A stretch of 64,000 nucleotides of DNA from Candidatus Latescibacterota bacterium. GTDB taxonomy: Bacteria > Latescibacterota > UBA2968 > GCA-2709665. The translations under genes and the position numbers were made by a program. Shown one piece after another: positions 1 through 64,000 of this stretch. Position 1 is the stretch's first letter. Each line of letters starts with the position of its first letter. Below the pieces are notes generated by a model. That model did no database searches and had not been told where the DNA came from. It was given only the letters and a program-made list of their open reading frames with translations. The DNA is taken from NCBI GenBank assembly GCA_965203805.1, contig OZ241917.1:2528001-2592000 (forward strand), written 5' to 3'.

Positions 1-800
1 CCGCCGGCGAGGTCGGACGCGCGATCGCCGTCGGTATCCCCGGTGTTCTCGAACACCCACTCGGTGATCACGAAATCGTCGTATTCCGGGTGGTTCCACG
101 CAAAGGCCGCCTTCTCACCCGTAATGCCCAGCCCGGTGGTCCACTTGCTCAGAACGATGTCTTCAGGAAAATTGTCGGTGGAAACGTCGTTGTACTGGCC
201 GATGCGGTAATTCAGGATTTCCCTGGGTTCCAGCGCATCCAGCTCCACCCCGGTGCCGGGCCACCAGTTGGCCATCGATCGCCCCGAATTGGGGCTGACC
301 ACGTCGCTGCCCAGCCCCGCGTACTTGCCCCTGAAGTCCACGCTGGGATCCACCGCCATCGCCACGACGTCTTCGCTTTCTTCCATCGCCGATATGAGGG
401 GGTTGGCCCAGCTCACCGCGGCCTCGCCGTTCACTTTGGTGGCGATCCACCATCCGTGGCCGCGGCCGTTGTGCGACGTCAGATCCACGTGCATGCTCCC
501 GGCGCTGCGCTGTTCCCCGTAGTAGGCGGAAAAATCGTTCGTTCCGCCGCCCCCCCAGCTGATCAGCGCAAACCCCGGATAGGCCAGATCCAGATAGAGG
601 CCGGCATAGTTCCCTTCCACCGGCCGAGCCCCCTCGGCGCCCGTGCTGAGAAAGCTGTGCCAGAGGGTGCCGCGCGCGAGGTGCCGGGGCGTCAGGGATT
701 CACCGGCCAGGTTGGAGATGGTCGCCCGCTGGGCCTCGGCCGGACGCCAGAACGCGCCTGCGATCAGGAGTGCGCCTGTAATGATGTATATGCGTCTCAT
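1..800 (-). CDS. Secreted/surface protein downstream of TonB-dependent receptor (runs off window edge)
   Basis: Hand translation from ATG at 800 (minus): MRRIYIITGALLIAGAFWRPAEAQRATISNLAGES..., signal peptide; GGGGAG RBS; same strand as the TBDR; missing from ORF track, presumably because no stop lies in the window. Confidence 0.75.
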   Translation of the reverse strand, partial: MRRIYIITGALLIAGAFWRPAEAQRATISNLAGESLTPRHLARGTLWHSFLSTGAEGARPVEGNYAGLYLDLAYPGFALISWGGGGTNDFSAYYGEQRSAGSMHVDLTSHNGRGHGWWIATKVNGEAAVSWANPLISAMEESEDVVAMAVDPSVDFRGKYAGLGSDVVSPNSGRSMANWWPGTGVELDALEPREILNYRIGQYNDVSTDNFPEDIVLSKWTTGLGITGEKAAFAWNHPEYDDFVITEWVFENTGDTDGDRASDLAG

Positions 801-861
801 TGATTTTCTCCCCGCCTGATTGCGCCGGGGCAACCGCGCCGCCCCGGCGTCAGATACATAC

Positions 862-3800
862 CTAGAAACCGATCCGCACGCCCATATTCACGTACCTCGG
901 CGTTCCGCCGCGCCTGAAGTTGGAGTCGCCGTATTTCAGGTAATTCGTGTCGTTTGGTGTGGGCTTCTTCAGGCCCCAGCGGACGTAATTGGAGCCGGAG
1001 GATGGGTCGTAAAACGTGTTGAACAGGTTAAACACCTCGGCGTAGATCGTGGGAGTGGTTGCCCCGATACGGAACGACTTCTGGATATTGAAGTCCGTCC
1101 GCACGAAAACGGGCCGGTTGCGGGCGGTCTGCACACTCGTGCCCGGCAGGGTGATCTGGAACTGCCGCCCGTTGTCCAGCCGCCAGACGACGTTGGCCTG
1201 GATGCCGCCCAGGATCTTTGCGCCGCCAATGGGTTCTCCGGGGCCCCAGTCCATCGGCGTGGACCACAGGAACTGGAAGGAAGCGTTCGTGGTCGGGGGC
1301 TGCCCGCGGAAGGCATCGACCTGGCGCCAGACGTCCTCGAACCAGAGGTTCTGCATCTCCTGCTTCTCCGATTCGCTCAGGCCGGGATATTCATGCCAGG
1401 GGCGTATCGCATCGATTCGGTTTGTTCCCCACGACCCGACGAACGTGGTCCCGTCTGCATGCTTTTTCCGGATCACCTCGTTCGCCCTGTGGCCGATCGA
1501 CCGGATTTCTTCGTCGGTCAGCCGCACGATTTCGTCGTTTGCATCAACCATAAAGTACTTCGAACTGGCAATGTAATTGGAGTCCGGGTACGTATTGATG
1601 ACAAGCTGGGAGCCGCCCGACCAGTTGAACAGCGCCCAACTCACGTCGAGCCCCACCCTGAAGGAGAAATTGTGAGAAAAGGCCTTGGTGAAGCCCATCT
1701 CGATTCCCTTGGTCTCAAGGCGGGCGTTGGGACCCCTGTGGCCGACGTAGGTAAGGGTCTGCACCGGGTCCCGGAAATAATGTACGCCCCCGGAACCCAC
1801 ACGCTCGGTCCGGCGGTAGTAGGTGGAAAGCTCCATCACAAAGTCGCTGACGAAGTTCCACTCCCCGGTCACCTCGAACTCGGCGGTATTCGGCAGCCCG
1901 CCCGGATTCTGGTATCCGCCGTCCAGACGCCACTGCCCGCCCCCGATCCAGTTCAGATCGTACCAGACGTCATCCAGTTCGGGGTGGTTCTCCGCGTCGG
2001 ACGTGGTCCAGGGCTCCAGCCACAGCAGCGAAAACTGCGGGGGTTTGTAGTACACACCGTATGAGTACCGCACGGTGGACCGATCCGTGATCGGGTGGGA
2101 CAGGCCGATACGCGGCGACAGGCTCGTCATCGGCCGGGTCTTCGCCAGCGGCACCCGCCCCGTGCGCCAGGCCTTGTAGGTCCTCCAGCCCGGCAATGTC
2201 TTCATGAAACCGGACAACGTCCGCTCGGGCCCGCCCCAGAAGCTGTCGAAGCGCAGGCCGGCGTGCAGCACCAGTCCCTGGAATTCCAGCTTCTCGTCCA
2301 CGTAGGCCGCCAGCCGGTTTACCGTATACCGCTTGCCCGGCTCGCTGTTCCCTGCCATGATCTTTATCGTGGCGTTGGTCGCGCTGGACCGGTTGTAGTC
2401 CCAGTTGAGGTTGTTCATGTTCTGAAAAACGAAACCGGCCTTGAACAGGTTCCGCCGGGTCAGCTGCCCGGTGAAGTCATAGCGGAAGTTGTACCGTTGA
2501 TTGTCTTCCACCACGATGCGCCGGCGGTCCCGGTCTATATTGAACTGGCCAAGCTTGTCTCTTCGCCAGGACGTCGTCGTGGCGTCGACGTCTTCGCCCG
2601 GATCGGTCTTCGTACCGTAGTAACCCACCTGGAACTCGTGGAACATCCGGGGGTTGATGCTCTGCGTGCCCGTTACGTAGAAGATCCGGTTGACCCGGTT
2701 CTGCTGGTACCCCGTCGTTCCGTTGAGAAGGAAGAGGTTGCCCCCGACCGAACGGTTGGCGTCGCCGAAGAAGGTGGGTTCGTTGGACTGGTTGAAGCCC
2801 ACCTTGACCTTGAGGTTGGGCGACGGAGTAAAGCTGATTTTCCCGAAGATGCTGTGCTGGCGCAGCCCCGTCAGCGTGGGCGCGGGCAGGTTGATTTTGG
2901 CGCGGCTGGTCCTCCCGCTCACTACGAACGTGGCGTTATCGCCGAGCGGTCCGGTGACCCAGCCTTCCACGAGGTGCCCGACGGAACTCTCGTAGTCCTG
3001 CTTGACGTGGATCAGCTGTCCTGTGTCCGGATCTTTCTCGTTCACCCATTCGGAGTTGTTCCACTGCAGCCTGTCGCGCCAGTACCCGTTCGCCCCGCCC
3101 CGCTGCCCCGGCGTGGCGTCGTACACGTTGGGACCGCGGTGCCGCTTGCCGGGCAATTCCACCCGGAGGTCGAGGCCGCCGCGGTAGATCCGCGTGCCCT
3201 CCCTGCTGATGATGTTCACCACGCCCGCCGGCGACGAGGCCTGCGAGGCGTCCGCGCCGCCCCTGACCAGCCCCATTTCACCGACGGCGGTTACCGGCAG
3301 GTTCGTATACTGCCGGACACCCGTCTGCTGCGACGTGTCCAGATTCATCAACTCGATGCCGTCGAACGTCCAGGTCTGCGCGGCGCGCATCGAATAATAG
3401 CTCATATGCCGGATGCGGACGCCGTTGCCGGGACTGTCGTTCACGTTCGTGCCCACGGCGTACTGCAGGTGTTCTTTGACGCCCCTGATGATGGGTACCT
3501 GTTCGATTTCCTGCGAGGAGATCTTCGTCTCGCTGGAGGTCCGGTCCACCTCCACGAGGGGCCGCTCCGCCCTGACCACAATCTCCGCGGCTTCCAGCGC
3601 CGATTCCCGGAGCGTGAAATCGGACACGGTTGTCAAGCCGGCGGCCACCCTGACACGCTCCCGCACCACCGCTTCGTAACCGACCATCGATGCCTTCAGA
3701 GTATAGAACCCGGGCTCGACACCGATGATGGCGTAATACCCGTCGCTGTCGGACGTCGCTCCGAAACGCGTCCCGTCGACCACCACGTTGGCTCCCGGCA

Positions 3801-3924
3801 GGGCGCCGCCGTCGGCATCGGTCACCTGTCCGGCAATCTTGCCGTAGAAGGTCTGGGTCCGCGCCGGCCCGACAAGCAGGCATAACGCCGCAATTGTGCC
3901 CAAAACCATAAATCCACGCTTCAT
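862..3924 (-). CDS. TonB-dependent receptor with N-terminal carboxypeptidase-regulatory-like domain
   Basis: Signal peptide, GKIAGQVTD..LPGANVVV N-domain, plug motif GVVNIISREG, LSPRIGLSHPIT, C-terminal PRYVNMGVRIGF. Confidence 0.9.
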   Translation of the reverse strand: MKRGFMVLGTIAALCLLVGPARTQTFYGKIAGQVTDADGGALPGANVVVDGTRFGATSDSDGYYAIIGVEPGFYTLKASMVGYEAVVRERVRVAAGLTTVSDFTLRESALEAAEIVVRAERPLVEVDRTSSETKISSQEIEQVPIIRGVKEHLQYAVGTNVNDSPGNGVRIRHMSYYSMRAAQTWTFDGIELMNLDTSQQTGVRQYTNLPVTAVGEMGLVRGGADASQASSPAGVVNIISREGTRIYRGGLDLRVELPGKRHRGPNVYDATPGQRGGANGYWRDRLQWNNSEWVNEKDPDTGQLIHVKQDYESSVGHLVEGWVTGPLGDNATFVVSGRTSRAKINLPAPTLTGLRQHSIFGKISFTPSPNLKVKVGFNQSNEPTFFGDANRSVGGNLFLLNGTTGYQQNRVNRIFYVTGTQSINPRMFHEFQVGYYGTKTDPGEDVDATTTSWRRDKLGQFNIDRDRRRIVVEDNQRYNFRYDFTGQLTRRNLFKAGFVFQNMNNLNWDYNRSSATNATIKIMAGNSEPGKRYTVNRLAAYVDEKLEFQGLVLHAGLRFDSFWGGPERTLSGFMKTLPGWRTYKAWRTGRVPLAKTRPMTSLSPRIGLSHPITDRSTVRYSYGVYYKPPQFSLLWLEPWTTSDAENHPELDDVWYDLNWIGGGQWRLDGGYQNPGGLPNTAEFEVTGEWNFVSDFVMELSTYYRRTERVGSGGVHYFRDPVQTLTYVGHRGPNARLETKGIEMGFTKAFSHNFSFRVGLDVSWALFNWSGGSQLVINTYPDSNYIASSKYFMVDANDEIVRLTDEEIRSIGHRANEVIRKKHADGTTFVGSWGTNRIDAIRPWHEYPGLSESEKQEMQNLWFEDVWRQVDAFRGQPPTTNASFQFLWSTPMDWGPGEPIGGAKILGGIQANVVWRLDNGRQFQITLPGTSVQTARNRPVFVRTDFNIQKSFRIGATTPTIYAEVFNLFNTFYDPSSGSNYVRWGLKKPTPNDTNYLKYGDSNFRRGGTPRYVNMGVRIGF

Positions 3925-4139
3925 ACGCCAACTCCTTGGCTGAAGTACCTTTCTACCATCCCGCCGGCCAACGCCCGTTCACCTGCGCTGACGGATCGGA
4001 AATGTGGATTGAAAACTCAGTGTGCGCTTTCACCGCCGAAGTACTCTCGCTCTGTGATCCTTGCCATAGGCAGGCCTCCACGTCGATGAACCGGTTAAAA
4101 TGGAATCAGGGAGTTTCGATAAGGCGTCCGGTGACGAAA

Positions 4140-4805
4140 TCATCCGGCGGCGCCGAAGTCTCCGGCGAACGCGATAAAGTCGTGAAAATCCACGGCGCCG
4201 TTTGCATTCAGGTCGAATATCGGATTGAATTCAACGTCACCCCGGCTCGCGCCGAATGCCGCGGCAAAGCTCGAGAAGTCCGCAAAGTCAACCTTGCCGT
4301 CCGCGTTGAAGTCCGACCTGAGGCGCGAAACCACCGGAACGCTGCCGAAGATGCCGGGGTTGCTGAGAGAAAGCAGCCGGCCGGGCGCCGGGTCCCCCGG
4401 ACGCCAGGCGCCCGCCGGATCCCCGAGTTCCATTCCGTTCGTGAATCCGTCCCGGTCCGAGTCCAACTGCGCGAGGCTCGGCCCCCACACCACGTTTCCG
4501 GAATAACCCGCCTCGGACAGGAACCCCTTGCGGACGGTCACGCCGAAGGCATTCAGCGGGCCGCCTCCGCCGGTATACGCGTGGCAACTGGCGCAGATCT
4601 CGTCGCCTTCGTTGGTCGCTTCATGCGTCGATTCCGAGAGGGGTATGTCCAGCCTGGTGGTCGTCCGACCCCGGTCGACGTGGCAGGTGCGGCAGCGGGC
4701 CGCGTTGGCGTTGGGGACCTGAAACACCCGTTTCGGCCGCGACTCCGCTCCCCAGCACACCGCGAGGACGACGATCAGAACAACCGCTGAGGTCCGGGTG
4801 TTCAT
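4140..4805 (-). CDS. Secreted protein with two CxxCH motifs, temptin-like segment and EF-hand/dockerin-like tail
   Basis: CRTCH and CASCH; GGGPLNAFG; LDSDRDGFTNGMELGDP; DFNADGKVDFADF and DLNANGAVDFHDF loops. Confidence 0.7.
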   Translation of the reverse strand: MNTRTSAVVLIVVLAVCWGAESRPKRVFQVPNANAARCRTCHVDRGRTTTRLDIPLSESTHEATNEGDEICASCHAYTGGGGPLNAFGVTVRKGFLSEAGYSGNVVWGPSLAQLDSDRDGFTNGMELGDPAGAWRPGDPAPGRLLSLSNPGIFGSVPVVSRLRSDFNADGKVDFADFSSFAAAFGASRGDVEFNPIFDLNANGAVDFHDFIAFAGDFGAAG

Positions 4806-5549
4806 TTAACGCATGAAATACTTGATTCCGACCATCAGGTTGAAACTGAAAATCGGAAACGTCTTCTTCAGGTCCCAGTCTTCGTAGGGCCGCAATTCGC
4901 CCATCGATACGTTCCAGCGGACCCTGAAGTCCACGAGGAACTGATCGGAGGTGCGGCGGTAGAACCCCAGCCCCGTGTTGATCGACAGCGCCACGTCCTC
5001 GTCCACCGTGGTTTCCACCATGCCCTGCGCATCCGTCCGGATCTGTTCGCCCACCTGCCCCGGCCAGATCAGACCCGACACTTCGTGGGTATACCTCAGG
5101 AACCCGATGCCGGCGGCAATGTATGGAACGCTCTGCCCGGTCCGGTCGGGCTTGAATGAACGCAAACCGTTGACCACGATGCCGCCGATCCACATATTCG
5201 CCTGGGCGCCGGGACTCTTCACCAGGGAACCGCTCGCGGACCCCAGTCCGTTGTGCCAGGTGAACTGGCGGTCGGAGAGACCGGCGTCCGAAAGCGGCGA
5301 GTACGTGACTTCGACTTCCGTCATCGTTCGGTCGGACACCTGGTACGTGAGTTGTCCGATGAAAGCCGGCGAGATATTGTACCACCCCTTGAGCGGCCCG
5401 GCCGGGCGCAACATGGACCCGTGTACGCCGAGCGCATAGCGCAATTCCTGCGCCTCTGTCTTCGCCGTGGGCATCAGGCCGAATCCGAAAACCAGAGATA
5501 CGCCCAGGACCGCGCTGAGCGACATCCTGAATCTCCCGGTTGCTCTCAT
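4806..5549 (-). CDS. Outer-membrane beta-barrel protein (OmpA-like 8-strand)
   Basis: Signal peptide, alternating beta pattern, PYIAAGIG motif, C-terminal VGIKYF; start uncertain. Confidence 0.7.
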   Translation of the reverse strand: MRATGRFRMSLSAVLGVSLVFGFGLMPTAKTEAQELRYALGVHGSMLRPAGPLKGWYNISPAFIGQLTYQVSDRTMTEVEVTYSPLSDAGLSDRQFTWHNGLGSASGSLVKSPGAQANMWIGGIVVNGLRSFKPDRTGQSVPYIAAGIGFLRYTHEVSGLIWPGQVGEQIRTDAQGMVETTVDEDVALSINTGLGFYRRTSDQFLVDFRVRWNVSMGELRPYEDWDLKKTFPIFSFNLMVGIKYFMR

Positions 5550-5817
5550 AACAGCGAACCTCCTTTCCCACTGCGGCAATGAAAGTACCGTTCTGACTGC
5601 GCAATCGAGGGAAGCATCGGCCATTGCAGACCGGCCGGCGGAATTCGAAAATGCGCGAATTTATACCTCCCCGAATATTGAATATAACTCCGCCTAAACA
5701 CGAATCCAAGAGAAAAATTCGTTGCACGAAGTACGGTCCGTCACGTCTTTTTCGGTTGCGCGCGTCCCGTGCGCGAAAGTATCTTCTGCTTCCGCGAACG
5801 CGGGTCTACCCGACGGA

Positions 5818-7572
5818 ATGAACCCCCTCAACAGGATGGTCCCGATGGATCGGCCTGGAAGGCGCGCGAGGAAGGTCGCCTTCTTCCTGGCGCCCCTCTT
5901 CGCAGCCTGGCTGGCGACCGGCAGCTCAGACGCCGCGACCGGGATATCGCCTGAAGCGCGCGACGCGCTCGAGGCGGGTCTGGCCCACGCGGGCGCCGGG
6001 CGGATGGGAGAAGCTTCACGGGCATTGGCCCGGGCGGCGGAACTGGCGCCGGAATCGGCGGAGGTGTGGCACAACTTCGGCATCCTGAGCGCGCAGATGG
6101 GCCGGCTGGACGACGCCGCGGAAATGCTGCAGCGCGCGGCCCGTCTGGAGCCCGATTACCGGGACACCCACATTGTCCTGGGCGCCGTGTACCAGCGAAT
6201 GGGCCGATTGACAATGGCCGAACGCGCATATCGGCGCGCCGCGGAGCTGGCGCCAACCCTGCCGGACGCGCACCGCGCCCTGGGACTCCTCGCCGTGGCC
6301 CGGAACGACCTTCCGGCGGCCGCCGCGGCGTTCAGACGCGCCGCGGACCTGGTTCCACGTAACGCCGAGCTTCAATACAGGCTTGGCGCGGTCGAGTTGA
6401 AGCGGGGCAACGGCGGGATCGGGGAGGCAGCCCTGAAACGCGCGGTATCGCTGGACCCCAAACTCGTGCCGGCCTGGCTGGAACTGGCGGCTCACTACAA
6501 ACGCCTGCTCTACCTGGACAGGGCGCTGGAAGCGTTTCGCCGCGCGGTTGCCCTCGACCCCGCCTCTTCGACCGCATGGCAGGGGCTGGGCGACGTTGAA
6601 GCCGCCACGGGCAATGCCTCGCGCGCCGCCGACGCCTTCCGGAGAGCTGAAGCGGCAGACCCTTCGAACCAGGACGCGTCCTTTCTGCTGGGCAGGGCGC
6701 TGTTGCTTCTGGGAAAGACCCGGGAGGCCGTTCCGGCGCTTCAGCGGGCGATCCGTCTGGCGCCTGATTTCCCGGATGCGCGTTCGGCCCTTGCAGAGGC
6801 ATTCGCGGCTATGGGGGAGGATCGAAAGGCAGTCGAGGCGTACCGCGAGGCCCTGCGGTACGCGCCGGCGCACCCGAGCGCCAATTTCGGCCTTGGCGAC
6901 GTGTTGCTCAAGCTCGGCCGCCCGGCCGAATCCGAGGCGGCGTTCCGACGCGCCATTGCTCTCAACCCGGATCATGCCAGGGCCCGTTACGGCCTGGGGC
7001 GCGCCTGCATGCTTCAGGGGCGGACTGATGAAGGAAGACGGGAACTGGAGGAATTCGAGCGGCTGTCGAGAGAAGGGCAGAAACTGGACGTGCTGGAACG
7101 GGCGGCGATACGCAACCCTGAAGACCCCGGACTGCACGATCGCCTCGGGCGGATCTACGCCGCTCGTGGTCGCACGAGGGAAGCCGTCGCCGCATTCGGC
7201 CGGGCCGTGGATCGGGACAGCACGTTCATCGGCGCGCAGGTCGGGTTGGCCGCGGCTGCCGCGGAAACCGGCGACCTGGGTTCCGCCGAGCGGGCGCTGA
7301 AACGGGTCGTGCGGCTGTCCCCGTCGCCGCGCTACTTCCTCGCGCTGGGCGCGGTACACGAACGCCAGCGGCGCTGGCGGGAGGCGACGGCCGCGTTCGA
7401 GCAGGCGATTCGACGGGACGCAACCCTCGTCGCGGCGTACAGGTCGCTGGCCGCGCTCTACGAAAGATCCGGACGGACCGACGCGGCGAGGCGCGCGCTG
7501 AAGCGCGTCCTGGCGCTCGACGCGTCGGACGCGGACGCCATCGCGAACCTCTCCCGCCTCGAAAAGAAGTGA
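5818..7572 (+). CDS. Tetratricopeptide repeat protein
   Basis: Many TPR units (e.g. AEVWHNFGILSAQMGRLDDAAEMLQRAARLEP) after a hydrophobic N-terminal segment; start uncertain. Confidence 0.9.
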   Translation: MNPLNRMVPMDRPGRRARKVAFFLAPLFAAWLATGSSDAATGISPEARDALEAGLAHAGAGRMGEASRALARAAELAPESAEVWHNFGILSAQMGRLDDAAEMLQRAARLEPDYRDTHIVLGAVYQRMGRLTMAERAYRRAAELAPTLPDAHRALGLLAVARNDLPAAAAAFRRAADLVPRNAELQYRLGAVELKRGNGGIGEAALKRAVSLDPKLVPAWLELAAHYKRLLYLDRALEAFRRAVALDPASSTAWQGLGDVEAATGNASRAADAFRRAEAADPSNQDASFLLGRALLLLGKTREAVPALQRAIRLAPDFPDARSALAEAFAAMGEDRKAVEAYREALRYAPAHPSANFGLGDVLLKLGRPAESEAAFRRAIALNPDHARARYGLGRACMLQGRTDEGRRELEEFERLSREGQKLDVLERAAIRNPEDPGLHDRLGRIYAARGRTREAVAAFGRAVDRDSTFIGAQVGLAAAAAETGDLGSAERALKRVVRLSPSPRYFLALGAVHERQRRWREATAAFEQAIRRDATLVAAYRSLAALYERSGRTDAARRALKRVLALDASDADAIANLSRLEKK

Positions 7573-7603
7573 TCGGCGCTGCCGGTTCCGGGATCGACCC
7601 CGG

Positions 7604-8881
7604 TCATCCCGCGGGCGGCGTTAGCCGGCCGTAGAAGACCTCGTTGCTGTTCTGCTCGGAAGGCCCCGTCCAGTAGCAGTCCACGAAGGGCGCATGGGTC
7701 CCGCCCGCGCGGGTCGTATTGGTAAAAAAGTGCCACAACCGCGAGGGCATTTCCAGCTGTACCGGCTTGCTGATCCGGTCCCACGAGCCGTCTTCGCCCG
7801 TCGCGTACCAGACCCCCTCCGCGTTGCTTCTGCCCCCGCGGGTCAGGAAATAGTGGAACCGGCCGTCCGGCGCCTGGTAGACCCGACCCCCGTTGAAGTT
7901 GCCCATACAGAAGTGTTCAAACGGCCCGCCCGGATCTCCCACCGCGTGGTAGAGCCGGCTGTTTCCCGGGTCCTGCCCCCGCCCCGCCCAGACGGTGGCG
8001 GCCGGCTGCCGGTTTTCGTAATACGTCAGGTGTACCCGTCCCTTCATATCCATCATCAGGTCCTGGTGATCGGTCGTGCCCCTGGCGCGCCCGTCGAACG
8101 TATCGGACACGTCGCTGATAACGGTCATTCGCCAGTCATCCGGCGCGCCGAACACGTCCGGACAATAGTAATAGTAGGCCTTCAGGACGGGGTAGATGCC
8201 GCGGGGCGTGTCGACCGTGTTCACCTTTCCGGTATCGGGGTCCCTGAGTTTAATCGTCTGGTTGGGAAACTGTTCGCCCGCGAGGAAATAATCGTCGCTG
8301 GAAATCGAGTGCGCCTTGGCGCCGTTGAGGATGACGAAGTTGTACCCGCGGTTCCGTTCATGTTCCACGCTGCCCGAGGCCATCGGGCGGTAGTCGTTTT
8401 CGGGGTCGAGTACATACCACGCCATCGTTGGAAGCCCGCCGGCCACGAAGATCCGGCCGGCGGCGTCGATCGACGCGCCGAAACGGCTGTCGGCCGTCGC
8501 GTATTCCTGTATGGTGAACCTGTCAACCTGCCCGGGCGGGTCGAAGATGGCGTGGTAACTGGCGTTCGCGCCCGCGATCACGTGCAGCCGCCCCGCGCCG
8601 TCCACGAGCAGGTTGCCGTTCTGCGGTACCGGAGGCAAGGGCTCGCTTGCCTCCCACCGCCCGTCGCCGGCGCGCCGGAAGACCACCAGAGTCATATCGT
8701 CCCGCCAGCTCAGCGCGTAGACGTCCTCGCCCGCGCGGACGATATTGGACTGGTTGTATCCCCAGCAACTCGCGCCGCTTCCTCCGGTCTGCAGGTGTCC
8801 CGCCGTGTCCGTAATCATCTCCACGTCGAAACGCGGCGACGCCGGTTGCGCATAGGTCACATCGACCCGTTCCGGTTTCAT
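7604..8881 (-). CDS. Hypothetical beta-propeller/BNR-like protein
   Basis: 425-aa ORF overlapping the oppF stop (ATGA); repeated D-x-x-G-R-x-H strand motifs. Confidence 0.6.
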   Translation of the reverse strand: MKPERVDVTYAQPASPRFDVEMITDTAGHLQTGGSGASCWGYNQSNIVRAGEDVYALSWRDDMTLVVFRRAGDGRWEASEPLPPVPQNGNLLVDGAGRLHVIAGANASYHAIFDPPGQVDRFTIQEYATADSRFGASIDAAGRIFVAGGLPTMAWYVLDPENDYRPMASGSVEHERNRGYNFVILNGAKAHSISSDDYFLAGEQFPNQTIKLRDPDTGKVNTVDTPRGIYPVLKAYYYYCPDVFGAPDDWRMTVISDVSDTFDGRARGTTDHQDLMMDMKGRVHLTYYENRQPAATVWAGRGQDPGNSRLYHAVGDPGGPFEHFCMGNFNGGRVYQAPDGRFHYFLTRGGRSNAEGVWYATGEDGSWDRISKPVQLEMPSRLWHFFTNTTRAGGTHAPFVDCYWTGPSEQNSNEVFYGRLTPPAG

Positions 8882-9840
8882 CCGATTCCTCCTTCAGTGA
8901 GAAAACACGCGGCCCGATGGCCCGGCCCGACCCGCGTCAGTTGCGGCGTCTCCTGGCTGCACCGGTCCATGCGATAAGGGCACCGCGGATGGAAAGCACA
9001 GCCCGTCGGGGGATCGATGGGGCTCGGTACCTCCCCCTCCAGGATGATCCGCTCCGATTGTGCATCCGGGTCGAGACGCGGCGCCGACGACAGCAGAATC
9101 TGCGTGTACGGATGGCGCGGCCGCCCGTACAGCGCTTCGGTCGGCCCCACCTCCACCAGCTTCCCCAGGTACATGACGCCCACGATATCCGACAGGTGCT
9201 CGACGACTTTCAGATCGTGAGAAATGAACAGGTACGCCAGCCCGAAGCGTTCCTGCAGGGATTCCAGGAGGTTCAGAATCTGCGCCTGGATGGACAGATC
9301 CAGCGAGGAGACCGGCTCGTCGCAGATCACGAATTGCGGTCTCAGCGCCAGCGCGCGGGCGATCGCGACGCGCTGCTGCTGCCCGCCGGAGAACTCGTGC
9401 GGAAACGCGTCGGCGAACCGCCGCCCCACGCCGACCAGGTCCAGCAGCCGGCCCACCTCTTCCTCCCGTTCGCGCTTTGTGCCCACCCTGTGTATCTTCA
9501 GCGCGTCACCCACGATCGCGCCCACGCTCATCATCGGGTTCAGGGACGACAGCGGATCCTGAAAGACAATCTGCATCTTCCGCCGAAGCGCGCGCAGCTC
9601 CCGTCCGGAGAGCGAGCCCACGTCTCGTCCCTCGAAAACCACCCGACCCGCCGTGGGCTCGTACAGCCGGAGGACCGCACGTGCGAGGGTCGATTTGCCG
9701 CTGCCGCTTTCTCCAACCAGGCCGAAGGTCTGGTTCCGGTGGATCTGAAACGTCACGCCGTCCACGGCCTTCACCACGTCCCTGCCCTGGTCGAAATGCA
9801 TCTTCAGGTCCGCAACCCGCAATAGCGGTTCCGGCATCAT
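8878..9840 (-). CDS. oppF: Oligopeptide/dipeptide ABC transporter ATP-binding subunit
   Basis: GESGSGKST, FSGGQQQR, ICDEPVSSLD, HPYT and GCAFHPRCP; start MMPEPLL after GGAGG. Confidence 0.9.
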   Translation of the reverse strand: MMPEPLLRVADLKMHFDQGRDVVKAVDGVTFQIHRNQTFGLVGESGSGKSTLARAVLRLYEPTAGRVVFEGRDVGSLSGRELRALRRKMQIVFQDPLSSLNPMMSVGAIVGDALKIHRVGTKREREEEVGRLLDLVGVGRRFADAFPHEFSGGQQQRVAIARALALRPQFVICDEPVSSLDLSIQAQILNLLESLQERFGLAYLFISHDLKVVEHLSDIVGVMYLGKLVEVGPTEALYGRPRHPYTQILLSSAPRLDPDAQSERIILEGEVPSPIDPPTGCAFHPRCPYRMDRCSQETPQLTRVGPGHRAACFLTEGGIG

Positions 9841-10113
9841 CCCGCCTCCGGATGCGTCGTCGTTCGGTTTTCTGGATCGCGAAAAGGGTTTGAAACCCAA
9901 GAACATGCAACATATATTGGATCGGCAATGTCGCATTCGTCCCGGCATTCCCGCCATTCGCAGACCGGCGAACCTGTGCGAAACCGCCGTCCCGTCGAAA
10001 AGTAGGCCAGGGTAACCCCGGATGCAAGCACAATCAGGGCATGCGAATCGTGGGGCGGCCCGGAGAGATGCGTCTGCGTACAAACAGTAGATCGATACTG
10101 AAAGGATCGTCCT

Positions 10114-12441
10114 ATGGCTGTAGATATCACGCTGGCGAATGAAATCCGGGTGCCGCGCCGCGGAGAATGGCTCTGCAGGGGACTTCCGTTCCCGGAGGGA
10201 TCTCTGACGGATTCCGCGAGGCTGACATTGAAGGACGAGACCGGCCGCGTCCTGCCGCTGGGATCGGAGGTCCTGGCCCGCTGGCCGGATGGGTCTTCGA
10301 AGTGGGTGCTGCTTCAATTCCCCGTGGACTTCGACCGCAACGGGAGGAAAGACTACTCGGTGACGTGGGCCGATGGCGCGCCGGAGACCGACGCGGGTCC
10401 GCGAATCGCATACTCGAAGACAGAGGCGGGAATCGAGATCGACAACGGCGTTCTGCGATTTGTCCTTCCTGCTTCCGGACAGGCGTTCCTGGTCGATTGC
10501 AGCAGGAGAGACAGGGCGTGTATCCGGACGGTCAGCGCGGAGATCGAAGACGAAGCGGGCGACGTTTTCACGAGCCGGCTCGAGGGGGAACCCCGCATTG
10601 AGAGATCCACCGGAAAAATGCTGGTGGTGAGCAGGCAGGGCACGCACCGGGACGAGGCCGGCCGCAAGCTGTTTTCACTCGTTTTCCGGGTAACGGTATT
10701 CGCCGGCGCCGAGGACCTGGAGGTGGAGTACCAGTTCATCCACGATGAGCCCTACCGGGATGTTCCGGAACGGCGGAAACTGGCCCAGGGTATCGGGACC
10801 CCGAGCGTGGACCTGGAGAGTCCCCGTCTGCGGCAGCTGCGGGCGGTGCGGCTTGTAGTGGAACACGCCATCGACGGCGCCGGCGAATTCGCAACCTGTC
10901 CCATTGCCACGGTCGGGATCCAGGGCCTGGTCACGTCGGATCGGCCGATTCGAGGCCTGTTGACCGACGCCCCGCGCACGGCCATGTACGACGCCATGAT
11001 CGACGCCGACGTGGACGACGGCGAGACAGCGGTCGGCCGCTCCCACGGATGGGTCTCCGCGGGGGACAGCGAAAGAGGGGTCGCGGCCTCGGTCCGGAAG
11101 TTCGTCCAGCAGTGGCCCAAGGGCTTCTCCGCAGACGCCGGCAGGATCGTTCTGGACCTCTGGCCGGAGGCGGCGGGACCGCTTGCGATTTTCCAGGGAC
11201 AGGCCAAGTCGCACCAGGTCAAGCTGCGGGCCTATGGCGGCAGTGCGGCCGAGGCGCGTCTTCCGGACTGGCATTTCGCGTATCAGTTTCCCGTCGTTTT
11301 CTCTTCTCCGGACTGGTTTATCGACTCCGGAGCGATCGGGCCCGTGTTCCGCTATCAGCCGGAGAAATACAAGGGCATCGAGCAGAAGTTCCGCCTGGAA
11401 TTCGAGCAGTTCCTGGGATACGACCGGCGCCTGGGGATGATGGACTACGGAGACTACGAGCAGCTGATGAGCGCCTCCTGGGGACGCGTGGATTTCATGG
11501 CCAACTGCGAGCACGACTTCGGCCAGACCGTGTACCTCCAGCTTGTACGCACCGGCAATTATCTCTATCTCGACGCCTTCGAATCCGCGATCCGGCACGT
11601 GATGGACCTGGACATCATCCACTTCGACGATCATTTCGACGAGCAGGGCGGATGGACTTCCCATGGCGCCTTTCACGTCGGGGCCGACGGGAAACCCAAC
11701 TGCCACCTCTCCCACATGTGGGCGGAGGGATTTCTATCCTATTATTATTATTCCGGATACGCGCCGGCGCTGGAAGCCGCGCGCGGCGTGGCGGATCTGA
11801 TCTGCAGGAAGGTGGCGGCGGGCGGCGGGCGGCGCGGCGCGCGGGACCGGGGCTGGCCGCTGATCGCACTGTGCAGCGTGTACCGGGCAACAGGAGAAGA
11901 GCGGTACGCCGAGGCCGCGGAGACGATTGCGGCTTCTTTCGCCGAGGGACCGGACCCGCTGGAACCCAACGGCGGCTGCAGCGGCGGCTGGGGCCCCATC
12001 CCCTACCAGCAGGCCGTGATGGGGAGCATCGCCGCTACCGGGCTGGCATACCACTACCAGACCTTCGGGAATCCTCTCAGCAGAGACTCGTTCCTGAGGG
12101 TATGCGACTTTCTGGCAAGCGAGGACGTCCGCACGCCGGAGGGGCTCTATCTGTCCATGCCCGGTAACGAGACGCCGATGAGCTATATCGGTTTCTCAGC
12201 CCTGCGGGAAAGTATCGGCTACGGGTGGGAAATCACGGGCGACGAGAAATACGTGTACGCCGGCCTGCGGGACATCGAAATGAATATGATTTCGACGTTT
12301 CCGTCCGTCGGTCATCTGGAAAAGACGAGATTCGGGTGCGAGGTCGTCCGCGCGACAGGCGACTCCATCAGCGTCATCTGGCGCGATCTGCTCCGATTCT
12401 TCGACTACGCGGACCGGGCGGGGCTGCTCAAGGACTTTTAA
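10114..12441 (+). CDS. YetA/PcRGLX-like (PL26) exo-rhamnogalacturonan lyase family protein
   Basis: GLPFPEG...LARWPDGSSKW N-domain; GMMDYGD, NCEHD, HVMDLDIIH, SHMWAEG..YYY, RDRGWPL motifs. Confidence 0.75.
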   Translation: MAVDITLANEIRVPRRGEWLCRGLPFPEGSLTDSARLTLKDETGRVLPLGSEVLARWPDGSSKWVLLQFPVDFDRNGRKDYSVTWADGAPETDAGPRIAYSKTEAGIEIDNGVLRFVLPASGQAFLVDCSRRDRACIRTVSAEIEDEAGDVFTSRLEGEPRIERSTGKMLVVSRQGTHRDEAGRKLFSLVFRVTVFAGAEDLEVEYQFIHDEPYRDVPERRKLAQGIGTPSVDLESPRLRQLRAVRLVVEHAIDGAGEFATCPIATVGIQGLVTSDRPIRGLLTDAPRTAMYDAMIDADVDDGETAVGRSHGWVSAGDSERGVAASVRKFVQQWPKGFSADAGRIVLDLWPEAAGPLAIFQGQAKSHQVKLRAYGGSAAEARLPDWHFAYQFPVVFSSPDWFIDSGAIGPVFRYQPEKYKGIEQKFRLEFEQFLGYDRRLGMMDYGDYEQLMSASWGRVDFMANCEHDFGQTVYLQLVRTGNYLYLDAFESAIRHVMDLDIIHFDDHFDEQGGWTSHGAFHVGADGKPNCHLSHMWAEGFLSYYYYSGYAPALEAARGVADLICRKVAAGGGRRGARDRGWPLIALCSVYRATGEERYAEAAETIAASFAEGPDPLEPNGGCSGGWGPIPYQQAVMGSIAATGLAYHYQTFGNPLSRDSFLRVCDFLASEDVRTPEGLYLSMPGNETPMSYIGFSALRESIGYGWEITGDEKYVYAGLRDIEMNMISTFPSVGHLEKTRFGCEVVRATGDSISVIWRDLLRFFDYADRAGLLKDF

Positions 12442-12610
12442 AACAGTTGTCATACCCGTTGGGGCGACCATAAAGATGAAAATCGTTGCATTACCAGGCT
12501 GACGTGCAACATTGTGGTTCTGCGCCTCTTGTGGCAATTGATCTCAGTCATGGATTTTTCGTTTTTTTCGCGTGTTTCGTAGTTTCTGGTGTTATTTTCC
12601 AAGTAACTTT

Positions 12611-13567
12611 TTAAGCATCGTGGTGCCAGCAGAAGACGGAATGGTCGTCCGATAGTCGGGTCCTCTCGGGGTCCTCTTCCCGGCACAGGTCCGTGGCGCG
12701 GGGACAGCGGGGATGGAAGCGGCATCCCGTCGGCGGCCGCGTCATGTCGGGGGGTTGCCCGGGGATGGTATCCAGGCGCCCTCGGACCATCTTCGCGTTT
12801 TCCAGCAACCCGATGGAGTACGGGTGCCTAGGGGAACTCAGGAATACGCGGGTGGGCGCAATTTCGGCCACTCTTCCGGCGTACATCACGACGATCCTGT
12901 CGCTGAATTCCACGGCGAGCCCGAAATCGTGGGTGATCAGCACGGTCGACATCCCGTGCGCGGCCTTCATCCGGTTCATCAGGTCCATGATCTGCGCCTG
13001 TGTGGTGACGTCCAGCGCCGTCGTGGGTTCGTCCGCAATCATCAGCTTCGGCTCGCAGCTCAAGGCCATCGCGATCATCACGCGCTGTTTCATCCCTCCC
13101 GAGAGTTCGAACGGGTAGTTCCGGTAGCGCAGCGCCGGCGCGGGAATGCCCACCTCTTCCAGCAGCGAGACCGCCCGTTCGAAGGATTGCTTCCTGTCGG
13201 CGCGCCCGTGCCACAGAAGGGGTTCGGCGATCTGCGGCCCGCTGCGCATCGTGGGGTTGAGCGACGTCTGGGGATTCTGAAAGATGAATCCCACGTCGTT
13301 GCCGCGGATCTCCTGAAGGTCCCGTTCATCCAGTTCCAGCAGGTTGCGTCCGTCGAAGACCACCTTACCGGCCTCGATCTTCCCCCGCCCTCCAATCAGC
13401 CTGACGACGGACAGCATACTCACGCTCTTGCCGCTGCCGCTTTCCCCGACGATGCCCACGCTCTCCCGTTCGCGAACGACGTATGAGATCCCGTCCACCG
13501 CCCGCACCACGCCGTCGCGGCGATAGAAGTAGGTCTTCAGGTTTCGGATATCGAGCAGCGTGGACAC
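12611..13567 (-). CDS. oppD: Oligopeptide/dipeptide ABC transporter ATP-binding subunit
   Basis: GESGSGKS, LSGGMKQR, IADEPTTALDVT, HPY and GCRFHPRCP. Confidence 0.92.
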   Translation of the reverse strand: MSTLLDIRNLKTYFYRRDGVVRAVDGISYVVRERESVGIVGESGSGKSVSMLSVVRLIGGRGKIEAGKVVFDGRNLLELDERDLQEIRGNDVGFIFQNPQTSLNPTMRSGPQIAEPLLWHGRADRKQSFERAVSLLEEVGIPAPALRYRNYPFELSGGMKQRVMIAMALSCEPKLMIADEPTTALDVTTQAQIMDLMNRMKAAHGMSTVLITHDFGLAVEFSDRIVVMYAGRVAEIAPTRVFLSSPRHPYSIGLLENAKMVRGRLDTIPGQPPDMTRPPTGCRFHPRCPRATDLCREEDPERTRLSDDHSVFCWHHDA

Positions 13568-13601
13568 GGTCGCGCCTCGCAGAATCCAACTCAGGACTTA
13601 T

Positions 13602-13792
13602 CCTTAATTCGACAAAAACTGCAATGGGTCGCTGCGACGAAACCCTCCGAAACGGGCCGAAAAGGTCATCCAAATTGACCTTTTTTCAGTTCACGTCCAG
13701 TGACCTGATGTATCCTGGAAATCAGAAGTTTAATCGCCTTTGTTCACCTGCACATATTCGAATTAACGTCACCGAAGAATGACGAATCAAGA
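13602..13792. mobile_element. 191-bp MITE, copy 1
   Basis: Ends CCTTAATTCGAC / GACGAATCAAGA; colinear and same length as 56370-56560; flanks TTAT/TTAC; abuts the oppC stop codon. Confidence 0.8.
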
Positions 13793-14692
13793 TTACTCTT
13801 TGGGGTTGAATGCGTCGTTCAGCCCGTCGCCCAGATACGTGAAAGCCAGAAGCGCGAGCGCAAACATGGCGGCCGGCCAGGTAAGCTGGTAGGGGAAAGC
13901 CCTGAAATTCAGGCTTCCCACCTGGATCAGGACGCCCCAGCTCGGCCGGGGGGGCATCACCCCAAGACCGAGCAGACTCAGCGCCGACTCGGTCATCATC
14001 AGGGTGGGGACCATGAACGCGATGGCGACGATCAGCGGGCCGAAGGAATTCGGAAGAATGTAACGCCGGATCGCGTATCGATGCGTCGCCCCGAGCGCCC
14101 GCGCCGACTCCACGTATTCCAGGTTCTTGATCGACAGAACCTGGGCGCGCATCAGCCGGGCGAACCCCACCCATCCGGTGGCCGCGATGGCGATGAAAAT
14201 GGTGACGATGCCCCTGCCGAGGACCGACACCAGGATGATGCTGAACAGAAACCCGGGAAACGCGTACATCACGTCCGTAAACCGCATCAGCACGTTGTCC
14301 ACGACGCCGCCGGCGTACCCCGCGACCGCGCCGATCAGGCCGCCGATCGCCACCGAAATCACCGCGGCGCCGAATGCAACGGCCAGGGCCGTCTGAAGGC
14401 TGAAGATCAGGCGGCTGAAGATATCCCGCCCCACCTCGTCGGTCCCGGCGATGTGCCGCCAGGACGGGGACTGGTACGCGTTGTCCAGGTCGATCTGGTT
14501 ATACCCGTACGGCGCAATGAAATCCGCCAGGGCCGCGACCAGTATCATCACGATCACAAAGCCCAGGCTCAGCACGGCCAGACGGTTCGAGGAGAATCGC
14601 TGCCAGACGGCGCCCCAATACGAAATCCGCGGTGGAGGCGACGGCTCATCCGCATCGGACGGCGGACGTCCGGACCGATTCGGCACAGCCAC
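13793..14692 (-). CDS. oppC: Oligopeptide ABC transporter permease
   Basis: GTDEVGRDIFSRL, EYVESARALGA (EAA loop), ESALSLLGLG...PSWG. Confidence 0.92.
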   Translation of the reverse strand: MAVPNRSGRPPSDADEPSPPPRISYWGAVWQRFSSNRLAVLSLGFVIVMILVAALADFIAPYGYNQIDLDNAYQSPSWRHIAGTDEVGRDIFSRLIFSLQTALAVAFGAAVISVAIGGLIGAVAGYAGGVVDNVLMRFTDVMYAFPGFLFSIILVSVLGRGIVTIFIAIAATGWVGFARLMRAQVLSIKNLEYVESARALGATHRYAIRRYILPNSFGPLIVAIAFMVPTLMMTESALSLLGLGVMPPRPSWGVLIQVGSLNFRAFPYQLTWPAAMFALALLAFTYLGDGLNDAFNPKE

Positions 14693-14695
14693 GCG

Positions 14696-15673
14696 TTATC
14701 CCCCTTTTCCTCTATAGCTTGCCCGTATGCGCGGATCGATCAGCGCGTACCCGATATCCACCATCAGGTTCATCAGCATGATCAGGAATCCGAAAAACAG
14801 GGTCGACGTGATAATCATCGGATAGTCCCGGGTCCCGGCGGCGGCTACGAACAGCTTGCCCAGGCCGGGGATATTGAAGATTTCCTCGATGAAGGCGGTG
14901 CTCACCATCAGATTGGCGAACTGCGGGCCGGTAATCGTCAGGAGCGGGATCAGCGAATTCCGCAGCGCGTGGCGAAAGACCGCCTTGTTGCGGTTTCCGC
15001 CCTTCGAGAAGACGGTACGCACGTAGTCTTCGCCCATTTCCTTGATCAGGCTCACCCTGACGTACCGGGCGATGCCTGCGACGGGCTGGAAGACCATCGC
15101 CATGACCGGAAGCACGGCGTACTCCCACGTCCCCCACCCGGACGTCGGAAACAACTGAAGCGTTACGGCGAAGAAGACGATCACCAGCAGGGCGATGACG
15201 TAAGACGGGATGCAGATGCCCAGCATGGAAACGAACATGGTCACGCGGTCGATCCAGGAATTCCGGAACAGCGCCGCCCCGATGCCCATGGGGATGCCGA
15301 TCAGGAGGGCCAGAAGCATCGGCGAGAAGGCCAGGACGAACGTCCGCGGGAAGGCCCGCGTCATCATCTCCTGGATGGTCGTATCCGGATAGCGGAACGA
15401 CGGTCCGAAGTCCAGGACGGCCGCGTGGCGCAGATAAATCAGGATCTGCTTCCAGACGGGCGTGTTTTCGCCGTAGCGCTCCTCCCAGAGCATGAGCGTC
15501 TGGCTCTTTTCCTCGAACTGACTCAGCCGGCTGCCCGTCACCTGCTGATTCATCAGCCGTTCGATGTTGAAGAAATCACCGGGAGCGGCGTGCATCAGGT
15601 AGAACGTGATGACCAGGATCGCGACCAGGCTCACGAAAATCTGACCCACGCGGCGGAAGAAGAACATCGCCAT
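14696..15673 (-). CDS. oppB: Oligopeptide ABC transporter permease
   Basis: APGD, DFGPSF, EDYVRTVFSKG, HALRNSLIP, RDYPMI, YALIDPRIR. Confidence 0.92.
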   Translation of the reverse strand: MAMFFFRRVGQIFVSLVAILVITFYLMHAAPGDFFNIERLMNQQVTGSRLSQFEEKSQTLMLWEERYGENTPVWKQILIYLRHAAVLDFGPSFRYPDTTIQEMMTRAFPRTFVLAFSPMLLALLIGIPMGIGAALFRNSWIDRVTMFVSMLGICIPSYVIALLVIVFFAVTLQLFPTSGWGTWEYAVLPVMAMVFQPVAGIARYVRVSLIKEMGEDYVRTVFSKGGNRNKAVFRHALRNSLIPLLTITGPQFANLMVSTAFIEEIFNIPGLGKLFVAAAGTRDYPMIITSTLFFGFLIMLMNLMVDIGYALIDPRIRASYRGKGG

Positions 15674-15745
15674 TACGACGCTCCGTATCGGGACCGCACC
15701 GGATGACACCTGCTGTTTCCGGCGCCGATCGCAACACGCGGGGGC

Positions 15746-17728
15746 TTAGTCGGCGACCGTACGCCGTGCCGCCGTCGCCCCGTTGTCATCGATATTGATC
15801 CACTTCAGATACATGGGATTCGCCCACCAGTAGGCGCAGAACCTCAGCCCCTTCACGTAGGGCCTGACCAGTGCGGTGGCAATGGCGACGTGGAGCGGGA
15901 AATCCCAGGAGAAAGCCTGCACCAGGCGGTGCACGTCGCGGTTGATCCCGGCCTGGCGGGACGGTTCGCGCGCGTGGTGCGCTTCCTGGCGCATCTCCTC
16001 CAGGCGCCAGCGAAGGTCGCTGGTGTTCGCCCACTGGAAATAGTATTGCCTGGCCTGAAGGAGCGTGACGTTGAGCGCCTTCCAGCACCATTCCAGGTCC
16101 GCATCCGGCTCGCCGGCCGTCCTCAGGATCTCGTCCGCGGTCTGCCGCCAGCCGCTCATCGCCTCTTCCGCCTGCCGGCGCAGGTGCGGACCGTGCCTGC
16201 CGTTCGCAAAAAGCGCCATTACCGAGTCCGCGTACGTCCCGATTCGCCGGTGGACGGGCTTGAAATCGGAGAGATCCTCCCCCCCTTCGAGGTCGATCAT
16301 CCCCGATCGGACCTGCAGAATCCGGCGCTGTCCCTCCCACCAGGCGCCGTAGACCCCGGGATCTTCCGTCCACTGGACGTTTTCGATCCATTGCGTGCCG
16401 TAGATGGGATTCGGCCACGGCGCTCCCGATGCCGCAAAGCACATCCCCGTATACCCGGAAGGATTCAGGGAAACCCGTTTGTCGGCGTACACGCCCAGTT
16501 CCTGATTGTCGATCCGAAACCGGATGCCCAGGTTTTCTTCCAGCATCGCGGCGATCACCACGAATTGCGAGACCATCTCGGGCGCCAGGTACGACGGGAT
16601 CAGAATCACGGATTCGGGAATGCCCTCGCCGCCGGGGTATCCCGCCTCCGACAGCAGGCGCCGGGCTTCCTTCAGGTCGAATCTCATCCCCAGGTTGGGA
16701 TCCCAATCCGGCATCGCCGGCGTGGAGAGCATATGCATCGGCGTCTCCCGTCCGAGAAAGATCGACTCCACGATCCGGCGCTTGTCGAATCCCAGCGCAA
16801 TCGCCCGGCGCACCCGCGCGTCCCAGTAAACCGGATGCTCCGAGAACAGGAATCTTACATAGGAAAGTCCGCTCGTGGGCGTCAGGACCAGTTCATCGCG
16901 CAGATCGGGATGCTGTCTGGCGTAGTAGATATCGGCGATGGACGCCAGCAATGCGAAGTCGATCTCTCCGCTCTGGTACCCTTCCAGCGGTCTGCCCGCG
17001 AAACGGCTGTGAATCCGCTCCAGGTTGCCACGCGGCAGGTTGTACCGCGGATTCGCCTCCAGAATGATATGAGAATTGAGTTCCCATTCCACGATCCTGT
17101 ACGGCCCGTTCCCCTGGTAGTTGGGGAGTTTGTGCCACGCGTCGCCGTACTTTTCGAGCGATCCCCGGTGAATCGGGAACATGCTCCCCGTGACCATGGC
17201 GTTCAGGAACGCGGGATACGGCCTCGCCAGGCGAAAGCGCAGCGTGAAGTCGTCGAGCACGTCCACGCCCACCTCGTCCTCGCGGGCCGCGCCGTTCCTG
17301 AAATCCATGGCCTTGACGACGTACTGCAGCGGCGTGTCCCAGAGCCATTTGCTCTCCCGCCCGGGTTCCATCTGATAGATGAAGGCGGCCCTGTAGTCCC
17401 GCGCGGTTACCGTTGTGCCGTCGTACCATCGGTTGTCCCGCCGGAGAAAGAAGGTATACGACAGTCGGTCTTCGGAGACCTCCCAGCGCTCGGCCTGGGC
17501 GGGAATCAGCCCTTTCTCCGGGCCCAGCTGAACCAGCCCCTCCTTCGTGCCCAGGGTGATCTGCGCGTACATCCCCCCGGTATACAGATAGCTGTTCAAT
17601 GTGCTCACCGGCGGCCCGATGTACCGGATCTCTTTGGAACGGCCGGCATGCGCCGGCGTACTGAAAAGCGCGGCGGAAAGCATCCCGCACAGAACGCCCG
17701 TTCGCCACGGCATGCTCCCGAGCGTCAT
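15746..17728 (-). CDS. oppA: Peptide ABC transporter substrate-binding protein (SBP family 5)
   Basis: PAQAERWEVSEDRLSYTFFLR, GNGPYRI, DARVRRAIA, ARRLLSEAGY; ATG overlaps the CRTAC1 stop. Confidence 0.88.
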   Translation of the reverse strand: MTLGSMPWRTGVLCGMLSAALFSTPAHAGRSKEIRYIGPPVSTLNSYLYTGGMYAQITLGTKEGLVQLGPEKGLIPAQAERWEVSEDRLSYTFFLRRDNRWYDGTTVTARDYRAAFIYQMEPGRESKWLWDTPLQYVVKAMDFRNGAAREDEVGVDVLDDFTLRFRLARPYPAFLNAMVTGSMFPIHRGSLEKYGDAWHKLPNYQGNGPYRIVEWELNSHIILEANPRYNLPRGNLERIHSRFAGRPLEGYQSGEIDFALLASIADIYYARQHPDLRDELVLTPTSGLSYVRFLFSEHPVYWDARVRRAIALGFDKRRIVESIFLGRETPMHMLSTPAMPDWDPNLGMRFDLKEARRLLSEAGYPGGEGIPESVILIPSYLAPEMVSQFVVIAAMLEENLGIRFRIDNQELGVYADKRVSLNPSGYTGMCFAASGAPWPNPIYGTQWIENVQWTEDPGVYGAWWEGQRRILQVRSGMIDLEGGEDLSDFKPVHRRIGTYADSVMALFANGRHGPHLRRQAEEAMSGWRQTADEILRTAGEPDADLEWCWKALNVTLLQARQYYFQWANTSDLRWRLEEMRQEAHHAREPSRQAGINRDVHRLVQAFSWDFPLHVAIATALVRPYVKGLRFCAYWWANPMYLKWINIDDNGATAARRTVAD

Positions 17729-19446
17729 GGGCCTGTCTCTCCTTCCCTCACGACGATCTCCCTGTCCGCCGAAATGCTCCTGATCCAATCCACCGCGCCG
17801 CCGGGCCATCGCACCCTGAGCGAATCGACCGTTGGAGCCTGGCCGAGTCCGAAATGGAGACGGAAGTCGTTCTGCGACAGATAGCTTGATCCGCTCCGGA
17901 CCTCGCCGACCTGCGGCCGGCCGCCGGCCCAGACCGTCACCCGCGCGCCGATTCCGTTGCGGTTCGACAAACGCGGAGTGCCGGTTGAACCCACGGAATG
18001 CTCCCGCGCGGCGCCCACCAGCTTCACCCTCAGCCACCGGCTCCCGTTGCCGGCGTCGTTTCTCAGGAGGCGCCCGGCGCCGTTTACCGAAAGCACGAAC
18101 ACGTCCACGTCTCCGTCGTTGTCATAGTCTCCGAACGCGGCGCCGCGGCCCGGCTGAGGTATGGACAGGCCGTCTTCCACGTCGCGCGTCACGTCGACGA
18201 ACCGGCCGTCACCGGTGTTGCGGAACAGGATTGCCGGCTGCTTGTAGACGCTGCCAACCCGGTGGGCGTTGTCGAGCACGTGGCCGTGCACCATCAGGAG
18301 GTCGGGCCAGCCGTCATTGTCGTAGTCCAGAAAGCCGATTCCCCATCCCACGTGGGGGATCGTTGGGGGCCTGATGCCGGATATCGAAGAGATATCCGTA
18401 AATAGCCCGGCGCCTTCGTTGCGGTAGAGCCCGGCGCCCTCCAGCCGGAAATTGGTCACCGCCAGGTCCAGGCGGCCGTCGCGGTTGAAATCGCCGAAAT
18501 CCGCGCCCATGCTGGACTGCAGGTCGCCCGAGCCGCTGTAGCCCAGGCCCGAAAGAAGCCCTCTGTCCACAAAGCGCCCGTCGCCCCGGTTCAGGTAGAG
18601 GAAATTGGGCGTCATATCGTTGGCCACGAAGATATCCGGGGTCCCGTCGCCATCGACGTCGGCGCATGCCATGCCCATCCCCTTGCCGCCGGGATTGAGG
18701 ACACCCGCCCGCTCCGTCACGTCTGTAAACGTCCCGTTTCCGTTGTTGCGATACAGGCGGTCCGCGGCCCCCTTGAAGTTGTCGGGATGGGGGTAAAACC
18801 GCTCGCCGTCGGACGGGCTCGCGGAGCGGGAGGCGTAGGGCCTCAGCCTTCTCTCCGGGGAGTCAATCGCGTAGTCCACGTAGTTGGCCACGTAGAGGTC
18901 CAGCAATCCATCCGAGTCCACGTCCAGAAAGGAGCATCCCACGCTCCAGACGGCGTCCCCGGAGACGCCGGCGGGCGCGGCGACGTCCCTGAACGTGCCG
19001 TCTCCGTGATTCCGGAACAGGCTGTTCGGCCCGTAGCACGTCACGTAGAGGTCGTCGTACCCGTCGTTGTCGAAGTCTCCCGCGCAGACGCCCATGCCGT
19101 AGGCCGTTTCGCCCACGCCGGCGAACCGGGTCACGTCGGAGAAAACGCCCCCGCCGGCGTTCCGGTACAGCCGGTTCCGCGGGGGCGGGCCGGCGTAGCC
19201 GGGCAACGTCCCCCCGTTGACGGCGAATACGTCCAGCCAGCCGTCGTTGTTGTAGTCCAGAAACGCGACCCCCGATCCCATCGTTTCCACGAAGTACTTC
19301 TTGTCGGTCCCCCCGTGGACGTGCCGGAAGTCGATGCCCGACGACGCCGTCACGTCCACGAATCGCGGCGAATCCGCGCGCAACGCTTCGCTCCATAGGA
19401 TCATGAGCAGCAGGAATCCGCATACGACGCGAGCTGATTGGACCAT
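17725..19446 (-). CDS. CRTAC1-family protein (FG-GAP repeats plus ASPIC/UnbV domain)
   Basis: Repeated DYNNDGWLD/DFDNDGYDD motifs; SNRNGIGARV and SGSSYLSQND..LHFGLG. Confidence 0.92.
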   Translation of the reverse strand: MVQSARVVCGFLLLMILWSEALRADSPRFVDVTASSGIDFRHVHGGTDKKYFVETMGSGVAFLDYNNDGWLDVFAVNGGTLPGYAGPPPRNRLYRNAGGGVFSDVTRFAGVGETAYGMGVCAGDFDNDGYDDLYVTCYGPNSLFRNHGDGTFRDVAAPAGVSGDAVWSVGCSFLDVDSDGLLDLYVANYVDYAIDSPERRLRPYASRSASPSDGERFYPHPDNFKGAADRLYRNNGNGTFTDVTERAGVLNPGGKGMGMACADVDGDGTPDIFVANDMTPNFLYLNRGDGRFVDRGLLSGLGYSGSGDLQSSMGADFGDFNRDGRLDLAVTNFRLEGAGLYRNEGAGLFTDISSISGIRPPTIPHVGWGIGFLDYDNDGWPDLLMVHGHVLDNAHRVGSVYKQPAILFRNTGDGRFVDVTRDVEDGLSIPQPGRGAAFGDYDNDGDVDVFVLSVNGAGRLLRNDAGNGSRWLRVKLVGAAREHSVGSTGTPRLSNRNGIGARVTVWAGGRPQVGEVRSGSSYLSQNDFRLHFGLGQAPTVDSLRVRWPGGAVDWIRSISADREIVVREGETGP

Positions 19447-19520
19447 ACAAAGGTATTTTTATTGTATGCTGTGAGGGGTAACAAGACGGCTGGTGGAGAC
19501 GTCTGCGCCGTCGTTGCTAC

Positions 19521-19550
19521 CGTAGGGGCGACCGGCCGGTCGCCCCTACA
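19521..19550. repeat. GTAG-type REP palindrome
   Basis: GTAGGGGCGACCGGCCGGTCGCCCCTAC; relatives at about 26388-26412 and 60092-60117. Confidence 0.7.
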
Positions 19551-19733
19551 AAAACCGGGCATCCGGGAACTGATATCACAAGTGCAAAACGACATTCGGC
19601 GGACGCGGTGTGACCGTCTACCGTCTGTCCGCCTTCGAGACCTACCCCCTTTCCCCCTTCCTGAAGGAAGGGGGGAACTGTCATCGCTTGATGGACTTCC
19701 TGGTTTTCTCCCCCTTTCCTTTAGGAGAGGGTC

Positions 19734-19764
19734 CCTGCCTGCCGGTGGTTTCTCGGCAGGCAGG
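19734..19764. repeat. CCTGCCTG..CAGGCAGG micro-palindrome (31 bp)
   Basis: cctgcctgccggtggtttctcggcaggcagg inside a purine/pyrimidine hairpin repeat. Confidence 0.75.
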
Positions 19765-19876
19765 GGGGAGAGGTCTGCGCCCATTCCGGTCCTGCTACTT
19801 CACGGCGCTGACGTCGATGGGTTGATTTTGACTCAAGCTGATTGCCGACTGCTGACCGCTGACCGCTCTTCCCCCC

Positions 19877-21040
19877 TCACCGATAATTCAGCAGGGTATG
19901 GACCGCCCGTTTGAACACGTGGATCGCGCGTCTGGCGGAACCGTGCGGACCCGCCGTGGCGACGTTTGTCTCGTAGAATACACTTGGAATGCCCAGCCTT
20001 CGGGCCATCTGATAGCACATCGTATTCTCGCGATGCACGTTGGCTCTGCCGTGCGTGGACATCCCGTGGGTCTCCAGGCGCATCGTATCGCAGAGGGCCT
20101 GGTACAGCCGGGCGCGATCGGGATTCTCAAAGACCGGATCGACCACCTCGTACCATCCGTCGTAAGGGTATTCGCCGTTCTCCCGCCAGCCCACGAAGGC
20201 ATGGATATTCATCCACAGCGCCGGCCGGTCCGAGAGAAGCTTGTCCCACAGCAGGCGGCTCTCGCGGGCTTCGGGCGCGGCCGCTTCCGGGTCCTCTCCG
20301 AAAGCCCGGTACATGTCCAGTCCCTCGGCGTTGAACGCGTTTTTGCCCATAACGTTTCCGTCGGGATTGACCACGGGCAGGACGTCCACCTGCAACTGCT
20401 CCCTCAGGGAAACAGCATCCGGCACGAGGGACGTGATGAAATCCGCAATGCCCAGCATTCCCCACGTCCCCGAGAATTCGACCGCGTGCTGGCCGGCGAC
20501 GCACAGAATCCGTGGCTTGCCGGGCGTGCCGGCCCGGATTCCGGTGATGTCCCGCCCCTGCACCGATTTGCCAATGGTAAATGCCTCGCAGCGGTCCCCG
20601 CGTTCCTCCGCCAGCTTTCGGATCGTATCCCGGGTATCGCTGTAGGGCGCGGACCACGCGTTCGTGACTCGAATCGTCTCGTCCGCCTTCAGATTCAGGC
20701 GGATCAGCAGGGGTTCCTCCGTATTCCGGACGCGGTCGCGGTCGAGCGGCTTGAATCGGCCCTCGCCCGGGGACCCGACCCACACCGTGGTCGGCAGACC
20801 GGCCACGAATCCCTCAGGTCCGAATCGCGAGTCCGGCCACACTTCAACGGTCACGACCGATACCGGGCCGTCGTTCCGGACGTCAAAGCAGAAGTAGTAA
20901 CAGTAGGTCGCCTTGTCTCCGCCGACCTCCAGCCGAAACCGGTCGATTGCGATCTGCCGGATCTGCTTCGCGTTACCGCATTCGAAATCAGCCGCGATTG
21001 ATATCATCCCGATTCCCCCGCGGAGGCGCATAAACGCCAT
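19877..21040 (-). CDS. M14 zinc carboxypeptidase (cytosolic carboxypeptidase-like)
   Basis: ADFECGN N-domain, GKSVQGRDI, HxxE (QHAVE), PVVNPDG, third ligand NIH; may start at 21010. Confidence 0.85.
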   Translation of the reverse strand: MAFMRLRGGIGMISIAADFECGNAKQIRQIAIDRFRLEVGGDKATYCYYFCFDVRNDGPVSVVTVEVWPDSRFGPEGFVAGLPTTVWVGSPGEGRFKPLDRDRVRNTEEPLLIRLNLKADETIRVTNAWSAPYSDTRDTIRKLAEERGDRCEAFTIGKSVQGRDITGIRAGTPGKPRILCVAGQHAVEFSGTWGMLGIADFITSLVPDAVSLREQLQVDVLPVVNPDGNVMGKNAFNAEGLDMYRAFGEDPEAAAPEARESRLLWDKLLSDRPALWMNIHAFVGWRENGEYPYDGWYEVVDPVFENPDRARLYQALCDTMRLETHGMSTHGRANVHRENTMCYQMARRLGIPSVFYETNVATAGPHGSARRAIHVFKRAVHTLLNYR

Positions 21041-21061
21041 GCCCGCGCGTCATCCATGTAA

Positions 21062-22189
21062 TCAGTAATATCCGGTTCCCACCGGCGGCCGGGCGTACGC
21101 CACCTCGATGCGGCTGGGAACTCCAGTTCGTTTCATCGAATTCACGCCCCTGCATGCCAGCGACTGAACCCCCTCCCGCATCGGCCAGTCGAAACGCTCG
21201 CCGCACGGCTTCCAGGCGCCGTCGTCGAAGCGGATTTCGTAGTGGTCGAAGAACGGCATACAGTGCGAGAGCGTAACCGCCAGCCTGGCGCCGTCCTCGT
21301 CCCAGGAAGGCTGCGTGGAGATGCGCACGAGATTCACCGTCCAGTACACATCCGGGAGATTGGAGGTCCATTGAATGCGGCCGAGCGGTCTGAAATTGCT
21401 CACGAACGTGGGCAGGCATTTGCGGTCCACCCATTCCCAGGTCTGGCGATCCGTCAGTACCCGGACCCGGGCGTAGTAATCCATCACCCGGTTTCGCAGA
21501 AACCTCGCGAACAAATGGCGGTTGACCTCCTCGTCATAGTCTTTCCGGCAGGTGGGGTCCCGGAGCGCGAGACGGACGTGCCTGGCGTCGGGAAAGACGA
21601 ATTCCGGCTGATCCTGCACCATTTCAACCTCATCCGCGGCCCCGTCCAGCCACGCCTCCCGGATCTCCAGCGCGTTCAGCGGCGACCCGTCCCGCTCGTA
21701 GTGGACGTTGATGTCCGGGTCCATCATCACCCACTTCCGGTATTCGTTGGACCAGACCTCCGCTACCGCGTGCCCCACGTTCCACATCGTATAGTCGCGC
21801 GGCGCCTCGCAATCCTCGATGGAGACCGCCGCTCGTCGCGCGGGCCAGCCCAGCGCGGTCGCGGAATCCACGAAGACCCGGGCGTAGGAACCGCAGAAGA
21901 AGCGTTCCCCCCTGCTCACGGCCTCCAGAATCCCGAGTCCATCGTCGACTTCAGGGCGGTTGTACCAGAGCCCGTGGTCCCACTGTTCGCGGACCCATCG
22001 CTTCAATGCCAGGAATCCCTCGAATTCCGTCTCGCAGCCCGCTACGACCTCTTCCAGGCCGTATTCGTCCCTGAGGCGCGTAATTCTGGGAGCATGCGGA
22101 TCACCGTAATCGTGGCAGGTATGATCCCCGCTGAAGTCCGGGACGTCATAGGAGACGACGCGGAACTCTCCAGGACACCTCTGGCTCAT
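21062..22189 (-). CDS. Transglutaminase-like domain protein
   Basis: Cys-His-Asp triad pattern: FCGSYA, GHAVAEVW, KWVMMDPD. Confidence 0.8.
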   Translation of the reverse strand: MSQRCPGEFRVVSYDVPDFSGDHTCHDYGDPHAPRITRLRDEYGLEEVVAGCETEFEGFLALKRWVREQWDHGLWYNRPEVDDGLGILEAVSRGERFFCGSYARVFVDSATALGWPARRAAVSIEDCEAPRDYTMWNVGHAVAEVWSNEYRKWVMMDPDINVHYERDGSPLNALEIREAWLDGAADEVEMVQDQPEFVFPDARHVRLALRDPTCRKDYDEEVNRHLFARFLRNRVMDYYARVRVLTDRQTWEWVDRKCLPTFVSNFRPLGRIQWTSNLPDVYWTVNLVRISTQPSWDEDGARLAVTLSHCMPFFDHYEIRFDDGAWKPCGERFDWPMREGVQSLACRGVNSMKRTGVPSRIEVAYARPPVGTGYY

Positions 22190-22205
22190 GAGATTCTCCC
22201 GCGAG

Positions 22206-23120
22206 TCACCCCGTTCGCACCGGCTTCCCGAGCGCCTCGGCCATCGCACGGACGTGGGATGGGCCGGCGCCGCAACAGCAACCCACGAAGTTGATCCCTT
22301 CCGCCCTGGCCCTCAGCGCGAACGCCGCCATATCGTCGGGGGGGACGCCATTGCTATGCCGGCGGACGGCATAGCCCACGTTTTCCGTATCGGCCGTTTG
22401 TCTGAATGCTTTCGGCTGGCAGGCGATCGGTACATCCACCGCTTCCCGCATCTCGAGCGCCGTCGGCAGCATCTGTTCCGGGTCCCCGATACAGACGGTC
22501 CCCACGATGTCCGCGCCGTCGTCCACGAGGGCGCGGGCACACTCCGCCGCGGTGGCGCCGTCCTTTGTCGCCTTTTTGCTGCCGAGGCCCACGAGCGCCA
22601 TCGTCGGCAGGCCGGTTTTCTTACAGCTTTCCACGCACAGCCGCATCTCGTCCAGACGGGAGAACGTCTCCGGGATCAGGAAGTCGGCGCCGGCGTCGAC
22701 GAGAATTGCGATCTGTTCTTCCCATTCGGCCTGCGCGCGTGCGCCCGACGAAGGATCCTCCGGATCGTAAACCTGTTCTCCCAGACGGGAACCGGTCCTC
22801 GTGGATACGAGACAGCCGCCTACCGGCGTCTCCCAGTCCGATCCCTCCTTGGCCGCCCGAATCCCGGTCCTGTTGATCTCGTCCACGCGGTCTCCCCATC
22901 CGTATTTCTCCTCCAGCTGAGCACTCGAGGTAAACCACGTCAGCGCCTGGAGCACCTCGGCACCCGAATTGTAGAAGTCCCGGTGGATCTGCTGAAGCAC
23001 ATCCGGGTGGGAGCCGATGATGCCGGGCACATCGTAACCTCTCCAGTTCGCCTCCAGGTACATCCCACCGTCACCCAGGACGATCCCCTCGTTCAACATC
23101 TCCATCAGATTCCGCGCCAT
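22206..23120 (-). CDS. Homocysteine S-methyltransferase family protein (BHMT-like)
   Basis: LGDGGM, HRDF...GAEVLQA, ETF, GTVC and GCCCG zinc ligands. Confidence 0.88.
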   Translation of the reverse strand: MARNLMEMLNEGIVLGDGGMYLEANWRGYDVPGIIGSHPDVLQQIHRDFYNSGAEVLQALTWFTSSAQLEEKYGWGDRVDEINRTGIRAAKEGSDWETPVGGCLVSTRTGSRLGEQVYDPEDPSSGARAQAEWEEQIAILVDAGADFLIPETFSRLDEMRLCVESCKKTGLPTMALVGLGSKKATKDGATAAECARALVDDGADIVGTVCIGDPEQMLPTALEMREAVDVPIACQPKAFRQTADTENVGYAVRRHSNGVPPDDMAAFALRARAEGINFVGCCCGAGPSHVRAMAEALGKPVRTG

Positions 23121-23151
23121 AGGGCAAACCTCCTTGTCTAAGGTCGCACCG

Positions 23152-24087
23152 CTACCGTAACTGATAAGGACCCTGCCTGTCCGGCATTGCCGTCGGTTTC
23201 CCGATCGCCTCGGCCATCGCCCGGATATGGTAAGGCAGGGCCCCGCAGCAGGCGCCGATGAAACCGACGCCCATATCCCACGCGTCCCGTGCGTAGTCGG
23301 CCATCTCGCGCCGGGGCTGGTGGCGGAGCTCGAAGTGGACGCTGGAGCCCGAGGCGATCTCCCGGGTGTACTCCGCGCCGTTTTCCAGCACGTACGCCAG
23401 GGGTTGGGCGCAGATGGGCACGGACACGGCGCCCATCATCTTTCGAACGATATCCCGGTACATGTACCACGGCCGCCCGCAATTCACGCCCACCACGTCG
23501 GCGCCATGGTCCACGAGCCGTTTTGCGGCCTCGTCCGGCAGGTACCGGTCCGACGTATACTCCCCCGATTTGTACTCCAGCGTCACCACAACGGGCACCC
23601 CGGCGCTCTTGATGTACGGCATGCCCAGCGACGCTTCTTCCACGGAATAAAACGTCTCCACGATGAACAGGTCGACGCCCGCGTCGGTCTGCTGGCCCAC
23701 CCGCCGTTCGAAGAACGCCTGCGCCTCGCGCCTTTCGTTCGCGGTAATGGGCGACCGCCGCTGGTACGGTCCGACGCCGGCGGGGCTTAGTGTACCCGCC
23801 ACGAGACGATCCGGTCCGGCGGCCTCTCTTGCAAGCTCGACGGCGGTGCGGTGCAGTTCTTCATCCCGGTCCATCCGGCCCACGCCCCAGGTCATGGCCT
23901 GCAGCACCTCGGCGCCCGCCAGCGCGAACTCCCTGTGCAATTGGAGCAGACCCTCCGGGTGGTCCAGTACGGCCCAGGGCACCCCTTTTTCGAAATTGCC
24001 CAGGCATCTCCGTTCGAGCTCCAGATAGTAGCCGCCGTCGCCAAGTACCGGCCCGTCCTTCAGACGATCCAGAAAACCCGATGCCAT
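23152..24087 (-). CDS. Homocysteine S-methyltransferase family protein (BHMT-like)
   Basis: LGDGGY, HREFALAGAEVLQA, ETF, GVNC and GACCG..PYHIRAMAEA. Confidence 0.9.
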   Translation of the reverse strand: MASGFLDRLKDGPVLGDGGYYLELERRCLGNFEKGVPWAVLDHPEGLLQLHREFALAGAEVLQAMTWGVGRMDRDEELHRTAVELAREAAGPDRLVAGTLSPAGVGPYQRRSPITANERREAQAFFERRVGQQTDAGVDLFIVETFYSVEEASLGMPYIKSAGVPVVVTLEYKSGEYTSDRYLPDEAAKRLVDHGADVVGVNCGRPWYMYRDIVRKMMGAVSVPICAQPLAYVLENGAEYTREIASGSSVHFELRHQPRREMADYARDAWDMGVGFIGACCGALPYHIRAMAEAIGKPTAMPDRQGPYQLR

Positions 24088-24152
24088 GATAACGCCTCCT
24101 GCAGGGTCACGGGAGTATGAGACAACGATAACATGCTCTCCGCAATAGACCC

Positions 24153-24473
24153 CACGCCTTTTGTGCTTTTTGTGGCCAATGTCTCTTCAACCTGATTAAC
24201 GCGTAAAGGCAGTTGCCACAAAAGGCCTGCCTGCAGCGCAGGGCACTGCGCAGGCAGGCACAAAAACACAAAAGAAAAACTCAACCCCGGAACTGCTAAA
24301 TGGACACGCACGACGCCAGTATTCGGTCTGAGTGGCGTCGGTCCTGCAAGTGCCGTTTATTACCAGGAGTTGACATTGTGTTGGCTCCGCTTTTCGGGAG
24401 AATGTGGCAAACTATGACGTGCTCCCGTGACACGTTCTTCACCTTCTGTGCCTTTTGTGCTTTTTGTGGCCAA
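24153..24473. repeat. Cluster of GCCACAAAA(G/A)GCACAAAA repeats, one carrying a 33-bp micro-palindrome (24226-24258)
   Basis: ttttgtgcttttgtggccaat near 24160 and 24453; inverse gccacaaaagg|cacaaaaacacaaaag split by cctgcctgcagcgcagggcactgcgcaggcagg. Confidence 0.75.
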
Positions 24474-24474
24474 T

Positions 24475-25716
24475 TCAACGGTCTTCTTTTTTCGAGTTGA
24501 GGTCAATAGGAAAATCGCCGGCTTTTCGCGTTTCCGACGGCCTGAAATCCGGGACCTCCAGGCACGCGTTCCCCTGTTCCACGGACTGAACGGCCACAAT
24601 CGCCGGCGCCGTCAGTTCCGCCGACCGGTAGACGTTCAGCGGCGGGTCCGAGTCGTTCAGAATGGCGTCCAGGAAAGAAGAAAGCGCAAAGTAGTCCATA
24701 TTCCCGTGCCCGCTGCCCCTGGCCGCCTCGGGAAGGTCGTCCGGGGAGAACTCCCACGCCGCTTCCCGCATGGATTCCTCTCCGGAACGCTCCAGCCAGA
24801 TCTTCGGTGTGTCCACTCCCCGGGGACCGCCGTATATCTCCGCGGACCGGGCGGTCTCCACCTTTCCCTTCGTCCCTTCCAGGTGCCACCAGTGATGGTC
24901 CCGGGGCGTCGCGTACGTAAACCCGACCGCCATCCGGATGATCGTATCCTTTTCGGTGTGCATCAACGCCACCTCGATATCCGAGGCGGGAATCCCTTCA
25001 TAATAGTAGCTTTCAGGCCGCGTCCCCATGCACGTGACCCGCGTCACCCGGTCATCCAGAACCGTCAGGATGGGGCCCAGGTCGGTGGCCATGTACAGAA
25101 TCGGGTGCGGAAACCAGTTCCACATTCTGCTCTTCGCGGCCCTCGGATGATCCTCGGCGGCATCCAGATCGATCCGTTCGCCCGTTTCGGAATCGACCCA
25201 GAACCGGTCCGGCGTCATCCCGTGAAGATACTGCCCCTGGGCGAAGATGACATGGCCGAGTTCGCCCTCCCGGACCAGGCGGCGCCATGCCTTCACAAAC
25301 GGGTGGTACATCACCTGTTCCGCCATCTGAAACTTCAGGCCGCTGCGCTCCACCGCCACCACGACCCGCCATAGGTCGTCCATGTCGTACGTCAGCGACA
25401 CCTCGCACGCCGCGTGCTTCCCCGCTTCCATGGCCCGGCAGATCAGGTCCGGCTGATCGTGCGGCGCGGTCACGATCGCCACCGCGTCGATATCCGCCTT
25501 CGCCAGCATCTCCTCATAGTCGGTAAAGCACGCGATATCGGGATCGCCGGCCTCGCGGTACGCCTGCGCCACAAGCGCATCGACCCGGTCGCACAATGCC
25601 GTCACGCGGCACGTCTCGATCCGCAGCAGGTTCTTCATCCACGACAGCCTCCCCCGCGGGCCCAGACCTACGATTCCGATTCGAACCGGTTTCTTTTTGG
25701 GCATCAGATGCCTCAT
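24475..25716 (-). CDS. Gfo/Idh/MocA oxidoreductase, GH109-like
   Basis: GIVGLGPRG Rossmann motif, GKHAACEV, C-terminal GSGHGNMDY resembling GH109 GGHGG. Confidence 0.85.
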   Translation of the reverse strand: MRHLMPKKKPVRIGIVGLGPRGRLSWMKNLLRIETCRVTALCDRVDALVAQAYREAGDPDIACFTDYEEMLAKADIDAVAIVTAPHDQPDLICRAMEAGKHAACEVSLTYDMDDLWRVVVAVERSGLKFQMAEQVMYHPFVKAWRRLVREGELGHVIFAQGQYLHGMTPDRFWVDSETGERIDLDAAEDHPRAAKSRMWNWFPHPILYMATDLGPILTVLDDRVTRVTCMGTRPESYYYEGIPASDIEVALMHTEKDTIIRMAVGFTYATPRDHHWWHLEGTKGKVETARSAEIYGGPRGVDTPKIWLERSGEESMREAAWEFSPDDLPEAARGSGHGNMDYFALSSFLDAILNDSDPPLNVYRSAELTAPAIVAVQSVEQGNACLEVPDFRPSETRKAGDFPIDLNSKKEDR

Positions 25717-25997
25717 TTCCGTTTCATTGACCTTCTGGCTGACCTTTCCCGCCCTGCCGTCTCACGTCTTCCCGCCGTTCGAAGAACGACGCTGCTCAGA
25801 TACCGCAACCGGAACGGAAGGACAGGCTGGTCCCCCTACGTTTTGTCCGTAGTATACTGACAGGTTGCCTGCCTGCGAACAAACTTCCTTTGGAACTAAC
25901 CTCTGGTAGAACAAGAGCTTAATCTCGCCCACAAACTCTTATTTTCTCTTCGTCCTTTTTCTTGTACGCCCAAGAAAAAGGACCAAAAAGAACGGCG

Positions 25998-26030
25998 CCT
26001 GCCTGCCGAGCAGGCTTCGGCGCAGGCAGG
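25998..26030. repeat. CCTGCCTG..CAGGCAGG micro-palindrome (33 bp)
   Basis: cctgcctgccgagcaggcttcggcgcaggcagg. Confidence 0.75.
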
Positions 26031-26261
26031 CCGCTCGGCGCGGGGCCGGTTTTTCCGTGAACCTGCTCAGTGGCGGAAATGGCAATTGGTTGCCCTGTCA
26101 CCGGACCAGTCCGTATCGAACGAAGTTGCTGGACGGAATAGCACGGAAAAACCCCCCACACCTCAACCGGGCGGCAAGTTGATACACCGGTAAGGACAAT
26201 CGCACGGATTCACGGTTCTGCCGCTGATCACTGTCTCTGACGTCCCCTGGGAGCGAGGGCA

Positions 26262-26357
26262 CCTGCCTGCGCAGTGCCCTGCCTGCCTGTGCGTGTACGC
26301 CTGCCTGCGCAGTGCCCTGCGCTGCAGGCAGGCACGCAGACAGGCGCTGCAGGCAGG
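26262..26357. repeat. Triple-nested micro-palindrome (33+30+33 bp)
   Basis: Outer 26262-26281/26345-26357, middle 26282-26299/26333-26344, inner 26300-26332; rejoined outer equals inner. Confidence 0.85.
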
Positions 26358-26547
26358 TCCTGCCCTCGACGCGCCGTCGCTGCATTCGTAGGGGCGACTT
26401 TCAAAGTCGCCCGGATTACGGCGCTGACGTCAATGGTTCGGTCCTGGTTCAAGCTGATGGCTGACCGCTGATAGCTGCCTTTTGCTGCTCTTCAAAGAGA
26501 AACGGCAGCCGGATATCAGGCTGCCATTTATTGATCGGAAAATGCGG

Positions 26548-27153
26548 TCAGCGAGTGCCATGGGGATCCTCCGAAACCAGGTAGTCATCGTGCCTGGAGG
26601 AGACATCCGGCTCAGGACCCTTACTTGCGCCAACGAACTGCATCAGCTTGCGCCTCTCTCTGACCTTTCGCGGATTAATACCTATGGATACGAGACGCCT
26701 GCTACTGTCGAGATCGAGATATACGCCTCGAATCACCGAAACGCGTTCGTGAACTTCGGCGTTGCTCTCAGTGACCTGTACGGTGGACTTCGACTTGTAC
26801 GATCCGGGGGACTTGCCGAGAATCATCCTGATCAGGCTCTTTAGTCTTTCGTAATCTGCTTCTTCAGGCAGGTTATCGTCCAAGATCAGGGCGGCACAAT
26901 GTTGTAGGCCCCTGGCTGCTTCGTCAGTTGTGACCAAACCCCTATTTAGCTTTTCGAACACTTCCGCCAGCCCTGCACGGTGGAAGGCGATTTCCTGTTC
27001 CGTAAGTCCGAAGAGCGACCTTCCCCTGCCACCTCCAGGAGGTTGCTCCGGAAGAAGGTCTACTGCCCCCGGCAAAAATTCACGAAAGCCCTTCGGGTCT
27101 TCCCTGTACCGAGCCTGGAGGAGTTCGATAAGGCGTCTTTCCTGTATCTTCAT
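26548..27153 (-). CDS. Hypothetical protein with VapB-like antitoxin tail
   Basis: MKIQERRL... directly after MNT; ends KLMQFVG...DVSSRHDDYL, typical of VapB C-termini. Confidence 0.55.
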   Translation of the reverse strand: MKIQERRLIELLQARYREDPKGFREFLPGAVDLLPEQPPGGGRGRSLFGLTEQEIAFHRAGLAEVFEKLNRGLVTTDEAARGLQHCAALILDDNLPEEADYERLKSLIRMILGKSPGSYKSKSTVQVTESNAEVHERVSVIRGVYLDLDSSRRLVSIGINPRKVRERRKLMQFVGASKGPEPDVSSRHDDYLVSEDPHGTR

Positions 27154-27166
27154 TGGTCCCACCCAG

Positions 27167-27535
27167 TTACGATCGTGGACCGACCAACCAGACTGTTTCT
27201 TCCAATAGGACAATGGCGAAACGGCCTCCGCCTTCGCACAGCGTCTGCCATTCCTCAGCAGTGTAGACAAGTAGATCGGTGGGTACGACCAGGGTGTGTG
27301 TCGGCCAGGACCGCGCACGCTCGAAAAATGGAGCGGGACTGTTCTCCACCACCGCCACCAGGTCGAGATCACTGCCGAAACTCGCGTCCCCTCGAGCATA
27401 GGATCCGAAATATCCCAATGCCAACAGGTCCCCGCGCTCTTCAGACTGATCCGTGCACCAGCGGCGAAGCCCTTCAATTACAGTTTCACTCCCCGGCCAA
27501 CGCTTGACGGACGAAGTTGAGGATGTCACCGGCAT
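27167..27535 (-). CDS. Minimal nucleotidyltransferase (MNT antitoxin)
   Basis: FGSYARGD...SDLDL motif; overlaps HEPN gene. Confidence 0.88.
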   Translation of the reverse strand: MPVTSSTSSVKRWPGSETVIEGLRRWCTDQSEERGDLLALGYFGSYARGDASFGSDLDLVAVVENSPAPFFERARSWPTHTLVVPTDLLVYTAEEWQTLCEGGGRFAIVLLEETVWLVGPRS

Positions 27536-27875
27536 ATCTCAATCCTTGATCGCTCTGCAACGGTCCGTAGTGTTCGTAGGGCGCCCCTTCAGGGTGCCCG
27601 TTCGGGTAGCGTGTCGATACGTAGTAGTTGTCGAGGGCCCGCCCTTGCTCGACAATCTGCTCCGGCGGCGCTTCAGGGAGTTCCGACAGGAGGCGGGCGA
27701 CAACGTGGCCCCATGCCTCCTGTCCCATTGAGAGATGGAGCGCTTTGACGGCTTTTTCAGCGGCCTGGTGAGCGGCGAAGCAGGCCCAGTCGTGACGGCC
27801 GTCATTGCGTGAAGCCGTTGCCTGTTCAAGATCGTGCTCCGCCTGGGCGAGCCAATCCCGCCATCGCTGCGCCAT
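27486..27875 (-). CDS. HEPN domain protein
   Basis: DWLAQAEHDL, WACFAAHQAAEKAVKA, WGH, LDNYYVSTRYP. Confidence 0.9.
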   Translation of the reverse strand: MAQRWRDWLAQAEHDLEQATASRNDGRHDWACFAAHQAAEKAVKALHLSMGQEAWGHVVARLLSELPEAPPEQIVEQGRALDNYYVSTRYPNGHPEGAPYEHYGPLQSDQGLRYAGDILNFVRQALAGE

Positions 27876-28175
27876 CCTGCCTCTCCATCCCTGGTTGCAC
27901 ATTGTCCGGATGCGTCTGAATCCGGCGGCCCATGCCGCGCCGATTTCCGATCCTGCGATAGCCCCCTGGTGCATAAAAATGAAAATATCCCTAATCGAAG
28001 ACTTAAGCAAGGGGAAATGGTTACGCGGCCGCCGTCCGTCGGAAGATAAAGCATTGACGTCGGGTTTGCCGATATTTAACTTATCGACTACAATCAGGTA
28101 GCGCGCCACGCTCAGGGGATTCTGCGCGCCTCCGCCCTCGAAAGTGGAGAAATTGAACTCGGAAGGAGATTGTTT

Positions 28176-28406
28176 ATGAGATCATTCGAGAGGATCACCA
28201 TCGATCCAGCGGTCATGGGCGGAAAGGCATGCATTCGTGGTCTGCGCGTTACGGTTGGTACCGTCATCGGGCTTTTGGCAGCCGGACGCTCACGTGACGA
28301 AATCCTCAAAGCATATCCCTACCTTGAACGAGAGGATATCGACCAATCCCTGGCCTACGCCGCGTGGCGGCTCGAGGAGAGGGAGGTACCGCTCTCTACA
28401 TCATGA
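28176..28406 (+). CDS. DUF433 antitoxin
   Basis: RITIDPAVMGGKACIRGLRVTV...EILKAYPYLEREDI. Confidence 0.92.
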   Translation: MRSFERITIDPAVMGGKACIRGLRVTVGTVIGLLAAGRSRDEILKAYPYLEREDIDQSLAYAAWRLEEREVPLSTS

Positions 28407-28771
28407 GACCGTTGCTCCTACTTGACATGAACCTTTCGCCAGCGTGGGTGGAGGTGCTGAAAAAGCGCGGATGGCTTGCTGTCCACTGGAGTGCTGTAGG
28501 CGATCCACACGCGAGTGACCGGGAGATTATGGATTGGGCTGCGGAGCACGAATACGTCGTTTTTACCCACGATCTGGACTTCGGCACAATGCTTGCGTTG
28601 TCGCATGCAAACGGGCCCAGCGTGTTGCAAATCCGCGCCGAGGACATTTTGCCCGATCATCTGGAATCCTCAGTCATCGCTGCCCTGAACCAGCACGAAC
28701 GTGACCTGGCTTCGGGCGCTCTTGTGGTCGTCGACGAAAGCCGGAGTCGAGTCCGGGTGTTGCCAATTTGA
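28403..28771 (+). CDS. DUF5615 PIN-like toxin
   Basis: LLLDMNLSP, ASDREIMDWA, VFTHDLDFG; ATGA overlap with DUF433. Confidence 0.9.
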   Translation: MRPLLLLDMNLSPAWVEVLKKRGWLAVHWSAVGDPHASDREIMDWAAEHEYVVFTHDLDFGTMLALSHANGPSVLQIRAEDILPDHLESSVIAALNQHERDLASGALVVVDESRSRVRVLPI

Positions 28772-28968
28772 ATGTCGATCAGGGCATCGAACCAACTTGG
28801 GTGGTGGGCTCCAGGTTGAGTGAATCAGCCTGGACTACGTTGTAATTGTTATTTCGATGGCGAATACGAAAAGCCGAAACTTGCTTGCCTGAAAAGGTTC
28901 CTGTATCTTATGAATAAGCGGTAGTTTATCACTTTCCCCTCATTGGTTGAAAAACGTGGGAGAGGCGC

Positions 28969-29295
28969 ATGTCCGCCACAGTTTTTACTGTTTTGTGTGT
29001 TCAAAAATCTGGTTATTGGTTTGCTCAGTGTTTGGATCACAATATCGCAGCAGAAGGTTCAACCATTGAAGAAGCCAAACAAAACTGGGCTCAACTATTC
29101 GAGAGTCATTTGCGTGTTGCTGAGAAATTAAAAATAGAGCCGTTCACAAACATCGGGGAAGTGCCAGAAAGATATATTGAGTTGCATAGGGAAAAATGTG
29201 AAGTTGAAAAACAGGAACCTGTTCCCTTGCAAATGACTGTGAACGACCATAAGGATGTAATTTTAACTGATGCGGCACGAGCGGTATTTGTTTGA
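28969..29295 (+). CDS. HicB-like antitoxin (no adjacent toxin seen)
   Basis: WFAQCLDHNIAAEGSTIEEAKQN HicB pattern; GGAGAGG RBS. Confidence 0.65.
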   Translation: MSATVFTVLCVQKSGYWFAQCLDHNIAAEGSTIEEAKQNWAQLFESHLRVAEKLKIEPFTNIGEVPERYIELHREKCEVEKQEPVPLQMTVNDHKDVILTDAARAVFV

Positions 29296-29521
29296 AAATA
29301 TAGAGCAGATTGAGCCGGTTTGTTTCGGTACTGTCAGACGAAAAACCTCGATGGACGTCTCATCGGGGTCTTTTCTTGTGCCGAACAGGATGCCGTAACC
29401 GTCGCAGAATGCTACACTCATTTGGACATCGTGAATCCCGGCGGCAGACCACGCGATTATCCTGCCGTTATTTCTTCCTTTTTCCTTCTTCCTTTTTCCT
29501 TCTGCCATCATACTTTTCCCT

Positions 29522-29941
29522 TTGCTCACGCTGGTGCATGAGCGGGCATTACTCGCCACGACCAACCAAGATACCGACCAAGTTACCGGACAAGATAAGT
29601 CATTGAAAAATAAGGGGATAGGTCAAGACACCCTACAAGACACCCAACAAGATACCCCACAAGATACCGACCAAGTCACTGACCAAGTCGAGCAACTGGT
29701 CGCTGTACTCACTGGAGAGATGAGCCGTGCCAGTATCCAGGCACGATTGGAACTCAAAGACCGACCCCATTTCATCGAGTCGTACCTGAAGCCTGCCCTG
29801 GAGGCCGGATTGATTGAAATGACGCTCCCGGACAAGCCAACGAGCCGCCACCAGCGCTACCGCCGCACTTCTAGAGGCGAGACATTCGTTGAACAGACCA
29901 AGGGAAAAACGAAGAATGAAGAATCGCGGGATGGAGAATAG
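29522..29941 (+). pseudogene. C-terminal wHTH fragment of Fic/ATP-binding-type protein with 12-bp tandem repeats
   Basis: QDTx/QVTD repeats, then YLKPALEAGLIEMTLPDKPTSRHQRY; no N-terminal catalytic domain. Confidence 0.65.
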
Positions 29942-29999
29942 AGGTTATTTACATTGATCCTGCATTCTTCCTTCTTCCTTTTTTTCTTCGGAGAAGCTC

Positions 30000-30212
30000 G
30001 TGCCCAAAGTCAACACCAAGCGACAGATTACGTTACCGGCTGATCAGTGCCGTTTGGCCGGCATTGAGCCAGGCGACGAGTGCCTGAGTTTCGTGGATGA
30101 TGGCTGCATCACCATCGTCCGCCAACAGCCCGGCAGCGCCTGGGGATGCCTGGCGCATCTTGAAAGGGATCCGACGGTTTCAGACGTGGCGTCGCGCCAG
30201 GACGTCATTTAA
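30000..30212 (+). CDS. AbrB/MazE-type antitoxin
   Basis: KVNTKRQITLPA...GIEPGD swapped-hairpin motif. Confidence 0.8.
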   Translation: MPKVNTKRQITLPADQCRLAGIEPGDECLSFVDDGCITIVRQQPGSAWGCLAHLERDPTVSDVASRQDVI

Positions 30213-30232
30213 AGAGAGCGGGACCAAACGCC

Positions 30233-30297
30233 TTGATCGCACCCGCCACCCCTGTCCTGCAGCGCTATCTCTTGAGAGACGATGAAGCGCAGGTTGA
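30233..30297 (+). pseudogene. VapC (PIN) N-terminal remnant cut by IS21 end
   Basis: MIAPATPVLQRYLLRDDEAQ resembles PIN MIALDTNVLLRYL; second remnant at 32012-32076. Confidence 0.6.
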
Positions 30298-30372
30298 TGT
30301 CAATGATCGCCCATATGCGGCCACATTGCGGGATCGGCCTAATGCGGCCACCTGGTAACAACTGGGCGTTCG
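30298..30372 (+). mobile_element. IS21-family left end remnant 1
   Basis: TGTCAATGATCGCCCATATGCGGCCAC plus internal GATCGGCCTAATGCGGCCAC repeat. Confidence 0.75.
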
Positions 30373-30728
30373 CTTTGGTGGTGGGCGTCTTCCAGCACGA
30401 CGACATCTGGTGACCCCACCTGGATGAATTAGTGGGAGGTTTTCGAATGTACGTATTTTGGCTTATATTTACATTAATGCTATATTTCCCGATTTTTGGT
30501 GAGCTCACAGCAAAGAAAAAGTCGCCTCCACCACCCGGTCTCTGGTCCCCCATCTCGACTGTTCCTCGGCTTCGGCCTACCGACCTCAGCATCGGCCCCA
30601 TAGGTTCCGCAGTCTCGATTCACCCAAAATCCGCAACTCCTGTAGAAACAAGAATATGAAGCTATCCGTACAAGGATAAGGGGTCAGGGATACGGGTGAT
30701 GGGCCTTTGTATCGGTCTATCAAATCGG

Positions 30729-30757
30729 TTGACATTTGGGATGTGGTCGTTATCTTT
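30729..30757 (+). promoter_or_regulatory. Sigma70-like promoter
   Basis: TTGACA-N17-TATCTT upstream of the ORF at 30779. Confidence 0.55.
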
Positions 30758-30778
30758 GTATCAAGAAAGGATCTCTTT

Positions 30779-31228
30779 ATGCCTACGATAATTTCTCAAG
30801 CAGTGGCCTTTCAAGAGATATTTAACAAGATTGAATCGCCCTGCTTACGTATAAAACACACTCTTTCCGATAATTTTGAGACTGAGTTTAAAAAGGGCCT
30901 TGTCCAACGGACACAATGGCTCAATGAATGGATGAGTGCGTTTGAAATGACCAAGGGAGAAAACGTAGAGGCATTAAGAGACAGTAGTTTGTTGGAAACG
31001 ATTGAAGAGTGTGAAGAATTAACTAAACTCGCCGAACAGATATTTTTGTCTTTTTTGCAACAACACGATACCACTGATAATGAGTTTTTGAAAACACTCA
31101 GGACATTTATCGGACATTTGCAAGAACTTAGATGGGAAATACTAATTCAGCAAGGACGAGAGGACCAACCTGTGTCGGATAAAGTACATAAGACCGCAGA
31201 CTCATTTATGGAGTCTTTGAGAATTTGA
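30779..31228 (+). CDS. Putative antitoxin of RelE-like toxin
   Basis: Overlaps toxin start; acidic helical protein ending KTADSFMESL, like RelB tails. Confidence 0.55.
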   Translation: MPTIISQAVAFQEIFNKIESPCLRIKHTLSDNFETEFKKGLVQRTQWLNEWMSAFEMTKGENVEALRDSSLLETIEECEELTKLAEQIFLSFLQQHDTTDNEFLKTLRTFIGHLQELRWEILIQQGREDQPVSDKVHKTADSFMESLRI

Positions 31229-31230
31229 AA

Positions 31231-31563
31231 ATGAATAAACTTTATCAATTTACAGATCTGACATTCGAAGACTTTGGTAAGAATTTCAGAAAACAATTTG
31301 GTAAATTGCCCCAACGTGGACAAGAAGCTTTTGAAACTACGTTGGGGAAAATTTTGACTGGGACTCTTTCTGGCGGAAATCAACTTGAAACAATCGAAAG
31401 CATAGACAATTTGATACTATACAGTGTGAGATTGGACATTAGTCTAAGATTTTTATTTGAGGTCGATATTGCGACTAATTTGGCAAAACCCATCGCAGTT
31501 GGAACACATGACAAAGTGTATGAAAGAGCACTAAAAGCGTGGCGAGAACAGCATAAGCGTTAG
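31231..31563 (+). CDS. RelE/ParE-like toxin
   Basis: FRKQFGKLP, LYSVRLDISLRFLF, IAVGTHDKVY. Confidence 0.75.
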   Translation: MNKLYQFTDLTFEDFGKNFRKQFGKLPQRGQEAFETTLGKILTGTLSGGNQLETIESIDNLILYSVRLDISLRFLFEVDIATNLAKPIAVGTHDKVYERALKAWREQHKR

Positions 31564-31716
31564 TCACAATCGAAACTGGCAACCTATTAATTCACCTCTA
31601 TTTCAAGATTGGCATACGTATTACGGCCCGTGTAACTTAGTGTAATTTTGTTAGGGAAACATCTCCAGTTGTGGTGCCTGCTTGTATTCCTTCCTTCTGC
31701 ATTCTTCCTTCAGGTT

Positions 31717-31880
31717 TGTTAATGATCGACCATATGCGGCCACTGCGGGGTCGGCATAATCAGGCCACCTGAAGATCGGCCTAATGCGGCCACATGGTAA
31801 CAATTGGGCGTTCGGACGTCCCGTCAACGTTTCTACCAATCTGAACCCCCGCAGCAGGCCACGCGCATATCCTGCTTTTC
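31717..31880 (+). mobile_element. IS21-family left end remnant 2
   Basis: TGTTAATGATCGACCATATGCGGCCAC with three internal repeats. Confidence 0.75.
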
Positions 31881-31917
31881 CTTCTCCCTTCTGCATTCTT
31901 CCTTCTTCCTTTCTCAT

Positions 31918-32098
31918 CCTGGGGATGCCTGGCGGGCCTTGAAGGGGATCCGACGGTTTCAGACGAGGCGTCGCGCCAGGACGCCATTGCAAGAAAGCAG
32001 GACCAAACGCCGTGATCGCACTCGTCACCCATGTCCTGCTACGCTATCTCTTGAGAGACGACGAAGCGCTGGCTGACGTTAATGATCACCGATATGCA
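31918..32098 (+). repeat. Diverged duplicate of 30139-30320 (antitoxin 3' end, vapC start, IS21 tip remnant 3)
   Basis: Colinear cctggggatgcctggcg...gctatctcttgagagacga...aatgatc. Confidence 0.8.
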
Positions 32099-32187
32099 CG
32101 ATCGTATGGCCTTTCATATCAAACCTCCCCACATTAAAGATGATTGGTATCATCACCAGTGTAGGGAGACCCCCTCCAAATATCAAG

Positions 32188-32226
32188 AAAAGCCCCTGGG
32201 CTGCTCATCACAGCCCAGGGGCTCTT
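32188..32226 (-). terminator. Rho-independent terminator
   Basis: AGCCCCTGGGCTG-loop-CAGCCCAGGGGCT stem followed by TTTT on the minus strand. Confidence 0.7.
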
Positions 32227-32241
32227 GGGGGGTGCAAAGCC

Positions 32242-32409
32242 TTACTTATTCGAACTTTTGTTCCCACTACTGCGATTCAATTGCACAGAGCGATTGTCCC
32301 TTGCAGCCTTATGCGCAGGGCTGGTCGGATTTTGCTGATTCGCGTGGTGATTACGGTCGCCCTGGGACCAGTTACTACTGCCTTTGCCACTGCCTTTACT
32401 TCGACCCAT
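32242..32409 (-). CDS. 55-aa small hydrophilic protein (NHHANQQNP motif)
   Basis: Hand translation MGRSKGSGKGSSNWSQGDRNHHANQQNPTSPAHKAARDNRSVQLNRSSGNKSSNK; SD AAGGGGGTGA; terminator directly downstream. Confidence 0.65.
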   Translation of the reverse strand: MGRSKGSGKGSSNWSQGDRNHHANQQNPTSPAHKAARDNRSVQLNRSSGNKSSNK

Positions 32410-32640
32410 TTCTGATCACCCCCTTTAATTTGTAGGTCTGTGGTCTTAGATTCGCGAACCAACACTTAGGTTTCATTCTGTCAATACACATAACCGAAAT
32501 CAGCCAACGCCCGATCAAGCATCTCCTTTACCGCTTGCCCTTCGCGGTCCGGCCACTGCACTGCTCGGACCGCTCAATACAAGGCCCCTGCCGCGAATCT
32601 ATGTCCTATTCACTTGAAAATCCGGGTCTCCGTTAATGAT

Positions 32641-32810
32641 TGTTAATGATCGCCCATATGCGGCCACTTCAGGATCGGCCTAATCAGGCCACCCGGGATG
32701 AGATAAGGGTTTCGGACTTCCCGTCGACGTTTCTACCAGCTTGAATCCCCGCGACAGACCAGGCGCCTTTCCGGCTCTTATTTCTTCCTTCTGCATTCTT
32801 CCTTCTTCCT
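32641..32810 (+). mobile_element. IS21-family left end remnant 4
   Basis: TGTTAATGATCGCCCATATGCGGCCACTTCAGGATCGGCCTAATCAGGCCACC, preceded by a 10-bp partial copy CGTTAATGAT. Confidence 0.78.
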
Positions 32811-33038
32811 TCAGATTTCGGCCGCGTGTCGCTCGTGCTGCCTGATAGGTGACCCCGATGAACGATTTCATCGGGGTTTTTTCTGTGTCGCATAATACGA
32901 CGAATGTGGCGCGAAATGCGTCATTTTCTGTTGGGGCCGCATTGACCAACAATGAAGATTGTCGTATATTGCGTCATTTATAGAATAACATGTATAGGTC
33001 GATCGAATAAGGCGAGTTTAAGAAATAGGACGTTCGCA

Positions 33039-35804
33039 GTGACTGACATTGTCCGCACTCCGGAACAAAAGGCACGCGCAAAGATCGATGCGAAGTTGAA
33101 TCAGGCTGGCTGGCAGGTGCAGTCGAAGAACGAGATCGACTTCAGCGCCGGCCTCGGGATCGCCGTGCGTGAGTATCAGACGGATATCGGACCGGCCGAC
33201 TACGTACTATTCGTTGACAGGGAAGCTGTGGGCGTCGTCGAGGCAAAGTCGGAGGAGTGGGGCCACAAGATTACGACCGTCGAAAATCAGTCTGGCGCTT
33301 ATGCTGCTGCCGAGTTGAAATGGGTGAACAATAAAGAACCCCTGCCGTTCGTCTATGAAACGACGGGTGTGTTGACGCGATTCACCAACGGTCGCGACCC
33401 GAAACCCCGGTCCCGCGAGGTCTTCAACTTCCCCCGGCCAGACACGATACGTGAATGGCGCACGCAGAGCGCTTCGCTCCGTGGCCGGTTGCAACGGCTA
33501 CCGGAACTCGACCCTGTAGGTCTCCGTGAGTGCCAGATCGGCGCTATCGAAAAACTGGAATCATCTTTCAAGGATAATCGCCAACGCGCGCTCGTACAGA
33601 TGGCCACAGGCTCGGGCAAGACCTACACAGCAATCACCTCGATCTACCGGTTGCTCAAATACGCAAACGCCAGGCGGATCCTGTTTCTGGTAGATACACG
33701 CCATCTTGGCGAGCAGGCTGAGCAGGAATTCATGGCCTACGTTCCCAGTGACGATAACCGTAAATTCACCGAACTCTATAACGTACAGCGTCTCAAGTCT
33801 TCCTTCGTCGCTCAGGACAGTCAGGTCTGCATCAGCACCATCCAGCGTATGTATTCGCTGCTGAAGGGCGAGGAGATCGACGAAACCGCGGAAGAAATTA
33901 ACCCGGCGGAGTTGGTGCAGCCAGGTCAACCGATGGAGGTCGTCTACAACGAGAAGATTCCGCCTGAGTTTTTCGACTTCATCATCATTGACGAGTGCCA
34001 CCGGTCCATCTACAACCTCTGGCGCCAGGTCCTCGACTACTTCGACGCCTTCCTCATTGGTCTCACTGCCACGCCTGACAACCGCACCTACGGATTCTTC
34101 AAGAAAAACGTCGTCAGCGAATACACTCATGAACAAGCCGTCGCGGACGGCGTCAACGTCGGTAACGAAGTCTACGTAATCGACACTGAACGGACAAAAC
34201 ACGGCGGCCGGATCAAGGCCAATCAGCATGTCGAAAGACGCGAACGCCTCACGCGGCGCAAGCGCTGGGAGATTCAGGACGAGGATCTTGACTATACCAG
34301 ACAAGAACTGGATCGCACCGTTGTCAATCCCGATCAGATCAGAACGGTCGTCCGTACGTTTCGAGACAGTCGGACGGAGATATTTCCTGGCCGCGAAGAG
34401 GTGCCCAAGACACTGATTTTCGCCAAGACGGATAGCCACGCCGACGACATCATCCAGACGGTGAGGGAGGAATTCGACGAAGGCAATGAGTTCTGCAAGA
34501 AAGTCACATACAAATCCGAAGAGGACCCGAAATCCGTCCTCGCCCAATTCCGAAACGGCTATTATCCACGCATTGCTGTCACCGTGGATATGATTGCGAC
34601 GGGTACCGACGTGCGACCACTCGAATGCCTGCTATTCATGCGTGATGTGAGGAGCCGCAATTACTTTGAGCAGATGAAGGGCCGTGGGACACGTATCCTG
34701 GAACAGGACGATCTCAAAAAGGTCTCACCCTCTGCCGTCAGCGGAAAGACTCACTACGTTGTTGTGGACGCCGTCGGCGTCACGAAATCGCTCAAGACCG
34801 CCAGCCAGCCGCTCATCACGAAGCCGTCAGTTCCACTTAAGGATCTTGCAATGGGCGTGATGATGGGCGCCCACGATGAGGATACGGTGGGCTCACTCGC
34901 CGGCCGCCTCGCAAGGCTGAACCAGCAACTCGATTCAAGTGAACTGGAACGTATCCGTGAAAAAGCAGGCGGTATCGACCTTACCAGGATCGTCGGCGAT
35001 TTGGTGGCAGCCATCGACCCCGACCGGATTGACGCGAAGGCCCGCGAAATCGAAGTTGTGCCTGAGCATGCCGATCCGTCATCCCCCGCCCTCTTCCAGG
35101 CGCGGGAAGAGCTGGTACGCAAAGCGGCCAGGGTGTTCAACGGCGAGTTGATTGAACTGATCGACTCGATCCGCCGCGACAAAGAACAGACCATCGACAA
35201 CGAAGGTCTTGATACCGTGCTCCGCGCGGAATGGGAAGGCGACGCGCACAAAAATGCCGAGGCCGTTGCGAAAGACTTCCGGGAGTATCTCGAAGCCAAT
35301 CGCGATGAAATCGAAGCCCTTGCCATCTTCTACGCCGAACCGTACAGACGAAGAGACCTTACATTTGAGATGATCCGCGAGGTTTTGGAAAAGCTCAAAA
35401 CTGATCGGCCTCGACTCGCCCCTTTTCGTGTTTGGCAGGCATACTCCGTGCTCGATGACTACAAGGGCGGGCAACCGGCTAGTGAACTGACCACGCTCGT
35501 GGCTTTGATCCGCCGAGTCTGCGGCTGTGATAGCAAGCTCTCGACCTATTCGGATACGGTGCACCGCAACTTCCAGAATTGGATTATGACACACCACAGC
35601 GGCAGCGGAGAGAAATTCAACGAAGATCAAATGGACTGGTTGCGCATGATCCGTGACCACATCACCACCTCGTTTCATCTGGACCGCGACGATCTGGACA
35701 TGGCTCCATTCGATAGCAAGGGTGGCTTGGGGCAGATGTACAAGCTCTTCGGCGACCGAATGGATGATGTGATTGATGAGTTAAACGAGGCACTGGCGGC
35801 ATGA
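33039..35804 (+). CDS. hsdR: Type I restriction enzyme R subunit (EcoEI-like)
   Basis: ADYVL..VEAK nuclease, MATGSGKT, DECHRS, GLTATP, QMKGRGTR; GTG start downstream of TTGACC-N17-TATATT. Confidence 0.93.
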   Translation: MTDIVRTPEQKARAKIDAKLNQAGWQVQSKNEIDFSAGLGIAVREYQTDIGPADYVLFVDREAVGVVEAKSEEWGHKITTVENQSGAYAAAELKWVNNKEPLPFVYETTGVLTRFTNGRDPKPRSREVFNFPRPDTIREWRTQSASLRGRLQRLPELDPVGLRECQIGAIEKLESSFKDNRQRALVQMATGSGKTYTAITSIYRLLKYANARRILFLVDTRHLGEQAEQEFMAYVPSDDNRKFTELYNVQRLKSSFVAQDSQVCISTIQRMYSLLKGEEIDETAEEINPAELVQPGQPMEVVYNEKIPPEFFDFIIIDECHRSIYNLWRQVLDYFDAFLIGLTATPDNRTYGFFKKNVVSEYTHEQAVADGVNVGNEVYVIDTERTKHGGRIKANQHVERRERLTRRKRWEIQDEDLDYTRQELDRTVVNPDQIRTVVRTFRDSRTEIFPGREEVPKTLIFAKTDSHADDIIQTVREEFDEGNEFCKKVTYKSEEDPKSVLAQFRNGYYPRIAVTVDMIATGTDVRPLECLLFMRDVRSRNYFEQMKGRGTRILEQDDLKKVSPSAVSGKTHYVVVDAVGVTKSLKTASQPLITKPSVPLKDLAMGVMMGAHDEDTVGSLAGRLARLNQQLDSSELERIREKAGGIDLTRIVGDLVAAIDPDRIDAKAREIEVVPEHADPSSPALFQAREELVRKAARVFNGELIELIDSIRRDKEQTIDNEGLDTVLRAEWEGDAHKNAEAVAKDFREYLEANRDEIEALAIFYAEPYRRRDLTFEMIREVLEKLKTDRPRLAPFRVWQAYSVLDDYKGGQPASELTTLVALIRRVCGCDSKLSTYSDTVHRNFQNWIMTHHSGSGEKFNEDQMDWLRMIRDHITTSFHLDRDDLDMAPFDSKGGLGQMYKLFGDRMDDVIDELNEALAA

Positions 35805-37339
35805 CTGCGATCAAGCAACTTCCGATCGGCTGGGCCACTACGACTGTCGGTGAAGTCGCTACTTACCAGAATGGGCGCGCGTTCAAACCATCCGAATGGG
35901 GAACCGCAGGGTTGCCTATTATTCGAATACAAAATCTTAACGATACAAATGCCAACTACAATTTCACGGATGAACAACATGAAGAACGGTTCAAAGTCAA
36001 GAGTGGAGACCTATTGTTTGCCTGGTCCGCATCACTAGGTGCGTATATCTGGCAAGGCCAAGACGCTTGGCTAAACCAACATATCTTCAGAGTTGATCAT
36101 TTGAAGATGATAGACCGGCTGTTTCTTTACTATGCACTGACAAATATAACCGCCGATCTATACGCCAAAGCTCATGGTTCGGGTATGGTTCACGTAACGA
36201 AGGCAAGATTCGAAGAGACAAAGATATCGTTGCCCCCTTTAGTTGAACAACGCCGCATCGTAGCCAAGATCGAGGAATTGCTCTCCGAATTGGATAAGGG
36301 CATCGAGAGCCTGAAGGCGGCGCGGGCGAAGCTCGATGCATACCGCCAGGCCGTTCTCAAGCACGCCTTCGAAGGCAAGCTCACGGCGCAATGGCGCGAA
36401 GAGAACAAAGACAATCTTGAGACGCCTGAGCAATTGATCGCTCGCATCAAGCGGGAGCGAGAAGCCCACTATGAGCAGCAGTTAGCCGAATGGAAAAAGT
36501 CCGTTGATGAATGGGAGGCTATTGGGAAGCCCAGCAAAAAGCCTAGCAAACCAATGATGGCAAAGAAGCTGCCGCCACTGACGAAAGCGGAGCTGACGGC
36601 GTTGCCAGAACTACCGAAGGGATGGAGATGGGTGCAGTACGGAACCCTTACCGAGATTGTGAGGAACGGGATTTCGCGAAAACCAACGGGAGAAAAAGGG
36701 GAGAAAATTTCCCGGATTAGCGCAGTAAGACCAATGAATTTCAATATGGACGATTACCGTTACATAGACAACCATGATGTCGAACTTGACGACTATCTGC
36801 TCCGAAAAGGTGATGTAGTATTTACAAGGTATAATGGATCGCGGCAGTTCGTTGGGGTGTGTGCCGAATACCGCTCCGACGAGAAGCGAGTCTTTCCAGA
36901 CAAACTCATACAAACGAGAGTCTTCTCAGGAACTGTGAGCTCTAGTTTCATCGAAAAGGCCGCACACTCTGGGGCCTCACGAAGATTTATTGAGTCTAGG
37001 ATTAGGACTACAGCGGGACAATCTGGGGTCTCCGGCTCGGACATAAAGTGCCTCCCTATTCCACTCTGTCCGAAAGCAGAGCAACGTGCGGTCGTTAAGC
37101 TTCTTGAATCAAAACTCGCTACTATTGACCGACTCGAAACTCAGATCGAAGAGAACTCTCGCAGAGTCGAAGCCTTGCGCCAAAGCATTCTCAAGAAAGC
37201 CTTTGCAGGCGAACTCGTTCCGCAGGATCCTCACGACGAACCAGCCTCAGTTCTACTTAGTCGAATCAGGACCGAAAGAGAGAAGGTCACACGGAAGAAC
37301 CAATCCACAAAAACAAAGAAAGGAAGGACGCCTACATGA
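35801..37339 (+). CDS. hsdS: Type I RM specificity subunit
   Basis: Two TRDs, LPPLVEQRRIV, LRQSILKKAFAGELVPQDP. Confidence 0.93.
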   Translation: MTAIKQLPIGWATTTVGEVATYQNGRAFKPSEWGTAGLPIIRIQNLNDTNANYNFTDEQHEERFKVKSGDLLFAWSASLGAYIWQGQDAWLNQHIFRVDHLKMIDRLFLYYALTNITADLYAKAHGSGMVHVTKARFEETKISLPPLVEQRRIVAKIEELLSELDKGIESLKAARAKLDAYRQAVLKHAFEGKLTAQWREENKDNLETPEQLIARIKREREAHYEQQLAEWKKSVDEWEAIGKPSKKPSKPMMAKKLPPLTKAELTALPELPKGWRWVQYGTLTEIVRNGISRKPTGEKGEKISRISAVRPMNFNMDDYRYIDNHDVELDDYLLRKGDVVFTRYNGSRQFVGVCAEYRSDEKRVFPDKLIQTRVFSGTVSSSFIEKAAHSGASRRFIESRIRTTAGQSGVSGSDIKCLPIPLCPKAEQRAVVKLLESKLATIDRLETQIEENSRRVEALRQSILKKAFAGELVPQDPHDEPASVLLSRIRTEREKVTRKNQSTKTKKGRTPT

Positions 37340-38823
37340 ACACCGCTCCCATCGTCTCCAGAGTGTGGAACTTCTGCACCACCCTTCGCGATGACGGGGT
37401 GAGCTATGGGGACTATCTGGAGCAGCTCACCTATTTAATCTTCCTCAAAATGGCCGATGAGTACGGCAACCCCCCCTACAATCGAGATGTCGGCATACCG
37501 GCAGACCTTAACTGGCAGAGCTTGAAGTCAAAAAGGGGCTCGGAACTCGACGGCCATTACGCCGCCCTCCTCCGCGAACTCGGGACGAAGACCGGCATGC
37601 TTGGTCAGATCTTTACCAAGTCCCAAAACAAGATCCAGGACCCTGCAAAGCTATACAGCTTGGTCGACATGGTAGATGACACCGAGTGGGTCACCTTGGA
37701 TGCCGACGTAAAGGGCGACATTTACGAAGGGCTTCTTGAGAAGAATGCGGAGGATACCAAGTCAGGCGCAGGACAGTATTTCACGCCTCGAGCACTCATT
37801 CGTGCAATGGTCGAGTGTGTACGCCCCGAACCGGGCACGCTAATCGCCGACCCGGCCTGCGGTACAGGTGGATTCTTTCTCGCCGTATACGACTTCATCA
37901 CCAACGCGGACAATTTCAACCTGGACAAGGATCAGAAGGCGTTCTTAAAGCACAATGCATTTCACGGAAACGAGATCGTCGCCAATACCCGCCGTCTGTG
38001 CCTGATGAACATGTTCCTCCACAACATTGGGGAGATCGACGGTGGTGTACCCATATCGCCCTATGATTCGCTGGTGGCCGATTCAGGCGACAGGTTTGAC
38101 TATGTGCTGGCAAATCCGCCCTTCGGAAAGAAGAGCTCCATGAGCTTTACGAACGAGGAGGGTGAACAGGCAAGGGACGACCTGACCTATAACCGACAGG
38201 ATTTCTGGGCGACGACCTCGAATAAGCAACTCAATTTCGTGCAGCACATCCGCACAATGCTTAAGACCACTGGCAGAGCCGCGGTCGTGGTTCCGGACAA
38301 CGTCCTGTTCGAAGGCGGAGCCGGCGAGACGGTCCGCAAGAAGCTGCTGGACAACACCGACCTGCACACGATCCTCCGCCTGCCGACGGGCGTGTTCTAC
38401 GCACAAGGCGTCAAGGCCAATGTGATCTTCTTCGACAATCACGAAGCCAGTCCATCACCATGGACGAGGAAGGTGTGGTACTATGACTACCGAACCAATA
38501 TTCACCACACACTGAAAAAGAAGCCGATGCGCTTTGAAGATCTGTCTGAATTCATCGAGTGCTACAATCCGAAAAACCGGCATCAGCGCAAGGCGACCTG
38601 GGACGAAAACGACGCATCGGAAGGCCGTTGGCGAAGCTACAGCTACGAGGAGATATGCGCGCGCGACAAGACCAGCCTCGACATCTTCTGGCTCAAGGAC
38701 AAGAGCCTGACCGACCTGGACAACCTGCCCGAACCCGACGAACTTGCCGAAGAGATCATCGAGAATCTCGAAGCTGGGCTCAACAGCTTTCGCCAGGTTC
38801 TGGCGGAATTGGGGACGCGGTGA
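37336..38823 (+). CDS. hsdM: Type I RM N6-adenine methyltransferase
   Basis: GQYFTPR, DPACGTGGF, NPPF. Confidence 0.95.
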   Translation: MNTAPIVSRVWNFCTTLRDDGVSYGDYLEQLTYLIFLKMADEYGNPPYNRDVGIPADLNWQSLKSKRGSELDGHYAALLRELGTKTGMLGQIFTKSQNKIQDPAKLYSLVDMVDDTEWVTLDADVKGDIYEGLLEKNAEDTKSGAGQYFTPRALIRAMVECVRPEPGTLIADPACGTGGFFLAVYDFITNADNFNLDKDQKAFLKHNAFHGNEIVANTRRLCLMNMFLHNIGEIDGGVPISPYDSLVADSGDRFDYVLANPPFGKKSSMSFTNEEGEQARDDLTYNRQDFWATTSNKQLNFVQHIRTMLKTTGRAAVVVPDNVLFEGGAGETVRKKLLDNTDLHTILRLPTGVFYAQGVKANVIFFDNHEASPSPWTRKVWYYDYRTNIHHTLKKKPMRFEDLSEFIECYNPKNRHQRKATWDENDASEGRWRSYSYEEICARDKTSLDIFWLKDKSLTDLDNLPEPDELAEEIIENLEAGLNSFRQVLAELGTR

Positions 38824-38899
38824 CAGACGTTTCTGGCTCGATAATTTTTCGCCTACCAAGACGGGATGTTGCCATGAAGACTACCGATAAGCTCTTTGC

Positions 38900-40282
38900 A
38901 TGGGAGTGCTTGTGAATACGGCTGGACATCATGGAATCACAGACATTGATGTGCTTGCGCTGTCTGTGCGTGACAACGAGTCGCGCCGACTGATCGGTGA
39001 AGCGATAACCGCCTATCGCGGGAGCGCTTTGCGGTCTGCAATAGTGTCAACATGGATTGCTGTTGTGTATGATATCATTGCCAAGGCTCGAGAGTTGACC
39101 GCTCAAGGCGAAGCGGCTTCCCGCGTGCTCGTTCATGATTTGGACAATGCGATTAAGGCTGGTGGCAACCGAGAGATGCAGAAGTTTGAATCTGAGTTGT
39201 TAATCAAGGCAGTCAGAGATCTTCAGCTTCTTGCTCCGCATGAATACACGGCCTTCGAGCGGCTACAGCGAGATCGGCATCTTTGTGCACATCCTGCCTT
39301 TGTCGTCAAAGATGAGCTCTATCAGCCGTCACCTGAACTGGTTAGGTCACATATCGTCCACGCCCTAGAATACCTACTGGTGAAGGCTCCGCTGCAGGGG
39401 AAAAGTGCAATTGCCCGATTCGATGCTGATCTACTTGGCTCGTCTTTCCCAACGACAGCGGAGGAAATAGGCAGTTTTATTCGCACGAGGTATTTGGACC
39501 AGGCGAAGGATGTCCTAGTGATCAATCTCCTCAAGGCGATAGTCAGTGCGCCATTTGGTGCTGAAAACGCCAAATATGCAAGTAAGATCCGGACGCTCGC
39601 CCTGACGCTACGCGAGATCGCGAACGCCGAAACGCGGATCTTTGACACGGAGATGCCCAGCATCATAGCTCGGAAATTCGAAAGCATTGAAGAGGACGTC
39701 CTACTCCGCATCTGTCCGTTCATTGCATACGAGCCGCGCATTTGGGACTGGCTTAAAGAATCCGACCGCATCCGTACCAGACGACTTCTTGAGACTGCTG
39801 ATACGGAAACCCTAAAATCCTGCTGTGCGTTCGACGCAATTGTAGCCGATCCCGTGTCGAAAATCCTTTCTGACCGGTTTGATACCTTCGAAAAAGCCGT
39901 ACAGATCAGCATTATCGCAGAGCACCCAAGCAAGGAATTCGTCTGCAAGGGAATTGAACTCTACTCCGATGCCGTAAGTTACCGTCATGCCGAAGAACTC
40001 GGTCGGTCAGTTATTTTGTCCCTCGCTGAGTACTTCGATAGCGCAGATGTTGAAGCGGTGCTGAAGGCCGCCAGCGAAAATGGGCAAATCTGGAATGCGC
40101 ATGGGACGCCCGACATCCTTGAACGACTGTTCGATGAGACCGTTTCTCTTCTTAGCGAAAGCCGACCTCACTGGGAAGATTTCGTTCGCGGTCAGATAGA
40201 CCGCGCCGATGGCGACTTTTCGGACCGCTATAGATATCCTGGATTGCAGAAGAGACTCGACTGGAATGCGGAGAAAACCTGA
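38900..40282 (+). CDS. Hypothetical protein with HEPN-like N-terminus
   Basis: EAITAY...RSAIVSTWIAV helix and RHLCAH (Rx4H); helical C-terminus. Confidence 0.7.
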   Translation: MGVLVNTAGHHGITDIDVLALSVRDNESRRLIGEAITAYRGSALRSAIVSTWIAVVYDIIAKARELTAQGEAASRVLVHDLDNAIKAGGNREMQKFESELLIKAVRDLQLLAPHEYTAFERLQRDRHLCAHPAFVVKDELYQPSPELVRSHIVHALEYLLVKAPLQGKSAIARFDADLLGSSFPTTAEEIGSFIRTRYLDQAKDVLVINLLKAIVSAPFGAENAKYASKIRTLALTLREIANAETRIFDTEMPSIIARKFESIEEDVLLRICPFIAYEPRIWDWLKESDRIRTRRLLETADTETLKSCCAFDAIVADPVSKILSDRFDTFEKAVQISIIAEHPSKEFVCKGIELYSDAVSYRHAEELGRSVILSLAEYFDSADVEAVLKAASENGQIWNAHGTPDILERLFDETVSLLSESRPHWEDFVRGQIDRADGDFSDRYRYPGLQKRLDWNAEKT

Positions 40283-40792
40283 GTAACTGATAATCTAACG
40301 TTCCGCGTTAGACGTCGCGTGCTTGTGCTCTCTTAACGCGAACACCAGCACTGTAATTTTCGGCGTGTTGTCTTTGATGGGTTCATTCGATCAAGTTGGC
40401 GTCAAGACTGATGCGAGGGGCTCCGTTGACTGTTCCGCCCCGGTCTGTATTGAATTCATTTATTCGACAAATCAATTTATCCGCAATCTATCGACACGCG
40501 TATCCGAAGAACCGTCCAAGGCAGGTTGAACAGTGCGCGCTACAGGTAGCGTGCCGAATCAACTGTTGGGCCGACTCCGACGGTCTTACTTCGAAGTAGG
40601 CATTGTAGCTCTACACCGATGGTCAAACTTACCGAGAGAACTGAAAGGCTCGAGGGTGCCTCCCTCGGGGTTTTTTAATTTGATGGTGAAAACCCTTAAC
40701 GGGTCTTTCAGATTTAATTCATCAACATTTCGATACGCATTCTTAACACGCGAATTTTGGTATGCACTGTTTTATTGTGGGGCGGTCGAACG

Positions 40793-42109
40793 ATGCTTGA
40801 CGTGATCTCCAAACCCGCAGGGCAAATTGGCGAAAATGACATAGAGGCGCTTATCAGAATGGAAGTCCCTGAGGGCGACCAGATCGAATTCAAAGAAAGT
40901 CTCCGTAGGCGGACCAGTTCCGCGGATCCCTGGATTCTCGGGGAGAATAAAGTTGGTGAAGGAGCCAGGAACGAAATACTTGAGGAAGTCGTAGCGTTTG
41001 CAAATGCCCACGGCGGTGCTCTTCTTGTCGGTATCCGTGAATCCGAGTCCAAACCGCATGTCGCCTCAGAGATTAAGCCACTGCCTCGATGTGTTGAATT
41101 GGCCGAACGCTTCGGGCTCATGTTTCGTGATTGCGTAGAACCCCAAGTTCCCGTCGTTGAGGTGTTTGGAGTGCGGACCAAAGGCGAAAGTGGCGTTGTC
41201 ATTATCCGGGTTGGGCGTTCACGCCTGGCGCCACATCGCGTTGGCACTACCCGCAATTGTACGGTTCGCCGAGCAGATCGATGTGAAAAAATGACTATGC
41301 GGGAGATTCAAGACATGACACTGAATGTATCAAGGGGGATGGAGCGCCTTGATAAACGGCTCGCGGATCGGTCAGAGCGTTTCCGTCAGGAGCTTGGCAG
41401 ATTAGAAACCCCGGATGATTCGTACGCATTGCGATTCACTGCGTTACCGGTTGGAGAGGAAATCAGCTATGAACGCGTTTATGACAGGCAGGGTATAATC
41501 CCGGAATTGCGCGTACCATGGTGTGCAGTGACGCGTATTAGAGGCAACATCCGACAGAATCTGGGAGTTCGGCATCAATTTCCACCGGTGTATTGGCGGC
41601 CTATTCTCCGTGGTGCCAGGGCAGACATCAATTCCAGTCTGAACAGACAATCGTACCTTGGATACCAAGAACTGCATTGCGATGGAACCGTAGAGGCGGG
41701 ATTCGCCGCTTGCAACAAAGAGTCACGTCTTGATCCGAATCTAGCTCTTTCGCTTTTCGCCAATACTGCCAATTGGGCCAACCACGTCAGGAACCAATCA
41801 TCGCCACCTATACTGGAATTCGCTATTGAAGTAGAAATACGTGTTGCTGGGAAATTGCTTACGGTGCGTTTGCCTGACGACGATGTCTTAAATGCAGTGA
41901 TTTTTCCGGCGACGGCTGAAGAAGCTGGCGTGAGATTCGAACGCCTTGCTCCGCGGGTCTCGAACGCAAAATTTCCGGTATATACTCTCAACTCGGAAGT
42001 AACCCCGGTGGATCTTCTGGCGATATTTAGCCAAGACTTTTGGAATTGGTTGGGTAAGTACGTTCCCAGTAATACGGAAGAGTTCGTGATTGGCCAGTGG
42101 CAACTATAG
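40793..42109 (+). CDS. AlbA_2/Schlafen domain protein
   Basis: EGDQIEFKE, VAFANAHGGALLVGIRE, APH...VRR motifs; uncharacterised C-terminal half. Confidence 0.85.
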   Translation: MLDVISKPAGQIGENDIEALIRMEVPEGDQIEFKESLRRRTSSADPWILGENKVGEGARNEILEEVVAFANAHGGALLVGIRESESKPHVASEIKPLPRCVELAERFGLMFRDCVEPQVPVVEVFGVRTKGESGVVIIRVGRSRLAPHRVGTTRNCTVRRADRCEKMTMREIQDMTLNVSRGMERLDKRLADRSERFRQELGRLETPDDSYALRFTALPVGEEISYERVYDRQGIIPELRVPWCAVTRIRGNIRQNLGVRHQFPPVYWRPILRGARADINSSLNRQSYLGYQELHCDGTVEAGFAACNKESRLDPNLALSLFANTANWANHVRNQSSPPILEFAIEVEIRVAGKLLTVRLPDDDVLNAVIFPATAEEAGVRFERLAPRVSNAKFPVYTLNSEVTPVDLLAIFSQDFWNWLGKYVPSNTEEFVIGQWQL

Positions 42110-42244
42110 GCACACGTTGCACACCCAAACGCGAATGGCTTGATCAGCCCCCTTAAAGTTCAACTTACGTTCGGCCAAAGTGACCTGCAAATTTGAAAAC
42201 GCGGACAATGAATATGACTTCAATGCCATAGGAGTTCTGAGTCT

Positions 42245-45200
42245 ATGCGCTTTCGCGACCAGAGTCACATAGACCAAGTGCGTGAAGCCCTATGGAGACG
42301 TAACGGTTGCGCTTCCGTCATGATTGGAAGCGGATTCAGTAGGAATGCGCAAAATATCCGACCGGACGCACAAGAGCTTCCAACCTGGCGTGAAGTTGGA
42401 CGCGCGATTCACAATAAGCTTTATCAGCAAGAAGACTGTAGCAGCCTTGGGGAGGATATTGTCCAAACACCGGGTGCCGACAACATATTGAGACTTGCCC
42501 AAGAGTATAAGGCTTCATTCGGAAGGCCAGATCTGAACCGGTTTTTGAGACAACTCATCCGGGATGAAGACTACAAACCCGCATGCGCGCATTTAAGGTT
42601 GCTACGTCTTCCCTGGCGGAATATTTTCACCACGAATTGGGACACCCTGTTGGAGCGGGCGAGTAATTCTGTAGCACAATACAACTACAGCATTGTCCGA
42701 ACAATGAACGAAATTCCGCTGGCGTTTGAGAAACGAATCGTAAAACTGCACGGATCGCTTCCGGACTATTTCCCGCTAATAGTCACTGAAGAGGACTACC
42801 GGACCTATCCAGCGAAATTCGCTCCGTTCGTGAACACTGTGCAGCAGGCCATGATGGAGACAGTGTTCTGCCTGATCGGGTTTTCCGGAGATGATCCGAA
42901 TTTTCTCCGGTGGTCGGGATGGGTTCGAGACAATCTGGGTGACGCAGCGCCTAAGATATATCTGGCCGGATGGCTGGGACTGTCGACACACAGGCGCCGC
43001 ATGCTTGAAGATCACAACGTTGTTCCCATAGACCTCGCGCATCATCCGCAGGCGAATACATGGCAAGATCACCTGCGTCATGGCTTAGCTATGGACTGGA
43101 TCCTTTACACGCTGGAAAGAGGACGTCCATATGACACGATAGACTGGCCAGCGATGCGGACGTGGGAACATGAACCAATCCCTGATCAACTTGAGCCAAT
43201 TGTCAAGCTGGATCTTGCAGAACCGAAGAGTGAGGCGCTTACACTACCAACCGAGAAATCGAAGAATTCGTCGGATTCGGTGAGAGAGATTCTCGACGCC
43301 TGGAGCCACAACAGGCGCCTCTATCCAGGCTGGCTGATTGCACCAGCCAGCGTGCGACACGTGATGAGTTCAAACACTGACGATTGGGAACCCCACGTCT
43401 TGGACGTAAGCGATTTCGCGCCATTGAAAAGGCTCAATGCGATCTACGAGTTGGTATGGCGCCGAGAGATCTTATTGGACCCGATTTCTTCGAGACTTGA
43501 GTCCGCTGCCGTAAATGCTCTTAAACCAATTGACTGCCAGAGTCGTACCATAGATGGAACTGAAGATCAGGCTATTGACTGGGTTAACGTTGGAAAGGCA
43601 TGGCGCACCGTCGCGCTTGCTCTCGTGACGGCTGCTCGCCTCCGTTTCGATCACGACCTCTTCAAAGAGCGGATCGACGACTTATCATCCTATTTCCGAA
43701 ACGATCCAGACGTCTCGCAGCGGGTTCATCATGAACGCTGTCTGTGGGCATTGTATTCAATGGATTTTAACGCTTTGGAGAGCTTGCTCAATGACTGGCG
43801 GACGGAAGACTGCGACCCGGCATGGATGTTACGAAAAGCCTTGTTCTTCTTCGAAGTGAATCGAATCGACGAAGCATCTAAATTGTTTGACCGGTGTCTC
43901 TCGGCAATCCGGCGAATAAGAGAGGAAGAAGACGACCTCGCCGGTCCATCTCGCGAGGGTTGGGCTTTATGGATGAAAAGGGCACTTGAGTGGCGCAGAT
44001 GGCCGAGACGCGAGGACGAAGACCCGCCGTCAGACGAGCCGTTTCGCCGAAGATGGAGAAAATTGGCTGTGCTAAAATGCAGCGCTCTTGACGAGAGAGA
44101 ACAGTTTATCAACGATATGAAGGAAAGAGTGCAGGAATCAGGCGCACCGCCATTTGACCTCGGTGTCCGTACTCACCCCGGGCTTGTTTTTGCGAACGAA
44201 ACAGACAATCGATGGTTTGCGGCGCGGCGCGCCGTCAGACTTTGCGAGACAGCTGGATTGCCCAACTTCGGATCGGGTGTGCTTAAGTCAGCCATAAGTC
44301 ATTTGTTCAAAACGGAACCTGAACTGGCATTGTGTCTTGTTCTCCGAGCTTTAGACTACGATGAGGATCCCGTACTCAAACACGTCTTGTCTCGTACCAA
44401 CATTGCGAGGCTAGATGCCGAGACTGCGAATAGGCTGTCGGAAATGTGTGTCAAATCAACCGATTACGCTCGCCCGCGCCTGTTTAGGGCGGGCAAATAT
44501 CCACGAGACATTTTCTGGATTGAGCGGATGCGTGTCGCTATGGAGGTGTTGTCACGGCTAACACTTCGGCTATCGCCTAGCAAAGTAGAAAGGACTTTTG
44601 ATCAGGCATTGGAATATTACCGAGATCATCAGGTGGCTCAAGAACTGTGGCTGATGGGCCCCGTACGAAATCTACTGAATCGCTCGTGGGAGGCTCTACC
44701 GCAAGATCGACGCCAAGATCGAGTCCTTGATGTGCTGGGTGCGCCACTCTTAGGGTTGGGCAAATTTACGTCCGATTGGCAAAAATTCCCGACACCTGAG
44801 GAACTCCTCGATATTGAACTTCGACCACCTGATCGTACAAACGACAACGAAGTCCGCTGGCAAGAAATCGTCAAGCTTATCTTGCGGGGCCTTCTTGCCG
44901 GCGGTGTGGCACGCAAACGAGCGTCTCGCAGACTCGCTTCAGTAGCCTTTTGGAACCGTCTAGACCCAACCGAAGTCGCCGAAATCAGCGATGCTCTTTG
45001 GAACGAACAGTACACGCCCGCTGATGGTCTCCCTGGTGAAACCGAGCTCTTTGACTGGGTGTTCTTGTTGCTTCCCGAGCCGACACAAGGTTTGGCGGAA
45101 CACAACTTTCGCCGCAAGTGGCTCGTTGTCAGTGGTTTATCTCGGGATGAAAGACCCAGCCTTGACGATATAATCTGGCAAGTGGGCATAGCCATAGCTG

Positions 45201-46054
45201 GCTTGAAGGCACACGGTTATTCATTTACTTTATCGGACGAGGAGCAGTCCTATCTAATTCGCCTCGTTGGTGAATGGTCAACCAGACTTGTGCCTCCCCG
45301 TTTCTATCTCTCAATCGAGACCGAACACAGCAAATCCACTCGCCAAGCCGTCGACGGTCTTCGAACGGTCCTTTCTGAAGTCAAAATCCCTGAAGCTACT
45401 GCCGAGAAATTGTCCAAGAAAGTGTTGAAATTGAACGCGGACAGGATTCCCGCGTTCGGACTTACAGCCGGGCTCGTCAGGGCAATGCCGAACCGAATTG
45501 ACGATATCGCCCATGCGATGAGGACAGGGCTAGCATCCCAGGACGAATTACTCGCTAATAATGCAGCAGCAGGCTTATATCATTGGCTGACGACATCGGC
45601 TGAGGTCGTTTCGCAGGTCCAGCGCCCGCCAAACGACCTAGTTCGTGAGATCGGTATCATGATCGCCGCCCGTAGGAAGGGACCTCTTTCCCAGGCTCTG
45701 CAGATCGCGAAATGGGTGTTTGATGAGGGAAACGACGAACAGAAGGAGGATATTCGTCAGTTGGCGTTGGATGGTCTCGGTTATCTGCTTGAAGAGTTAC
45801 GGTACGACAGGGAGCATGATCAGGACGAAAAAATTGACATTCCGTTGCTGCGGTGGCGTAGCGCCCAACTTGCTCTATCAATGGCGAAGCACGGTTACAG
45901 AGATGACTCGACCATCTCCCGCTGGTTGGAGGTCTCCGGGGAAGATCCACTACCCGAAGTCCGATACGTTAATGATCCGCCTTATTTTCGTGGGCCTGAC
46001 AGCAAGGAGCGCGATGGCCACGATGAGGAAGGTACAGGGTCACTCGACGAGTAG
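42245..46054 (+). CDS. Large SIR2-like domain defence protein
   Basis: IGSGFSRN, FTTNWDTLLE, KLHGS, LIGFSGDDPNF, then about 950 aa of helical sequence. Confidence 0.88.
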   Translation: MRFRDQSHIDQVREALWRRNGCASVMIGSGFSRNAQNIRPDAQELPTWREVGRAIHNKLYQQEDCSSLGEDIVQTPGADNILRLAQEYKASFGRPDLNRFLRQLIRDEDYKPACAHLRLLRLPWRNIFTTNWDTLLERASNSVAQYNYSIVRTMNEIPLAFEKRIVKLHGSLPDYFPLIVTEEDYRTYPAKFAPFVNTVQQAMMETVFCLIGFSGDDPNFLRWSGWVRDNLGDAAPKIYLAGWLGLSTHRRRMLEDHNVVPIDLAHHPQANTWQDHLRHGLAMDWILYTLERGRPYDTIDWPAMRTWEHEPIPDQLEPIVKLDLAEPKSEALTLPTEKSKNSSDSVREILDAWSHNRRLYPGWLIAPASVRHVMSSNTDDWEPHVLDVSDFAPLKRLNAIYELVWRREILLDPISSRLESAAVNALKPIDCQSRTIDGTEDQAIDWVNVGKAWRTVALALVTAARLRFDHDLFKERIDDLSSYFRNDPDVSQRVHHERCLWALYSMDFNALESLLNDWRTEDCDPAWMLRKALFFFEVNRIDEASKLFDRCLSAIRRIREEEDDLAGPSREGWALWMKRALEWRRWPRREDEDPPSDEPFRRRWRKLAVLKCSALDEREQFINDMKERVQESGAPPFDLGVRTHPGLVFANETDNRWFAARRAVRLCETAGLPNFGSGVLKSAISHLFKTEPELALCLVLRALDYDEDPVLKHVLSRTNIARLDAETANRLSEMCVKSTDYARPRLFRAGKYPRDIFWIERMRVAMEVLSRLTLRLSPSKVERTFDQALEYYRDHQVAQELWLMGPVRNLLNRSWEALPQDRRQDRVLDVLGAPLLGLGKFTSDWQKFPTPEELLDIELRPPDRTNDNEVRWQEIVKLILRGLLAGGVARKRASRRLASVAFWNRLDPTEVAEISDALWNEQYTPADGLPGETELFDWVFLLLPEPTQGLAEHNFRRKWLVVSGLSRDERPSLDDIIWQVGIAIAGLKAHGYSFTLSDEEQSYLIRLVGEWSTRLVPPRFYLSIETEHSKSTRQAVDGLRTVLSEVKIPEATAEKLSKKVLKLNADRIPAFGLTAGLVRAMPNRIDDIAHAMRTGLASQDELLANNAAAGLYHWLTTSAEVVSQVQRPPNDLVREIGIMIAARRKGPLSQALQIAKWVFDEGNDEQKEDIRQLALDGLGYLLEELRYDREHDQDEKIDIPLLRWRSAQLALSMAKHGYRDDSTISRWLEVSGEDPLPEVRYVNDPPYFRGPDSKERDGHDEEGTGSLDE

Positions 46055-46183
46055 AGGGGAATTGATTCAGGTTGATTGTTGGCAATTACAGGTAGACAGT
46101 TGTTCGGGAAGTACCTGTCGATTTTTCTACTCATGAGGGTATCGACGCACCCGTTCGGTCGCGGGAAAACTCAAGGAGAAACC

Positions 46184-47101
46184 ATGGCTATTCCGGATTT
46201 CCAGTCAATCATGTTGCCGCTGTTAACAATGGCCGGTGATCGACAAATCCATCGACTCCGCGAAAGCGTGGCGATTCTTGCAAAGGACTTTAGATTGACG
46301 GAGGAAGAGACAACAGAGCTTGTACCAAGTGGTCAACAACCACGGTTTCACAATCGAGTCGCTTGGGCAAGAACGCACCTTAAAAAAGCCGGACTTTTGG
46401 AGTCTCCGAATCGGGGCTCTTTTCGTATCACGGACCGGGGTCTTGGTGTTTTGGCCAAGAGGCCTTCCCAGATAGACTCCGAATTTCTCAAGCAATTCGA
46501 CGAGTACAGGACGTTCCGGCAGCCTCGTCTTACGGGGACCGAATCGGCTGCAGCAAACGAATTGGACGACGATCTTGTTCAAGGACCCCCGGTGGAATTC
46601 CTTGATGAGGCATATCATGTGTTCAGACAGAACCTAGCGAGTGAGATTTTGGAAACCGTTAAAGGATCTCCCGATTGGTTTTTAGAAAAGCTCGTTGTGG
46701 ATCTGCTGGTGAAAATGGGTTACGGCGGCTCTCGGCAAGAAGCAGGTAAGGCCATTGGGCGCTCCGGAGATGGGGGCATAGATGGCATTATAAAGGAGGA
46801 CCGTCTTGGCTTGGATATCATTTACGTACAGGCTAAGCGATGGGAGAAGGATGTCCACAGACCGGAGGTCCAGAAGTTCGCGGGAGCACTTCAGGGACGG
46901 CACGCCCGCAAGGGGGTTTTTATCACAACGTCGGACTTCTCAACTGGAGCCTGTAAATACGCCGAGCGTATCGAGTCCAAGATCATCCTGATCCGTGGCG
47001 CCGAACTTGCCGAACTCATGATCGAACATGACGTTGGCGTGGTGACCGAGGCCACACATACATTGAAGAAGATAGATCCCGAATACTTTCCGGATGAATG
47101 A
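46184..47101 (+). CDS. mrr: Mrr type IV restriction endonuclease
   Basis: MAIPDFQSIMLPLL, NRVAWARTHLKKAGL, DGGIDG, YVQAKRW, GVFITTS. Confidence 0.93.
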   Translation: MAIPDFQSIMLPLLTMAGDRQIHRLRESVAILAKDFRLTEEETTELVPSGQQPRFHNRVAWARTHLKKAGLLESPNRGSFRITDRGLGVLAKRPSQIDSEFLKQFDEYRTFRQPRLTGTESAAANELDDDLVQGPPVEFLDEAYHVFRQNLASEILETVKGSPDWFLEKLVVDLLVKMGYGGSRQEAGKAIGRSGDGGIDGIIKEDRLGLDIIYVQAKRWEKDVHRPEVQKFAGALQGRHARKGVFITTSDFSTGACKYAERIESKIILIRGAELAELMIEHDVGVVTEATHTLKKIDPEYFPDE

Positions 47102-47274
47102 GGTTTTGTTCGGCTGGCGCAAATTCCGATCAGACGGAAAAACTCCTTGGGCAGCGTTTCCTAGGAATCACCCTCCTCCAACAATTCCACGACTTGCTAC
47201 GTTCCTGGGTGCGATACAACTTCGGGTTGAACTACCACTTACCTCAGACTGAACCGGGTATGTAAGGAGGAATT

Positions 47275-48300
47275 ATGACGATTCCTGAGCTTGCTGATGA
47301 ATTGAATCACCATTCATCCGAATACGAGATTGGCGATCTGCAAGAGCAGAGGGTCAATTTGCACGGCCTTAAGCGTGCTCCATGTCGCGGCATATTCGGT
47401 ACCCGAACTATCCACGAAGCGTACGCCTTTCATGTCGGAGGCAGAAAGGAGTTACAGTTCAACATCGGGCAAGAACTGATCGATGATGTCGAAGTGATCC
47501 GATATGGGGTTGCTTTTTCGCTTGAACTGAGCCAGACGCTTCCGCGACTTGATCCGTTATTTCCTAAGATTCAGCGATTCAACGAATACGTGATTGAACA
47601 CTTGGAAGACTATCCCAGTTTTATGATGTGGTACCACGACACCAACCGGGGATACATGAGCGAAGATTGTCCGGTTGGACAAATCGAAGTCGACTTGGTA
47701 AAGCCCGGAAACTTTATCATGTTGGGTAGAAGAGTTGCACAGGATGAAGTGGATGTTCGGGGTATCCTTGAAGGCTTCGACAGTTTGCTCCCACTGTATT
47801 ACTATGTCGAAGGATCAGCACAGAGTCCGGCGTTCACAATGGAGCCGGATTTCACCCCCGGCTGCCCGGACTTCATCGAGAGCACTACCGCTCGACATAG
47901 AGGAAAGACGGTGGATGTGGCTTTGCGGCATCAAACACTCCAGATGGCGTTGTATAAGCACCTTTGCCAAGAGGCCGGATACGAAAACGTTCAGATGGAG
48001 CGTCATCTGAATATCGGGGTCAGCGTTGACGGCGTCGTCCACCTAAATGGGAAACAGACATTCTATGAAGTGAAGGTCGCGTCGTCCGTACGATCATGCG
48101 TCCGCGCCGCAGTGGGCCAACTGATCGAATACTGCCACTGGCCTTCGGCTGACCGCGCGAGCGAAATGATAGTGGTTGGTGAAGCGGAGTCGGACTCAGA
48201 CAGCAAGGCTTACCTTGATCTTCTGCGCCAACAATTCGGCTTGCCGCTCTGGTATCGCCGCATCGACATGGAGAATGATGCTCTCGAAGGGAAGACATAG
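47275..48300 (+). CDS. Putative PD-(D/E)xK nuclease
   Basis: C-terminal VD...FYEVK...AVGQLIEY; AAGGAGG RBS. Confidence 0.7.
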   Translation: MTIPELADELNHHSSEYEIGDLQEQRVNLHGLKRAPCRGIFGTRTIHEAYAFHVGGRKELQFNIGQELIDDVEVIRYGVAFSLELSQTLPRLDPLFPKIQRFNEYVIEHLEDYPSFMMWYHDTNRGYMSEDCPVGQIEVDLVKPGNFIMLGRRVAQDEVDVRGILEGFDSLLPLYYYVEGSAQSPAFTMEPDFTPGCPDFIESTTARHRGKTVDVALRHQTLQMALYKHLCQEAGYENVQMERHLNIGVSVDGVVHLNGKQTFYEVKVASSVRSCVRAAVGQLIEYCHWPSADRASEMIVVGEAESDSDSKAYLDLLRQQFGLPLWYRRIDMENDALEGKT

Positions 48301-48680
48301 GGCCAATGCTCGAAGTGGGGCACGCGCGGACGATGAGCCCAAAGTGCGATGGATCCGTCGCAACAGATTTTCAAGAGGAGGATCGGCATGCGAGCGATAA
48401 TTCTGTTGATTTGCACAATTCAGGTTTTCTGTAGTACAATCAAAGCGCAGCATCCCGACCCGCATAGGTTTCAACAAAGAGGCTTCATCAATTGGAATTG
48501 GCGAAAAATGCTGGTTTTCGCAGACATACTACAATCATAAGCCGTATTTTTCCGTGGAGTCATTAGAGGGTATACAAGGTCAGGAGGTCCGCGTTGTCAC
48601 CTTTGATAATCCGAAATGCATGCGCGACGATCTTTCAGGTTTTGACACCGATGTTTCACAAATGCTGAATCATCGAATGA

Positions 48681-50583
48681 TGAGTCCACTCCGAAAAGTC
48701 GAGTTTACTTATTGGCAAAAAAGTACTAAATTCGAGGTATCGACAGGCTTCAGAGTCGCTGCCGTAGAATCGAAAAAAATGGCGAGGGCGATATGTTTAG
48801 AAGGAGTGCCCCTTCAAGTGCGCCGGATCTGTTTCGCAGTTTTGAGTCTCATCTCACAGGTCGGAAGCGGAACCGGCTCAATGATCCGTTGTGCTGGCAT
48901 AATCTGTTTTACGAGCACATCACGTCAAAGGTGGATGAGGATAACTTCCGTGTGGTGTATGCCGCTGACGTAGGGCGTCCTAATGCGCCGATTCGTCAGT
49001 TGGTGTCGATGATGATCATCAAGGAGGGTTTTGGGTGGAGCGATGCCCACCTTTTCGATCAATGTCGGTTCAACATCCTGGTGATGGGTGCATTGGGATT
49101 GGCGAATCTTACGGATGAAGTGCCTGTCGAGTCCACGTATTATCTGTTCAAGCAGGCGTTGTATTTGTATCAACTGGAGACCGGTCGCGACCTGATCGGC
49201 GAGACCTTTGCCAGCTTAACGAAGACGCAGGCCAAGGCCTTTGGTGTGTTGGGTCAGCAGATTCGAATGGACAGCCTGCCTGCGCCGGATACTCGGCAGG
49301 CAGGTAAGTTGATCGGCTCGAACATTGCGCTTTGTTGTCGGTTGCAGTTGGTGGTGGGTTGCGTACAAGGGTTCTGGAGGTCGTTGGACCAGGCCCAAAA
49401 ACAACGATCATCGGCAGCGGATCAGCAGGTTTTGGAGGCTCTGATCCAGGGGAAGCCTCATCAGGTTGTCTACGGTCTCACCAGTCGTGAAAAAGGCGAG
49501 AAGCTCCAGGAATTGGGGCTGTTATTGAGCAGGCTACAAGCGACCTATACCGAGAAGGACAGCGACCAATACGATCTGATCGTGCGTGTTTTTGGGGACC
49601 ACTATACGGTTTCATCTTCCCCCGAGGAGGTGCTGCCCAAGCCGCATGAAGCGATCTGTTCATCCTCGTTGCAGTCTGCCCATGATGAAGAGGCGGCCTT
49701 TCGCAAGAAAGGGAAGGACAAGGTGAAAGGGTATACGGTCAACCTCACCGAGACCTGTGATGAGGAGGGCCTCAATTTGATCACGGACGTTGACGTCAAA
49801 CCCGCGACGCGTCCCGACAATGCGTTTGTCCAAGGCGCCATACAGAGGACGCAACAGGTGGTGGGCGACGTCGTCGAAGTGTCAATGGATGGGGCCTATA
49901 ATGATCAATCCAACGCCGAGTATGCCGACGAAAACGACAAGCAATTCTTTTACAGTGGCCTGCAAGGAAAGCCAGGGCGTTTCCGTTATGAACGCACAGC
50001 AAAAGGCGTCACCGTCACCGATCAACAAACCGGAGAACTTCACATCGCCCAGGAATACAAACCGGGAAAATACAAAATCATCATCGATGGCAAAGCACGA
50101 TACTTTCAGGAACATCACATCGACACTTACCTCAGACGCAAACAGATGGAAGCCCTGCCTGACCCCATCAGAAAACGACCTGCCTGCGCCGAGTTCGCTG
50201 CCTCGCCTGCTTCAGCAGGCAGGTGCTCGGCAGGCAGGCGCAATAACGTCGAAGCCAGCATCTTCCAGTTGAGCTACTACACCAAAAATGGCAAGACGCG
50301 CTATCGCGGATACAGGCCACACCAACTGTGGGCGCGCTGTCGTGGCCTATGGGTCAACCTCGTTCGGATCCAAAACTACCTCACAACACCCTCGACGCTC
50401 CCCGCATAAGAGGGGCTTTCTTGTCCAAAACCCCCATACCACACACCCACAGCACCTTCACAGGTCGCCCCTGAGCCGGTACGCCCCACCTACACCGGAT
50501 CTCGTCGACACACACGAAATCACAAATTCCAACGCTGACCACTTACATCCGGCTCTCATTACCCCGTTTTCGGAGGGGACTCA
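48681..50583 (+). mobile_element. Complete IS (IS1182/IS5-like)
   Basis: IRs TGAGTCCACTCCGAAAA / TTTTCGGAGGGGACTCA; 4-bp ATGA target duplication at 48677-48680 and 50584-50587. Confidence 0.88.
48793..50409 (+). CDS. DDE transposase (DUF772-like N-terminus) with two in-frame palindrome inserts
   Basis: GRPNAP, RMDS, KGY, DGAY, RNNVEA, TRYRG. Confidence 0.88.
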   Translation: MFRRSAPSSAPDLFRSFESHLTGRKRNRLNDPLCWHNLFYEHITSKVDEDNFRVVYAADVGRPNAPIRQLVSMMIIKEGFGWSDAHLFDQCRFNILVMGALGLANLTDEVPVESTYYLFKQALYLYQLETGRDLIGETFASLTKTQAKAFGVLGQQIRMDSLPAPDTRQAGKLIGSNIALCCRLQLVVGCVQGFWRSLDQAQKQRSSAADQQVLEALIQGKPHQVVYGLTSREKGEKLQELGLLLSRLQATYTEKDSDQYDLIVRVFGDHYTVSSSPEEVLPKPHEAICSSSLQSAHDEEAAFRKKGKDKVKGYTVNLTETCDEEGLNLITDVDVKPATRPDNAFVQGAIQRTQQVVGDVVEVSMDGAYNDQSNAEYADENDKQFFYSGLQGKPGRFRYERTAKGVTVTDQQTGELHIAQEYKPGKYKIIIDGKARYFQEHHIDTYLRRKQMEALPDPIRKRPACAEFAASPASAGRCSAGRRNNVEASIFQLSYYTKNGKTRYRGYRPHQLWARCRGLWVNLVRIQNYLTTPSTLPA

Positions 50584-50836
50584 ATGATCAATTTGAGGAT
50601 ATCGAGTTGGTATTTGCAAACATACGTAAAAAGAGATGCAAAATTCGATGTCGACAACCTCCGTCCGAACGGAAAATACGAAGCCAGAGGCAAGTGCATT
50701 CAGTCAAAGACATACCCATCGAAAGGGATCGCGGTTGATTACGTTACTAACGGTCGAAGTATCACACATGTCTATCACACAATGGCACTGGCCGGGTGCG
50801 GAAGTGCCAAGTAGGGGAATCGTGCAAGTAACGTCA

Positions 50837-51527
50837 ATGAAGCGGGAGATTCTATCACAGCTTTATGCGCTCATCGAAACTGGCTGGCGACTGACAGAGT
50901 CATTTAAGCTGAATAGACTCGAATTCAAGTCAGACGCACCGGAAGCCGAGCTCAGAGCATTCGTCACGACATCGCTTGCTGCAATCGAACGGATCGTAGG
51001 TACGGGCAGTCATTACTACGAATGCATTCCGCAATAGCAAGAACGCCTTTTGTCTCCTCTTGCTGTTGACAGCTATCAATCAATCACCGGTCCAAACCTG
51101 CATTTGATCCCAACCGTGACAGGCGCACTAATCGCCATTCTCGATGCTGTTGGATCAAGGACTGCTGGAATCGCTTGAATCCAAATTGCGAACCAACATT
51201 CACGACGACTTTCTGGTACAGGCATCAGAGCTACTGCACGCCGATTTTCATGTTGCGGCAATGGTGCTCATCGGAGGCGTTCTCGAAAACCATTTATGAA
51301 AAATCGTCGTCTCATTCGGCCTTACGTTACCGAAGAAGGGAAGTATTTCAAATTACAACGACCTGCTTCGAGAGAATCCGTATAGTCAATCCGTGTGGCG
51401 CCGCATCCAATCCATCGGTGACCTGCGCAACGATGCGGCGCACGGCGAGTGTTCGACACTTGACCCCGAGGATGCCAAAGATGCCCATCGTTTCGTGCAA
51501 CGATTTGTCGCGGATCACCCGACGTGA
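50837..51527 (+). pseudogene. HEPN (DUF4145-like) protein pseudogene
   Basis: AAMVLIGGVLENHL and LRNDAAHG across two internal stops and a frameshift. Confidence 0.7.
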
Positions 51528-51781
51528 TTACGGCTGGAAATCGTCAGACCGGGCGGGTTGCCCGCGTGCGTGAAGGAGCGGTTCGAAAAAAACAGAGAAA
51601 GAGGAGGAATCCCCGTTCCGATAGCTCTTCCGGCGCACGCGTACGGATATCGATCTAAGGCCACTTCCGAGCAACTCAACAATCGAGTTTATGTGAACCA
51701 CGGATAAAAATAGGGCACAAGGCGACGAATTCTGGCGTGATGTGGAGGAGCAACCCAGGCCGAAATACGGAGGGAAAGATA

Positions 51782-52180
51782 ATGATCGAAATCAGTGAGA
51801 ATTACTGGGAAAACATGATTGGTGTTCTGTTGGCGTTCGCGTTGCTGGCTTTGACGATCGAACGAGCGCTCTACCAGGTCTTCGACTCGAAACTCTGGGG
51901 ACTCATCGAAAGAAAATTGGATGAGCAGGTAGGTGGTGATTACCTGGACCTGAAGCCCTGGATTTCTGTGGCTGTCTCGGTGATAATCACCTTTCGCCTA
52001 CAAGTGGACTTCATCGCGGTCGTCCTTGAAAGACAAAACGTTGAATTCCTTTCGATGGTACTAACAGGATTGTTTATTTCCGGTGGAAGTACGGGAATCT
52101 ACAAGTTCCTGAAGCGCGCGAGGAAACTCAAGGACGCTGCGGTACCCACCTCCGCCGCTTCCGGCGGCGACTCCCCCTGA
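51782..52180 (+). CDS. Small membrane protein (about 3 TM)
   Basis: Three hydrophobic segments, LTGLFISGGS, basic C-terminal tail. Confidence 0.65.
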   Translation: MIEISENYWENMIGVLLAFALLALTIERALYQVFDSKLWGLIERKLDEQVGGDYLDLKPWISVAVSVIITFRLQVDFIAVVLERQNVEFLSMVLTGLFISGGSTGIYKFLKRARKLKDAAVPTSAASGGDSP

Positions 52181-52966
52181 CGGGGGCAGTGATTGTGAGG
52201 TGAGTGCGCGCCAGCCGGTGTCGAATGCCTCCACAGAGTGGAGTGATCCCGAGGTGTCGCTGGGCGGCTCGTTCACAGTGCTGTTCAACCCGGCTGATCG
52301 ACTCGTCACTTGTATGCGGCGTCCCAATCCTGTAGATTGTATCGTCGCGGCCATACGATAGATGGACCCTCCATCAACCGGCAATCAGCCGCTATTGAAA
52401 CCGACAAATGGACGATAACCGTTCCCTGTTCCCGCGCTTGATGGAACTCGAGAGCCGGGAGGCCCTAGCCGACGAGCAGCAAGCAGAAATACCGACTGAC
52501 GGACACGGATAGGTTTTCTTGTTAACTGACGTATACTACATATGCTATTTCGAAAATTTAGGGGCAATCCTAACGATTGCCCCTAATGGTTATGGCGCGC
52601 TGGTCTCACCAGACTATCTTAGAAAGTAACCCTTCCAACTTTTCTAAGATGACCAGAACTCTGGTTGCAATAGAGCTCCAGCGCCACCATGGTCTGCCGT
52701 TCTTCATGGCAACCTCCAGAAGTGAAGGCGGAAGTCACCATACTCTTTGCCTTAACTATATTGAAAATTGGACTTGACGCGTCCTTTCTTATATACTATC
52801 TTTTTCTCAAAGAGTATGGCGGCTTAGATCCGCCAGTGATCGCCGGCCTGGCTTCCATTATGCGAAGTCAGGCCGGCTGGGGTTTTGGGGTCTACTCTAA
52901 AGATAAAAATTCTCGCTGAGCTTGACAAGCAACAGTTCGTTCGAAAAGGAAGTAGAAATCATATAA

Positions 52967-53503
52967 TTAGGTCTCAATTTCTCCAATTGAATCATCAACA
53001 CTGCCCCGCGGATGATCTCTTCTTAGCCTTTCCTCCTCTTCTTTTTCAATTTCTTCATTCTCTATTTCAGCGATTCTCTGATTTTCGAGATGATAGGCGG
53101 CTTCGGCATCATCCATGGGCAAATAATATCGACCTGCAGGATCTTTGTCTAATCGTCCTTTTTGCTTTTCACGTGAAAGAAATGCTCTAAAATAATCTCT
53201 TGAATAAGGAAATTCACGGCCGTTTGCTTTATAGAATTCAATGAGTTCCTGATAAAATTCAGCTGTGTATAGGGCACTGTGAATAATGAACAATTGCCGG
53301 ATTGCATATCGAAGATAATTCGCATTGGATATTTCTTTTGCTATGTGTTTCGTTGGGGATTCTGTGACTTTTCCAGAGTCTGTTGTATCCTGAGCAAACA
53401 GACTCGGTTGATAACGGCTACGTATCAATCGCTGTATAGCCCTCAATTCTCTCTTTGCTGCTCTCTCAGCCGCTAGTAAATGACTTAATACAGAATCAGC
53501 CAT
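52967..53503 (-). CDS. Hypothetical protein, possible winged-helix
   Basis: GGGGAG RBS; TTGACA-N17-TATATT promoter at about 53559-53531; helix plus GRYYL wing, acidic tail. Confidence 0.6.
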   Translation of the reverse strand: MADSVLSHLLAAERAAKRELRAIQRLIRSRYQPSLFAQDTTDSGKVTESPTKHIAKEISNANYLRYAIRQLFIIHSALYTAEFYQELIEFYKANGREFPYSRDYFRAFLSREKQKGRLDKDPAGRYYLPMDDAEAAYHLENQRIAEIENEEIEKEEEERLRRDHPRGSVDDSIGEIET

Positions 53504-53596
53504 GACATTTTCTCCCCTTTGTGATTCAAAATATATCGGTTCTTCTCATGATTGTCAAGGAAAATATCACATATGATTCAAATCGTAGCTTTAGGT

Positions 53597-54190
53597 TGTT
53601 AGTGATCGCCCACATGCGGCGACTGGCAGGATCGGTCTAATCAGGCCAGTTGAAGATCGGCCTAATGCGGCCACCTGGGATGCGATATAGGTTTCGGACT
53701 ATCCGGCAACGGTTCTACCTTCTTTCTGTCTCCCCGACAGTCAGGAGCGAAAAACATCCAGGAGCGAAAAACATCGCAAACCGGAGGATCGAGACGTGTC
53801 AGTATCGCCGGATATTGACGCGTATGCGGTTGGCCGAGTCGGACCGTGCGATCGCCCGTTCAGGGTTGATGGGTCGCGAGAAGGCAGGCGCTTCGTGAAT
53901 TGGCGGTCCGTTAGAGATGGCTGGATGCTTCTCGCGTGTTGCCTGATGATGCGCTCCCTACCCAAGTTGTACAGGCTGCTTCCTCGCGGCAACAGTCGAG
54001 GTCGTCGGTCTTACCCTGCGAGGACAAGGTCTCGGCATGATGCCGTCAGGGTTTCCGTGACACGGTCATACACTAGGCGTTGGTGGACACCTGCGGCTAA
54101 ACCGGCTTGTATTCCTCCAGCCGTCGTTTTCTCCAGCAACTCGCCCCCGACCGCGCGTTCTTCAATCTGGACGAGCATAACTGTTTTCGG
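53597..54190 (+). pseudogene. istA: IS21 left end remnant 5 with decayed istA 5' region
   Basis: Same terminal repeats, then ANRRIETCQYRRILTRMRLAESDRAIARSGLMGR...LPDD...YSSSRRFLQQL with stops and frameshifts. Confidence 0.75.
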
Positions 54191-54397
54191 ACCGCCCGGA
54201 CCGATCCCTCCGGTTTCGTCGCCATCCTGCCGGTGGCAGTGACACTGGAGCGGCACGGTCTGGGAGATGTGCGCAGTGTATAGCAACATCCACTTTCCCA
54301 ACCGAACCCGGTATCAAATTTCGTCTCTATTACACTGGGCAGATCAGGACCCATTGCGATGACGTGCGTGCCAGTTCAACAATTGAAAGAAGGAACG

Positions 54398-55354
54398 ATG
54401 CCGCGTCTGTACAGCCGCCAGCGCCTGCTGCTGGGTTTGCTTGGCGCGATTGGCGGGGACGCAAGCAATACGGACTTTCAGAAGCTTCTATTTCTCTACT
54501 GTAAAGGGCTTTCGTCACACCGGGCAACTGAGACACCTCAAGGACTCTACGAATTTGTCCCCTACCATTATGGCGCATTCTCGTTCACCAGCTATGCGGA
54601 CCGCCGCCGCCTGGCGGATTGGGGGCTGCTCGCGGATGACGACCAGAAATGGGTCCTGACAGAAGGCGGGAGTAATATCGCACGAGATTCAGAAGCCAGT
54701 TCGATGCGTTCGTTCGCGCATCAATATCGAGGCGTTCGAGGGGATGCGCTCATTGCGGATACCTACCGGCGGTATCCGTATTATGCGATACGCAGTGAAA
54801 TCGCCGAGCAGGTCTTGCAGGACGATCGGCGGACACTTGATCGGATCGAATCCACGCGTCCCGAAACAACACCGTCGCGGCTATTCACAATCGGTTACGA
54901 AGGACGAACGCTGGAATCTTATCTCAATCTGCTTATTCGCGAAGGCGTGACCCTACTGTGTGACGTGAGACGGAACGCGATCAGCCGTAAGTACGGGTTT
55001 TCCAAGACCACACTTGAACGGGCCTGTTCAGGTGTTGGAATTCGTTACCAACATCTTCCGGAGCTTGGGATTGAGTCCCGTCGACGTCGAGGTCTCAAGA
55101 CGGAAGCGGATTTCAAGGACCTTTTCGAGGCCTATAAGCAGACGGTCCTGCCAGATCAGGGCGATGCCCTGGGAAGAATTCGCGACTGGTTGCGGTCCGG
55201 CGAATCGGTAGCACTCACCTGTTTCGAACTTGAGGCCGGCCAGTGCCATCGTCATTGCGTCGCCAATGCGCTCGAAAAGTTCACCGATCAGAACCACCCT
55301 TCAGATGGAGACGCTCGCCCCTTCTTCCCCCACGGTGGCGTAAAACACCTTTGA
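54398..55354 (+). CDS. DUF488 family protein with N-terminal wHTH, copy 1
   Basis: FQKLLFL..YEFVPYHYGAFS N-domain; LFTIGYEG, DVRRNAISRKYGFSK, CFE...CHR. Confidence 0.88.
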   Translation: MPRLYSRQRLLLGLLGAIGGDASNTDFQKLLFLYCKGLSSHRATETPQGLYEFVPYHYGAFSFTSYADRRRLADWGLLADDDQKWVLTEGGSNIARDSEASSMRSFAHQYRGVRGDALIADTYRRYPYYAIRSEIAEQVLQDDRRTLDRIESTRPETTPSRLFTIGYEGRTLESYLNLLIREGVTLLCDVRRNAISRKYGFSKTTLERACSGVGIRYQHLPELGIESRRRRGLKTEADFKDLFEAYKQTVLPDQGDALGRIRDWLRSGESVALTCFELEAGQCHRHCVANALEKFTDQNHPSDGDARPFFPHGGVKHL

Positions 55355-55440
55355 CCGATGCGATCAAACAACGCATCCTGGTTACCGCAAAAAACCTACT
55401 CGACGCTTTCAAGGAAATATGGCGAAGCTGTCTGCATAGG
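55351..55440 (+). pseudogene. Truncated DUF488 partner gene
   Basis: QRILVT.KTYSTLSRKYGEAVC with frameshift; homologous to 63008. Confidence 0.6.
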
Positions 55441-55606
55441 TCGGCTTTGTGACGTGATGAACCTCTTTTCTTCTGATCGAAATAAAAAGAAGATGGGTGT
55501 CCCGATATTAGCCATTGCCCAGTTTTTCATTATTAAATATATTCCTGATGTGAAATGAAATTCCGATACACTCGGAAATATCGGCCAACAATTGGGGTAT
55601 TTTATA

Positions 55607-56158
55607 ATGACAATAACTCCACCGAGATTTAATTCCGACAAGACTTGTGTAGTGGCTGCTTATCTGGTTCAATTGGCGGGCGGCAAATTGGATATGTACA
55701 CATTGATTAAATTGCTTTACATAATGGACAGAGAAGCCTATAAGAGATGGTGTCACGCAGTGACGTTTGATTCATATGTTTCGATGCCATTTGGTCCTGT
55801 TGTGAGTAAGACTTATGATATATTGAAAGGCGAAATAGAAGATCCACTCTGGACTGAGTATTTCCACGAGCGCAAGAATAACACCATTTTTCTTAAAAAG
55901 GAGAACCCAGATTTTGGACTTATGTCGAGAGCGGAAGAGGAACTTGCCCAAGAGCTCTATGAGATTTACGGAAAAATGGATTTCGATAGTCTCTGCGAAA
56001 TCACACACAAATTCGCAGAGTATGAAGATCCGAAAGGTAGTTCGTTACCCATTACAATCAATAGTATCCTGAATGCCGTAATGGATGATGAAGAACAAAT
56101 CAAATCAGCGGTTGAAGAACTACATACCCAGGTTTGCCATGAGAGGATATTCGGCTAG
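55607..56158 (+). CDS. Panacea (SocA/DUF4065) antitoxin
   Basis: LIKLLYIMDRE, SMPFGPV, LCEITH..EY. Confidence 0.85.
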   Translation: MTITPPRFNSDKTCVVAAYLVQLAGGKLDMYTLIKLLYIMDREAYKRWCHAVTFDSYVSMPFGPVVSKTYDILKGEIEDPLWTEYFHERKNNTIFLKKENPDFGLMSRAEEELAQELYEIYGKMDFDSLCEITHKFAEYEDPKGSSLPITINSILNAVMDDEEQIKSAVEELHTQVCHERIFG

Positions 56159-56163
56159 GCAAT

Positions 56164-56730
56164 ATGTGTCTGAAACCAGGCAGCGCGGCGATTTTACATG
56201 ACACATTTTACAGTAACAAACCCCATTTGTTTATTGTGATTTCTGAACCATTGGGTGACAAGAAAGATGTCATAGTTGTCAATGTCAATTCCTGGAACTC
56301 TAATTGCGATGAGACGACGATTTTGTGTGTTGGCGACCATCCGTTTATCAATCGTAAGTCATATATTAACCTTAATGCGACAAAATCAGCAACGCGGCGT
56401 CGCGACAAAACCTTTCGAATTGGGCCGAAAAGGTCGTCCGGAAGGACATTTTTTCCGTTCACGTCCAGTGACCTGAAGGATCATAGAAATCAGCAGTTAA
56501 ATCACCTTTATTTACTTGCACATATTCGAATTAACGTCCCCGAATAATGACGAATCAAGGTTAACTACAGACTCGCCGAAAGTCTCGAATACTGCAAAGT
56601 AGCTTTAGCATTTCGTAGGGGGAAAACACAGGACGCTGTAAAACCTGAGGTACTTAAACGTATTCAAATGGGTCTCATTAATTCGCCAAAAACACCGAGA
56701 TATCTTATTGAACTCTACAATCAAGCGTAA
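56164..56730 (+). pseudogene. Putative toxin (PemK/MazF-like) interrupted by MITE
   Basis: Removing 56370-56564 restores a 123-aa ORF: KPHLFIVIS...GDHPFINRKSYINYRLAE...VLKRIQMGLINSPKTPR. Confidence 0.75.
56370..56560. mobile_element. 191-bp MITE, copy 2
   Basis: IR CCTTAATGCGAC / GACGAATCAAGG; perfect TTAA duplication at 56366-56369 and 56561-56564. Confidence 0.88.
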
Positions 56731-56860
56731 ACGTCCAAATACTCACATACCTGAGCCGAGATCCTCTAATATTTCGGCATTTTCAATACCATCTTATGCT
56801 CTTGTGCCATTTGCGAGACACCTGTGCTTTACTTGAAACCCCTACATACTCCCCGACACA

Positions 56861-56890
56861 AAAACACCCTCCTTTTCAGGAGGGTGTTTC
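56861..56890. terminator. Hairpin terminator
   Basis: AAACACCCTCCT-TTTC-AGGAGGGTGTTT. Confidence 0.65.
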
Positions 56891-56947
56891 TATTTCACCG
56901 ATTGAATTTGTTCGAATTTCGAGGCATTTTGCCGCGAGCAAATAAAC

Positions 56948-57202
56948 CTCCTGGGCGACTTCTTCCCCGATCCCGTTCTGGCCACCGCCCTGCTGGACCG
57001 ACTCCTCCATCATGCCACCACCATCTCCATCCGCGGAGACAGCTACCGCCTGCGACACCGCAGAAACGCAGGACTGTCTATACACACCCAACTGCACACC
57101 TGAAAAAGGACCTGATCATGCCACCCTGATCCACGCTACATCCTGTCTATTGTGTCCAATTTTATACCGGTGCTTTTGTCAAAAACAAAACCGGTGTTGA
57201 CA
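56948..57202 (+). mobile_element. istB: IS21 right-end remnant with istB C-terminus
   Basis: FPDPVLATALLDRLLHHATTISIRGDSYRLR; end ...ACCGGTG...ACCGGTGTTGACA. Confidence 0.85.
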
Positions 57203-57400
57203 CCTGGACGATCGGGTTTATACTTCCGGTCCTGGCATCGGTGGAATACTTGCGCGGTCTGGTCAGAGTAACTACGATCAATACAAAAGATCCGAAGCAA
57301 GTAACGACAGGACCACCACTTGAATAGCCGGTTTACGAGATACCTCCTTGGATAAGCGTCTATTTAAAAGAGAAAGAACCAATATTGCCAAGTACGCTAA

Positions 57401-58012
57401 TTATCTTTGCTTGAATTCTACCGGCAGGAAATTTGTGGTCGGGAGTGGATAATATTCTTCATTCTCCAATAAATACCATCCAAGCGAGTTACTATCGTTA
57501 TCTCTCACTTGAATCCACAATTCCCATTGACCACGTCGAAGTTCCTTCAATGGTAACTTTTTAAATGGTGTGGGATCGCGTGCGAGGTATTCTGCACAAA
57601 TCACATGGTCATTTATTCGCCAAAACTCCCAACGCTCAGCTCGATATTGAAGATATTCAAGTATATCACCTTCTACGAATTTTAAGGTACTGATTTTCAT
57701 TCTATCGCCCCAATAATCATCTAACGACAGATAATATATGTTGCCATACACAGCACCATAAGCCACACCAGAGACTCGTGCAAGATATAATCCTGAGAAA
57801 ACAGTTCTGTATCGAACCTTGCCAAATTTTATCGTATCCCCCTGGGCCGGTTTAATAATACGTGAAATCTTAGCATACGTCATAGGTGCGCCTCGCAAGA
57901 TCATCGAATCGCCTGAAGCCGTGATTATTGGAAGATACTCACTTGGAAACATTTCAGATTCAAAGGCGAAACCAAGTCGTGACACAAGAATAATAATCAA
58001 TACATGCCACAT
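57401..58012 (-). CDS. Hypothetical secreted protein
   Basis: AT-rich ORF; MWHVLIIILVSRLGFA signal after AAGGAG. Confidence 0.6.
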   Translation of the reverse strand: MWHVLIIILVSRLGFAFESEMFPSEYLPIITASGDSMILRGAPMTYAKISRIIKPAQGDTIKFGKVRYRTVFSGLYLARVSGVAYGAVYGNIYYLSLDDYWGDRMKISTLKFVEGDILEYLQYRAERWEFWRINDHVICAEYLARDPTPFKKLPLKELRRGQWELWIQVRDNDSNSLGWYLLENEEYYPLPTTNFLPVEFKQR

Positions 58013-58297
58013 ATAATCTCCTTCCCAAACCCCTGGGCTAATCGCAACAGCCCAGAGACTTGTGTTTAAATGGGGAGAGGTACCACCAGGAGGACAATTT
58101 CGGCCATCCCTGCCTCTCCTACGACCCATTGTTGCCATACCCATTTTCTATATATAGTCTCAGCAGAGCCAACAGATACGACCCATTTACTCCCTTATGA
58201 TAGTTCTTGAGTTTAAACCCCCTACGTGCCAATATAGAGTAAGACAACTCCCCCTCCGAGATTAATGTCGTATATTGGGCGGAGAGGAGGGCACGAG

Positions 58298-58720
58298 ATG
58301 AGGTCAAGAATCGACGTTGGAGACAACGGCACCAAGAGGTCGGATCCAGAGGTGCCGGCGCGTGCGAAGCGTCGCCGGTTCACCGCTGGGTACAAGCTTC
58401 GCATCCTGGAAGAGGCGGACGCTTGCCGGGCCCCTGGTGAAGTTGGCGCGCTGCTGCGTCGCGAAGGGTTGTATTCCTCGCAGTTGACCCAGTGGCGTCG
58501 TGCGCGTCGGGAGGGGTCGCTCAAGGCGCTGTCCAAGCCGCGGGGACCGAAGGGGCGTCGTCGTGACAAGGTCGCCGTCGAGAACGAGCAACTGCGCAAG
58601 GAAAACGCCCGTTTGCGTCGACGACTGGAACAGGCGAACACCATCCTCGAGATCCAAAAAAAAGCCTCCGAGATCCTGGGCATCCCCCTGAACCGTCCGC
58701 CGGACGACGACGACGTATGA
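58298..58720 (+). mobile_element. IS3-family OrfA; orfB lost
   Basis: RRRFTAGYKLRIL..GALLRREGLYSSQLTQWR..QKKASEILG; left end near 58227; cut by IS21 end at 58726. Confidence 0.85.
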
Positions 58721-58725
58721 TACGT

Positions 58726-58912
58726 CGTTAATGATCGCCCATATGCGGCCACTGCAGGATCGGCATAATGAGGCCACCTGGTATGAGATTAGGGTTTAGG
58801 ACTTTCCGGCAACGGTTCTACCTTCTGAGTGTCTCCCCGGCATTCAAGAGGGAAGAACATGGCAAACCGGAGGTTCGAGACGTATCAGTATCGCCAGGTA
58901 TTGACGCGTATC
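58726..58912 (+). mobile_element. IS21 left end remnant 6 with istA start
   Basis: Terminal repeats, then MANRRFETYQYRQVLTR, truncated. Confidence 0.8.
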
Positions 58913-59195
58913 TCTTCCGCTGGCCGAAAAATTAGAAAATTAGCTAAGAGTCATGCAAAATAACATCCGACTACAACACCTACCAAGCGTACCCCATAGA
59001 TCCTCCCTCGATGTTTAGTTTCGCCCTGGTACTTTTTCCTATTGACACCCACGGATACTATGTTACTTTTAACGGTACTTCCCCATGCGACTACTATTTG
59101 AACATGCTGGACGCTGTATAGGCCGCTGCATAGATACCGCGGGTAGGCCTTCCCCTGTTCAAACATTCACTTTTACCAGAGGATAGGGGACGGCC

Positions 59196-59597
59196 ATGAG
59201 ACCATTTTCCTTTTTGCGTAGTACGAAACCGAAGATACCTGTCCTCACAATTGCCGTCAGGAGAGAGATAAAGCACGATCCAAAAACCGGAGAATACTGG
59301 GCTACATGTCCTGCGCTCCCCGGTCTCCTTGAGGTCGGAAATTCAGAAGAGCAGCTCGAATCTCGTCTGACGGAAGGTATTTTCTTTTACTTTGAGTCCC
59401 TCTGTAGGGACGGTTTGCCTATTCCGGCGGGACCTGACTGTATTGTAAAAGTCGACGGAGCACCAGTGGCATTTGGCGGAGGACAGGTCGTCGAGATGCC
59501 CAAGAATAAACACTCCTCGCAAGACTGGGCGACCGCCAAATGGCCTATTCCAAAGATGCCAGACAACAGCTTGGAAGCATTACTCCAAACCGTATAG
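59196..59597 (+). CDS. hicB: HicB-family antitoxin
   Basis: YWATCPALPGL..GNSEEQ...EGI..Y...GLPIP. Confidence 0.8.
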   Translation: MRPFSFLRSTKPKIPVLTIAVRREIKHDPKTGEYWATCPALPGLLEVGNSEEQLESRLTEGIFFYFESLCRDGLPIPAGPDCIVKVDGAPVAFGGGQVVEMPKNKHSSQDWATAKWPIPKMPDNSLEALLQTV

Positions 59598-59866
59598 TCA
59601 AGGGTCTTAAAAGTGACAATTGGGATCGTCAATTTACAAGAAGCGCACGACAAGCTTTCGTTAAGGACGGAAGACGAGTCACAGTTCACGTTCATCCAAA
59701 ACCGTACGTCAGTATAGGGCTAATAGAAGATATACTGTGTCGCCAAATTGGATGGACAGAGGAAGACCTCATACGTCTCGGCTTCCTTAAAGGGAAACAT
59801 TTCAAGAGGAAGAAGAAAGACAAAGCGAAAAAACCTCCTCTCGAATCTCCAACCCACACTGAATAG
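59540..59866 (+). CDS. hicA: HicA-family toxin
   Basis: IVKGLKSDNW..RVTVHVHPK..IGLIEDIL..IGWTEEDL; canonical GSH replaced by SAR. Confidence 0.7.
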   Translation: MAYSKDARQQLGSITPNRIVKGLKSDNWDRQFTRSARQAFVKDGRRVTVHVHPKPYVSIGLIEDILCRQIGWTEEDLIRLGFLKGKHFKRKKKDKAKKPPLESPTHTE

Positions 59867-59882
59867 AAAGATAAATGCCAAA

Positions 59883-59915
59883 AAGACCGACCTCTCGGGC
59901 GGTCCTTTTTTTATT
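59883..59915 (+). terminator. Rho-independent terminator
   Basis: GACCG-ACCTCTCGGG-CGGTC followed by a T-tract. Confidence 0.6.
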
Positions 59916-59943
59916 TTCAGGTGTACTCGTGCAAGCCCTCGAT

Positions 59944-60008
59944 TGTTAATGATCGCCCATATGCGGTCACTGCAGGATCGGCATAATCAGGCCACCTGGT
60001 TACAATTG
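59944..60008 (+). mobile_element. IS21 left end remnant 7
   Basis: TGTTAATGATCGCCCATATGCGGTCACTGCAGGATCGGCATAATCAGGCCACC. Confidence 0.78.
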
Positions 60009-60217
60009 AATCCCCCCACCGCATCAGCCTTCGCCGGTCCTTCGACCCTTCGACAGGCTCAGGGCAGCGGCTCAAGGACCGGCTCGGGCAAGGGCGGTTC
60101 TCGAACCGCCCCTACAACAAGAATCGCGCGTCGGTCCTGGCGATGACGGTGTTCGACGGATCAGCTTTACCCGATACCGTGCAAGCCCATTCGCAATGAC
60201 GCGCCGTCGATAACCGG

Positions 60218-60544
60218 TCACTCCGAAAAATCGTCGAGTGACGCAATGCCCGTCAGCGCCACCGGCGGTCGGTCCGGAAACTCCGCCACCAGACTCAATT
60301 TCCCGCCCATAGCCTCGACATAGCCACTGAGGGTGGAAATCAACAGATCACTGCGCTGTTCAAGGCGGGACACGTTCTCCTGATTGATCCCAAGCTTCTC
60401 GGCGACCCGCACCTGCGTATGTTTTCGAGCCTTACGCAAATCTCGTAACGACATCTCGTCGGCGATCAGAGCCCGGGCCCGTTCTTCGATTTTCTTCCGT
60501 CGGGACGGGGGCAGCTTGTCCATTCTGTCTGTCAGAGCACTCAT
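60218..60544 (-). CDS. higA: XRE/HigA antitoxin
   Basis: LRDLRKA..TQVRVAEKLGINQENVSRLEQRSDLLISTL. Confidence 0.85.
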   Translation of the reverse strand: MSALTDRMDKLPPSRRKKIEERARALIADEMSLRDLRKARKHTQVRVAEKLGINQENVSRLEQRSDLLISTLSGYVEAMGGKLSLVAEFPDRPPVALTGIASLDDFSE

Positions 60545-60909
60545 TTTGTCCTCCTCTCTGCCTTCAATCGATCAAGATGCAGATCGAAACGGTGATCTGC
60601 CTTCCTGATCAGTTTCTGGTAGAACCGCTGTTCACCGGCTCCCGATTTATCGCCGGCAACCAGTAGTATGGCCTTACGTTCAGGATCAAAAGCAAATGCT
60701 ACCCGCCAGACTCGTCCCTGCATAGTAAAACGAAGTTCCTTCATATTGGCATGTCGTGACCCCTTCAACGTGTCCACCTGTGGACGACCTAACGTTGGCC
60801 CGAACGCCTCCAAGAGCTTCGCTCGTGCAAGCAGTTCGTCCTGCACCTTCGGTACCAAGGCGTCAAACTCGGGATCAAACGCCGGATGGAAATCGACTTC
60901 CCAGTTCAT
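60541..60909 (-). CDS. higB: HigB/RelE (Gp49-like) toxin
   Basis: GPTLGRPQVDTLKGSRHANMKELR..WRVAFAFDP..LLVAGDK. Confidence 0.88.
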   Translation of the reverse strand: MNWEVDFHPAFDPEFDALVPKVQDELLARAKLLEAFGPTLGRPQVDTLKGSRHANMKELRFTMQGRVWRVAFAFDPERKAILLVAGDKSGAGEQRFYQKLIRKADHRFDLHLDRLKAERRTK

Positions 60910-60911
60910 TC

Positions 60912-60945
60912 ATTATAATATGACTCATAAATCATATGATGTCAA
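60912..60945 (-). promoter_or_regulatory. higBA promoter with palindromic operator
   Basis: TTGACA (minus) and ATATGA-N8-TCATAT inverted repeat between -35 and the start codon. Confidence 0.6.
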
Positions 60946-61189
60946 GTGCATCCAAAAGGGCCAGTGTCACATCGACTCGTCAATACCCGAGATGGACCTG
61001 TAGCGGATCTGCAGGGTACTCGGGGCATACTCATTGACGACCTTGACGGGACCCTGATGTAACCCGGCCGACTTCCGCGCATACAGTAGCGCTGCTGCTC
61101 ATTTCGAGACTCCGATACGAGATCCCGTCGGGGTCACTTGCAATTCCAGTGGCCAACTCACAAGCATCTTCGACCTGGATTGCATACGG

Positions 61190-61800
61190 TGGGGTTTGAA
61201 ATCCCCCCACCGCATCAGCCGTCGCCGGCTCCTTAGTAAACTTTTCGGCCCTTCGACATTTCGACACCCTTCGACAAGCTCAGGGACCGAGCTCAATGCA
61301 GGCAAGCTCAATGACCACGCGTTGTCAGGCAATCTCCGATTTCGCTCAGAATAACAGGCCGACCGACCGCCAAACCTGTCATCCTGAGGAAGCCGTCCAG
61401 CCTGCCGGCGGTTCATCGGCAGGCTGGCTGACGAAGGATCTACTGCAGCATCGCTTAAACCCGAGCGTGTTCTGTCATTCGCGGAGAGTTGGTAGGCGGC
61501 ACGTTTGCGCCTACACGGTCAGGCTGAGCCGGCGCCACGGAAACCATGCCTCCGCGCAAAGGTTTGTATTCAAAAGGCTTCCGCTACACGTCCCGTCGAG
61601 AAGACGGGAGATTCTTCGACTCCGCTCAGAATGACATGCGTCGTAATAACCAAAAGCGAGATGTTTCGGTCATGCCCTGGCCAAACTGTGACGAAGACGT
61701 TTCGAAGGTGGGGCCTGCCTGCCTGCCAAAGCGTGGCTGGCAGGCGCAGGCAGGCGCTCCGCTGCGCAGGCAGGCGACTCCCCCTCAAGGGGGAGTGATC
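61190..61800. repeat. Pile-up of short palindromic repeats
   Basis: CTTCGAC..GCTCA units, GTCATCCTGAG..CTCAGAATGAC pair, CCTGCC..GGCAGG inserts at 61401-61423 and 61714-61774. Confidence 0.65.
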
Positions 61801-62057
61801 GACCGTTGAAAAGGCGCGTGCACTCACTTGCACCTATTTGGTTGCGGCTGAGCAAAGCAAAGCCGCGCTAGTGGAGTAGGTGATGTTCCGGGCGTGTAGC
61901 GTCACGCACGCCTAGTGGAGCCCCAGGGTAGGGTTCGCTGTTGCAACATCTACTTTCACCACCAAACCGGGTATCCAATTCCGTCTCGATTTCACTGGGC
62001 AGATCAGGACCCATTGCGATGACGCGTGTGCCAGGTCAACAGTTGAAAGAAGGAACG

Positions 62058-63011
62058 ATGCCGCGTCTGTACAGCCGCCAGCGCCTGCTGCTCGGGTTGC
62101 TTGGCGCGATTGGTGGGGGCGCGAGCAATACGGACTTTCAGAAGCTTCTATTTCTCTACTGTAAAGGGCTTTCGTCACACCGGGCAACTGAGACACTTCA
62201 AGGACTCTACGACTTTGTCCCCTACCGATATGGCGCATTCTCGTTCACCAGCTATGCGGACCGCCGCCGCCTGGTGGATTGGGAGCTGCTCGCGGATGAC
62301 GACCAGAAATGGGACCTGACAGAAGACGGACGCAAAATCGCGCGAAATTCAGAAAACAGTTCGATGCGTTCGTTCGCTTCTCGGTATCGAAACCTGAGAG
62401 GGGATGCGCTCGTTGCGGATACCTACCGGCGGTACCCGTATTATGCGATACGCAGTGAAATCGCAGCGGAAGTATTGGAGGACGATCGGCCGACGCTTGA
62501 TCGGATTGAATCGACACGTCCCAAAACAACACCATCGCAGCTATTCACGATCGGCTACGAAGGGCGGTCCATTGAAGAATACCTGAATCTGCTCATCCGT
62601 GGAGGCGTGACCCTGCTGTGTGACGTGAGGCGGAATGCAATCAGCCGAAAATATGGGCTTTCCAAAACCACACTTGAGCGCGCTTGCACAGGAATAGGTC
62701 TCCGTTATGAACATTTTCCGGAGCTTGGAATTGAGTCCAGCCGACGCCGAGGTCTGACGACGGAAGCGGATTTCACGGACCTTTTCGAGGCCTATAAGCA
62801 GACCATCCTGCCAGATCAGGGCGATGCCCTGGGAAGAATTCGCGACTGGTTGCAGTCCGGCGAATCGGTAGCACTCACCTGTTTCGAACTCGAAGCCGGT
62901 CAGTGCCATCGTCATTGCGTCGCTAATGCGCTCAAAGCGGTCACCGTTGAGTACCACCCTGAAGATCGAGAATTTCGATCCTTCCTCCCCAACGGCGTAA
63001 AACACCTTTGA
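62058..63011 (+). CDS. DUF488 family protein, copy 2
   Basis: Close paralogue of 54398-55354, including about 110 bp upstream. Confidence 0.88.
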   Translation: MPRLYSRQRLLLGLLGAIGGGASNTDFQKLLFLYCKGLSSHRATETLQGLYDFVPYRYGAFSFTSYADRRRLVDWELLADDDQKWDLTEDGRKIARNSENSSMRSFASRYRNLRGDALVADTYRRYPYYAIRSEIAAEVLEDDRPTLDRIESTRPKTTPSQLFTIGYEGRSIEEYLNLLIRGGVTLLCDVRRNAISRKYGLSKTTLERACTGIGLRYEHFPELGIESSRRRGLTTEADFTDLFEAYKQTILPDQGDALGRIRDWLQSGESVALTCFELEAGQCHRHCVANALKAVTVEYHPEDREFRSFLPNGVKHL

Positions 63012-63271
63012 CCGGAACGATCAATCAACGCATCCTGGTTACCGTAAAAGCCTACCCGACGCTTTCGTTGTTGCAAAACGCGACGGTTTACGATAGACTC
63101 GACGAGCTCATCGCTGGCGCCAAAAGCAACACAGTCTCGCTTGCTGTATTCAAGCCGGCAATAGTCATTGATTTCATTTGGGAGGACGATGATCGCGAAT
63201 GGAGTCAGCAAAGGCTCGAGCAGATGCGTGCGCTCCACAGCCAGCTTGCTCTATTTGAAGACAATAGCTGA
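63008..63271 (+). pseudogene. DUF488 partner, internally deleted/truncated
   Basis: QRILVTVKAYPTLS jumps to LLQNATV...SLAVFKP; lacks the RKYGE.VC segment of copy 1. Confidence 0.6.
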
Positions 63272-63393
63272 CGCGAGACGTTTCAAGGACCCCCGTCTAT
63301 CTTCATCCCAATTTTAACATTTCCACTTGACAAGATAAATTCTGTTGCGTAGTCTTTACGGAAAAGATATGCAAAAGACATCTACGGGATTTA

Positions 63394-63759
63394 ATGGACC
63401 TCATACCTTCGGCACGCGATAGAGAGTTGTTTGTTGCTGTCGCCATTCCGATCTTTTACCTCAGCACAGTCTGCTATATCGCCACCCGAGAAACATCGAT
63501 TCTATCCGTTAAGACCGCTCAAGACATTACTGCCATCGGCGTCTTCTCAATCACCATTACCTTTTTCCTTTTGGAGATCAAGGACATGTTCTATGGACGA
63601 GCGATGAAACAAATAGGACGGGAAGAAAGGGACCGTGAGATTAGTGAGATACTCGATGCTGCACTTAAAGAACAGCCACCCCCCAGCGCAAGGGAGCTTG
63701 TTCAAAGAGTGTATGAAAGCAAGAAAAAAAACTCACAAAACTCCGGAAAACTCAAATAG
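63394..63759 (+). CDS. Small 2-TM hypothetical protein
   Basis: TTGACA upstream at about 63327; two hydrophobic helices; hairpin at 63792-63820 downstream. Confidence 0.6.
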   Translation: MDLIPSARDRELFVAVAIPIFYLSTVCYIATRETSILSVKTAQDITAIGVFSITITFFLLEIKDMFYGRAMKQIGREERDREISEILDAALKEQPPPSARELVQRVYESKKKNSQNSGKLK

Positions 63760-64000
63760 CAACGGTCCGCAGCGTTCATAACGTTATCAACAGCCTGCCG
63801 GAACAACTGTTCGGCAGGCTTTGTTATGCCTTCCCCCCTCGCTCCCTATTTCCCCACTTCAGAGGCTTCTCCATGCGCTCATCTGTAATCCTGGAGTTAA
63901 CCCGGTTCAGTGGAGGTTTAGGGCTTGTGTTTCGAGCCCATGATTGACGGTTGTTCTCGTAGCTTACGGGCGAGTGGTATCCCAGCGCAGAATGCCTGTG

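What the first reader, a model, noticed from the sequence alone, without database searches (positions are those of the whole stretch)
26262..26357. Self-nesting 30/33-bp micro-element (CCTGCCTG...CAGGCAGG) behaving like a minimal mobile palindrome
Seen: this 96-bp stretch parses exactly as a 33-bp unit split by a 30-bp unit split by a second identical 33-bp unit. The same 33-mer occurs inverted at 24226-24258. Relatives lie at 19734-19764, 25998-26030, 49275-49304, 50179-50238 and 61714-61774, with shorter ones at 61401-61423 and 63794-63818. Ends are conserved and cores variable. Excision restores the host sequence with no target duplication (e.g. gccacaaaagg|cacaaaaac). Eight of nine full-length junctions are purine|pyrimidine. 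Established: HUH enzymes (IS200/IS605 TnpA, RAYT) move hairpin DNA without TSDs. Inference: an active non-autonomous element far smaller than typical MITEs, mobilised in trans by an enzyme not in this window. Similar palindromes may be noted in other genomes; the mechanism is unknown to me.
Basis: partly seen in the sequence, partly recalled or inferred. Interest (0 to 1): 0.8.

Follow-up and report, generated by a model that had tools for sequence, protein, structure and literature searches.

The report
Tiny self-nesting mobile DNA hairpins
The window carries a family of 19-37 bp palindromic DNA hairpins that have inserted precisely, without duplicating their target, into intergenic DNA, into transposase genes and into each other, which puts them among the smallest mobile-looking DNA elements; the enzyme that moves them is unknown.

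Summary
26262-26357 is a 33-mer split by a 30-mer, which is split by an identical 33-mer. The same 33-mer lies inverted at 24226-24258.

The family is far above chance. The end-motif pattern gives 8 matches against 0 in 100 shuffles.

Mobility is supported by precise filled/empty comparisons with no target-site duplication:
- four inside copies of one IS1182-like insertion sequence, including window 49275-49304 and 50179-50238;
- one intergenic, 25998-26030 against locus L007;
- one by repeat-family consensus, for the 96-bp nest;
- one frame restoration in L005.

Nesting also appears in transposase homologues in the protein collection, which argues against an artefact peculiar to this assembly.

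Elements occur only in the window and in 5 of 61 related loci, from three Latescibacterota MAGs. Insertion is between a purine and a pyrimidine in 18 of 20 junctions. The variable cores are themselves self-complementary.

No HUH, RAYT, serine or tyrosine recombinase was found in the window or in the five element-bearing loci. The host IS makes 4-bp duplications and has unrelated ends.

Verdict: a real, lineage-restricted, REP-like but untagged hairpin element. The mover and the mechanism remain inferred.

The parts
26262..26281 (.). Left part of the outer 33-bp unit of the nest
   Evidence: Joined with 26345-26357 it equals the 33-mer at 26300-26332.
26282..26299 (.). Left part of the middle 30-bp unit (CCTGCCTGT...GCAGACAGG subtype)
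   Evidence: The same subtype occurs in L005, L058 and L003.
26300..26332 (.). Inner intact 33-bp unit
   Evidence: It folds to -14 kcal/mol as 7 bp + 3-nt bulge + 6 bp + 4-nt loop.
26333..26344 (.). Right part of the middle 30-bp unit
26345..26357 (.). Right part of the outer 33-bp unit
24226..24258 (.). Third copy of the 33-mer, inverted; intergenic
   Evidence: Its reverse complement is identical to 26300-26332. It lies between ORFs 23152-24087(-) and 24475-25716(-).
25998..26030 (.). 33-bp unit inserted in a conserved non-coding block
   Evidence: L007 holds the same block without the unit. The junction is exact, with no duplication.
19734..19764 (.). 31-bp unit, perfect 11-bp stem; intergenic
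   Evidence: Fold -14.1 kcal/mol, z -6.2. It is the only C|G junction.
49275..49304 (.). 30-bp unit in frame inside the IS transposase gene (adds LPAPDTRQAG)
   Evidence: Absent from the 18 other aligned IS copies at DNA level and from the 508-aa homologue P0002.
50179..50238 (.). 60-bp composite (outer unit plus a degenerate inner unit) in frame inside the same gene (adds 20 aa)
   Evidence: Absent from the 18 other aligned IS copies and from P0002. Fold shown. The internal parse is not unique.
61714..61774 (.). 61-bp composite of at least two units, including a short CCTGCC...GGCAGG unit at 61722-61744
   Evidence: The parse is ambiguous and the fold z is only -1.0.
61401..61423 (.). Short 23-bp relative (CCTGCC...GGCAGG ends); membership uncertain
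   Evidence: G|C junction.
63794..63818 (.). Short 25-bp relative; membership uncertain
   Evidence: G|C junction.
48681..50583 (+). Host insertion sequence (IS1182/IS5-like, DUF772 transposase ORF 48793-50409) carrying two of the insertions
   Evidence: Its ends begin TGAGTCC and are mutually inverted. 4-bp direct repeats ATGA lie at 48677-48680 and 50584-50587. Pfam DUF772.
26248..26368 (.). Host REP-like hairpin unit into whose loop the 96-bp nest is inserted (flanks 26248-26261 and 26358-26368)
   Evidence: With the nest removed, the flanks match uninterrupted copies of the same repeat in L020. L001 carries a copy hit at a different position.

Best explanation
These are members of a lineage-restricted family of miniature, non-coding, palindromic mobile elements of 19-37 bp.

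Anatomy. Each unit is a single hairpin. It has conserved 8-9 bp ends (CCTGCCTG[C/T] ... GCAG[G/A]CAGG) and a variable core that is itself self-complementary. Most units fold as a 7-8 bp outer stem, a 2-3 nt one-sided bulge, a 3-6 bp inner stem and a small loop.

Behaviour. A unit is inserted whole and exactly, with no duplication or loss of target bases. The insertion lies between a purine and a pyrimidine, most often G|C. No longer target motif was detected. Insertions survive in intergenic DNA, in other repeat hairpins, in dispensable transposase genes and inside other units, which produces the nests. In genes they mostly survive when the length is a multiple of three, where they add 9-11 residues.

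Inferred, not shown. The units move as single-stranded hairpins handled by a structure-specific enzyme encoded elsewhere in the genome. An HUH/Y1 (RAYT- or IS200-like) enzyme is the leading candidate, at roughly one chance in three.
For: Shown:
1. Exact nesting and three identical 33-mers.
2. Enrichment: 8 pattern matches against 0 in 100 shuffles; 12 hairpins against a mean of 0.32.
3. Four DNA-level filled/empty pairs in 19 aligned IS copies: L005 27 bp, window 30 bp, L027 30 bp, window 60 bp. Each is absent from the other 18 copies and none has a duplication.
4. The closest transposase homologue, P0002, is 508 aa against 538 aa and lacks exactly the 10-aa and 20-aa segments.
5. An intergenic empty site for 25998-26030 in L007.
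6. The nest's flanks rejoin into a repeat unit found uninterrupted twice in L020.
7. Deleting the 25-bp unit in L005 fuses open frames of 108 and 253 aa into one of 321 aa.
8. Other homologues carry 9-11-aa hairpin-encoded inserts at 7 or more further positions. Two of these are nested, in P0014 and P0012.
9. Restricted distribution: elements occur in the window and in 5 of 61 loci, from three MAGs, and in none of the other 56 loci.
10. Junctions: 18 of 20 are R|Y, and 37 of 40 half-sites have a purine at -1.
11. Cores fold better than shuffled cores in 11 of 12 units; Fisher combined p = 3e-9. In whole-unit folds, 9 of 12 sequences have z below -2.5.

For trans mobilisation:
- No candidate enzyme among 39 + 69 window ORFs or 83 ORFs of the five element-bearing loci.
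- The host IS has unrelated ends and makes 4-bp duplications.
Against: - No enzyme was identified, so 'mobile' rests on comparative insertion patterns. No event was observed.
- The conserved 4-5 nt target typical of IS200/IS605, and the GTAG/CGTC tag typical of REPs, are both absent.
- Preference for hairpin targets is only weakly supported. Two tests were negative. One post hoc test was nominal: 6 of 18 against 12%, p = 0.016.
- The same insert at the same site occurs in IS copies about 20% diverged, and is missing from the closest copy. This needs recombination between IS copies, recurrent site-specific insertion or precise excision, and the data do not say which.
- The 12 cores tested include related subtypes, so the combined p overstates independence.
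- Copy number in the whole source genome is unknown.
Confidence: 0.72

Rival explanations
1. Double-stranded mini-circle recombination by an IS607-like serine transposase. The unit circularises, giving the palindromic joint ...CAGG|CCTG.... It then exchanges strands with a target over a shared central GC dinucleotide, which leaves no duplication.
For: - IS607 makes no target duplications and needs only a dinucleotide (GG) shared by the element termini and the target (passages of PMC6188088).
- Here 12 of 20 junctions are G|C, and two of the four IS empty sites have a 1-nt boundary ambiguity.
Against: - Of the six sites with a real or family-level empty site, only 2 are G|C. The others are A|A, G|T, A|C and A|T, which a strict 2-bp identity rule would not allow.
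- IS607 ends carry several direct-repeat binding motifs over longer end segments, which cannot fit in 19-37 bp.
- Self-complementarity of the variable core is not needed for a double-strand site.
- No serine recombinase was found in the window or the five loci.
Confidence: 0.08
2. No dedicated transposase. Short hairpin DNA, such as excised copies or another abundant hairpin DNA species, is captured as filler at DNA breaks by end-joining or repair. This gives blunt, duplication-free insertions at loosely defined sites.
For: - Exact insertion without duplication or deletion, and almost no target motif.
- No enzyme was found nearby.
Against: - End-joining usually leaves small deletions or additions. 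All seven comparisons are exact.
- The strong purine|pyrimidine rule (18 of 20) and the conserved ends and bulge architecture across three genomes point to specific recognition.
- No source of free hairpin DNA is known.
Confidence: 0.08
3. Not mobile. The hairpins are conserved host sites, such as protein-binding sites or RNA stabilisers or terminators, spread only by vertical descent and gene conversion.
For: - 7 of 9 window sites are intergenic.
- REP-type hairpins are known to serve host functions (abstract of PMC3733652).
- The mosaic pattern of inserts on the IS tree shows that recombination happens.
Against: - Units sit inside transposase reading frames at 10 or more different positions and inside one another. 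A host function is implausible there.
- No T-run follows the units.
- They are absent from 56 of 61 related loci.
- A host function would explain retention, not origin.
Confidence: 0.04
4. Assembly or sequencing artefact, including an artefactual nest.
For: Palindromes are hard for some assemblers. Reads were not available to me.
Against: - The same element types occur in three other MAG assemblies.
- They also occur in transposase homologues listed from ENA and JGI sources, including two further nests.
- 5 of the 6 genic insertions preserve the reading frame.
Confidence: 0.02

Closest known systems
REP / REPIN elements mobilised by RAYT (HUH Y1) transposases
   Same: - 20-40 bp GC-rich imperfect palindromes, mostly extragenic and sometimes inside genes, where they add short peptides. 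[quoted passage not shown]
- The one-sided bulge in the stem resembles the irregular hairpins that such enzymes read (this last point is recalled).
   Different: - No unpaired GTAG or CGTC tag, and no conserved flank beyond a purine at -1.
- Units are inserted singly and nest into each other, rather than forming inverted doublets.
- No RAYT was seen in the DNA examined.
- The window also holds canonical GTAG-tagged hairpins. The CCTG family is therefore a second, distinct family.
IS200/IS605 and their miniature derivatives (PATEs)
   Different: - Those elements have two different ends with subterminal hairpins, and insert 3' of a fixed 4-5 nt target (recalled).
- Here the whole element is one symmetric hairpin, and only R|Y is conserved.
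IS607-family serine transposons
   Same: No terminal inverted-repeat requirement, no target duplication, and only a dinucleotide target (passages of PMC6188088).
   Different: - The element is 19-37 bp rather than kilobase-sized.
- Junction dinucleotides vary: G|C in 12 of 20.
- Hairpin self-complementarity is conserved.
Mitochondrial GC clusters and other organellar hairpin elements (yeast GC42; sponge repetitive hairpin-forming elements)
   Same: - Hairpin units tens of bp long (GC42 is 42 bp) that multiply within a genome.
- Units merge and shuffle into composites.
- The mechanism is unknown (passages of PMC4478555; PMC2800124 seen in a search listing only).
   Different: [quoted passage not shown] The units here have none.
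- Bacterial chromosome rather than organelle.
Rickettsia palindromic elements (RPE)
   Same: Palindromic repeats found in frame inside protein-coding genes. RPE-4 and RPE-6 are treated as intragenic REPs in PMC3733652 (passage).
   Different: - The classical RPE-1 is called a longer palindromic insertion in the same passage; its size is not given there.
- Different termini and a different phylum.

Membership tests
REP / REPIN-RAYT | Imperfect GC-rich palindrome of about 20-40 bp | tested here: met
   Units are 19-37 bp. Folds range from -6.9 to -14.4 kcal/mol.
REP / REPIN-RAYT | Unpaired GTAG (or CGTC) tag at one end | tested here: not met
   No conserved flank except a purine at -1 in 37 of 40 half-sites. 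The ends are fully symmetric, CCTG...CAGG.
REP / REPIN-RAYT | Inverted doublet (REPIN) as the repeated unit | tested here: not met
   Single units are inserted alone at 49275, 25998, 24226, L005 and L027. Composites are nests, not spaced inverted pairs.
REP / REPIN-RAYT | Cognate single-copy RAYT gene, usually flanked by the repeats | not testable with these tools
   None found among the 108 window ORFs and 83 locus ORFs scanned. The rest of the genome was not available.
REP / REPIN-RAYT | High copy number per genome | tested here: inconclusive
   About 12 units in 64 kb of the window and 9 in about 107 kb of five loci. There is no whole-genome count.
IS200/IS605-derived miniature elements | No target-site duplication | tested here: met
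   Seven exact comparisons.
IS200/IS605-derived miniature elements | Insertion 3' of a conserved 4-5 nt target, and distinct left and right ends | tested here: not met
   Positions -8 to -2 show no consensus. The two ends are reverse complements of each other.
DDE-type MITE | Terminal inverted repeats plus a target-site duplication of fixed length | tested here: not met
   No duplication at any of the sites with an empty counterpart. By contrast, the host IS shows 4-bp duplications.
IS607-like serine transposition | Identical crossover dinucleotide at the element joint and the target | tested here: inconclusive
   G|C at 12 of 20 junctions, but at only 2 of the 6 sites with empty counterparts.
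Mitochondrial GC clusters | Short flanking direct repeats (AG/ACT) | tested here: not met
   None here. The defining feature is taken from PMC4478555.

The most novel reading that the evidence does not exclude
The hairpins are a previously undescribed class of minimal transposable element. A single 19-37 bp hairpin is cut out or copied, then pasted blunt between any purine and pyrimidine. The enzyme is neither a RAYT, an IS200-type Y1 transposase nor an IS607-type recombinase. Self-insertion builds larger structured palindromes, and in-frame insertion adds short peptides to proteins.
Probability: 0.2. Interest if true: 0.85.

Novelty: new variant of a known kind. Interest (0 to 1): 0.6.

Why it matters
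- How single REP-like hairpins spread is still unsettled. The mobile unit of classical REPs is thought to be a doublet, and CGTC-type REPs have no known transposase (abstract of PMC3733652).
- This family gives unusually clean natural experiments. One hairpin of 27-33 bp is seen filled against empty at base resolution in several places, and it nests in itself.
- That sets a lower bound on what a mobile DNA needs, namely about 8 bp ends plus a hairpin.
- It gives a simple target rule (R|Y) that any candidate enzyme must reproduce.
- It shows a route by which genes acquire 9-11-residue insertions.
- It makes the search for the responsible enzyme in Latescibacterota a defined problem of phyletic profiling.

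Tried and rejected
**Host IS transposase as the mover: rejected.** The IS ends begin TGAGTCC, it makes 4-bp duplications, and its ends are unrelated to CCTGCCTG.

**Preferential insertion into hairpins.**
- Local folding energy of 20 reconstructed targets against 1200 random sites: p = 0.09.
- 'Enclosed by a short-span pair': 8 of 18 against 49% in controls. Not supported.
- A third, post hoc statistic (perfect stem of 5 bp or more around the junction): 6 of 18 against 12% overall or 14% intergenic, p = 0.016 or 0.035, uncorrected. This is only suggestive.

**Strict GC-core serine recombination.** Only 2 of 6 sites with empty counterparts are G|C.

**Candidate enzymes.** Pfam scans of 39 + 69 window ORFs and 83 ORFs from L001, L003, L005, L027 and L058 gave no Y1/HUH, RAYT, serine or tyrosine recombinase. 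They found DDE transposases, one group II intron reverse transcriptase (L001) and an HNH protein (L003).

**Known RNA families.** Rfam gave 0 matches at gathering score for the window and only sub-threshold chance-level matches in L007. No tRNA or tmRNA was found.

**Synteny search for more empty sites.** blastn of the window against the 61 loci gave 9 short matches outside the IS. One yielded the 25998 empty site. tblastn with four flanking proteins found no orthologous neighbourhoods.

**Inherited or recurrent inserts.** The IS tree shows a mosaic pattern that does not resolve this.

**Literature.** Searches for the motif, for nested or intragenic palindromic elements and for Latescibacterota repeats found no description of this family in the held library. 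That library lacks most subscription journals.

**Not available.** Read-level support for the nest and a wider census therefore stayed unchecked.

Full report
**Observation**

The stretch 26262-26357 is a three-level nest.
- Outer 33-mer: 26262-26281 plus 26345-26357.
- Middle 30-mer: 26282-26299 plus 26333-26344.
- Inner 33-mer: 26300-26332, intact.

A script confirmed that the rejoined outer unit equals the inner 33-mer. It also confirmed that 24226-24258 is the reverse complement of that 33-mer.

The family is not a chance product.
- The end 8-mers occur 14 and 13 times, against about 1.5 expected.
- The paired pattern gives 8 matches against none in 100 dinucleotide shuffles.
- A hairpin scan gives 12 hits against a mean of 0.32 in 50 Markov shuffles. 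Two of the 12 are unrelated hairpins.

**Setting**

The left 28 kb has about 63% G+C. It holds ordinary chromosomal genes: an Opp-type ABC transporter, an FG-GAP/ASPIC protein, homocysteine methyltransferases and a GFO/IDH/MocA oxidoreductase.

The right 36 kb has about 51% G+C. It is a defence and toxin-antitoxin island.

Seven of the nine element sites are intergenic. The other two lie inside one gene, the 538-aa DUF772 transposase ORF 48793-50409 of an IS1182/IS5-like insertion sequence.

That IS spans 48681-50583. Its ends begin TGAGTCC and are mutually inverted. It is flanked by the 4-bp direct repeat ATGA.

**Evidence that the hairpins are insertions**

The transposase has many close homologues, and most are 508 aa. 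The closest, P0002, is 91% identical by BLASTP, or 96% over aligned columns. It lacks exactly the 10 residues encoded by 49275-49304 and the 20 residues encoded by 50179-50238.

I spent the one genome-collection scan on this protein family. It returned 61 loci, nearly all from Candidatus Latescibacterota MAGs.

A DNA alignment of 19 IS copies shows four hairpin insertions. Each is present in one copy and absent from the other 18, with exact junctions and no duplicated bases.

| Insertion | Length | Junction | Note |
|---|---|---|---|
| L005 10258-10284 | 27 bp | ccca\|acta | |
| window 49275-49304 | 30 bp | acag\|taag | 1-nt ambiguity |
| L027 10882-10911 | 30 bp | ttcg\|cagg | 1-nt ambiguity |
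| window 50179-50238 | 60 bp | acga\|cgca | |

Three further comparisons point the same way.
- **Fifth, intergenic.** Window 25942-26165 is a conserved non-coding block also present in L007, with 57 of 58 bases identical at its start. L007 runs straight through the point where the window has the 33-bp unit 25998-26030.
- **Sixth, repeat family.** With the nest removed, its flanks rejoin into a repeat unit that occurs uninterrupted twice in L020. A copy in L001 carries a different hairpin unit six bases away.
- **Seventh, frame restoration.** In L005 a DDE_5 transposase gene is split into open frames of 108 and 253 aa. Deleting only the 25-bp unit gives one frame of 321 aa.

The protein alignment adds hairpin-encoded inserts at seven or more further positions in other homologues. 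Two of them are nests:
- P0014 has an 11-residue insert inside the 9-residue insert seen in P0010.
- P0012 has a similar 20-residue composite.

The homologues are listed from ENA and JGI sources. Nesting therefore recurs in other deposited sequences, which argues against an artefact peculiar to this assembly. Reads were not available to confirm the 96-bp nest itself.

**Anatomy**

Units range from 19 to 37 bp. Their ends are CCTGCCTG[C/T] and GCAG[G/A]CAGG. The cores differ between subtypes but pair with themselves.
- In 11 of 12 units the core folds better than its shuffles, with a combined p of 3e-9. The 12 cores include related subtypes.
- Most units fold as a 7-8 bp outer stem, a 2-3 nt bulge on one side, a 3-6 bp inner stem and a 3-5 nt loop.
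- Subtypes are shared between genomes. The core of 49275 recurs in L027 with two differences. The 26282 subtype recurs in L005, L058 and L003.
- The 33-mer equals the 19-mer found in L003 plus a central 14-bp palindrome. Larger units may therefore grow from smaller ones. I regard this as a lead, not a result.

**Target**

Of 20 junctions, 18 lie between a purine and a pyrimidine (binomial p about 2e-9 against 0.25). Twelve of these are G|C. Of 40 half-sites, 37 have a purine next to the element. Positions further out show no consensus.

I expected a preference for hairpin targets, because several sites looked that way by eye. Two tests did not support it. A third, chosen afterwards, was only nominally significant. 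I report it as unproven.

**Distribution**

A relaxed pattern finds elements in the window and in five loci: L001 (2), L003 (2), L005 (3), L027 (1) and L058 (1). These loci come from three MAGs. None is found in the other 56 loci, about 1.17 Mb, which include several complete Latescibacterota chromosomes carrying the same IS family.

All six genic insertions seen at DNA level are in transposase genes. None is in the other coding DNA examined. Five of the six have lengths divisible by three. This fits selection against disruptive insertions, but the numbers are small.

**Mechanism**

*Shown:*
- whole-unit, exact, duplication-free insertion;
- an R|Y target;
- conserved ends and a conserved hairpin with a bulge;
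- no coding capacity.

*Not the mover:* the host IS transposase, because it has different ends and makes 4-bp duplications.

*Not found:* any HUH/Y1, RAYT, serine or tyrosine recombinase in 108 window ORFs and 83 ORFs of the element-bearing loci. This covers only a few per cent of those genomes.

*Inferred:* pairing is preserved even in the variable core, and an asymmetric bulge is conserved. The functional form is therefore probably a single-stranded hairpin read by a structure-specific enzyme. An HUH/Y1 enzyme is the obvious candidate.

Against a simple IS200/IS605 scheme, there is no 4-5 nt target motif.

An IS607-like serine mechanism would explain the dinucleotide-only target and the lack of duplication (passages of PMC6188088). 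It fits poorly for two reasons. Only 2 of the 6 best-defined sites are G|C, and core self-complementarity would be unnecessary for it.

Capture of free hairpin DNA at breaks cannot be excluded. It is hard to square with uniformly exact junctions.

The same insert occurs at the same site in IS copies about 20% diverged, and is absent from the closest copy. This needs recombination among IS copies, recurrent site-specific insertion or precise excision. The data do not decide between them.

**Comparison with known elements**

The nearest known kind is the REP class. These are 20-40 bp palindromes, mostly extragenic and sometimes intragenic, and are thought to be mobilised in trans (abstract and passages of PMC3733652).

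This family fails two defining REP features that I could test. It has no GTAG or CGTC tag, and it has no doublet organisation. I therefore do not file it as a REP. It is best described as a REP-like, untagged, single-hairpin variant.

The window also contains canonical GTAG-tagged hairpins at 19522-19549 and 26388-26413. The two families therefore coexist.

Yeast mitochondrial GC clusters are similar in hairpin form and in merging into composites. They carry short flanking direct repeats (passages of PMC4478555).

Searches of the held library found no description of this motif or of such elements in Latescibacterota. That library omits most subscription journals.

**Verdict**

The family is a new variant of a known kind, with unusually clear evidence of insertion. 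The mover is unidentified. The target rule is simple enough to test.

The assignment of the window to Latescibacterota is an inference from the IS family and from shared non-coding blocks. It is not a direct test.

Noticed in passing
window 19522-19549 and 26388-26413: Canonical GTAG-tagged REP-like hairpins (GTAGGGGCGAC...). The first is a perfect 28-bp palindrome and the second a single stem-loop 31 bp from the nest. They suggest that a separate REP/RAYT-type system exists in this genome.
   Followed up: partly
window 25942-26165; L007 about 12455-12663: A non-coding block of about 200 nt is conserved between the window and a different MAG: 57 of 58 identical at one end, with further colinear patches. 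It has terminator-like hairpins on the minus strand. No Rfam family matches, so it may be an undescribed small RNA or leader. One hairpin unit is inserted in it.
   Followed up: partly
window 26248-26261 + 26358-26368; L001 20680-20733; L020 about 19071-19095 and 19204-19228: Another repeat family: GGGAGCG followed by a GGGCA-TCC-TGCCC hairpin. In L020 it forms an inverted pair about 110 bp apart, which is REPIN-like. Both copies in element-bearing genomes have been hit by CCTG units, at different positions.
   Followed up: partly
window 28000-64000: Low-G+C defence island (about 51% against 63%).
- Type I R-M: 32952-38823.
- PD-T7-3: 38900-40282.
- Schlafen/AlbA_2 protein: 40757-42109.
- Dsr2-like SIR2 protein, 1269 aa: 42245-46054.
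- Mrr type IV enzyme: 46076-47101.
- Two PDC-M19A/DUF488 proteins: 54359-55354 and 61941-63011.
- Toxin-antitoxin-like genes: HEPN 27486-28109, DUF433 with a PIN-like protein 28170-28771, Fic-like C-terminal domain 29522-29941, SocA/Panacea 55592-56158, HicA 59540-59866, Gp49 with an HTH protein 60218-60909.
   Followed up: partly
L022 about 10450-10590 (alignment columns 696-837): A different, AT-rich 141-bp MITE-like insertion inside the same transposase family. Its first bases (CTTAAC) are repeated immediately after it, which would fit a target duplication.
   Followed up: no
L005 8781-9720: A DDE_5 transposase gene is split by a 25-bp hairpin unit (9008-9032). It also carries an in-frame 27-bp unit (9339-9365). 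Removing the 25-bp unit restores one open frame.
   Followed up: yes
window 19646-19678 and 61777-61794: Further short GC hairpin repeats are shared with other MAG loci. The CCCCCTTCC...GGAAGGGGG type is 87% identical to L002. The CTCCCCCTCAAGGGGGAG type, with its downstream block, is 77% identical to L020. The homology of the second starts exactly at the right edge of the 61714-61774 composite.
   Followed up: no
window 25868-25877: A solitary left-end motif (CCTGCCTGCG) with no matching right end within 40 bp. It may be a remnant of a unit or a chance match; about 1.5 chance 8-mers are expected.
   Followed up: no
window 50154-50161: The native IS gene itself contains CCTGCCTG, conserved in other IS copies, 25 bp upstream of the 60-bp insertion. 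Whether a resident half-site attracts insertion is unknown.
   Followed up: no
alignment A1 (proteins P0003, P0009, P0010, P0014): Transposase homologues look mosaic. For example, P0009 and P0014 share the N-terminus of P0003 and the remainder of P0010. This indicates recombination between IS copies or chimeric metagenome assemblies.
   Followed up: partly
window 58220-58720: An IS3-like HTH_Tnp_1 fragment is about 72% identical at DNA level to a stretch in L008. It is a second IS family shared with Latescibacterota MAGs.
   Followed up: no

What the first reader, a model, noticed from the sequence alone, without database searches (positions are those of the whole stretch)
49275..50238. Two in-frame micro-palindrome insertions inside one transposase gene
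Seen: a 30-bp insert at 49275-49304 turns RMDS-KLIGS into RMDS-LPAPDTRQAG-KLIGS. A 60-bp, apparently nested insert at 50179-50238 turns RKR-RNNVEA into RKR-PACAEFAASPASAGRCSAGR-RNNVEA. Both are multiples of 3 and stop-free. Established: RxDS and RxxVE carry DDE catalytic residues in IS5/IS1182-type enzymes, and Rickettsia palindromic elements give precedent for in-frame repeat insertion. Inference: the element adds peptide to proteins. Both hits lie next to catalytic residues, so they may silence the IS while leaving the ORF open.
Basis: partly seen in the sequence, partly recalled or inferred. Interest (0 to 1): 0.72.

Follow-up and report, generated by a model that had tools for sequence, protein, structure and literature searches.

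The report
Hairpin repeats inserted inside transposase gene
Two short hairpin-forming DNA repeats from a genome-wide family have landed, in frame, inside the enzyme gene of a jumping element in a Latescibacterota bacterium; such events are known from other bacteria, so this is a new example, not a new phenomenon.

Summary
The 30 bp at 49275-49304 and the 60 bp at 50179-50238 are true insertions in the transposase gene (48793-50409) of a complete IS (48681-50583, 4-bp target duplication ATGA). Site 2 is empty in all 9 paralogous copies that cover it. It is also empty in 109 of 109 database homologues and in a roughly 99%-identical contig from another sample. Site 1 is empty in 8 paralogues. One 93%-identical copy holds a different 33-bp family member at the same nucleotide.

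Both inserts belong to a REP-like family of imperfect palindromes (CCTGCCTG...CAGGCAGG; 157 independent sites). The family is mostly intergenic, often nested, makes no target duplication and is shared with related genomes. The 60-mer is a 27-mer sitting in the loop of a 33-mer.

Staying in frame needs no special mechanism. The main units are 27, 30, 33 or 36 nt, and only 4.5% of their reading frames hold a stop.

The inserts do lie beside the catalytic residues D160 and E487. "Silencing" is not supported: dN/dS is 0.45, and another IS here with three such inserts has five identical copies. The mobilising enzyme is not identified; I infer a RAYT-type tyrosine transposase. This is a new member of a known kind.

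The parts
48677..48680 (.). Left copy of the 4-bp target-site duplication ATGA of the IS
   Evidence: Alignment of the IS ends of 9 copies; each copy has its own 4-bp duplication; sequence
48681..50583 (+). Complete IS element (1903 bp) of the IS5/IS1182 superfamily. Terminal inverted repeats are about 48681-48698 (TGAGTCCACTCCGAAAAG) and about 50566-50583.
   Evidence: Ends defined by the seven identical paralogues plus c93; 9 further full or partial copies in the genome
48793..50409 (+). Transposase ORF, 538 aa (508 aa without the two inserts). Catalytic codons: D160 = 49270-49272, D366 = 49888-49890, E487 = 50251-50253.
   Evidence: ORF list; Pfam DUF772; NCBIfam IS1182 at 79 bits, below the 270 cut-off, but spanning profile positions 34-485; invariant columns R158 M159 D160 S161, D366 and R482 R483 N485 E487 in 67 sequences; top Foldseek rows are DDE transposases (Tn5, piggyBat, ISCth4) but none at E <= 0.001
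49275..49304 (-). Site-1 insert: a 30-nt imperfect palindrome (30-mer subfamily; CG bulge on the left arm as read on the + strand). It encodes LPAPDTRQAG and interrupts strand beta-1 two residues after D160. There is no target duplication; the boundary is ambiguous by 1 nt.
   Evidence: Gap in 8 paralogues; a 34-nt match at 97% at genome 689668-689701; hairpin -10.5 kcal/mol. Beta-1 is residues 156-167 in the insert-free model, against 156-163 with pLDDT < 50 for 163-177 in the window protein.
50179..50238 (-). Site-2 insert: a 60-nt compound. The outer 33-mer is 50179-50196 + 50224-50238, and a 27-nt unit (50197-50223) sits in its loop. It encodes PACAEFAASPASAGRCSAGR, lies between the invariant R482 and R483 codons (numbering of the 538-aa protein), and makes no target duplication.
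   Evidence: Gap of exactly 60 in 9 paralogous copies; contigs of runs X4 and X5 skip 50179-50238; a 62-nt match at 98% in a TolC-like gene at genome 2599399-2599460; the outer arms join to the 33-mer seen next to RAYT-1; hairpin -21.9 kcal/mol; pLDDT < 50 for residues 463-484
50584..50587 (.). Right copy of the target-site duplication ATGA

Best explanation
The two segments are copies of a mobile, REP-like family of GC-rich imperfect palindromes that landed inside the transposase gene of an IS5/IS1182-type insertion sequence.

The units share an 8-bp outer stem (CCTGCCTG/CAGGCAGG), a 2-nt CG bulge, a variable 5-bp inner stem and a loop of about 5 nt. Unit lengths are 27, 30, 33 and 36 nt.

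Shown:
- They are insertions without target duplication.
- Near-identical copies lie elsewhere in this genome and in related genomes.
- Units nest into the loops of other units.
- The family is strongly depleted from coding sequence.
- The site-2 insertion is recent.

Inferred:
- Copies move as single-stranded hairpins through a HUH tyrosine transposase of the RAYT type; two such genes are in the genome. My odds for this step are about 0.5.
- They stay in frame simply because the common units are multiples of three and almost free of stop codons in all six frames.
- They survive inside transposase genes because those genes are dispensable to the host, whereas hits in cellular genes are purged.

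The effect on this transposase is unknown. Site 1 is structurally harsh (mid beta-1) yet recurs in several evolving IS lineages. Site 2 is too recent to judge.
For: Insertion status:
- Paralogues, homologues and contigs with empty sites.

Family:
- 223 termini pairs reduce to 157 independent sites, with length modes at 33 (45 sites), 31 (21) and 30 (10).
- 39 of 157 sites lie in predicted CDS, against 82% coding coverage. Several of the 39 sit at over-extended predicted starts.
- The inner stem pairs in 91 of 105 cells against 70% with shuffled partners, and shows compensatory types CCGAG/CTCGG, CAGCG/CGCTG and TGCGT/ACGCA.
- No duplication is visible at about 10 empty/filled junctions.
- Nesting: the 60-mer is 33 + 27; P0013 has a 33-nt unit inside a 27-nt unit.

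Spread:
- 22 of 41 related genomes hold at least one copy, up to 133.

RAYT:
- A 201-aa ORF scores 104 bits on NCBIfam REP_Tyr_transpos (cut-off 80).
- Within the family-level group, the 6 genomes with this RAYT type hold 15-148 copies. The 16 without it hold a median of 2 (Mann-Whitney p = 0.0014; kin are not independent).

Frame neutrality:
- Stops occur in 23 of 510 element frames, against 19.9% of frames in random 33-mers.

Other confident in-frame hits are mostly in transposases:
- DDE_Tnp_1_4, two genes.
- An IS21-like gene.
- DDE_3.
- An IS5-type gene.
Against: - The RAYT link is weak. The conserved flanks of RAYT-1 in five genomes are a different palindrome, GAGGGCAGG(G)ATGCCCTC. The single 33-mer next to it in this genome is itself an insertion, absent from the orthologous locus L022.
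- One complete genome (G015) has 125 copies and no RAYT hit above 47 bits.
- The asymmetric 33-mers show no replication-strand bias: 26+/14- on one replichore and 11+/8- on the other.
- I saw no conserved flanking tetranucleotide (GTAG or CGTC) and no shared target motif.
- Different subfamily members occupy the same nucleotide. Site 1 holds a 30-mer here and a 33-mer in c93. The TolC-like gene holds the 60-mer here and a 30-mer in G007. This fits a hot spot or conversion between copies as well as it fits transposition.
- My gene calls are a crude in-house ORF scorer, so the CDS fraction is approximate.
Confidence: 0.75

Rival explanations
1. One reading: the inserts are functional knock-outs. 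Because they sit next to D160 and E487, they silence the IS while leaving its ORF open.
For: - Site 1 lies in the middle of catalytic strand beta-1 (156-167 in the insert-free model). In the window protein the conserved KLIGSN segment falls to pLDDT < 50.
- Site 2 separates two invariant arginines.
- The insert-free paralogue has 7 identical copies. Each insert-bearing variant has one.
- 2 of 9 insert sites in this IS family lie within 5 residues of a catalytic residue, and 3 of 13 when the IS5-type element is added (p = 0.11 and 0.065).
Against: - The window copy and c93 both carry a site-1 element, sit at different loci, and have intact ends and their own 4-bp duplications.
- dN/dS between them is 0.45 (36.5 synonymous of 96 changes; binomial p = 0.0006 against neutrality).
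- Site-1 carriers occur in two separate, diversified clades with open ORFs.
- The IS5-type element carries a 36-nt insert directly before its catalytic E, plus two more inserts. It has 5 identical copies, each with its own duplication, and no insert-free helper.
- An open ORF is expected without selection, because the units are 3n and stop-poor.
- Mobilisation in trans cannot be excluded. The first 22 nt of the left end are identical in the insert-free 7-copy paralogue.
Confidence: 0.2
2. The copies spread not by a transposase but by gene conversion or template switching between family members. The conserved 8- to 13-nt arms serve as microhomology, and recombination among IS copies also plays a part.
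For: - The IS copies are mosaics. The window copy groups with L001 at both ends and with c93 in the centre, about 48.94-49.88 kb.
- The same site holds different subfamily loops between identical arms.
- The insert pattern is patchy on the protein tree.
- A conversion origin of REPs is an old proposal. I saw it only as a reference title in PMC3733652.
Against: Conversion can exchange or homogenise existing copies. It does not explain first arrival at sites with no prior homology, such as site 2, which is empty in every other copy and homologue. It also does not explain identical units at about 150 unrelated loci.
Confidence: 0.15
3. The units are ultra-short MITEs moved by a DDE transposase that recognises CCTGCCTG/CAGGCAGG as terminal inverted repeats.
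For: - The termini are conserved while the interior varies.
- The genome is rich in DDE IS elements.
Against: - No target-site duplication at any of about 10 junctions with a known empty site. The IS elements of this genome make 4-bp duplications.
- No IS with these termini was seen flanking a transposase gene. 7 genes are flanked by units on both sides and none is an obvious cognate transposase.
Confidence: 0.05
4. The segments are native variable loops of the protein, or assembly errors.
For: None beyond their low-confidence, loop-like appearance in the model.
Against: - Exact DNA copies lie elsewhere.
- The segments are absent from 109 of 109 (site 2) and 107 of 109 (site 1) homologues.
- Contigs from two samples confirm the window sequence, and a third carries the empty site.
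Confidence: 0.01

Closest known systems
REP / BIME / REPIN elements with RAYT (TnpA_REP) tyrosine transposases of Proteobacteria (Nunvar 2010, PMC2817692; Bertels & Rainey 2011, PMC3116915; both seen only as search listing and start of abstract)
   Same: - Short GC-rich imperfect palindromes in more than 100 copies.
- Mostly intergenic.
- Clustered or mosaic arrangements.
- No target duplication.
- RAYT genes are present in the genome, and copy number goes with one RAYT type across relatives.
   Different: - The RAYT genes here are not flanked by this family; their conserved flanks are another palindrome.
- There is no GTAG tag.
- Units nest into each other's loops rather than forming REPIN doublets.
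- A sizeable minority lie inside ORFs.
Intragenic GTAG- and CGTC-tagged REPs (Di Nocera et al. 2013, PMC3733652; passages read)
   Same: - REPs lie wholly inside ORFs of known proteins, sometimes twice per gene. Single units or dimers encode 10-30 residues.
- CGTC REPs have 8- to 9-bp stems and 4- to 5-nt loops, and 'apparently lack a dedicated transposase'.
- The authors argue that such inserts may be neutral loop additions.
   Different: - That paper stresses replication and repair genes. Here the confident intragenic hits are mostly in IS transposase genes.
- No GTAG or CGTC tag was seen here.
- Its supplementary table of intragenic REPs (.xls) was not opened.
Rickettsia palindromic elements, RPE (Ogata 2002 and Claverie & Ogata 2003; seen only as citations inside PMC3733652; details recalled)
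   Same: Palindromic repeats inserted in frame in protein-coding genes, adding a peptide without destroying the ORF.
   Different: - RPE-1 is about 100-150 bp (recalled), against 27-60 bp here.
- The phylum and sequence differ.
- The RPE hosts are mostly cellular genes.
Very small dispersed repeats (SDR) of cyanobacteria (Elhai et al. 2008; recalled. The paper itself did not appear in my search.)
   Same: Imperfect palindromes of 21-27 nt that are mobile and nest into one another and into other repeats (recalled).
   Different: The sequence and lineage differ, and no enzyme is known there either. I could not check details.
IS200/IS605 'peel and paste' single-strand transposition (recalled; Quentin 2018, PMC6006769, seen as listing only)
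   Same: Hairpin-defined ends and insertion without target duplication.
   Different: - No conserved target tetranucleotide was seen.
- No lagging-strand orientation bias was found.
- The units carry no gene.

Membership tests
REP/REPIN-RAYT system | Short (20-40 nt) imperfect palindrome in high copy number | tested here: met
   157 independent sites with a mode of 33 nt; hairpin z-scores of -3.2 and -3.6; inner stem paired in 91 of 105 cells
REP/REPIN-RAYT system | Predominantly extragenic | tested here: met
   39 of 157 sites in predicted CDS against 82% coverage; in-house gene caller, so approximate
REP/REPIN-RAYT system | A RAYT gene in the same genome | tested here: met
   Two Y1_Tnp hits. 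The 201-aa ORF scores 104 bits against a cut-off of 80 on NF047646. The second hit scores 91.6 bits.
REP/REPIN-RAYT system | The RAYT gene is flanked by the same REP family | tested here: not met
   RAYT-1 orthologues in five genomes are flanked by GAGGGCAGG(G)ATGCCCTC. The single CCTGCCTG 33-mer 3' of it in this genome is absent from L022. The 27-mer at RAYT-2 is absent from 4 orthologues.
REP/REPIN-RAYT system | Conserved GTAG (or CGTC) tag at one end | tested here: not met
   Flanks of 133 simple copies listed in one orientation show no conserved tetranucleotide. This was by inspection; I computed no logo.
Rickettsia palindromic elements (RPE) | In-frame insertion into ORFs that stay open | tested here: met
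Rickettsia palindromic elements (RPE) | Sequence or size class of RPE-1 to RPE-8 (size recalled) | not tested
   No RPE sequence was compared. The units here are 27-60 nt and come from another phylum.
MITE (non-autonomous DDE element) | Terminal inverted repeats plus a target-site duplication | tested here: not met
   No duplication at about 10 junctions with known empty sites
IS200/IS605-type single-strand transposition | Orientation bias with respect to replication, and a fixed target tetranucleotide | tested here: not met
   26+/14- against 11+/8- on the two replichores. No shared flank was seen. The sample is small (59), so the result is weak.
IS1182 family (host element) | Transposase reaches the curated NCBIfam score | tested here: not met
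   79 bits against a cut-off of 270, although the match spans profile positions 34-485. I file it as the IS5/IS1182 superfamily, not as IS1182 proper.
IS1182 family (host element) | DDE triad, N-terminal DUF772 domain, terminal inverted repeats and a target duplication | tested here: met
   D160, D366 and E487 invariant or nearly so; DUF772; inverted repeats and 4-bp duplications in 9 copies; some homologues carry PF01609 or PF13751

The most novel reading that the evidence does not exclude
The micro-palindromes may be reversible cassettes. A hairpin-specific enzyme would insert them, exchange them and precisely excise them at preferred sites. Their accumulation in transposase genes, including positions beside catalytic residues, would then act as a toggling brake on insertion sequences.

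This reading would explain three observations:
- Different family members occupy the same nucleotide.
- Insert-free sisters nest among insert-bearing copies.
- A frameshifted IS5-type element still reached five identical copies.
Probability: 0.1. Interest if true: 0.8.

Novelty: new member of a known kind. Interest (0 to 1): 0.42.

Why it matters
The finding documents a previously undescribed REP-like repeat family in Latescibacterota. The runs that hold this DNA include sponge and coral metagenomes.

Within this genome, the intragenic survivors of the family are mainly in the transposase genes of other mobile elements. That is a clean natural example of selection shaping where selfish DNA persists. 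It also gives a set of natural 9- to 20-residue insertions at defined places in DDE transposases, including mid beta-1 and just before the catalytic E helix, whose tolerance could be measured.

For annotation, these hairpin-coded peptides (LPA..QAG, PAC..AGR/ADR, ACL..RQA) can be recognised and masked.

The finding does not establish a new mechanism. Intragenic REPs and RPEs are already in print.

Tried and rejected
- Replication-strand bias of asymmetric 33-mers: none found (26+/14- against 11+/8-, n = 59).
- Enrichment of 3n lengths among in-CDS copies: 25 of 39 against 54 of 118 intergenic (Fisher p = 0.064). The test is partly circular, because an open ORF requires 3n, and the lengths were measured between termini.
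- Search for a gene bracketed by units on both sides as a candidate cognate enzyme: 7 genes, none an obvious transposase. One is a DUF559 endonuclease-like protein between two identical 33-mers.
- Target motif: I saw none by eye in about 10 empty/filled pairs. I computed no logo and did not analyse orthologous empty sites across relatives.
- Rfam, whole window: 0 matches at gathering score.
- Foldseek of the insert-free model against the PDB: no hit at E <= 0.001. The top rows are piggyBat, Tn5 and ISCth4 transposases at E 0.007-0.03, so the fold assignment rests on motifs and family profiles.
- Earlier notes of this scan on this genome: none.
The RNA runs listed held only 5-6% of the sampled words, and the single read-laying run went to four other runs, whose kind is not on record.
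- Run X5 at site 1: a contig starts 6 nt before 49304. This is ambiguous between an empty site and another variant.
- A first script for the IS ends failed on register and was redone with an alignment.
- In one search, three of the seven TolC loci were in the wrong orientation and were ignored. The statement rests on L050, L053 and L054.
Full report
**What is at the coordinates**

The window lies at 2528001-2592000 of a single-contig genome of 5.87 Mb and 59% G+C. Its closest public relatives are titled Candidatus Latescibacterota MAGs.

ORF 48793..50409 (+, 538 aa) is the transposase of a complete insertion sequence, 48681-50583. The IS has terminal inverted repeats and a 4-bp target duplication ATGA.

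- Pfam finds only the N-terminal DUF772 domain.
- NCBIfam aligns the protein to the IS1182 model over profile positions 34-485, but at 79 bits against a cut-off of 270.
- Some homologues carry precomputed PF01609 or PF13751.

I therefore call it an IS5/IS1182-superfamily DDE transposase, not IS1182 proper.

In an alignment of 67 sequences, R158 M159 D160 S161 and R482 R483 N485 E487 are invariant, and D366 is nearly so. That the RMDS and RRNNVE motifs carry the first D and the E of the triad is inferred from this invariance. It also rests on the recalled DDE/YREK signature of IS4/IS5 enzymes. Foldseek gave only weak rows to Tn5, piggyBat and ISCth4 transposases (E 0.007-0.03).

BLASTN against the genome finds these other copies:

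- one at 93% identity ('c93', genome 1518214-1520027);
- seven identical ones at 79.6%;
- a truncated one ('d1');
- a partial one.

All nine copies that cover site 2 break at query positions 1480 and 1540, so they lack exactly 50179-50238. Seven copies plus d1 lack 49275-49304. c93 instead has a 33-bp unit at the same nucleotide and in the same orientation.

None of 15 loci from other genomes has either insert. These include two loci at 45-48% identity from a Deltaproteobacteria MAG and a Bacteroidota MAG.

Of 109 full-length database homologues, 0 have the site-2 peptide and 2 (P0005, P0011) have LPAPDARQAG at site 1. The best hit, P0001, is 508 aa and 96% identical over aligned columns.

Contigs of two samples reproduce the window sequence over both sites. 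A contig from another study, differing at 9 of about 750 positions, joins 50178 to 50239. The site-2 insertion is therefore real and recent.

**What the inserts are**

They belong to a family with conserved ends and a variable centre.

- The genome holds 177 CCTGCCTG...CAGGCAGG pairs within 100 nt.
- Allowing the variant ends CCTGTCTG/CAGACAGG, 223 pairs reduce to 157 sites with distinct flanks. The commonest lengths are 33, 31, 30, 37 and 27 nt.
- The typical 33-mer has an 8-bp outer stem, a CG bulge on one arm, a 5-bp inner stem and a 5-nt loop.
- Inner stems differ between subfamilies in a compensatory way. 91 of 105 cells pair, against 70% with shuffled partners.
- Many copies sit in mosaic clusters with other palindromes (CCCCCTCTCC..GGAGAGGGGG; GGCAGACA..TGTCTGCC) or inside one another.
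- The 60-mer of the finding is the exact 33-mer CCTGCCTGCGCCGAGTTC|TGCTCGGCAGGCAGG with a 27-nt unit in its loop.
- The same compound, with one difference, lies in a TolC-like gene at genome 2599399-2599460.
- The 30-mer has a one-mismatch twin at genome 689671 and occurs in other genomes.
- No junction with a known empty site shows a target duplication.
- The family is present in 22 of 41 related genomes, from 1 to 133 copies.

**Genomic distribution**

I used a crude in-house gene caller: 3893 ORFs covering 82% of the genome. With it, 39 of 157 sites fall in predicted CDS. Inspection sorts these 39 as follows:

- About nine lie within 60 nt of a probably over-extended start.
- About three are chance matches without a hairpin.
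- About ten lie in low-complexity N-terminal extensions that are likely leaders.

The confident internal, in-frame cases are mostly in transposase genes:

- this IS and c93;
- a DDE_Tnp_1_4 gene, with 33- and 21-nt inserts absent from two paralogues;
- an IS21-like gene (27 nt);
- an IS5-type gene.

A 20-nt copy appears to frameshift another DDE_Tnp_1_4 gene.

Cellular examples also exist:

- The TolC-like gene carries the 60-nt unit here. It has nothing in the G002 and G003 orthologues, and a different 30-mer at about the same place in G007.
- A 662-aa protein carries one.
- A methylase-RAYT fusion carries one.

In public homologues of this IS family, palindrome-coded peptides of 9, 10, 11 or 20 residues occur at eight internal positions, and a 21-residue insert of unclear origin at a ninth. 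That database holds only called ORFs, so it is biased towards in-frame events.

**Why the inserts are in frame and stop-free**

The dominant units are 27, 30, 33 and 36 nt. Only 23 of 510 reading frames of 85 distinct units contain a stop, against 19.9% of frames in random genomic 33-mers.

So a hit in any frame or orientation usually leaves an ORF open. The two copies in the finding need no special explanation.

Non-3n units (19 and 20 nt) also occur in genes and do shift the frame. In-CDS copies are only weakly enriched for 3n lengths (25 of 39 against 54 of 118, p = 0.064).

**Who moves them**

The genome has two RAYT-type genes. Across the family-level group, the six genomes with the RAYT-1 type hold 15-148 units. 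The sixteen without it hold a median of 2, with one exception at 125. Relatedness inflates this test.

However, RAYT-1 is flanked in five genomes by another palindrome. The 33-mer beside it here is a lineage-specific insertion into that palindrome's loop. The asymmetric 33-mers show no replication-strand bias. I saw no tag or target motif.

A RAYT/HUH mechanism is thus an inference from four things: the resemblance to REPs, the absence of duplications, the preference for hairpin loops, and the copy-number association. I put it at about even odds.

Conversion between copies probably also contributes. The IS copies are mosaics, and the same sites hold different subfamily loops.

**Does it silence the IS?**

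Structure. In the insert-free model (pLDDT 83), strand beta-1 spans residues 156-167 with D160 in the middle, so site 1 cuts that strand. In the window protein (pLDDT 78), residues 163-177 and 463-484 fall below pLDDT 50. Site 2 separates the invariant arginines just before the helix that carries E487. The insert ends in an arginine codon, so the local RRNNVE string is recreated.

Evolutionary evidence points the other way for site 1:

- The window copy and c93 each have intact ends and their own duplication.
- Both have open ORFs despite 7% divergence.
- Their dN/dS is 0.45, below 1 at p = 0.0006.
- Site-1 carriers occur in two separate clades of the protein tree.

There are caveats. The insert-free 7-copy paralogue shares the first 22 nt of the left end and could act in trans. 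Recombination also blurs when the substitutions happened.

The IS5-type element is the strongest counter-example to a general silencing rule. Relative to orthologues in G002 and G013, it carries a 27-nt, a 19-nt (frameshifting) and a 36-nt unit. The 36-nt unit lies directly before the E of its EHPFG motif. Yet it has five 100%-identical copies, each with its own duplication. No other related copy is found at E <= 0.001.

How that element spread is unexplained. Recoding, reversible excision and later homogenisation are all open.

**Comparison with what is known**

Intragenic REPs are in print. Di Nocera et al. 2013 (PMC3733652; passages read) report the following:

- GTAG and CGTC REPs lie inside ORFs of known proteins. 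More than half are dimers or groups encoding 20-30 residues.
- CGTC REPs lack a dedicated transposase.
- Such inserts may be neutral.

That paper cites the Rickettsia RPE work for in-frame palindromes. Earlier notes of this scan describe in-frame REPs in CPR bacteria and Acidobacteriota. They are unchecked notes and I did not test them.

The present case therefore adds a new lineage and family. It has some unusual traits: heavy nesting, transposase genes as the main intragenic sink, and repeated use of the same sites. It is not a new kind of element.

My searches for prior description in Latescibacteria or sponge symbionts found nothing relevant. Subscription papers and the supplementary table of PMC3733652 were not seen.

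Noticed in passing
window 24246-24258, 26018-26030, 26262-26312, 61742-61774: Six further matches to the family seed (up to 1 mismatch) elsewhere in the window. Two pairs lie 20-40 nt apart, so they are likely clustered or nested units. Their context was not examined.
   Followed up: no
G000:C1:4546977-4550684 (L045); also L025, L026, L027: A 1235-aa ORF combines DUF1156, a D12-type DNA methyltransferase and a complete RAYT (Y1_Tnp) domain in one frame. The same fusion occurs in three other genomes. One of them (G016) has two RAYT domains in a 1441-aa frame, the second bracketed by the translated GAGGGCAGGATGCCCTC palindrome (RGQDALD). This genome alone has an extra 27-nt unit (PACALHADR) at the junction.
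   Followed up: partly
G000:C1:1308656-1309965 and four identical copies (L028, L035-L037): An IS5-type element of 1310 bp carries three palindrome insertions, one of them a 19-nt frameshifter. It is present in five 100%-identical copies, each with its own target duplication, and there is no intact copy in the genome.
   Followed up: partly
G000:C1:3.24-3.47 Mb: A region dense in repeats. About 35 near-identical 31-nt units (CCTGCCTGCCGAAAAACCACCGCCAGGCAGG) are embedded in a longer repeat together with CCCCCTCTCC..GGAGAGGGGG palindromes. All are intergenic by my gene calls.
   Followed up: no
G000:C1:2599399-2599460 (L041, L049): A TolC-like outer-membrane efflux gene (Pfam OEP) carries the same 60-nt compound in frame just after its predicted signal peptide. 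The orthologues in G002 and G003 lack it. G007 has a different 30-nt unit at about the same place.
   Followed up: yes
G000:C1:3336187-3336648 (L046): A DUF559 endonuclease-like gene is bracketed by two identical 33-mers, at 3336025 and 3336745.
   Followed up: no
window 48681-50583 compared with c93 and L001: The IS copy is a mosaic. Its ends are closest to L001, from another genome. Its centre (about 48.94-49.88 kb, including site 1) is closest to c93. This implies recombination among IS copies.
   Followed up: partly
L008 1757-1784; L012 2381-2411: In other Latescibacterota genomes the same IS family carries a 27-nt unit (LPVRRTQTG) and a 30-nt unit (LSAEHPAQAG) at other in-frame positions. 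L012 also has an 11-bp deletion that breaks the ORF.
   Followed up: yes
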